Source of the DNA: Chitinophagaceae bacterium UBA2467 | Lineage (GTDB): Bacteria; Bacteroidota; Bacteroidia; Chitinophagales; Chitinophagaceae | Reading direction: 5' to 3' | Assembly: GCA_002342205.1 (NCBI GenBank) | Contig: DDPN01000161.1 | Coordinates: forward strand, 5,501-39,295 | DNA: 33,795 nt | Part shown: positions 1-33,795 of the stretch, piece by piece | How the letters are laid out: each line of letters opens with the position of its first letter | How positions within the stretch are numbered: the first letter of the stretch is position 1 | Notes under the pieces: model-generated | The model's database searches: none | What the model was told of the DNA's origin: nothing | Seen by the model: only the letters and a program-made list of their open reading frames with translations | Translations under genes and position numbers: made by a program

Positions 1-491
1 ACATCCAGTATATGGGAAGCTCCCCAAATTGTAAATGGAGTTGCAATCAATAGTTCGTTTAAGTTCTCTTTCGGTACTATGATTCCATCAAACCCATCTT
101 CTTGTGCTTGTAATACAATAGGAAGTGCTCCTTTTATAGAACGGATGGAGCCGTCTAATGCCAGCTCTCCCATTAGAACATATTTTTTTAGTAAGTGCGT
201 TTGGTTAAGTTGCCCCGAAGCTGCTAAAATTCCAATTGCTATAGGAAGATCAAATGCTGTTCCGCTTTTTCGAATATCTGCTGGGGCCAGATTGATTACC
301 AATTTAGTTCTGGGAAACCGGAAACCATTTGTCTTGAATGTACTTTCAATTCTTTCCAGGCTTTCACGAACAGCACTATCTGGTAGTCCCACCATAGTCG
401 AAGACTTACCTGTTAGTAGCCAGTTTACTTCAATATGTATGCAATGTGCTTCAATGCCTACCAATGCACTACCAAAAACAGTAACGAACAT
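1..491 (-). CDS. comM: YifB/ComM family Mg-chelatase-like AAA+ ATPase, N-terminal part (runs off the left edge)
   Basis: Not in the ORF track. Manual minus-strand translation from ATG at 491 gives MFVTVFGSALVGIEAHCIHIEV...VGLPDSAVRESLERI...INLAPADIRKSGTAFDLPIAIGIL...MGELALDGSIRSIKGALP, the characteristic ComM N-terminus. The frame stays open to base 1. Confidence 0.93.
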   Translation of the reverse strand, partial: MFVTVFGSALVGIEAHCIHIEVNWLLTGKSSTMVGLPDSAVRESLERIESTFKTNGFRFPRTKLVINLAPADIRKSGTAFDLPIAIGILAASGQLNQTHLLKKYVLMGELALDGSIRSIKGALPIVLQAQEDGFDGIIVPKENLNELLIATPFTIWGASHILD

Positions 492-580
492 GCTTCAATC
501 TAACCGATTGACTTTTTGAAGTCAATAGCTTTCCTTTTGCTATTACTCGTTTTTTTGCTTAGAAATTGGGGGAATATTTT

Positions 581-1324
581 TTATCCCTCTAAGTGGATGG
601 CGAATACAATCATTCTGCTTTGAATGCGATCAATCACACTGGAAAAACGTAAGTTTTCGTCACGGGCATGAATATTTCGACTTCCGTTACTGATTTTTAT
701 TTCAGGCGAAAAAATAAAAGTGGGGAAATAAAAATTAAATCCGATACCAAACTCAGGTCCCCAATCGTTTTTTTCAATTTTTATGAGCTCTTCCGCTCTT
801 TTGGCTCTTGCGTTACTGGCCATGTCAATATCTCCTTTAATCCCCGCCAACGTATATACCCTAAAATTGCCAATCCGGTCACTTTGAAATTTAACGTGGA
901 CAGGAAAAGACATGATTACGGATTCTACTTTTTTGAATACCTCCGTCTGATCGAAAGAAGATGGATCGGGATAACTAAGTTTATATCGGATACTTCTATC
1001 AGCAAAAAATAATTGAGGATTAAATCTAACTTGAAAACGATTCGAAAGACGAAGCGTGCCCGATAGTCCTAATGAGGCACCTCCTGTATTAGTGGGTTCT
1101 GCAACTAGTACACTATCATCTTGTAGAAATCGAGGATGAAAACTAGTATGAAATCGTGTACTGTTTCCAGCAATCGTGATACCAAAATAGTAGGGTTTAC
1201 TATCATGGTCAGGAAGGTTAATCTCCAACTGGCTTTGGCTGAATTGCGCAAATGTGCAATTCAGAAATCCTACTGCGATCAGCAGGGTTAGTGCTATTTT
1301 TTTTGTGCAGTGTAAATACAACAT
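581..1324 (-). CDS. porT: PorT/SprT family outer-membrane beta-barrel (type IX secretion/gliding)
   Basis: Signal peptide ending ...TFA|Q, 'NLPDHDSKPYYFG' N-terminal motif, alternating beta-strand pattern, FSPEIKIS segment. Position directly downstream of ubiE is the usual Bacteroidota arrangement. Confidence 0.8.
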   Translation of the reverse strand: MLYLHCTKKIALTLLIAVGFLNCTFAQFSQSQLEINLPDHDSKPYYFGITIAGNSTRFHTSFHPRFLQDDSVLVAEPTNTGGASLGLSGTLRLSNRFQVRFNPQLFFADRSIRYKLSYPDPSSFDQTEVFKKVESVIMSFPVHVKFQSDRIGNFRVYTLAGIKGDIDMASNARAKRAEELIKIEKNDWGPEFGIGFNFYFPTFIFSPEIKISNGSRNIHARDENLRFSSVIDRIQSRMIVFAIHLEG

Positions 1325-2037
1325 ATTCCAAAAGTCAACGATTCGTAACGCACTTCTGTATAACCCGCTTCCTTAAGCAAATTGCAAAATGTGGTTCGGT
1401 CAGGAAATGCGTTAGTCGATTTATTTAGGTAGGCATAAGCCTGGTGATCAGTATTGAATAGGCGAGCAAAAAAGGGAGCTATTTGCTGCATATACAGGTT
1501 GTAAATAAATTTTATAAACCAATTACGTGGCGTTGAAAATTCTAATACCATCAATTGGCCGCCTGATTTTAAAACCCGAAGCATTTCAGTAAGTCCGGCA
1601 TGCAGATTTTCAAAGTTCCGTACTCCAAACGCTACCATTACTGCATCAAACGAATCCGAGGGGCTGTTTATTGTTTCGGCATCGCCTGTCTCAAGGCTAA
1701 TCTTGTCAGCTAATTGACGGGTTTTAATTTTTTCTCTACCCAGTTGTAACATTCCGGTAGAAATATCGATCCCTTTGATCTGTTCAGGTTGTAAAAGGTC
1801 ATGTGCCATTAGTGCTAAATCTGCTGTTCCTGTTGCTACATCCAAAATTTGCTTCGGCTTATTTTTTTTGAGCTTTAAGAGGGCTTTTTTTCGCCATGCT
1901 TTATCAATGCGGGCAGATAAAAAGCGATTCATGAAGTCGTAACGACCAGCAATACGGTCGAACATTTCGGCGACCTGTACTTTTTTTGCCTTGTCAGAAT
2001 CAGAAAGCGGAGTAATGGAATCGTGCGGAAGCGACAT
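1294..2037 (-). CDS. ubiE: Demethylmenaquinone methyltransferase UbiE/MenG
   Basis: VAEMFDRIAGRYDFMNRFLS, SAM motif ILDVATGTAD, FGVRNF, RVLKSGG...LEFS. Confidence 0.95.
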   Translation of the reverse strand: MSLPHDSITPLSDSDKAKKVQVAEMFDRIAGRYDFMNRFLSARIDKAWRKKALLKLKKNKPKQILDVATGTADLALMAHDLLQPEQIKGIDISTGMLQLGREKIKTRQLADKISLETGDAETINSPSDSFDAVMVAFGVRNFENLHAGLTEMLRVLKSGGQLMVLEFSTPRNWFIKFIYNLYMQQIAPFFARLFNTDHQAYAYLNKSTNAFPDRTTFCNLLKEAGYTEVRYESLTFGICCIYTAQKK

Positions 2038-2041
2038 AGCG

Positions 2042-2049
2042 CAAAGGTA
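2042..2049 (-). promoter_or_regulatory. Bacteroidota sigma-A -7 element TACCTTTG for ubiE-porT
   Basis: Exact match to TAnnTTTG, 4 nt before the ubiE ATG. Confidence 0.7.
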
Positions 2050-2115
2050 CGCTCCCGGGCTCAGATTGTGGGTTGTCTTGAGGTTTCGCCTGAATGTATT
2101 TACTTCGTGCTAACA

Positions 2116-2733
2116 ATGAAAAAAGAACCCACTTTGCAAGCCCAGTATGTGGTGAGTAGTGAAACCCACAAGCAATGTCCAAAAGCAGATCGGCCGGAGT
2201 TCGCTTTCATTGGTCGTAGCAATGTTGGTAAATCTTCTTTGATTAATTTAATCACTGGCTCAACTAAACTTGCACGCACCTCTGCAACGCCTGGAAAGAC
2301 ACGACTCATCAATCATTTTGATATTATTGATACTGACAAAAAAAAGTGGTACTTGGTGGATTTACCTGGCTATGGCTATGCTGCTACTGTTTCTCAAAAA
2401 GCACGTCGTAATTGGGGGAATATGATTGAGTCTTACATCCGTAAACGAGAAAATCTGATTAGTTTATTTGTGTTGATTGATAGCAGACATGAGCCACAAC
2501 CTATCGATATTGATTTTATCAATCAACTAGGCGAGTGGCAAATTCCTTTCAGTATAATCTTTACAAAAATTGATAAGAATAAACCCGGTGCAACAAAACG
2601 AAACGTTGAACAATTTACGAACCGGTTATTGGAGAATTGGGAAGCGCTGCCTCCCGTTTTTTTAACTTCCGCTGTTACTAAAGTGGGTCGATCAGAAATT
2701 CTCGATCATATTCGCACCTTGATAAAAAGCTAA
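2116..2733 (+). CDS. yihA: Ribosome biogenesis GTPase YihA/YsxC (EngB)
   Basis: G1 GRSNVGKSS, G2 TPGKT, G3 DLPGYG, G4 TKID. Start reassigned to ATG 2116 because the track's start at 2023 overlaps ubiE and its promoter. Confidence 0.95.
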   Translation: MKKEPTLQAQYVVSSETHKQCPKADRPEFAFIGRSNVGKSSLINLITGSTKLARTSATPGKTRLINHFDIIDTDKKKWYLVDLPGYGYAATVSQKARRNWGNMIESYIRKRENLISLFVLIDSRHEPQPIDIDFINQLGEWQIPFSIIFTKIDKNKPGATKRNVEQFTNRLLENWEALPPVFLTSAVTKVGRSEILDHIRTLIKS

Positions 2734-2735
2734 AA

Positions 2736-3209
2736 CTAGTTGACCATTTTATTGGCACAGCTGGTACTTGCAAAAGCCTCTGGTTTTGCTTTAAAGGCAA
2801 ACCCCATTCCTAGAATATAGCCCATCGCCTCCCGAAGCGCATCGTTGCTTTTAAATTGTGGATTTGTATTGATGTCTGCGTGCACCTCCATGTCCACATC
2901 ATACTTATTAAAAAGTGGGCAGAGTTGGTAAGCAATCTCAATGCTTTTTGAAACTTCTGTTAGCATTCGTTCTTTTATAGTAAAGGTTTGTCTGGTTTTT
3001 TCATTGCTGATGAACATAAAACCGCCTTGTCCTTCGCGCAGGAATACGATGACGGTGGCAAACTCAGTTTCTTTCCCTTTTACTTGTGAGTCTGTTCCAA
3101 TACAAACTTTTAAACGGATTCCTTTATCGGTTTCTCGTTGAATCGCAATTTCAACGGCTTCAAAAATGGGGAGCTCTACCGCATCGCCATTAAATTTTCT
3201 CCATTGCAT
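2736..3209 (-). CDS. Ribonuclease H-like YkuK family protein
   Basis: CIGTDSQ...FATVIVF...GG, ERMLTEV.KS, EVHADIN and KP.AFAS motifs; 157 aa. Confidence 0.85.
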   Translation of the reverse strand: MQWRKFNGDAVELPIFEAVEIAIQRETDKGIRLKVCIGTDSQVKGKETEFATVIVFLREGQGGFMFISNEKTRQTFTIKERMLTEVSKSIEIAYQLCPLFNKYDVDMEVHADINTNPQFKSNDALREAMGYILGMGFAFKAKPEAFASTSCANKMVN

Positions 3210-3309
3210 GAGTAAATAGGTTTTCCTAATTTACCTCAGGAATTGATTTACTCCTTCAACTTAACGGCAGAAGATATGCACAGTTATGTTATCAAATTGT
3301 GAATCGAAC

Positions 3310-3678
3310 TTAATACTGGCCTGTATGTAGCAAGACCAATGTACAGGCCTCAAGGGGTTGGATACCCGCCTGTTTCGCTAGGTCTGCTAATTCTTCATTT
3401 TCAGTGCCTGGGTTAAAAATGAGTCTCTTGGGTTGCAGCGCAAGGATATAATCGTAGTAAGGCTTTTGCCTTTCGGGGGATAAATACAACGTAATAGTAT
3501 CTATGGAGGGGCAGTCGATTTGTGTTGTTTCAATAGAAGTTGTTCCCACTTTTCCCTGTCTGGCTCCAATAGCCCATACCGGATGCTGGTGTTTTTGTAA
3601 ATCTTGAATGGCCCTGTAACTATAGCGCTCTGGATTTTCAGATGCACCAATAACCAGTGTGGGTTTTGAAGACTGCAT
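3310..3678 (-). CDS. CoA-binding protein (YccU/CoA_binding_2 type)
   Basis: TLVIGASENPERYS, IDTITLY, RLIFNPGTEN, ACTLVLL. ATG at 3678 preferred over TTG at 3684. Confidence 0.9.
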   Translation of the reverse strand: MQSSKPTLVIGASENPERYSYRAIQDLQKHQHPVWAIGARQGKVGTTSIETTQIDCPSIDTITLYLSPERQKPYYDYILALQPKRLIFNPGTENEELADLAKQAGIQPLEACTLVLLHTGQY

Positions 3679-3681
3679 ATT

Positions 3682-3689
3682 CAAAAGTA
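3682..3689 (-). promoter_or_regulatory. -7 element TACTTTTG for the CoA-binding protein gene
   Basis: Exact TAnnTTTG, 3 nt before ATG 3678. Confidence 0.6.
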
Positions 3690-3740
3690 CTGCAATATTA
3701 ATAGCGGTGGTGTTACCCGTTGATTTCAGTACTTTTCAGT

Positions 3741-5591
3741 ATGAAAAATTTTGCCTGCTGCCTTTTGCTGTTACTTTATCTAAGTGCACAATCACAACGT
3801 GCACCCTTTCGTTTTGCTTTTGTGACGGATACCCATATTGGATCACCAGATGGTGTTGCAGAAGAGGATCTTCGTAGAACTATTCGTGATATCAATGCAC
3901 AATCTGATCTTGCTTTTGTTTTATTGACTGGTGATATAACCGAGTTGGGCACAAACCAAGAGTTGGCGCTTGCAAAAAAATTGCTAGATAGTCTTCGTAT
4001 TCCTTGGTATATCATTCCAGGCAATCACGACACTGGTTGGAGTGAAAGCGGAGGACTGGGTTTTACACAAACATTTGGTGCCGACCGATTCAGTTTCAAT
4101 TTCCAAGGCGTTCAATTTATCGGATGTGCTTCCGGACCCTATGTACGAATGAGTGATGGACATGTACCAAGGGATGCTGTCAATTGGTTGGATAGACAAC
4201 TTGCTTCGTTGGCAGATACAACGCCCATTATCATGGTCAACCATTATCCTTTAGATAACTCATTAGATAATTGGTATGAGATCACGGATCGGATTCGTCA
4301 AAAAAATACGTGGGCAGCTATTTGTGGGCATGGACATGCCAATCGGAAAATGGATTTTGAAGGCATTCCAGGTGTAATGGGCAGATCAAATCTTCGCGCT
4401 AAAGCAGAAGTGGGCGGCTATAATATTGTTGAAGTGCGTGCGGATAGTATTTTATTTTCTGAGCGGAGACCAGAGCGAAGAACCCTTGCTGTTTGGCATG
4501 CAGTATCTATTCAAAAAGGCTTGGTTGCAAAACAAGCAAAGTCTTTTCCTCGTCCTTCTTACCAAATCAACGAACAGTATCCGCAAGTAAAAGCTAATTG
4601 GCAAGTGAGTGACGTGGCCAATATTATCTCTACACCTGCTGTTGCAGGCAATGCAATCGTAGTAGGCAATCAGGAAGGAACGATCAATTGCTATGAAAAA
4701 AAATCAGGCGTACGTCGCTGGAGTTTCTCTACCAGTGGTCCAATTTATTCCTCACCAGCTATTCATAAAAGTAAAGTGGTGGTAGGCTCTGCCGATGGCG
4801 GGGTCTATTGTTTGGATCTCAAAAAAGGAACGGCCTTGTGGACGTGGAAAGCCAATAGTTCCGTATTGGGTTCTCCCGTTTTATCAGGCGATACTGTTTT
4901 TATTGGAACAAGTGATCACCGCATCGTTGCAATTAGTTTAAATAATGGGTCTCTGCTTTGGGCATTTGAAGGACTCGATGGTCCTGTTGTGAGTACACCC
5001 TTACTTTACCAGGGTAAATTGATTGTGGGTGCTTGGGATAGAAATTTATATGCGATTCAAACTTCAAGTGGAAAGCTGGTTTGGAAATGGAATAATGGTA
5101 CATCTGTCAGAAATTATTCTCCTGCTTCTTGTATTCCTGTGGCAGCAGATGGTATTGTATACATTATGGCACCTGATCGGTATACTACAGCCATTGATGT
5201 AACAAATGGACAAACGGTATGGCGTGCAAAAGATGGAGGTGTACGAGAATCAATTGGACTATCAAAAGACCAACAATGGATTTACGGAAAGTCTATGCAG
5301 GATACGATTGTTGCTTACCGAGCCAGTAGAGAGCCTCAAACTGCTGCTTGGAAAATGCATGTAGGGTTTGGCTATGAACATGTTCCTTCTATGATTCTGG
5401 AGCAAGATGGCTACATTATTTTTGGAACACGTAACGGAGTGGTTTATGCCGTGGATCCAGTCAAGAAAAAAACAGCATGGGCATACAAGATTGATAATTC
5501 CATGATCAATACGGTAAGACCTATAGGAAAAAAGCAGGTAGTTGTATCCACAATGGATGGAAAGCTAGCCCTACTGCGTTACGACAATTAG
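3741..5591 (+). CDS. Secreted calcineurin-like metallophosphoesterase fused to a PQQ/BamB-like beta-propeller
   Basis: Signal peptide MKNFACCLLLLLYLSAQSQ; metal motifs TDTH, GDITE, GNHD, NHYP, GHGH; C-terminal repeats of the (S/T)P...V.VG..DG.(V/L)Y.LD..(T/S)G...W type. Start reassigned to ATG 3741. Confidence 0.88.
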   Translation: MKNFACCLLLLLYLSAQSQRAPFRFAFVTDTHIGSPDGVAEEDLRRTIRDINAQSDLAFVLLTGDITELGTNQELALAKKLLDSLRIPWYIIPGNHDTGWSESGGLGFTQTFGADRFSFNFQGVQFIGCASGPYVRMSDGHVPRDAVNWLDRQLASLADTTPIIMVNHYPLDNSLDNWYEITDRIRQKNTWAAICGHGHANRKMDFEGIPGVMGRSNLRAKAEVGGYNIVEVRADSILFSERRPERRTLAVWHAVSIQKGLVAKQAKSFPRPSYQINEQYPQVKANWQVSDVANIISTPAVAGNAIVVGNQEGTINCYEKKSGVRRWSFSTSGPIYSSPAIHKSKVVVGSADGGVYCLDLKKGTALWTWKANSSVLGSPVLSGDTVFIGTSDHRIVAISLNNGSLLWAFEGLDGPVVSTPLLYQGKLIVGAWDRNLYAIQTSSGKLVWKWNNGTSVRNYSPASCIPVAADGIVYIMAPDRYTTAIDVTNGQTVWRAKDGGVRESIGLSKDQQWIYGKSMQDTIVAYRASREPQTAAWKMHVGFGYEHVPSMILEQDGYIIFGTRNGVVYAVDPVKKKTAWAYKIDNSMINTVRPIGKKQVVVSTMDGKLALLRYDN

Positions 5592-7222
5592 AGAAATAAT
5601 TGAATGGGATTCTCTAAGTATTTCTTTACGGTTTGTAAGAAAGCCGCACCGGTTGCGCCATCTACACTTCGGTGATCGCAGCTAAGTGTAACTTTCATTA
5701 CTTGTGTAGCAGCAAAGCCTTCTCCTTTGCGAATGATCTTTTCGCTGATTCTTCCAACTGCTAGTATGCAGCTATCAGGCGGATTGATGATGGCAGTGAA
5801 TTCATCGATGTCCATCATGCCCAAATTAGAAATGGTGAATGTATTACCGGTGAATTCGTTAGGTTGTAATTTTTTATTCTTGGCTTTGGAAGCTAATTCT
5901 TTTGCTTCGGCAGCGATTTGTGGCAAGGTTTTGTTGTCTGCAAACCGCACAACAGGAACAATCAATCCATCTTCAATGGCTACCGCCATTCCGATATGTA
6001 CGTGATGATAACGACGAATCTTGTCGCCTAACCAAGATGCATTTACTGCAGGGTGTTGACGAAGGGCTAATGCTACAGCTTTAATTACAAAATCATTGAA
6101 GCTCACTTTAACAGGGCTTGCCTCATTGAGTTGTGTACGAGCTGAGATCGCATTATCCATATTGATCTCCATCTTCAAATAAAAGTGAGGTGCACTAAAC
6201 TTACTTTCAGCTAAGCGCTTAGCAATCACTCCTCTCATTTGAGAGTTTGGAATATCAGTAAAGCCTTCGGTGGTTTGTCCTGTGTAAGTAGGGATATTCA
6301 AAGCAGGAGCGGCAGTAGCACTAACAGATGGATTATAATTATCCAGGTCTGCTTTCACAATACGACCTCCATCGCCACTTCCACGAAGCAGGCTTAGGTC
6401 AACGCCTTTATCCTTGGCAATTTTCTTAGCAAGTGGTGAAGCTTTAATTCTTCCGTTTGCATCCATTCCTCCCGCTGTTGCAGGGGCAGCCGTGCTAGCT
6501 GCAGCCGGCTGTGCTGTTGCAGTCGGAGCAGGGGAAGAAGTAGCTGCGGTAGTTACAGGGGAACTGCTCTTTGATGCCGCTACGATTGCATCCACATCTA
6601 CTTTTCCTTTTTCACCAATGATGCAAAGCAAACTATTCACCTTAATTTTTTCGCCCTTTTGTGCACCGATATAAAGGAGTGTTCCGTTTTTATAACTCTC
6701 CAACTCCATCGTTGCTTTGTCTGTTTCTATATCAGCTAAAACTTCTCCTTTTTTTACAGTATCTCCTACTTGTTTATGCCAACCAGCAATCACACCTTCT
6801 TCCATTGTATCACTTAAGCGGGGCATTAACACAACTTCATCCATTTTAGAAAGATCCATTGTGGAAGCAGCTGTTGAAGTGGGTTGAGTAGTTGGTGTTG
6901 AAGCGGGCGTAGGGGAAGCTGAAGGAGTAGCTGCAGGTGCAGTAGCGGCTGCAGGTTTAGTAAGAAGTGAACTGATGTCTTCTCCCTCGTTACCTATAAT
7001 GGCTAGTAAGTCGTTCACCTGCAATTTTGCTCCTTTATCTCCACCTAAATGAAGCAATACGCCGTCTTTGTAGCTTTCCAGCTCCATTGTGGCTTTATCA
7101 GTTTCTACTTCTGCAAGTAGATCTCCTTTCTTAACACGGTCTCCAACTTTTTTATGCCAGGACGCAATAACCCCTTCGGTCATTGTATCACTTAATCTGG
7201 GCATCAGGATCACTTCGGCCAT
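5588..7222 (-). CDS. pdhC: Pyruvate dehydrogenase E2, dihydrolipoamide acetyltransferase (two lipoyl domains)
   Basis: Two MPRLSDTM.EG...ETDKATME lipoyl domains, Ala/Pro/Thr linkers, E3-binding ASPLAKKIA...GSGDGGRI, catalytic DHRSVDG. Confidence 0.96.
   Translation of the reverse strand: MAEVILMPRLSDTMTEGVIASWHKKVGDRVKKGDLLAEVETDKATMELESYKDGVLLHLGGDKGAKLQVNDLLAIIGNEGEDISSLLTKPAAATAPAATPSASPTPASTPTTQPTSTAASTMDLSKMDEVVLMPRLSDTMEEGVIAGWHKQVGDTVKKGEVLADIETDKATMELESYKNGTLLYIGAQKGEKIKVNSLLCIIGEKGKVDVDAIVAASKSSSPVTTAATSSPAPTATAQPAAASTAAPATAGGMDANGRIKASPLAKKIAKDKGVDLSLLRGSGDGGRIVKADLDNYNPSVSATAAPALNIPTYTGQTTEGFTDIPNSQMRGVIAKRLAESKFSAPHFYLKMEINMDNAISARTQLNEASPVKVSFNDFVIKAVALALRQHPAVNASWLGDKIRRYHHVHIGMAVAIEDGLIVPVVRFADNKTLPQIAAEAKELASKAKNKKLQPNEFTGNTFTISNLGMMDIDEFTAIINPPDSCILAVGRISEKIIRKGEGFAATQVMKVTLSCDHRSVDGATGAAFLQTVKKYLENPIQLFL
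6610..7219 (-). repeat. Internal duplication encoding the two lipoyl domains of pdhC (approx. 6610-6840 and 6990-7219)
   Basis: Near-identical peptide blocks MPRLSDTM(T/E)EGVIA.WHK.VGD.VKKG and ETDKATMELESYK. Boundaries approximate. Confidence 0.85.
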
Positions 7223-7264
7223 TCCCTAACGAATTTGGGCCCGAAATTAAGATAAAAACCCCGA

Positions 7265-9019
7265 TTAGTAATCGAGGTCCAGGCGTAGTCTTTCCTTTAA
7301 TTGCTGGACTAAAGGGTAGCGCTTGACCATTTCTTGATATCGTTCTTTGGAGGTGAGAATACCTTCTGTAGGATTTTGTTCCTTTTTTTCCTGCGCGATC
7401 ACGGAAAACTGGAGTGCTTTATTTCGTAATTGCTCCTGTAAGTAAGCGTAAATATGATTTCTTTCAGCCTCGACAAATCGCTGTTCAATGTTGCTGGAAG
7501 TAAGTACTTCAAAACTGTTTTCATCAATGATGCGAAGTGTGGCTGCATCGAAAGGCTGTACGGCAGGATTTTTGGCATCGCGCAAGATTTGTGTGTAGCT
7601 TTTCCAGGCTTGTGTCAATGCCTCTATCTCCAATGGAGTAGATTGAGCTTCGGTATTTTGCAGATTATCCTGTTTAAACTGCGCACGAATTTTGCTTAGC
7701 GCATTCAGTTTTGCGGTAGGTTGTACACGTGCAGGAGGAGCTTTTTCCAAAACAGCTTCATCAATGGTTAATCGGGGTTGACGTGCTGGTTCAGTAACTT
7801 TTGGTTGAGCCATCAATGGAGTTGGCTGTGGTCCGTAGGGAATGATTCGACTATGTCTTAAGCCTGCCGTGACATCAGTCATTTTTTTTTTGACGAGGGC
7901 TTCTCCCTCGGTGCTCAATGTCAAAGCTTGTTGAAGGTAGCAAAGCCGAATCAGTGTCATTTCAATAAAAAGTCGTTTGTTACGTGCGCTTTTGTATTGT
8001 ATTTCAGCTTCCGTCAGCAAATTGAGCATGCTGATAAGTGTAGCGGTAGATAAGCCGGCTGCTGCCGTTTGATAACGGTCTTTAAAACTCTCCACTACAT
8101 CTAATAGTTGCACTGCTTTTTTATCTTGACAAACCAAGAGATTTCTTGTGAACTCAGCCATTCCCCCCAGAAAAAGTTCTCCTTCAAACCCTTTTTGATT
8201 GATCTCATCATATAGTAATAGCGCTCCCGATAAATCTTGCGTTTGAATTTGGGTTAGGAGACGAAAAAAATAATCTTCATCCAGAATATTTAAATGCTCT
8301 AGCGTCTGAGCATATTTTAATTCTCCATTTGTAAAACTTACTATTTTATCGAGCAGACTTAAGGCATCCCGCATGCAGCCTTCACTTTTTTGCGCGATGA
8401 TTTGAAGTGCTGGTTTTTCGGCATTGATTTTTTCTTTTTTACAAATGCTCTCTAGGTGAGCGACTGTATCAGCAGTAGTGATGCGTCGAAAATCAAAAAT
8501 TTGACAACGACTTAAAATCGTGGGTAGAATTTTATGTTTTTCGGTAGTTGCCAAAATAAAAATGGCATAGGAGGGAGGTTCTTCTAATGTTTTCAAAAAA
8601 GCATTGAAGGCTGCCGTAGATAACATGTGAACCTCGTCTATCACATACACTTTATAGCGCCCACCCTGCGGTGCAAATCGAACCTGTTCTGTCAATGTAC
8701 GAATGTCATCGACTGAATTATTGGAAGCGGCATCTAACTCAAAGTAATTGATGGATCCACCTTCACGAAAGGAAGTGCAGCTTTCACATTTGTCACATGC
8801 TTCTCCTTCTTTGGTTGGCTTACTGCAATTGATTGTTTTTGCCAAAATACGCGCACAGGTTGTTTTCCCAACACCACGGGGTCCACAAAAAAGAAAGGCG
8901 TGAGCCAGTTGCTGGTTGCGAATGGCATTTTTTAATGTTGTGGTAATATGTTCTTGTCCAACAACAGTATCAAAGTGCTGCGGTCTGTATTTACGGGCAG
9001 AAACGACGAACCGATCCAT
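7265..9019 (-). CDS. dnaX: DNA polymerase III subunit tau/gamma
   Basis: ARKYRP, Walker A GPRGVGKT, Zn module C...CDKCESC, IDEVHML, FNAFLKTLEEP, SRC motif. Confidence 0.97.
   Translation of the reverse strand: MDRFVVSARKYRPQHFDTVVGQEHITTTLKNAIRNQQLAHAFLFCGPRGVGKTTCARILAKTINCSKPTKEGEACDKCESCTSFREGGSINYFELDAASNNSVDDIRTLTEQVRFAPQGGRYKVYVIDEVHMLSTAAFNAFLKTLEEPPSYAIFILATTEKHKILPTILSRCQIFDFRRITTADTVAHLESICKKEKINAEKPALQIIAQKSEGCMRDALSLLDKIVSFTNGELKYAQTLEHLNILDEDYFFRLLTQIQTQDLSGALLLYDEINQKGFEGELFLGGMAEFTRNLLVCQDKKAVQLLDVVESFKDRYQTAAAGLSTATLISMLNLLTEAEIQYKSARNKRLFIEMTLIRLCYLQQALTLSTEGEALVKKKMTDVTAGLRHSRIIPYGPQPTPLMAQPKVTEPARQPRLTIDEAVLEKAPPARVQPTAKLNALSKIRAQFKQDNLQNTEAQSTPLEIEALTQAWKSYTQILRDAKNPAVQPFDAATLRIIDENSFEVLTSSNIEQRFVEAERNHIYAYLQEQLRNKALQFSVIAQEKKEQNPTEGILTSKERYQEMVKRYPLVQQLKERLRLDLDY
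7875..7910 (-). other. Putative recoding cassette in dnaX (hairpin/SD-like + A10 + UGA C UGA)
   Basis: mRNA reads CGAGGG-AGAAG-CCCUCG-UC-A10-UGA-C-UGA at codons ~371-382. Confidence 0.7.
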
Positions 9020-9058
9020 GGTTGCAAGATAAGAAACCCTACACTCAAAATAGTAGGC

Positions 9059-10222
9059 TTATAAAATGGGGTGTCGCTCAAAAGGAAGACTACGGTCAAA
9101 CTGATAGCGCCAGGTGATTAGGCGACGTGTTAGATAGGTATCGCCCAGCCCCTCTGCCACATTGATCATTTTCGGGTTAAAATCTCCTATCCATTGCAGT
9201 TCGTAGTAATTGTATTTGTGTAGCGCTTGCACCACAAATTTTGCTTCATTGATCATAAAAGCATCTACTCCTTTCCCTTGATGCTCTGGAACAATGCCAA
9301 ATATGATTCCGGTAAATCGTGGGTTTGGCTTTGTCCATTTGACCCATAGAAATTTCAATTTGTGGTACAAATCAAATTTTCCATTCAGGTACTTAAACCA
9401 TTGATTGAGATCGGGAATATTCAAAAAAATTGCAATGGGTTCTTCATTGTAATAAGTGAACCAGACTATTTTTTCGTCCATCACTGGTTTCATTTTTCGA
9501 AACATCGCAATGGCCAATTCTTTGCTAATCTCTTTAAGGCCCCCATGTCCAGCCCAAGCTTTGTTGTAGACGATAGAGAAGTCAACGGCAAACTTGTCTA
9601 AGTCTTTTTTGGTCGCATGTACGGCTTTGTAATGGGGATCTTTTTTTAATTCTGCGTGACGGTCCAATAGTTTTTTATTGATTTCTCGGGTGGGGTCGAG
9701 GCCGTAACAAACCTGGTTAAAAAAAACTTCAAACCCGTACTGTTCAAAAAGCGTCCGGTAATAAGGTTTGCTATAACTCATGCAATAGAGTGGGGGTTGA
9801 AAACCCTCCACTATCAGTCCCCACCATCGATCCCGTTCCCCAAAATTGATGGGTCCGTCCATAGCCCCCATCCCTTTTTGTGACAACCATTCTTTGGCGG
9901 TATCAAACAATAAATTGGCCGCCTGTTGGTCATTGATACAGTCAAAAAAACCAACTCCACCCACCGGAAAACGGTCCCCTTTTGTTCTATACTTTTTATT
10001 TACAAAAGCTGCAATGCGTCCAATTAGCTTCCCTTGCTCATCTTTTAGCACCCAGCGAATGGCTTCTCCAAAGCGAAAGGCTTTATTTTTCTGGGGGTCA
10101 AAAACCTCTTCTACATCCTTATCCAAGGGACGAATATAGTTGGGCTCTCCTTTGAAAAGTTCCACATTTACACGCAGAAAATCTCGTTGCCCTTTCCGAT
10201 CTTTTACCTCCACAATTTGCAT
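9059..10222 (-). CDS. YghO-like double-GNAT acyltransferase; candidate bacterial ceramide synthase
   Basis: GRIAAF, GFFDCINDQ.AANLLFD.A..WL, MDGPINF, GLIVEGF.PP and acyl-CoA-binding GIVPEHQGKGV; 387 aa. The fold call is firmer than the function. Confidence 0.6.
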   Translation of the reverse strand: MQIVEVKDRKGQRDFLRVNVELFKGEPNYIRPLDKDVEEVFDPQKNKAFRFGEAIRWVLKDEQGKLIGRIAAFVNKKYRTKGDRFPVGGVGFFDCINDQQAANLLFDTAKEWLSQKGMGAMDGPINFGERDRWWGLIVEGFQPPLYCMSYSKPYYRTLFEQYGFEVFFNQVCYGLDPTREINKKLLDRHAELKKDPHYKAVHATKKDLDKFAVDFSIVYNKAWAGHGGLKEISKELAIAMFRKMKPVMDEKIVWFTYYNEEPIAIFLNIPDLNQWFKYLNGKFDLYHKLKFLWVKWTKPNPRFTGIIFGIVPEHQGKGVDAFMINEAKFVVQALHKYNYYELQWIGDFNPKMINVAEGLGDTYLTRRLITWRYQFDRSLPFERHPIL

Positions 10223-10226
10223 GGGG

Positions 10227-10234
10227 CAAATGTA
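10227..10234 (-). promoter_or_regulatory. -7 element TACATTTG for the GNAT gene
   Basis: Exact TAnnTTTG, 4 nt before ATG 10222. Confidence 0.65.
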
Positions 10235-10313
10235 GGAAAGCCAGACTTCCTATCACGTTTTCCACCTTCTGCAAACAGTCAATTTTTCTTTTCATTTTTT
10301 GCCCTACCGCCCC

Positions 10314-10321
10314 TACCTTTG
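10314..10321 (+). promoter_or_regulatory. -7 element TACCTTTG for atpDC
   Basis: Exact TAnnTTTG about 50 nt upstream of the atpD ATG, followed by an A-rich leader with no SD, as is typical of Bacteroidota. Confidence 0.7.
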
Positions 10322-10366
10322 CGGCCTGAAAAAGCAGGTCGGTCTAGACCTGTTCAAAAACCTTAA

Positions 10367-11869
<1,503 letters not shown>

Positions 11870-11878
11870 AATGTGATC

Positions 11879-12133
11879 ATGATTATTGAGATTCTTACTC
11901 CAGAAAAGAAGTTGTTCAGCGGTGATGCCTATGGTGTGCAAATGCCGGGCTTAACTGGTTCTTTTGAGGTTTTAGAAAAGCACGCTCCCTTGATTAGTGC
12001 ACTAAAGCAAGGAACCATTAAAGTATTGCGTGATAAACAAAACGAATTGGCCCGTTTTTCTATTCAAGGTGGTTTTGTTGAGGTTCTGAATAACCGTGTA
12101 ACTGTGTTGGTCGAAGGTGGAACAGCGGCTTGA
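11879..12133 (+). CDS. atpC: F0F1 ATP synthase subunit epsilon (N-terminal beta-sandwich only, 84 aa)
   Basis: IEILTPEK, MPG..GSFEVL..HAPLISAL..G, GGFVEV..N.VTVL. ATG 11879 preferred over GTG 11873. Confidence 0.95.
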   Translation: MIIEILTPEKKLFSGDAYGVQMPGLTGSFEVLEKHAPLISALKQGTIKVLRDKQNELARFSIQGGFVEVLNNRVTVLVEGGTAA

Positions 12134-12152
12134 GTAGTTAAAATTGATTTGT

Positions 12153-12185
12153 AAATCCCCTGAAGTAACGCAGGGGATTTTTTTT
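12153..12185 (+). terminator. Intrinsic terminator of atpDC
   Basis: AAATCCCCTG-aagtaacg-CAGGGGATTT perfect 10-bp stem running into a T8 tract. Confidence 0.9.
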
Positions 12186-12255
12186 GCGTTAAAAATATGT
12201 GAATGCAAGCCTCTCTTTTTTTACGCTTTCCCGACAGGTTGTATTTTTATCTACT

Positions 12256-13593
12256 GTGAAAAGAGTTTTTGCGCCCATAACTGTATTGATCTGTCTTTCC
12301 TTGATCGGCATCATTTTTATACAGGTGTCCTGGATCAGAAATATGGTACAGTTGCGCGAAGAGCAGATTAAGCATCGATTGGGGGAGGTCACTAAAGTAG
12401 TTACAGATGAATTGATGGAACAGTCTGGTGCCTATTTGCCACAAGGATATCAACGTAGAAAGTTATTAGAAGGATTTGGATGGGATCTTTTTACAACTCC
12501 TACAGTGGCTAGTCGGCACAGTGCTGAAGATCTCCGTAAGCGCATTGCAAAAGCCTTTAAAGAGAATGACCTTAATACCATTCCTTTTGAATTTGGACTC
12601 TATACGTTTGATCGATTTAGCGGGAATACACTTCAGAAATCTTCTTCGCGCTTTTTGCAAGCGCAGCAAGACACAGCCCATAATTTTTATGCTGGCAGAG
12701 CCATTACAGCACCCAACGCTACAGGGATAGGCGCAATTGGTGTGAGCGAAGCATTGTTTATTGTAGTGCCCGATGTAAAAACTGTCGTGTTACGTTCATT
12801 GCGTTGGAATATTGCTGTGTCTATCCTATTTACCTTATTGATTCTTTCTGCGTTTTATCTCACCATACGAACCATGTTACAGCAAAAGAAAATTGGTGAG
12901 ATGAAAAATGACTTTATCAATAATATGACGCATGAATTTAAAACGCCTCTTGCTACGATATCTCTGGCTGTTGATGCAATGCGTAACGATAAAGTCATAC
13001 AAGACCGAGAGAAGCTGGGGTACTTTAGTTCAATTATCAAAGAGGAAAACCAGCGCATGAATCGACAAGTGGAGACGATTCTTAAGGCTTCACAATTTGA
13101 GCGTAAAGATGTTGATCTTAATTTGAAGGCAGTTTCGTTGCATGAGACGGTGCAACAAGTGGTTGATAATTTCAAATTGCAATTAGAACATGTTGGAGGA
13201 CATATTACATTGTTTCTTCGTGCCAGTGAACATACGGTGTTGGCAGATTCGGTGCATTTATCTAATCTGCTAAATAACTTGGTTGATAATGCTGTTAAAT
13301 ATGCTCGCGAAAACGTACCACCACAAATTCAAATTGAAACGATTGGTTCGGATGCCTCTATCGTATTGCGCGTGGAGGATAATGGAATGGGGATGTCCAG
13401 GGATACACTAAAACGAATTTTTGATAAATTTTATAGGGCACATACCGGTAATCAGCATAATGTGAAGGGATTTGGACTTGGATTAAGTTATGTGAAAAAT
13501 GTTACCGAAGCGTTGGGTGGTAAAATCAAAGCAGACAGTACCCTTGGTCAGGGAAGTGTCTTTACACTGGAATTGCCCTTACACCGAAATTGA
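12256..13593 (+). CDS. Membrane sensor histidine kinase (HisKA + HATPase_c; RprX-like)
   Basis: Two hydrophobic helices, H-box NNMTHEFKTP, N-box NLVDNAVKY, G1 DNGMG, FDKFYR, G2 GFGLGL. In-frame GTG at 12256 (MKRVFAPI...) is the likely start. Confidence 0.9.
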   Translation: MKRVFAPITVLICLSLIGIIFIQVSWIRNMVQLREEQIKHRLGEVTKVVTDELMEQSGAYLPQGYQRRKLLEGFGWDLFTTPTVASRHSAEDLRKRIAKAFKENDLNTIPFEFGLYTFDRFSGNTLQKSSSRFLQAQQDTAHNFYAGRAITAPNATGIGAIGVSEALFIVVPDVKTVVLRSLRWNIAVSILFTLLILSAFYLTIRTMLQQKKIGEMKNDFINNMTHEFKTPLATISLAVDAMRNDKVIQDREKLGYFSSIIKEENQRMNRQVETILKASQFERKDVDLNLKAVSLHETVQQVVDNFKLQLEHVGGHITLFLRASEHTVLADSVHLSNLLNNLVDNAVKYARENVPPQIQIETIGSDASIVLRVEDNGMGMSRDTLKRIFDKFYRAHTGNQHNVKGFGLGLSYVKNVTEALGGKIKADSTLGQGSVFTLELPLHRN

Positions 13594-13599
13594 TTGAAA

Positions 13600-14820
13600 T
13601 CATTTTTGTCTCCACAACAGACTGCTGTCTCCATAGCTCAAAAATCGATAATCGTTATCAAGCGCATGTTGATAGACTTTTTTCCAGTCCTCTCCAATAA
13701 AAGCCGCAATTAGCAATAGCAAGGTAGATCGGGGCTGGTGAAAATTAGTTACCAAAGCATCAACAGTTTTGATCGTATACCCTGGCGCAATCAAAAGGGC
13801 AGTTTGCGTAACCAGTTTATCTAATTTTTTCTTTTGCAAAAATTGAATTAAGGCGTCAAGCGATTGCGCAATAGAGAGACCAGCTTTTTCCAATTCATAA
13901 CATTCCCATTGGGAGAGCATAGGAATTTTATCTGCTGGCTCTAGTGCTACTTTCACGCCCAGCCAATACAACGACTCTAGTGTGCGTAATGAAGTAGTGC
14001 CTACAGCAATGAGTGGACTGTCTATTTGATTACGCCACTTTTCTAAAAATGCTAGATCAACATCAATCCACTCCTGGTGCATTTCATGCCCTTGCATTTG
14101 TGCAGCTTTTACGGGTTTAAATGTTCCTGCTCCAACATGAAGTGTGATGGATTCTAGTCTGATTTTATTTTCTTGTAACTCTTCCAGTGTTTTTGGAGTG
14201 AAATGTAAGCCTGCGGTTGGAGCCGCAACGGATCCTTCTTGATTCGCATACACAGTTTGATACCGTGTAGAGTCCGATTGATTCGCTTTTCTTTTGAGAT
14301 AAGGTGGAAGAGGAGTTTGTCCAAAAGTTTCCAGTACAGAGGAAAAGGGAAGATTTGCTGGCGACCAATGAAACTGAAGTATAAATGCATCTGCAGTCTT
14401 CTCAATCATTTCTACACTAAGCTCAATAGTGTCTTTTTTTTGAGTTAGTGAACTTCCTCTTTTCCATTTAGATGCTCCACCCACCAAACACTGAAGTTGT
14501 AAGGGGCTTTGATTACTTAGTGCTCTATTCATATCCTGCTCACTGTTTGCAGGCTCTAAGCAAAATACTTCGATTTGTCCTCCAGTCGATTTTTCAAAGA
14601 CCAATCGTGCAGGCACCACTTTTGTTTGGTTAAATACCAAGCAGGTGCCACTCTGGAGTTGGCTGGGAAGGGTAGAAAAAATGGTATCTGTAATAACGCC
14701 CTCTTTGTAGATCAAAAGTTTTGAAGCATCTCTTTGTGAGAGGGGATGAAGGGCTATTTTTTCAGCAGGTAATTCATAGTCAAAGTCAATTACCTCCAAT
14801 AGACGTGGATCAGTTTGCAT
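13600..14820 (-). CDS. queA: S-adenosylmethionine:tRNA ribosyltransferase-isomerase
   Basis: FDYELP..KIA..P...RD.SKLL, PLPPY, RYQTVYA..EGSVAAPTAGLHFT, TLHVGAGTF, TNFHQP.STL, YRFLSYGDS. Start reassigned to ATG 14820. Confidence 0.95.
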   Translation of the reverse strand: MQTDPRLLEVIDFDYELPAEKIALHPLSQRDASKLLIYKEGVITDTIFSTLPSQLQSGTCLVFNQTKVVPARLVFEKSTGGQIEVFCLEPANSEQDMNRALSNQSPLQLQCLVGGASKWKRGSSLTQKKDTIELSVEMIEKTADAFILQFHWSPANLPFSSVLETFGQTPLPPYLKRKANQSDSTRYQTVYANQEGSVAAPTAGLHFTPKTLEELQENKIRLESITLHVGAGTFKPVKAAQMQGHEMHQEWIDVDLAFLEKWRNQIDSPLIAVGTTSLRTLESLYWLGVKVALEPADKIPMLSQWECYELEKAGLSIAQSLDALIQFLQKKKLDKLVTQTALLIAPGYTIKTVDALVTNFHQPRSTLLLLIAAFIGEDWKKVYQHALDNDYRFLSYGDSSLLWRQK

Positions 14821-14872
14821 ACAACCAACTGTTGTTTGGGCAAAGGTCCCAAAAAATGCTTGTTTTTTTGGT

Positions 14873-14993
14873 GTTTTCACAGCTTATCCACCGTTATCCA
14901 CAGCCTATTCACATCAAAAAATGGGATAACCGTTTCCCACCTGTTGAAAGCCTTGCTGGTAAAGGGTTTCAACTGATTTTTAATTGGGGATAA
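14873..14993. promoter_or_regulatory. Cluster of DnaA-box-like 9-mers upstream of mraZ
   Basis: GTTTTCACA 14873, TTATCCACC 14884, TTATCCACA 14894 (perfect), CTATTCACA 14905, and reverse-strand TTATCCCCA at 14985-14993. Confidence 0.65.
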
Positions 14994-15020
14994 ATATAGA
15001 GTTTCAAAATTTGGATTCTA

Positions 15021-15060
15021 GGTGGGAAAAAGTGTTATTTTGTGTCAATAAGAGGAAAAA
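15021..15060 (+). promoter_or_regulatory. Putative MraZ operator (10-bp-period GTG(G/T) repeats)
   Basis: GTGG 15022, GTGT 15032, GTGT 15042, GAGG 15052, with A/T-rich spacers, immediately upstream of mraZ. Confidence 0.7.
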
Positions 15061-15078
15061 CTCTTCAAATCACTGATA

Positions 15079-15537
15079 ATGACAGGCTTTCTTGGAGAAT
15101 TTGAGGCAACACTGGACGCGAAGGGGCGTTTCTTGTTACCTGCCGGATTTAAAAGGCAGGTGGCGGGGGACGAGCTACATCGCTTTGTCATCAATCGTGG
15201 TTTTGAGAAATGTCTAGCGCTTTATACGCTTCGTGAATGGGAGCCCTTATTTGAAAAAATCAAAGGGTTGAATGAGTTTGATCCAAAGCAGCGCGAGTTC
15301 AGAAGAGCTTTTCTCAATGGGGCAACATTTGTAGAGCCCGACACTGCTGGTCGCATTTTGCTGCCACCCAATTTGAAAGCCTATGCAGAATTGGGTAAGG
15401 ACATCATCATTGCATCATCAGGTAATAAAATGGAAATCTGGGATAGTAATAAGTACAAAAAGATCTTTGACTCTTTTTCTTCGGATGCTTTCAGTGAGCT
15501 GGGAAGAGACGTCATGGGAGGTGGAACAATGAATTGA
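15079..15537 (+). CDS. mraZ: Transcriptional regulator MraZ
   Basis: Two SpoVT/AbrB-like repeats with DAKGR and DTAGR motifs; head of the dcw cluster. Confidence 0.96.
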   Translation: MTGFLGEFEATLDAKGRFLLPAGFKRQVAGDELHRFVINRGFEKCLALYTLREWEPLFEKIKGLNEFDPKQREFRRAFLNGATFVEPDTAGRILLPPNLKAYAELGKDIIIASSGNKMEIWDSNKYKKIFDSFSSDAFSELGRDVMGGGTMN

Positions 15538-15546
15538 TTTAACACG

Positions 15547-16458
15547 GTGCAGTCAACGTATCACATACCTGTTCTGCTCCGTGAAGTCATTGATTCATTA
15601 CAAATCCGTCCGGATGGCGTTTATGTGGATTGCACATTTGGAGGTGGCGGACATGCGCGTGCTATTTTGGAGCAGTTGGGGCCAAAAGGAAAGTTGATTG
15701 CGTTTGACCAGGATGCAGATGCGCAACAAAATCTCCCAAAGGATGAGCGGTTGCTTTTTGTTCCTCAAAATTTTCGTCATCTGCAACGCTTTCTGCGATT
15801 ACACAAAGTGAGTGGGGTAGATGGACTCTTAGCTGATTTAGGAGTAAGTAGTCACCAGTTTGATGAAGCGGCGCGTGGGTTCTCCACACGTTTTGATGCG
15901 GCACTGGATATGCGAATGGATCAGCGCGAGTCTAAAACTGCGTGGCAGGTAGTTGAAACGTATTCAGAATCCGCTTTGCACAAAATTTTTGAGCAGTATG
16001 GCGAGGTGACCAATGCCAAAACACTTGCAAAAGTTATTGTTCAAGCGCGGAAGTCGCAGTCATTACGCACCATTGAGGGCTTTAAGCAAGCTGTTCATGC
16101 TGCTGTAAAGGGAAATCCGAATAAATACTTTGCCCAGGTATTTCAAGCACTTCGTATCGAAGTAAATGATGAGGTAGGTTCACTACGTGAGTTGTTACAA
16201 CAATTATCTGCAGTGATGAATCCCAGAGGCCGCGTTGCTATCATCACTTTTCATTCATTAGAAGATCGACTGGTCAAACATTTTTTCCGTGCAGGTACGC
16301 TCGAAGAAAAAGAAGAAAATCCTTTTTGGTCAGCACCGGTAAAGAAGGATTGGCAATTGATTAATAAAAAACCAATTGTTGCTGGCAAAGAAGAGCAAGA
16401 AAAAAATTCACGTTCTCGCAGTGCCAAATTACGCGTTGCGGAAAAGTGTCAACCATAA
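15547..16458 (+). CDS. rsmH: 16S rRNA m4C1402 methyltransferase RsmH (MraW)
   Basis: HIPVLL, DCTFGGGGH, DLGVSSHQFD, LDMRMD, FQALRIEVN, TFHSLEDR, RSAKLR; GTG start. Confidence 0.97.
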   Translation: MQSTYHIPVLLREVIDSLQIRPDGVYVDCTFGGGGHARAILEQLGPKGKLIAFDQDADAQQNLPKDERLLFVPQNFRHLQRFLRLHKVSGVDGLLADLGVSSHQFDEAARGFSTRFDAALDMRMDQRESKTAWQVVETYSESALHKIFEQYGEVTNAKTLAKVIVQARKSQSLRTIEGFKQAVHAAVKGNPNKYFAQVFQALRIEVNDEVGSLRELLQQLSAVMNPRGRVAIITFHSLEDRLVKHFFRAGTLEEKEENPFWSAPVKKDWQLINKKPIVAGKEEQEKNSRSRSAKLRVAEKCQP

Positions 16459-16478
16459 TTGAAATTATATCAACCAGG

Positions 16479-16820
16479 ATGTCCACAGAAAAAGCACAAG
16501 TTGAAAATAAGCAAGACTGGAAGCGATGGCTGAATTATCAGTCTATTGTGCAGCAGGTCCCTTACTTTCTTTTTCTGGCCTTTTTGGCAGTGTGTTATAT
16601 CTACAACGGACACCAGGCTGATAAAACGATTCGGGCAATCAACCGTACGGAGCGTGAGGTGAAAGAGTTGAATTATGAGTATAAGACAGTCAAGGGAGAA
16701 TTGATAGCACGAAGTAAACAAAGTGAATTAATAAAAGCAGTAGAACCCCTCGGATTGAAAGAGTTGATAGTAGCACCAATTGTTTTGGTCGACAGTTCCG
16801 CTCCTCAACCGGCTCAATAA
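16479..16820 (+). CDS. ftsL: FtsL-like cell division protein
   Basis: Single TM helix followed by a coiled coil, between rsmH and ftsI. ATG 16479 preferred. Confidence 0.8.
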   Translation: MSTEKAQVENKQDWKRWLNYQSIVQQVPYFLFLAFLAVCYIYNGHQADKTIRAINRTEREVKELNYEYKTVKGELIARSKQSELIKAVEPLGLKELIVAPIVLVDSSAPQPAQ

Positions 16821-16825
16821 AAACA

Positions 16826-18958
16826 GTGGAAGTAAAAAAAGACATATTGTGGAGAGTCTATCTCTCTTTTATCGGACTAGCCTTATTGGGCGTGCTAGTG
16901 GTAGGTCGCGCTTTCTATATTCAACGAGTAGAAGGGGCTTACTGGAGAAATTTAAGTGATAGCTTACACCAACGTTTTGTAACACTTGATGCACAACGAG
17001 GAACTATTTACAGCGAAGACGGTCAGTTTTTAAGTACTTCGGTTCCCACTTTTGATATCTATCTAGATCTGTGCGCAGATGGATTACGTGAGAAAAAGGG
17101 AAAGCGATTCAGAGAAAATATTGATTCATTCAGTATCGCCCTATCTGCCTTGTTTCAGGATAAAACAGCTGCAGCTTATAAGTCCGAAATCGTAAATGCC
17201 TGGGAGAAGAAATCTCGCTATTACCCTCTCAAAAAGAAATTGAATTTTGCTACGTATAAATTGTTCCGCCAATTACCACTGGTTCGATTAGGTGCGAATC
17301 GAAGTGGGGTCATTGTGGAAACAAGTAGTAAGCGTTTGGTACCATTTGGAATTCTTGCCGGTCGCACCATTGGATTATCCCGAGAGCATCTTGCCAGTGA
17401 TGGAAAAGTAAAAAAACAAAATGTTGGTATTGAAAAGAGCTACGACTCCGTATTAAGTGGGCGTGACGGGCAAAAATTAATTCGCTTTGTTTCGGGTGGT
17501 GCTGCTATTCCAATAGCTGGTTACGAAACTGAACCTGATCACGGAAAAGATGTATACACTACATTGGATCTTCGTTTACAGGATATTACGGAAACTGCCT
17601 TGATGCGAATGATGTTGCAAAGCGAGGCGCTTTACGGCACTGCAATCGTGATGGAGACAGCCACTGGAAAGATTAAAGCCATTGCAAATCTTGGAAGACG
17701 TCCGGATGGTCATTACTGGGAAGATGACAACTATTCCTTGCGTACAACAGAACCTGGCTCCACTATAAAGCTGGCCACTTTATTATCTGTTCTAGAAAAA
17801 AAGACTAGTAAGATTAGTGATCCTGTTGAAGTGGGTAGTGCAGGTAAAGCGATGGTGGGCCCTAAACTAGTATACGATGCGGAACGGTCCCCCAAGCCAT
17901 TTTTAACGGTAGCCGAGTGTTTTGCACATAGTTCCAATGTTGGAATGAGTAAACTGGCGCTAAAGGCTTTTGGTAAAAATCCTAGTGAGTTAAAGGAGTA
18001 TTTACAGCGTTTTCATTTAGATACTCGCTCACCCATTGATCTCATGAATGTGCCTAAGCCTCGTATGGCCCCATTGAATGAAAAGGGAAGTGCTTTGGGT
18101 AATATGCTTTGGATGAGTTTTGGATATGCATTACAAGTAAGCCCATTACATACACTCACTCTTTACAATGCAGTGGCTAATAATGGGGTCATGATGAAGC
18201 CCTATTTAGTGAGCCGTGTACAACAAGGAGGAATTATTTACAAAGAATTTACACCTACCATCATTGATGAAAATATTTGCAGACCCGATGTGATTGCAGC
18301 AGCAAAAACCTCTATGGAAATGGTGGTATCAGAAGGTACAGCACGTCGGGCTTTTGAGGGGATGCCTTTTGCAGTAGCTGGAAAAACTGGAACAGCGTTG
18401 GTAGCGGACGGACCTATCAAATACAGTGACAGAGTTTATCAGGCATCCTTTGTAGGATACTTCCCAGCTGATCGACCTCAATATAGTTGTATTGTGGTCG
18501 TACGCACCAAGCCTTTTGCGGCATCTCACTATGGCGGAACGGTAGCAGCGCCTGTGTTTCGTGAAATCGCGTTGAAAGCGTATGCATTGTTTGTTGACCG
18601 TAAGGATGCTTCGCAATTCGCAATGAACAGAGATAGCTCACTTTATTACTATGCAGGCTATGCCCCGGATATTCAAAAGATTTATCGTTCACTTGACTTG
18701 AAATACACGGATTCTATTGCAAACGGGTCATGGGGAAGAGCGTATGCCGAAAATGGAAAGGCTATTATCAAAACACAACCTGTGCGAAAGCAAGTGATGC
18801 CGAATGTGAGAGGCATGGCGTTGAAAGATGCTCTTTTTCTTTTGGAAAATATGGGCGTACAAGTACAAGTGAGAGGAAGAGGAAAAATTGTATCACAATC
18901 TATTCCGCCAGGAACTGCTTTGGACAGACCACTGCAGTTGTTGTTGGAATTGAGTTGA
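16826..18958 (+). CDS. ftsI: Septal transpeptidase FtsI/PBP3 with C-terminal PASTA domain
   Basis: N-terminal TM, RGTIY, SxxK (GSTIK), SxN (HSSN), KTG (GKTGT), PASTA MPNVRGM.LKDA..LLE..G; GTG start. Confidence 0.93.
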   Translation: MEVKKDILWRVYLSFIGLALLGVLVVGRAFYIQRVEGAYWRNLSDSLHQRFVTLDAQRGTIYSEDGQFLSTSVPTFDIYLDLCADGLREKKGKRFRENIDSFSIALSALFQDKTAAAYKSEIVNAWEKKSRYYPLKKKLNFATYKLFRQLPLVRLGANRSGVIVETSSKRLVPFGILAGRTIGLSREHLASDGKVKKQNVGIEKSYDSVLSGRDGQKLIRFVSGGAAIPIAGYETEPDHGKDVYTTLDLRLQDITETALMRMMLQSEALYGTAIVMETATGKIKAIANLGRRPDGHYWEDDNYSLRTTEPGSTIKLATLLSVLEKKTSKISDPVEVGSAGKAMVGPKLVYDAERSPKPFLTVAECFAHSSNVGMSKLALKAFGKNPSELKEYLQRFHLDTRSPIDLMNVPKPRMAPLNEKGSALGNMLWMSFGYALQVSPLHTLTLYNAVANNGVMMKPYLVSRVQQGGIIYKEFTPTIIDENICRPDVIAAAKTSMEMVVSEGTARRAFEGMPFAVAGKTGTALVADGPIKYSDRVYQASFVGYFPADRPQYSCIVVVRTKPFAASHYGGTVAAPVFREIALKAYALFVDRKDASQFAMNRDSSLYYYAGYAPDIQKIYRSLDLKYTDSIANGSWGRAYAENGKAIIKTQPVRKQVMPNVRGMALKDALFLLENMGVQVQVRGRGKIVSQSIPPGTALDRPLQLLLELS

Positions 18959-18974
18959 CATAAATGAACGAAAA

Positions 18975-20435
18975 GTGAAGTTGATTGAATTGTTTGAACA
19001 GATTTCAGTTCAGTCTATTCAAGGATCAATGGAAACAGAGATTCTCGAGTTGGCAACTGATTCGCGTCAAGTGAAGAAGGGAACACTTTTCATTGCGGTA
19101 AAAGGAACAAAGGTTGATGGCAATGAGTTCATTGAAAAGGCTATTGCAGCGGGTGCTGTCGCAATTGTTTCGGAGCACAGCCCTCAACAACCTGTATCTG
19201 CAGTTTGGATACAGGTTGAAGATGCCACCGCTGCAGTAGGTTGGATAGCTGCTGGTTTTTATCGAAACCCCAGTGCTTCAGTGAAAGTAACGGGAGTCAC
19301 GGGAACCAACGGTAAAACAACAATAGCAACCTTGCTATACAAGCTCTTTACAAGACGGGGATATACATGTGGATTAATTAGTACGGTAGAAAATCGTATT
19401 GGTGATAAAGTGGTACCTGCCACACATACGACACCTGATGCAATCAACTTGCAACAACTTTTATATCAAATGAAGAATGCAGGTTGTACGCATGTGTTTA
19501 TGGAGGTGAGTTCTCACGCTATTCATCAACATCGAATTGCCGGAATTTCTTTTGCGGGTGGAGTCTTTAGTAATATCACACATGATCATTTGGATTATCA
19601 TCAAACTTTTGATGCCTACATCCAGGTTAAAAAATCCTTCTTTGATCATTTGCCTACTTCTGCATTTGCGATTAGTAATGCAGATGATAAGCGGGGAAAA
19701 GTGATGTTGCAAAATACCCATGCGCAAAAAAAATATTATGCACTCAAAACCACTGCTGATTTCAAGGGTAAAATTTTGGAGAATACCTTGGAAGGATTGC
19801 AAATGGATATTGATGAACAGCCGGTACACTTTCGATTGATTGGTTCATTCAATGCCTATAATCTGCTAGCTGTTTATGGTGCTGCTGTTGAATTAGGTCT
19901 GAATAAAATGGACATATTGACCACCTTGAGTGAATTGACAGGAGCACCCGGACGATTTGAGTGTTTGGTCTCGCCTCATGAAAAGTTGATGGTAATTGTT
20001 GACTATGCGCATACACCTGATGCTTTGTTGAATGTGCTCACCACCATTAAGCAATTCAGAACACCTGATCAGCAAATTACTACTGTTACAGGTTGCGGAG
20101 GAGACAGAGATCGTACCAAACGACCCTTGATGGCAGCTGCTGTGTGTGCACATAGTGATCGAGTCATTTTTACCAGTGATAATCCACGCAGTGAAGATCC
20201 TGCAACTATCATAAAAGATATGGAACAGGGTGTAAGTGCGGCCGATCAAAAAAAGTATATCCCCATTTTAGATAGAAAGGAGGCAATTAAAACTGCCATC
20301 GCTTTGTCTAAGCCTGCCGATATCGTGCTGGTAGCTGGAAAAGGTCATGAGACGTATCAGGATGTAAAAGGAGTGAAAGAATATTTTGATGATCGCGAAG
20401 TAGTAAAAGAATGGTTTTTAAAGCTGAATAAATAA
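18975..20435 (+). CDS. murE: UDP-MurNAc-dipeptide:meso-DAP ligase
   Basis: GVTGTNGKTT, MEVSSH, DHLDYH, DYAHTPD, DNPR (meso-DAP specificity), AGKGHE; GTG start. Confidence 0.97.
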   Translation: MKLIELFEQISVQSIQGSMETEILELATDSRQVKKGTLFIAVKGTKVDGNEFIEKAIAAGAVAIVSEHSPQQPVSAVWIQVEDATAAVGWIAAGFYRNPSASVKVTGVTGTNGKTTIATLLYKLFTRRGYTCGLISTVENRIGDKVVPATHTTPDAINLQQLLYQMKNAGCTHVFMEVSSHAIHQHRIAGISFAGGVFSNITHDHLDYHQTFDAYIQVKKSFFDHLPTSAFAISNADDKRGKVMLQNTHAQKKYYALKTTADFKGKILENTLEGLQMDIDEQPVHFRLIGSFNAYNLLAVYGAAVELGLNKMDILTTLSELTGAPGRFECLVSPHEKLMVIVDYAHTPDALLNVLTTIKQFRTPDQQITTVTGCGGDRDRTKRPLMAAAVCAHSDRVIFTSDNPRSEDPATIIKDMEQGVSAADQKKYIPILDRKEAIKTAIALSKPADIVLVAGKGHETYQDVKGVKEYFDDREVVKEWFLKLNK

Positions 20436-20447
20436 AAAGAAAGTAAG

Positions 20448-21725
20448 ATGTTGTATCATTTGTTTGACTGGCTGAATGAAGAAGGGATTCGATTCCCGGG
20501 TAGCCGTGTCTTTGATTTCATCACTTTCCGTACGGCACTTGCTATTCTTCTATCTCTTTTTATAACACTGGTGTATGGAAAAAAGCTGATTCACTTTTTA
20601 CAACGCCATCAAATTGGTGAAAGTATTCGCGAAGAAGGATTAGCAGGTCAGGCAAGTAAGAAGGGAACCCCAACGATGGGAGGAATCATTATTATTCTGG
20701 CGATTTTAATTCCCACTTTATTGTTGGCTGATCTCACTAAAGTATATGTACAACTGATGATTGTTAGTACTATTTGGATGGGAGTGATAGGCTTTATTGA
20801 TGATTATCTCAAATTGAGAAGTAAGAGATTGGCACAAGAGAAAGGAGAGGAATATCGTAAGTCTAATGCAGATGGTTTGGCGGGTTGGTTTAAAATTTTA
20901 GGACAGGTTGGATTAGGGTTAACGGTAGGAGCTACTTTATATTTTAATACAGAGACAGTAATCTGGAGAGAGTACCGTGGAAAAAATCCTCAATCTGACT
21001 CTACCGTTTTTGCAAAAACTTTCAATGGGAAAACACATTACTACGTAGAAACAAAAACGCCCATTACGACTATTCCTTTTGTAAAAAACCATGAGTTTAA
21101 CTACTCTAAACTATTGCCTGTTGCCTGGCGTGATTATACCTGGGTGTTATATATTCTGATTGTCATCTTCATTATTACAGCTGTTTCCAATGGATCGAAT
21201 CTTACAGATGGATTAGATGGGTTAGCAACGGGCACGGCAGCTTTGATTGGTGTTTTATTGGGCGTTTTTGCCTATGCAAGTGGTAATCTGGTTTTTTCCG
21301 ATTACCTCAACATTATGTACATCCCCAATCTTGGTGAGCTTTCAGTCTACATTGCTGCGATGATTGGAGCTTGTGTTGGGTTTTTATGGTACAATTCATT
21401 TCCTGCACAATTATTTATGGGGGATACAGGGAGTTTAATGCTGGGGGGTGTGATTGCAGCGCTTTCTATTATCGTGCACAAAGAATTACTAATTCCAATT
21501 TTCTGCGGTGTGTTTTTGGTAGAGTCGCTCAGTGTTATTCTCCAAGTAGGTTATTTCAAATACACCAAACGTAAATATGGTGAAGGGAGAAGAATTTTTT
21601 TGAAAGCACCCTTGCATCATCACTACCAGGTGCAGGGCTATCATGAGGTAAAAATCGTGACACGATTTTGGATTGTGACAGTGTTATTGGTGGTATTAAG
21701 TATTGTAACCCTTAAGCTTCGTTAG
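20448..21725 (+). CDS. mraY: Phospho-MurNAc-pentapeptide transferase
   Basis: KKGTPTMGG, GFIDDY, NLTDGLDGLA, FMGDTGS, APLHHH. Confidence 0.97.
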   Translation: MLYHLFDWLNEEGIRFPGSRVFDFITFRTALAILLSLFITLVYGKKLIHFLQRHQIGESIREEGLAGQASKKGTPTMGGIIIILAILIPTLLLADLTKVYVQLMIVSTIWMGVIGFIDDYLKLRSKRLAQEKGEEYRKSNADGLAGWFKILGQVGLGLTVGATLYFNTETVIWREYRGKNPQSDSTVFAKTFNGKTHYYVETKTPITTIPFVKNHEFNYSKLLPVAWRDYTWVLYILIVIFIITAVSNGSNLTDGLDGLATGTAALIGVLLGVFAYASGNLVFSDYLNIMYIPNLGELSVYIAAMIGACVGFLWYNSFPAQLFMGDTGSLMLGGVIAALSIIVHKELLIPIFCGVFLVESLSVILQVGYFKYTKRKYGEGRRIFLKAPLHHHYQVQGYHEVKIVTRFWIVTVLLVVLSIVTLKLR

Positions 21726-21744
21726 GCAAGAGGGTAAAAATAAA

Positions 21745-23085
21745 ATGACAATGAAACTTGTCATCATTGGAGGAGGAGAAAGTGGAGTGGGGGCAGCCTT
21801 ACTGGCTAGCCAAATGGGGTATTCGGTTTTTCTCTCTGATGGAAGCTCTTTGAAAGAAAAATATCGTAGCGAACTCCATGAGAAAGGAATTGCTTTTGAA
21901 GAAGGGCAACATGATATGGATAAAATTCTGGCTGCTGACCAAATAGTGAAAAGTCCAGGCATACCAGAAAAGACAGCTGTCATGAAAGCCGTTCGCGCAA
22001 AAGGAATTCCTGTAATTAGCGAAGTGGAGTTAGCCTATCGGTTTAAAGGAGATAGTCGCATCGTGGCAATTACGGGTAGCAATGGAAAGACAACTACAAC
22101 TTCACTGGTCTATCAGTTATGTAAGTCGGCTGGCTTGGATGTAGCATTAGTAGGAAATATTGGCTACTCTTTTGCTCGACAAGTTGCACTGAAACCTCAT
22201 GCATTGTATGTAGTAGAGGTAAGTAGTTTTCAGTTAGACGACATTGATCAGTTTAGGCCCGACATTGCTATCCTAACGAATATCACCGAAGATCATCTGG
22301 ATCGTTACGAATATATTTTTCTTAATTATATCAAGAGCAAGTTTCGGATTACGATGAATCAACGGCCGCAGGATTTTTTCATTTACTGCGCCGATGATGA
22401 AGTGACCCAACAATATATCAGTTCATTCACTATTCAATCAACTCAACTGCCGATCAGCATGAAAAGAGAAGTACCAAATGGAGGGTTTATTAAAGACGGA
22501 GACATGTACATACGTACAGGTAATGAAGTTATGACCATGAGTGTATTTGATTTTGCGCTGAAAGGCAAGCATAATCAATACAACACCATGGCGGCTTGTG
22601 TAGCAGCGGCAACGCTAACCATTCGAAAAGATAAGATCAGAGATGCAGTTCAGCATTTTGAACAACTCGAGCATCGAATGGAATTTGTTGCGACTGTACG
22701 TGGCGTAGAGTTTATCAACGATAGTAAAGCAACCAATATCAATTCTACTTGGTATGCATTAGAAAGTATGACAAAGCCAACTGTTTTGATTTTGGGAGGC
22801 GTAGATAAAGGAAATGATTATTCATTATTACTAGAGGGTGTGAAAGAAAAAGTAAAAGCAATTATTTGTTTGGGTGTTGACACCAAGAAGATTCATGAGG
22901 CTTTTGAAGGAATAGTTCCTACTCTAATTGATACACAAGACGCTGCCGAAGCGGTACAGTTGGCTTTTCGTCTTGCCAGTAAAGGGGATGCTGTGTTATT
23001 GAGTCCAGCTTGCGCAAGTTTTGACTTATTTAAAAATTATGAAGACAGAGGGCAGCAATTTAAAAACGCTGTTCGAGATCTATAA
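21745..23085 (+). CDS. murD: UDP-MurNAc-L-Ala:D-Glu ligase
   Basis: GGGESG, KSPGI, ITGSNGKTT, EVSSFQL, DHLDRY, NDSKATN, LSPACASFD. Start may be 21751. Confidence 0.97.
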   Translation: MTMKLVIIGGGESGVGAALLASQMGYSVFLSDGSSLKEKYRSELHEKGIAFEEGQHDMDKILAADQIVKSPGIPEKTAVMKAVRAKGIPVISEVELAYRFKGDSRIVAITGSNGKTTTTSLVYQLCKSAGLDVALVGNIGYSFARQVALKPHALYVVEVSSFQLDDIDQFRPDIAILTNITEDHLDRYEYIFLNYIKSKFRITMNQRPQDFFIYCADDEVTQQYISSFTIQSTQLPISMKREVPNGGFIKDGDMYIRTGNEVMTMSVFDFALKGKHNQYNTMAACVAAATLTIRKDKIRDAVQHFEQLEHRMEFVATVRGVEFINDSKATNINSTWYALESMTKPTVLILGGVDKGNDYSLLLEGVKEKVKAIICLGVDTKKIHEAFEGIVPTLIDTQDAAEAVQLAFRLASKGDAVLLSPACASFDLFKNYEDRGQQFKNAVRDL

Positions 23086-23087
23086 AC

Positions 23088-24368
23088 ATGGAAACAACCA
23101 GAGACATACGATTGACCGAGCTCCGGAATAGTTTTACCACGGAACGTTTGTTGCAAAAAACAAAGGGTGATAAAGTTATTTGGGCCTTGGTAGTGCTACT
23201 TACCTTAGTTTCCTTGTTAGCAGTGTATAGTGCTACAGGCTCGCTTGCCTACAAATTTTATAAGGGTAATACAGAAGTTTATTTATTCAAACAGGTTGCA
23301 TTTATTCTTGGAGGACTTCTCGTGATCTATGTGGCGCATCTGGTTAATTACACGTTTTATTCAAAGGCAGCACGAATCGTTTATCTGGTTTCAATTCCAC
23401 TTTTAGTCTACACGTTGTTTTTTGGCGTAACAATGAATGAGGGAAGTCGCTGGATTCGATTGCCCTTGATTAATATGACAGTTCAAACCTCTGACCTGGC
23501 AAAACTCGCTTTATTCATGTATCTGGCTCGGTTACTTAGTAAGCGGCAAGATATGATTAAGGAGTTTAAAAAAGGCTATTTGATGGTTATCTGGCCCGTT
23601 GCGGTTACCTGCTTATTGATTGCTCCTGCCAATTTATCTACTGCATTACTCTTGGGTGCTAGTTGCTTATTGTTATTATTTATTGGAAGAGCGAGTACAA
23701 AACATTTATTAATTACCGTAGGACTGGCTTTTATTCCTATTACAATGCTGATTGCTGCTGCTGTTGTTAAACACCAGCAAGAAGAACCTGATGAGCCTAT
23801 CACTGTTGTGAAAAAAGAAGAAGGAGCATTGACAAGGCGTGTGGACACTTGGGTTAGTCGAGTTGAAAGTTTTATCTATGGTAGCACGGATGTTGATACC
23901 GATGAGTACCAAGTTAATCAAGCAAAAATTGCGGTTTCAAAAGGAGGATTGTTGGGTGTGGGACCAGGAAATAGTACTACACGCGACTTTTTACCACAGG
24001 CCTACAATGATTTTATTTATGCAATTATCATAGAGGAGTATGGTTTGTTGGGAGGAGGCTTTATAGTATTTGTGTATCTGGTGTTTCTCTATCGGTGCAT
24101 ACGAATATTTAAGCGTTGTCCATTTGCCTTTGGCGCATTTCTGGCATTAGGACTAAGCTTTACACTGGTCATTCAGGCATTAGCTAACATGGCTGTAACA
24201 GTCAATTTGTTTCCTGTTACAGGTGTTACGTTGCCATTGGTCAGTATGGGAGGAAGCAGCTTCATCTTTACCTGTTTAGCAATTGGAATCATTTTGAGTG
24301 TGGCACGAAATGTAGAACAATTAGAGGGGAAAGATAAAGAGGGAGATGCAAAGGCAGTGGCAGCATGA
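23088..24368 (+). CDS. ftsW: SEDS peptidoglycan polymerase FtsW
   Basis: Multi-TM, RWI.L, Q.SDLAK, GVGPGNS, LPQAYNDFIYAII.EE.G, PVTGVTLPLVSMGGSS. Confidence 0.95.
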   Translation: METTRDIRLTELRNSFTTERLLQKTKGDKVIWALVVLLTLVSLLAVYSATGSLAYKFYKGNTEVYLFKQVAFILGGLLVIYVAHLVNYTFYSKAARIVYLVSIPLLVYTLFFGVTMNEGSRWIRLPLINMTVQTSDLAKLALFMYLARLLSKRQDMIKEFKKGYLMVIWPVAVTCLLIAPANLSTALLLGASCLLLLFIGRASTKHLLITVGLAFIPITMLIAAAVVKHQQEEPDEPITVVKKEEGALTRRVDTWVSRVESFIYGSTDVDTDEYQVNQAKIAVSKGGLLGVGPGNSTTRDFLPQAYNDFIYAIIIEEYGLLGGGFIVFVYLVFLYRCIRIFKRCPFAFGAFLALGLSFTLVIQALANMAVTVNLFPVTGVTLPLVSMGGSSFIFTCLAIGIILSVARNVEQLEGKDKEGDAKAVAA

Positions 24369-25459
24369 GCAGACGAATCATTATAGCGGGAGGCGGGACA
24401 GGGGGGCATATTTTTCCGGCATTAGCTATTGCTGGTGCATTGAAAAAAATGGATTCGTCTATTGAAATTCTCTTTGTAGGCGCAAAGGGAAAAATGGAAA
24501 TGGAAAAAATTCCGCAAGCGGGTTATCCCATCGAGGGACTCGATATAGCGGGTTTCAATAGAAGCTCTTTGATAAAGAATATTGGACTTCCCTGGAAACT
24601 GCTTAAAAGTTTTTGGCAGGTCAGAAAAGTATTGCGTCAATTTAAACCTGATGCCGTACTAGGTGTGGGTGGTTACTCAAGTTATCCTGTTCTACGATTA
24701 GCGCAGGTAAAAGGTATCCCTACATTTCTGCACGAGGCAAATTCTTATGCAGGTCGAAGCAACCAGTTGTTGGCTAAAAAAGTGAATTGTGTTTTTGCAG
24801 GTGTTTTGGGACTAGATCGATTTTTCCCAGCTGAAAAGGTTTGTTACACAGGCAATCCGGTAAGAGATGTTATTACGCAGCCTTTGCCAAGTTTGGAAGA
24901 GAGTCGTAAGCACTTTAAGCTGGATTCAAATCGACCAACCTTATTAGTTGTTGGTGGAAGCTTAGGGGCCCGTTCCATTAATGAAGCCATCAGCAATGGA
25001 TTGGACCGATTATTAGCTGCTAATATCCAGGTGATTTGGCAAACAGGAAAACCCTTCGCATCACAAGCTGAAAAAGTTTGTAGTGGTAAGCAAGGTGTTT
25101 GGACGGGCGCATTCATTCAGCAGATGGAAATGGCTTATGCTGCATCCACGCTCATTGTTGCACGAGCAGGTGCGATGACCGTTGCAGAAATAGCAGTTGT
25201 AGCCAAGCCAGCCATTTTTATTCCGTTTCCGCATGCGGCCGAAGATCATCAAACCGCAAATGCAATGCAGTTAGTAAAGCGTCAAGCTGGGTTATTGATT
25301 GCTGATCATGAGGCAGCGACGCAATTGGTTTCTGCAGTAATTGAATTGTGTAGTGACGAAGAAAAACGCAAACAAATGACAGAACAAATTCGGCCATTAG
25401 GAATTCGAGATGCTGGTCAACGTGTTGCAGTCGAGTTATTGAAAAGGATAAAGGCTTAA
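24365..25459 (+). CDS. murG: Lipid II GlcNAc transferase
   Basis: GGGTGGHIFPA, GGYSS, HEAN, GNPVR, GGSLGA, RAGA, DHQ..NA. Confidence 0.97.
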   Translation: MSRRIIIAGGGTGGHIFPALAIAGALKKMDSSIEILFVGAKGKMEMEKIPQAGYPIEGLDIAGFNRSSLIKNIGLPWKLLKSFWQVRKVLRQFKPDAVLGVGGYSSYPVLRLAQVKGIPTFLHEANSYAGRSNQLLAKKVNCVFAGVLGLDRFFPAEKVCYTGNPVRDVITQPLPSLEESRKHFKLDSNRPTLLVVGGSLGARSINEAISNGLDRLLAANIQVIWQTGKPFASQAEKVCSGKQGVWTGAFIQQMEMAYAASTLIVARAGAMTVAEIAVVAKPAIFIPFPHAAEDHQTANAMQLVKRQAGLLIADHEAATQLVSAVIELCSDEEKRKQMTEQIRPLGIRDAGQRVAVELLKRIKA

Positions 25460-26871
25460 TGAAACAGATAGTCGTAAATACAGATTTGCTGCGGAGTCCA
25501 TTCAAGGGTACTGAGGGGATTGATCAGATCTGTTTTGTAGGTATTGGTGGAATTGGCATGAGTGCATTAGCTCGATTTTTTTTAGAAAGAGGAATTAGAG
25601 TAAGTGGATATGATAAAACCAGAACGGCGCTGACTCAACAATTGGAAAAGCAGGGAATGAACATTCATTATGAAGATCAAATTGAGAATGTTGATAAAGA
25701 GGCGACTGTTGTAGTCTATACTCCCGCTATACCAGGGGATCATCAAGAGTTGAACTGGTATAAAAAAAATGGGTATACAGTATGGAAGCGAAGTGATTTG
25801 CTTCAACGTATAACTGATAGCTCTTTGAACATTTGTATTGCAGGAACACATGGTAAAACTACCACTAGCACATTGGTAGCGCATATCCTTCGGGATAGCC
25901 AAATGGGTTGCAATGCTTTTTTAGGAGGAATTGCGAGTAACTACGAAACTAACTACTGGAGTAGTAGGACTAATTGCTGTGTGGTGGAAGCAGATGAATA
26001 TGACCGTAGCTTTTTGAAGTTGAAGCCGCAGGTTGCTGTCATCACAGCGATGGATCCAGATCATTTAGATATCTATGGTACTGCAGCAGAGATGGAGGAA
26101 GCTTTTTTGCAGTTCAGCAGTTTGGTGGCACCCGATGGACTGTTGATTTACAAAAAAGGTTTAAAGCGTGCAACAGAGCTACGGGCTAAGCAGCTATGCA
26201 GTTATCATCTGAGTGACACAACGGCGGATTGCTATGCAACAGACTTGAAAGTAGAAAAGGGTAGCTATCATTTTTCTGTTCATGTGTGTGGTAAAACACT
26301 AGCTGGTTTTGAGCTTTCAATGGGTGGATTGCATAATGTAGAAAACACAGTAGCTGCAGTTTCTATTGCGAGTATGCTTGGAATTGAGGAGAGTAAGATT
26401 AAAAAAGCGGTGGCTTCATTTCGAGGTGTGCAGCGAAGATTTGAAGTAATCTGGAAAGATGCAAATCGTGTGTGGATCGATGATTATGCGCATCACCCAG
26501 CTGAGTTGCAGGCCTTGATCACAGGCGTACGTTCGTTGTATGGAAGTAAAAAATGTACAATCATTTTTCAGCCGCATCTGTACACGCGAACAAGAGACTT
26601 GGCCAAGGAGTTTGGCGAGGCTTTATCAGGTGCGGATGAGGTGATTTTGTTGCCCATTTATCCTGCAAGAGAATTACCCATTGAGGGAGTGAGTAGTGAG
26701 TTGATTAAGCAAAATATAAATGACAAACCGGTATCACTCTTTGATAAGAATCAAGTGTTGAGCTGGTTTACTGAAGAAATGAAAAAAGAAAACGAACAAA
26801 ACATAATTATAACAGCAGGGGCTGGTGATATTGACCAGTTACTGCCAACTATGAAAAATATAATAAGGTAG
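25459..26871 (+). CDS. murC: UDP-MurNAc:L-Ala ligase
   Basis: GIGGIGMS, AGTHGKTTTS, EADEYD, DDYAHHP, FQPHLYTRT, GAGDI. Confidence 0.97.
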   Translation: MKQIVVNTDLLRSPFKGTEGIDQICFVGIGGIGMSALARFFLERGIRVSGYDKTRTALTQQLEKQGMNIHYEDQIENVDKEATVVVYTPAIPGDHQELNWYKKNGYTVWKRSDLLQRITDSSLNICIAGTHGKTTTSTLVAHILRDSQMGCNAFLGGIASNYETNYWSSRTNCCVVEADEYDRSFLKLKPQVAVITAMDPDHLDIYGTAAEMEEAFLQFSSLVAPDGLLIYKKGLKRATELRAKQLCSYHLSDTTADCYATDLKVEKGSYHFSVHVCGKTLAGFELSMGGLHNVENTVAAVSIASMLGIEESKIKKAVASFRGVQRRFEVIWKDANRVWIDDYAHHPAELQALITGVRSLYGSKKCTIIFQPHLYTRTRDLAKEFGEALSGADEVILLPIYPARELPIEGVSSELIKQNINDKPVSLFDKNQVLSWFTEEMKKENEQNIIITAGAGDIDQLLPTMKNIIR

Positions 26872-26873
26872 CG

Positions 26874-27863
26874 TTGAAAATAAAGAGAATTATACAGCGA
26901 ATTTTATTTTTCCTTTTCTGGATAGGAATTGGAACAGGCATGACGTTATTACTGGTCGCTGCAATTGGCCGTCGTAATAAAGAGCGATTCCGTTCTTATA
27001 CGATTGAAATCCAAGGGCACTATGGCGGTGCATTTTTAACGCAGGATTCTGTGGCCAGCTTATTACAAAGTCATACTGCAGGTGTGAGGGGAGAGTTGCT
27101 TTCGCTATTTAATATGCAGCAAGTTGAAATGAAATTGCAGCAACACCCATGGGTTCGAAAAGCACAACTCTATTTTGATAATCAGGATATTCTTCATGTA
27201 CGAATTATAGAAAAGAAACCACTCGCACGCGTATTTACGCAAAATGGAGCATCTAGTTATTTGGATGAGAGGGGTCAGCTGATGCCACTTGCTAGTTTCC
27301 GTACTGTAAAGGTTCCAGTCTTCACAGGCATTCCCGATAGTGCGGGGGTAAAAAATAAGGATAGCCTGCTACTCATTCAAATGCGTGATATGGCGCAGCT
27401 GATTGTTAATGATAGTTTTTGGAACGCACAAGTGGCACAGATTGATCGAACAGTTGATCAGAATTGGGAACTGGTACCGGTTGTAGGTGATCATATTGTG
27501 AAATTGGGTCAAGCAACTGATTTTCCTGCACAATTAAAAAAGTTATTCATCTTTTATAAGCAAGTATTGGTGAAGTCAGGGTTTAATCGATATCGAACCG
27601 TTGATCTCCGATTCGATAACCAAGTAGTAGCCGGTTATGGAGTGGGTCCACAGGTTGATTCCATCCAATTGCGAAAAAGTGTACAGCAACTCTTACAGCA
27701 ATCTCGTTTGGCAGATCTGGATACTTCAATTCGTTATTTGCCAAAGCCTTTGCAGCCATTGTTGAAAGATGATACCATTTCCGTTACTACCGAGTTAAAA
27801 AATAGTTTACCAATCGATACATCTGTTAGTATACAAAAACCCACAAAAAAAATAAACAACTAA
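26874..27863 (+). CDS. ftsQ: Cell division protein FtsQ/DivIB
   Basis: N-terminal TM, POTRA-like 'E.KL..HPWVRKA', DLRFDNQVV, located between murC and ftsA; TTG start. Confidence 0.85.
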   Translation: MKIKRIIQRILFFLFWIGIGTGMTLLLVAAIGRRNKERFRSYTIEIQGHYGGAFLTQDSVASLLQSHTAGVRGELLSLFNMQQVEMKLQQHPWVRKAQLYFDNQDILHVRIIEKKPLARVFTQNGASSYLDERGQLMPLASFRTVKVPVFTGIPDSAGVKNKDSLLLIQMRDMAQLIVNDSFWNAQVAQIDRTVDQNWELVPVVGDHIVKLGQATDFPAQLKKLFIFYKQVLVKSGFNRYRTVDLRFDNQVVAGYGVGPQVDSIQLRKSVQQLLQQSRLADLDTSIRYLPKPLQPLLKDDTISVTTELKNSLPIDTSVSIQKPTKKINN

Positions 27864-27874
27864 AAAACATCCCT

Positions 27875-29251
27875 ATGAACAACCAAAATCCCATCATTGT
27901 AGGTCTTGATATTGGGACAACCAAGATTGCAGTGATTGCCGGCCGTAAAAACGAGTTTGGCAAATTGGAGATCCTTGGATTTGGTAAAGCCAATTCCAAT
28001 GGTGTCAAACATGGTCAGGTCCTAAATATTGATGAGACCATTAAAGCTATTCGTACCGCACTCGACAACTGCTTTGCCTCTAATCCAAATTTGGAAATTG
28101 GCGAGGTGTATGTGGGAATTGCAGGTCACCACATCAAAAGTTTACAGACGCGCGGAGATATGGTACGCCACCGTACGGATGAAGAGGTTACACAAAAAGA
28201 AATTGATAAGTTGATTGATGATCAGTACAAGACCTATATCCCTGCTGGTGATCAAATCATCGATGTAATTCCGCAAGAGTTTACAGTTGATAATATTCCA
28301 AACATTGCCAATCCGATTGGTTATGGAGGAGTAAAAATTGGAGCTAATTTCCATATCATCACGGGAGATAAAAATGCAATTAGAAATATCAACCGTAGTG
28401 TTGAAAAGGCAGGCTTGTTTACTAAAGATCTAGTGTTACAGCCACTTGCTTCCTCAGCAGCTGTAATGGGACAAGAAGACTTAGAGGCGGGAGTAGCAAT
28501 TGTAGACATTGGGGGTGGTACAACTGACCTTGCCGTATTCAATGAGGGGATACTCAAGCATACAGCCGTGATACCATTTGCAGGTGAAAATATCACGAAT
28601 GATATCAAATCAGGATTAGGGGTATTGCGTACACAGGCGGAACAAATGAAAGTGCAGTTTGGCTCTGCATTAGCAAATGAAGCTAAGTCAAATGCCTATA
28701 TCACTATTCCAGGATTACGCGGAATGCCTGCAAAAGAGATCAGCGTAAAAAATCTAGCTAATATCATTCAAGCTCGTATGAGTGAGATTATGGATTTTGT
28801 GACCTATCATCTCAAGCAGGTGGGATTAGATAACAAGGCACTTAATGGCGGAATCATATTAACCGGTGGAGGTTCCCAATTAAAACACCTAATTCAGCTT
28901 ACGGAGTATGTGACTGGATTGAATGCACGGATTGGATTTCCCAATGAGCATTTGGCTGCAGGGCATATTGAAGAACTGTCTAAACCAACTTACTCTACGT
29001 GTATTGGTTTGATCTTAAAGGGGTATGACGATTTTGAACATAATCGTAAAGAGTTTGATAAAGGATATAGTAAAGTTGATGTTCCTTCTAACCTGCGTAA
29101 AACAGCTAGTGGTGAATTAGAGGCAGTACCTGAAGAAACAGAAATCAGCGAAGAACAAATGAGGAAGCGCCGTAATCTAACTGGCTTCTGGAGCAAATTC
29201 AAAGACCGTATCATCGATTTGTTTAAAGAAGAAGAAGATCGTCATTTATAA
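27875..29251 (+). CDS. ftsA: Cell division protein FtsA
   Basis: GLDIGTTKI, VDIGGGTTD, LTGGGSQL, C-terminal amphipathic helix FWSKFKDRIIDLF. Confidence 0.97.
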   Translation: MNNQNPIIVGLDIGTTKIAVIAGRKNEFGKLEILGFGKANSNGVKHGQVLNIDETIKAIRTALDNCFASNPNLEIGEVYVGIAGHHIKSLQTRGDMVRHRTDEEVTQKEIDKLIDDQYKTYIPAGDQIIDVIPQEFTVDNIPNIANPIGYGGVKIGANFHIITGDKNAIRNINRSVEKAGLFTKDLVLQPLASSAAVMGQEDLEAGVAIVDIGGGTTDLAVFNEGILKHTAVIPFAGENITNDIKSGLGVLRTQAEQMKVQFGSALANEAKSNAYITIPGLRGMPAKEISVKNLANIIQARMSEIMDFVTYHLKQVGLDNKALNGGIILTGGGSQLKHLIQLTEYVTGLNARIGFPNEHLAAGHIEELSKPTYSTCIGLILKGYDDFEHNRKEFDKGYSKVDVPSNLRKTASGELEAVPEETEISEEQMRKRRNLTGFWSKFKDRIIDLFKEEEDRHL

Positions 29252-29292
29252 ACTACTTACTAACCCATTCAATAATTCGTAAACTAACTTCC

Positions 29293-31131
29293 ATGATTCA
29301 ATTTGATTTACCCACAGACAAATCATCTATCATTAAAGTGATTGGTGTAGGTGGTGGCGGTAGTAACGCTGTCAATTACATGTTCAATCAACATATAGAG
29401 GGAGTAAATTTTGTGATCTGTAATACAGATGCACAGGCGCTTGCTATAAGCGGAGTTCCTAACCGTGTACAACTGGGCCCCTTTTTAACACAGGGACTTG
29501 GGGCAGGAGCTAATCCCGACATTGGACGACAAGCTACTGAGGAATCGCTCGAAGAGATTCGCCGCATTTTAGAGGTGAATACTAAAATGGTATTTATCAC
29601 CGCCGGAATGGGTGGCGGAACAGGTACAGGAGGAGCGCCGATTGTTGCAAAAATTTGTAAGGAAATGGGTATTCTTACTGTGGGTATTGTAACGACTCCA
29701 TTTGCTTACGAGGGAAAGAAAAGAATGCAACAGGCCGATGAAGGAATTAGACAATTGCGCCAGCAGGTTGACACTTTATTGATCATCAGTAATGATAAAT
29801 TACGTCATCAGTTCGGCAACCTTAAAATGCGTGAAGCTTTTGAAAAAGCAGATAATGTGTTAGCTACTGCTGCACGTTGTATAACGGATGTAATCAATAG
29901 TACAGGACAAATCAACGTGGACTTTGCGGATGTATGTACTGTTATGCGTAACGGGGGTCGTGCTATCTTAGGTCATGCAGAAATGGCCGGACACAACCGC
30001 GCACAACTTGCATTAGAAGAAGCTATCAATTCTCCTTTGTTAAATGATAATGACATCTTGGGTGCAAAATGGATTTTAATCAATATCAATTCTGCACGCG
30101 GTGAACATGAATTCACAATGGATGAGGTGGAAATCATTCAAGAATTATTATTAACTAAAGCAGGTCCAAATACCGATGTTATTTTGGGAATGGGTTATGA
30201 TGATACTCTTGGCGATAAGTTAGGTATCACGCTCATTGCAACTGGTTTTGAACACAAGGACGTCATTCCACAACCCACTGTTGCTCGCGCAAAAGTTCAG
30301 GAAGAAGAAAAAATAGTAATGGTTCTAGGTCAGCCTGAAGTAAGCCCGGTTGCGGAAGTTGTTGCTCCTGTTGTAGCAGAGGAGGTTGTCAACACACCCA
30401 CAGAGGAAGTTGATGCTCCAGTTGCGCCTGAGTCGACTGCGAGCGTTGAGCCACTTACAATGGATCCATTAATGCCTACATTGGTTGAGACACAGCCTGA
30501 ACCTGTTGTTGAGTTGATCAAAGAAACGGAGGCAACTTTTTTGGCAGCTGCAGTAATTATGCCTGAGCCCGTTGCAGAAGCAGTAGCTTCTGGTGGATAT
30601 CTGGCAAAGCCTGCTAATATTTATGCATCAGCTGAAGCATCAAATGAAGAGCCTGTTTCAATGGCAGTTAGTTCTTCATCTCCAGTGATTCCAACGCAGG
30701 TTGAAGAAAAAATTGATACAGCGCCTGCGCCGCTTGCGATTATTGAGCGTGAGCCTGAGGAGGCTATGGAAATGCGACTTATTGAAAGAGAAGAAGAGGT
30801 ACTTCCTCCGTCTCCGGTTTTGTATGAATTGCATAGCGCACCAAAGCCTGAAATTGTGGAGCCTGCCCCTTTTGATGAATCAGAAGCACAGGAGCGTCGC
30901 GCTGCAGAACGTTTACAGAAGTTAAGAAATCTTTCCTTCAATGTAAATACTGCAGATCCTAACAATGAATTTGAAACAATTCCTGCGTACATCCGTCGGA
31001 ATATGGAAATGTATAATAGTAAGGCGCAGATCGAAAATTTTTACAGCAGTTATGAGGTAAAGGAGGATTCCTCTAAACAGGGTCCCATCAGCACGCTGAA
31101 TAGTTTTTTGGATGGAAAGAAGCCTGATTGA
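29293..31131 (+). CDS. ftsZ: Cell division protein FtsZ (long C-terminal linker)
   Basis: GVGGGGSNA, GLGAGA, GGGTGTG, NVDFADV, IPAYIRR. Confidence 0.98.
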   Translation: MIQFDLPTDKSSIIKVIGVGGGGSNAVNYMFNQHIEGVNFVICNTDAQALAISGVPNRVQLGPFLTQGLGAGANPDIGRQATEESLEEIRRILEVNTKMVFITAGMGGGTGTGGAPIVAKICKEMGILTVGIVTTPFAYEGKKRMQQADEGIRQLRQQVDTLLIISNDKLRHQFGNLKMREAFEKADNVLATAARCITDVINSTGQINVDFADVCTVMRNGGRAILGHAEMAGHNRAQLALEEAINSPLLNDNDILGAKWILININSARGEHEFTMDEVEIIQELLLTKAGPNTDVILGMGYDDTLGDKLGITLIATGFEHKDVIPQPTVARAKVQEEEKIVMVLGQPEVSPVAEVVAPVVAEEVVNTPTEEVDAPVAPESTASVEPLTMDPLMPTLVETQPEPVVELIKETEATFLAAAVIMPEPVAEAVASGGYLAKPANIYASAEASNEEPVSMAVSSSSPVIPTQVEEKIDTAPAPLAIIEREPEEAMEMRLIEREEEVLPPSPVLYELHSAPKPEIVEPAPFDESEAQERRAAERLQKLRNLSFNVNTADPNNEFETIPAYIRRNMEMYNSKAQIENFYSSYEVKEDSSKQGPISTLNSFLDGKKPD

Positions 31132-31178
31132 TATTTACTTCAAAAGTGATTCAATAGTGTGGGTCTGTTTTTAGTTGT

Positions 31179-31207
31179 ACCTCCCGGTTTTGTCCGGGAG
31201 GTTTTTT
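31179..31207 (+). terminator. Intrinsic terminator ending the dcw operon
   Basis: ACCTCCCGG-ttttgt-CCGGGAGGT followed by a T run. Confidence 0.9.
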
Positions 31208-31228
31208 ATGTATAGCCTCTTCTAACCG

Positions 31229-31236
31229 TACCTTTG
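31229..31236 (+). promoter_or_regulatory. -7 element TACCTTTG for the TIGR01777 gene
   Basis: Exact TAnnTTTG 10 nt before ATG 31247 and downstream of the dcw terminator. Confidence 0.65.
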
Positions 31237-31246
31237 TTTGTCAATT

Positions 31247-32176
31247 ATGGAAACAGTTTTAATTGCAGGTGGAACCGGTCTGGTTGGTCAGGCTTTGACA
31301 AATCAACTTTTGTCGCAAGGGGTACATGTGATTTTATTGACCCGTTCAATTTCTTCAGCCAAGAAAAAATTTTCAGAACATCCTCTTCTAGAATACGCTG
31401 TTTGGGATCCGGCAAAGAAAAGTATTGATCAAACACTATTTTCACGTGTTCAGCATATTGTCAATCTTGCCGGGGCTGGGGTTGCTGATAAACGTTGGAG
31501 TGATGCCCGAAAAAAAGAAATTTCTGAAAGTCGCATACAAGCCGGAGAATTGATTGCAGCGCAATTGCTAAATCACTCACATACTGTTAAAACCTACATA
31601 GGTGCTTCTGCTATTGGTTGGTATGGGCCCGATCCTTCTAACCATCGTGCAGGTTTTATCGAAACAGACCCTGCGTACACAGATTTTTTGGGGACTACCT
31701 GTGAAAAGTGGGAGGCTAGTGCTGCTTCGTTGCATCATATTGGAATTCGTTGTGTCACTTTTCGAATTGGGATCGTGCTGACACCAAAGGGCGGGGCACT
31801 TCGAGAGTTTTTAAAACCATTGAACTTTGGAATAGCAACTATATTAGGAACAGGCAAACAAGTGGTGAGTTGGATTCATCTCCAGGACCTGGTTTCTCTT
31901 TTTACGTTTGCCATTTACCATCCACCAGTGAAAGGTATCTATAATGCTGTAGCTCCTCAGCCTGTATCTAATCATGAATTGATTCGCACATTGGCGTGGG
32001 CACGGGGTCGGTTTTTCTTTCCTCTAAGGGTTCCTGCTTTTGTATTAAAGGTTGTGATGGGTGAAATGAGTATTGAGGTTCTCAAAAGCACAACGGTCAG
32101 TGCAGAAAAAATTTCACAGGAAGGGTTTCAATTTCGATATCCTTCTATCCGTGAAGCGCTCTCTTCTTTTTTTTAA
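31247..32176 (+). CDS. TIGR01777 family NAD-dependent epimerase/oxidoreductase (YfcH-like)
   Basis: GGTGLVG, VNLAGA...RW...K..I..SRI, ASAIGWYG, FL...C..WE, RIGIVL, G.Q..SWIH..D. ATG 31247 preferred. Confidence 0.9.
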   Translation: METVLIAGGTGLVGQALTNQLLSQGVHVILLTRSISSAKKKFSEHPLLEYAVWDPAKKSIDQTLFSRVQHIVNLAGAGVADKRWSDARKKEISESRIQAGELIAAQLLNHSHTVKTYIGASAIGWYGPDPSNHRAGFIETDPAYTDFLGTTCEKWEASAASLHHIGIRCVTFRIGIVLTPKGGALREFLKPLNFGIATILGTGKQVVSWIHLQDLVSLFTFAIYHPPVKGIYNAVAPQPVSNHELIRTLAWARGRFFFPLRVPAFVLKVVMGEMSIEVLKSTTVSAEKISQEGFQFRYPSIREALSSFF

Positions 32177-33795
32177 TTGCGAATCGGTCTACCGGTTGTT
32201 AAGACACTCTGAATTCGCTCCAATGTTTTTTTCTCTCCACATAGTGAAAGAAATGCTTCACGCTCCAGATCCAATAGATATTGTTCATCAACTTTTGTAG
32301 GTTCGCTCAGCTCTCCACCGCACATTACATAAGCTAATTTTTTTGCAACTAATGCATCGTGATCTGTGGCATAACCTGCTGTTTTCATTGCGTGTATTCC
32401 TGCATATAACGGACCAAGACCGGCTTTACCTAACACCGGTATAGATTTTTTCTCAACGGGTCTGCTGTATCCTGATTTTTGTATGTTAAGAACCGATTGT
32501 TTGGCCGCAGCGATTCGTCGATTTGTATTTAGAATAACTTCATCTACTCCATTTCTATAAATTCCCATGGTAAAGCCTTCCTGTGCAGAGGTAGCCACTT
32601 TTGCAGTTGCAATATGCATGAATCTATTTTTCAAGGTTACTGTTTCTGGCTCATCTGCATGCATTTCCTCGCCAGCACGCAATACAAATTCTTTTGTTCC
32701 TCCTCCACCTGGTATCAAGCCTACGCCTAATTCTACTAGGCCTGAATAGGTTTCTGCAGTGGGGCAGCATTTATCTGCGTGTAGATTTAATTCACAACCG
32801 CCGCCTAATGTCAAACCATGCGGAGCAACCACTACAGGTATTCCGGAGTAGCGCACGCGCATCATCGTTTGTTGAAAATAACGGATGGCTACATTCAATT
32901 CATCATATTCTTGTTCAATTGCCATCATAAATATCATTCCCACATTAGCACCCGCAGAAAAATTTGCGCCTTCGTTTGCAATGACCAAGCCCTGAAAACC
33001 TTCCTCGGCTTTCTCTACTGCGGTTTGTATTCCTGCTAACACATCGGCTCCTATACTTCCCATTTTTGTGTTCCACTGTAATCCTAATACATCATCACCC
33101 AGGTCAAATAATTTGCAAGAACTATTTTTCCATACAAGATTTTTTGCATGGTGCGTCATCACTAAAAAGTCAGTCCCTCCTGGAAGCTCTTTATAATCTC
33201 CGGAGAGGGGATCATAACATAGTCTTTTTCCATTTTGTGACTTATAAAAATGGGTATTCCCCTTGTTGATCATTTCTTTGACCCAGGGCGCTACGCTAGA
33301 ACCTCCCTTTTCGATGGCTTCAACTATTTCTTTAACCCCCAATAGATCCCAGGTTTCAAAGGCGCCAATTTCCCAGCCAAAACCTGCTTTCATAGCATCG
33401 TCAACGCGATACAATTCATCACTAATTTCAGGTATCCGGTGTGAGATGTAAGAGAAGAGTAAGGTGTGCAATTGTCTAAAAAACTCACCGGCTTTATCAG
33501 GTGCAGCCTGTAACATTTTGATTCGAGTCGCTAATTCGTCTATAGGTTTAACGGCATCTAGCGAAGCAAATTTTGGTTTTACTCTTGGTTTATATTCTAA
33601 CGTAGAGAGATTTAAGGTTAAGATCTCTTTTTTTCCTTCTGCTGTTTTTGTTTTTTGAAAAAATCCTTTTCCTGTTTTATCTCCTAGCCAATTATTCGCA
33701 ACCATTTTTGTTAGCCACTCCGGAATAGTAAAAAGCGAGCGGGCCTCATCTGTAGGGCAGTTATCGGCCACTCCTTTTGCAACTTTCACTAAAGT
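32173..33795 (-). CDS. 3-hydroxyacyl-CoA dehydrogenase / enoyl-CoA hydratase fusion (FadN-like), C-terminal part (5' end beyond window)
   Basis: LGDKTGKGF, DDAMKAGFGWEIGAFE, NFSAGAN, LGGGCE, GLVELGVGLIPGGGG, LDLEREAF. The frame is open to base 33795. Confidence 0.9.
   Translation of the reverse strand, partial: TLVKVAKGVADNCPTDEARSLFTIPEWLTKMVANNWLGDKTGKGFFQKTKTAEGKKEILTLNLSTLEYKPRVKPKFASLDAVKPIDELATRIKMLQAAPDKAGEFFRQLHTLLFSYISHRIPEISDELYRVDDAMKAGFGWEIGAFETWDLLGVKEIVEAIEKGGSSVAPWVKEMINKGNTHFYKSQNGKRLCYDPLSGDYKELPGGTDFLVMTHHAKNLVWKNSSCKLFDLGDDVLGLQWNTKMGSIGADVLAGIQTAVEKAEEGFQGLVIANEGANFSAGANVGMIFMMAIEQEYDELNVAIRYFQQTMMRVRYSGIPVVVAPHGLTLGGGCELNLHADKCCPTAETYSGLVELGVGLIPGGGGTKEFVLRAGEEMHADEPETVTLKNRFMHIATAKVATSAQEGFTMGIYRNGVDEVILNTNRRIAAAKQSVLNIQKSGYSRPVEKKSIPVLGKAGLGPLYAGIHAMKTAGYATDHDALVAKKLAYVMCGGELSEPTKVDEQYLLDLEREAFLSLCGEKKTLERIQSVLTTGRPIRN

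Follow-up and report, generated by a model that had tools for sequence, protein, structure and literature searches.

A predicted transcriptional-slippage site for gamma at a conserved A10 run in the intact dnaX gene of a Chitinophagaceae bacterium

Larsen et al. are said to have described, in 2000, programmed transcriptional slippage in the dnaX gene of Thermus thermophilus. In the accessible sections of the sources on this system, gamma is made by slippage on a run of nine A's (A9), with stops in both other frames (PMC1088944, PMC5009743), and runs of nine mark the slippage threshold in many bacteria (PMC1088944). The corresponding sections on Escherichia coli dnaX describe a -1 ribosomal frameshift on the heptamer A_AAA_AAG, with an upstream Shine-Dalgarno (SD) sequence and a downstream stem-loop (PMC3711429, PMC5009743), and a tau C-terminus that binds polymerase and helicase (PMC4756838). 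Antonov et al. (2013) collected 17 two-ORF dnaX genes that need a -1 shift, nine of them with ten A's, proposed transcriptional realignment for them and named three Chlorobi; the accessible text of the same paper takes shifting in both directions as a criterion for transcriptional realignment (PMC3711429). In Roseiflexus IS630, a nascent hairpin stimulates slippage, a result of Penno et al. (2015) that is described, in the part available, in PMC5009743. Gamma was discovered over 30 years ago, and why bacteria make it is still an open question (bioRxiv 2022.11.10.516041).

The gene considered here lies in a 33,795-nt stretch of DNA (the window) from Chitinophagaceae bacterium UBA2467, within an assembly of 1.71 Mb and 168 contigs that is 87.5% complete. 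Chitinophagaceae records form the majority among the window's nearest named relatives, and the sequencing runs that match the window best are lake, pond and freshwater metagenomes. ORF calling and domain matches place dnaX at 7265-9019 on the minus strand, as an uninterrupted 584-aa tau frame; the gene scores above the cut-off of TIGR02397 and reaches 683 bits against PRK14971, slightly below that model's cut-off of 685. It is the sole dnaX found in the assembly, where a search of its own genome returned one strong match; a second, weak match (33%) on another contig, C110, is probably holB. Pfam matches (PF13177, PF22608 and PF12169) assign clamp-loader domains I-III to residues 1-366 (7922-9019, minus strand), with domain III (PF12169) spanning residues 241-366, and residues 4-362 align to solved E. 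coli gamma chains, e.g., 1jr3. The A10 run occupies codons 377-380 (7882-7891, minus strand; T10 on the plus strand) and is the predicted slippage site. A preliminary description of the window had put this run where domains I-III end, and the Pfam boundary at residue 366 agrees; because domain III ends before the run begins, the predicted gamma would keep the whole clamp-loader core. Around the gene, a terminator-like hairpin at 7256-7280 (minus strand) overlaps the dnaX stop, with a pyruvate dehydrogenase E2 gene downstream, and a 387-aa ORF immediately upstream (9059-10222, minus strand) has no Pfam match up to E 1. The same holds for a 146-aa ORF at 79-519 on the plus strand, and the genes from mraZ to ftsZ at 15079-31131 (plus strand) form a division and cell-wall cluster of the usual kind.

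The coding strand at the site reads GTC AAA AAA AAA ATG ACT GAT, encoding V376-K-K-K-M380-T-D, and the A10-UGA-C-UGA layout reported earlier was confirmed upon recomputation. Loss of one A yields 379 aa ending in LVKKK, gain of one A yields 381 aa ending in KKKND, gain of two yields 380 aa, and gain of three restores a full-length product of 585 aa. The off-frame stops sit 0 and 2 codons behind the run: a TGA at 7879-7881 (minus strand) serves the frame with one A fewer or two more (predicted products of 379 or 380 aa), and a TGA at 7875-7877 (minus strand) serves the frame reached by one extra A or by a -1 ribosomal shift (predicted product of 381 aa). The run is also, as previously stated, the longest homopolymer of the window, the next being 12 other runs of 8. 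At the sequence level, the site has the three features of Thermus-type dnaX slippage, namely an intact tau ORF, a sense run of at least nine A's and nearby stops in both other frames, and gamma would here, as in Thermus, be translated from mRNAs that have gained or lost a number of A's not divisible by three. The two genes differ in phylum, in the run (A10 vs. A9) and in the predicted upstream hairpin found here; moreover, slippage and a 1:1 gamma/tau ratio were demonstrated in Thermus, according to the accessible sections of the Thermus sources, whereas here we infer slippage from sequence. On its own the site is unremarkable: with the residues fixed as K-K-K-M-T and the gene's own Lys codon use, the run is expected with a probability of ~0.73 and both stops with 0.27, the first stop being forced by those residues. 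Conditional on the residues, the A10 run and stops of this single sequence are not significant, and the case for recoding therefore rests on genome-wide run avoidance and on the relatives.

A/T runs of lengths 7, 8, 9 and 10 number 1449, 402, 24 and 1 in the assembly, and sense-strand A runs of the same lengths in crude ORF calls number 758, 222, 6 and 1. The dnaX A10 is the only A/T run of at least 10 in all 1.71 Mb and 168 contigs, and AAA-AAA-AAA is used in 3 of 188 KKK tripeptides, whereas codon usage predicts 70. The fall-off of runs at nine matches the slippage threshold given in the accessible text of PMC1088944. Runs are purged from this genome at the very length at which slippage begins, yet its longest is kept in an essential replication gene. 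The sister genome G010 likewise has its sole A10 in dnaX, and in G017 and G018 the dnaX run is one of three such sites in each; in G012 (11 sites) and G218 (more than 20 sites) it stands out less. One of the only six sense A9 runs in the ORF calls is found at G000:C51:6756, near codon 11 of a 636-aa ORF, with off-frame stops within a few codons; from a familiar motif, we take this ORF to resemble a type II topoisomerase subunit.

An assembly error at A10 is ruled out by bridging contigs from three sequencing runs of one study (X9, X10 and X11), which span the site with A10 and no indel, together with the same A10 in G010, whose dnaX differs at 175 of 1752 positions. Contigs were compared from seven runs (X9, X10, X11, X15, X16, X17 and X19). 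The RNA material comprised six RNA sets among 23 runs, in the form of assembled contigs, which drop variants. X9 is the sole RNA-filed run listed as bridging the site, again with A10 and no indel in contigs that lose variants. Coverage in X9 stays level at about 20-24 across pdhC, dnaX and atpD, and one of its contigs spans the divergent intergenic gap at 10222-10370; X9 is probably DNA carry-over despite its RNA filing, and because both properties look like DNA, it is uninformative on slippage. The RNA run X19 has four indels in its contigs and no others, at window positions 1296, 1570, 6748 and 14433; these are single insertions at homopolymers (T8, A4, T7 and T8), each in one low-depth contig, and could come from other strains or from stutter by the polymerase, during RT or during PCR.

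The comparative set comprised 200 fetched dnaX loci, of which 188 were unique and long enough; the 12 dropped were seven duplicates (L037, L047, L111, L112, L124, L127 and L144) and five truncated loci (L016, L030, L067, L096 and L099). A run of A9-A11 lies inside a 210-nt window placed where domain III ends in 157 of the 188 Bacteroidota loci (A9 in 42, A10 in 100 and A11 in 15; lengths of 7-8 in only two), against 0/766 equal control windows taken from the N-terminal coding part and 7/560 downstream. An even draw across the phylum had 198 matching loci, of which 90 were taken (the top 30 and a further 60 spread across families); the run is present in 64 of the 85 kept. The run occurs in all three codon phases across the 157 loci, and its length rather than its codon phase is what the relatives conserve. 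Among the 63 close relatives (loci with at least 65% identity), 60 have the run, and with codons redrawn synonymously at fixed residues as the expectation, the off-frame stops are strongly enriched: the immediate stop of the minus-one-A frame is found in 50/60 (20.8 expected), a stop of the plus-one-A frame within three codons in 57/60 (19.4 expected), and both in 49/60 (7.2 expected). The immediate stop is TAG in 23, TGA in 15 and TAA in 12 of those 50, and this swapping among the three codons shows that a stop has been retained repeatedly. Both off-frame stops lie no more than six codons from the run in 88% of the 108 genes with an intact frame, compared with 12% at background positions. Given the kinship of the loci and their uneven sampling, these counts are not independent events and overstate independence; as read from comparative sequence, they show selection across relatives on the run, on its place after domain III and on both off-frame stops. 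Free breakage of the run by AAG codons, or missing stops, among orthologs had been named beforehand as the outcome that would speak against recoding, and the run in 157/188 and both stops in 49/60 gave no such refutation.

The run is missing at its usual place in 31/188 loci and absent from the whole gene in 27, and is therefore dispensable in some lineages. The 27 include L160-L169, L085, L088, L135 and L136, whole clades and both named Bacteroidaceae records, and are candidates for natural tau-only genes or for users of another route. In four loci (L075, L079, L095 and L200), an A10-A11 run lies further along the linker, 170-270 nt past domain III, accompanied by both off-frame stops; these displaced runs would predict longer gammas of about 425-465 aa.

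The reading frame of the tau C-terminal domain behind the run is 0 in 108 of the 157 run-bearing loci, -1 in 40 and +1 in 9. An HMM built from intact genes confirms the tau C-terminus in 39/40 of the -1 loci (the remaining one is truncated) and in all nine +1 loci; the window gene and all 60 run-bearing close relatives are in frame 0. Thus 49 orthologs need a slip at this same run to reach the tau C-terminal domain. A FastTree phylogeny of the N-terminal part (186 rows) implies at least 20 changes of frame state, and five changes for the +1 state. The +1 loci are L103, L105-L108, L147, L023, L027 and L076, with one clade of five Flavobacteriales genomes, and in 9/9 the A run directly abuts the zero-frame stop. 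The single +1 cases with A11 (L027 and L076) could be assembly slips, which is unlikely for the Flavobacteriales clade; in L147 the A10 is unchanged and the additional base falls outside it. Genes in the +1 state are undecodable by a -1 ribosomal shift, and slippage of variable size serves all three frames. The presence of tau in frames 0, -1 and +1 behind the same run therefore favors transcriptional slippage over a -1 ribosomal shift. Like the two-ORF genes of Antonov et al., the site has a poly-A run, mostly of ten, at the gamma/tau boundary, and our split -1 relatives match their layout. Their 17 genes are split, all needing a -1 shift for tau, whereas the window gene is intact and would be missed by GeneTack-type screens for that reason; the +1 layout of our nine loci is not mentioned for the two-ORF cluster in the accessible part of that paper.

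Based on these comparisons, it is very probable that the A10 run is a conserved recoding site that yields gamma from dnaX, and the programmed tau/gamma recoding proposed in the preliminary description is strongly supported by the conserved run, the conserved stops and the shifting tau frame. We further consider transcriptional slippage the probable main route to gamma at this run, with somewhat less assurance. By the mechanism we propose from Thermus dnaX, the RNA-DNA hybrid over the run would consist entirely of A:T pairs, allowing the transcript to realign and to gain or lose A's. Messages with 10 or 13 A's would be translated to tau (66 kDa), and those with 9, 11 or 12 A's would meet a stop within two codons and give a gamma of 379-381 aa (about 43 kDa), which would retain the ATPase and collar domains and lack the C-terminal domain, to which polymerase and helicase are expected to bind. 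The second off-frame stop favors this route, since a -1 ribosomal shift alone has no need of it. Because slippage would supply every frame, an indel in the DNA at the run would not be lethal, and the occurrence of tau in frame 0, -1 or +1 in related species would follow from that tolerance.

A less certain component of the mechanism is a small nascent-RNA hairpin that might tune the slip rate. Folding predicts a 6-bp hairpin at 7894-7910 (minus strand) that ends 2 nt before the run, with a folding z of -2.9; its 5' arm doubles as an SD-like purine tract, and its outer pair is C-G here and U-A in G010. A strict stem of at least 6 bp is found in 27/157 run-bearing loci, against a 2-4% background, and in 5/60 close relatives. 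Three of the four run-bearing groups have their maximum of folding excess at the run, and it is strongest in the split -1 genes. A universal upstream hairpin found no support in the close relatives, where folding (-5.13) is no stronger than the synonymous null (-5.01). A hairpin this near the run could arise in the exit channel of the polymerase, by analogy with Roseiflexus IS630, and is unlikely to form inside the ribosome. The predicted stem-loop would share with IS630 its position immediately 5' of the slip motif; the Roseiflexus motif, as given in the accessible description, is T5C5 with a hairpin-dependent deletion in one direction, whereas dnaX has a plain A run as its motif and a hairpin in a minority of orthologs. 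We regard it as an optional helper, possibly a nascent-RNA stimulator.

The nearest competing explanation is that ribosomes make gamma mainly by a -1 shift at A_AAA_AAA, as they do in E. coli, with a single 381-aa product from unedited mRNA. An in-frame X_XXY_YYZ heptamer is indeed present, one tRNA-Lys(UUU) gene was found, the -1 stop is kept in 57/60 close relatives, and an SD-like tract about 11-13 nt upstream of the run pairs at -9.0 kcal/mol. That pairing was scored with the canonical anti-SD, which may differ from the host's own 16S end (a search of the assembly found no 16S 3' end), and it hardly departs from its synonymous null of -8.9; in the relatives the value is -5.50 against a null of -5.53. 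The apparent enrichment of an SD stimulator over other positions (-5.5 vs. -3.0) vanished under the synonymous null. The stimulatory heptamer A_AAA_AAG is absent here, where A_AAA_AAA is followed by AUG, and occurs in 2/60 close relatives; in E. coli, A_AAA_AAA is far weaker (PMC5009743, accessible text). No downstream stem-loop was detected (z of -0.21 here, mean z of -0.08 in the 60 close relatives), and the E. coli stimulators appear not to be conserved in the relatives. The window gene shares with E. coli dnaX, as the accessible sources describe it, an intact tau ORF, a gamma that ends soon past a Lys-codon A run and a close -1 stop, but it lacks A_AAA_AAG, the downstream stem-loop and a conserved SD, has a longer run together with another conserved stop, and predicts a gamma of ~380 aa rather than 431. 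Frameshifting as the main route, which leaves unexplained the 9-11 A's where seven would do, the third-frame stop and the nine +1 tau genes, is in our estimate unlikely. It may nonetheless contribute in split clades, since A_AAA_AAG is frequent in the split -1 genes (26/40) and all nine +1 runs end on a stop.

The remaining explanations are each very improbable. The hairpin beside a homopolymer looks terminator-like, and Caulobacter has a proteolytic gamma (bioRxiv 2022.11.10.516041), so that shortening might come from polymerase pausing and release at the hairpin and A tract, or from a poly-A/poly-Lys ribosome stall followed by rescue or proteolysis; the coding-strand tract, however, is A and not U, a terminator at the run was tried and rejected, with no terminator-like site called there on either strand, and such shortening neither requires the off-frame stops nor allows tau to lie out of frame in 49 relatives. 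Slipped-strand phase variation of the DNA, switching cells between tau and gamma alleles, would account for run lengths of 9-11 and for frame flips between close relatives (L074 vs. L076, L157 vs. L158). Tau, however, is the essential form (bioRxiv 2022.11.10.516041), and a gamma-only cell should die unless slippage at the level of expression rescues it; moreover, no length variant is present in the contigs of three runs or in the sister genome, and some frame flips lie outside the run with A10 kept, as in L147. Absence of any recoding, with a Lys triplet in an AT-rich gene and stops there by chance, agrees with the unremarkable probabilities computed above for K-K-K-M-T, but we give it equally little credence, because nearly all other KKK tripeptides of the genome are broken by AAG, the run and stops of the relatives lie far above their synonymous nulls, and 49 orthologs need a slip for tau. 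Transcriptional slippage at the A10 run thus remains our preferred route to gamma.

Besides the linker, gamma would lose the C-terminal region of tau at 7268-7630 (minus strand), in which an AlphaFold model places a KH-like domain and terminal helices. The model of the last 135 aa has a mean pLDDT of 73.6, with a core of about 90, and the domain is predicted to fold as a type-II-KH-like alpha/beta unit. Its best structural matches, both at Z 8.9, are with DnaA domain I (rmsd 2.6 over 79 aligned residues) and with a chain from mitoribosome assembly (rmsd 1.8 over 76). When the modelled C-terminus was compared by Foldseek for an identity with E. coli tau domain V, nothing matched at E 0.001 or better, no tau C-terminal structure was among the matches listed by either structure search, and the Pfam family DnaX_C gave a weak match in 1 of 101 members. 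By analogy with E. coli, the tau-only C-terminus of this organism may bind polymerase and helicase.

The mechanism itself is already known from Thermus, and the poly-A dnaX site was described in 2013 (PMC3711429, accessible sections), so that specialists may be only modestly surprised. The literature within reach of our search, which leaves most subscription papers outside it, contained no intact-frame site in Chitinophagaceae, no +1 layout and no dnaX upstream hairpin. A broader proposal, to which we assign about an even chance, is that most Bacteroidota dnaX genes, including those annotated as intact, carry a frame-agnostic slippage cassette (A9-A11, flanking stops and often a hairpin), and that efficient feeding of all three frames let the essential tau C-terminus move repeatedly. 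For annotation, the conserved run would mean that intact genes hide a second product and that genes split at the run are not pseudogenes or assembly errors. Most of the Bacteroidota sampled have the predicted slip site, 27/188 loci have lost it naturally and frame flips occur in nature, which widens the phenomenon to a large phylum and makes it open to test by synonymous AAG edits in a tractable, harmless member. If this picture is true, transcriptional slippage would be a phylum-scale route to gamma rather than a Thermus oddity, and the natural tau-only and three-frame variants could be used to ask what gamma is for.
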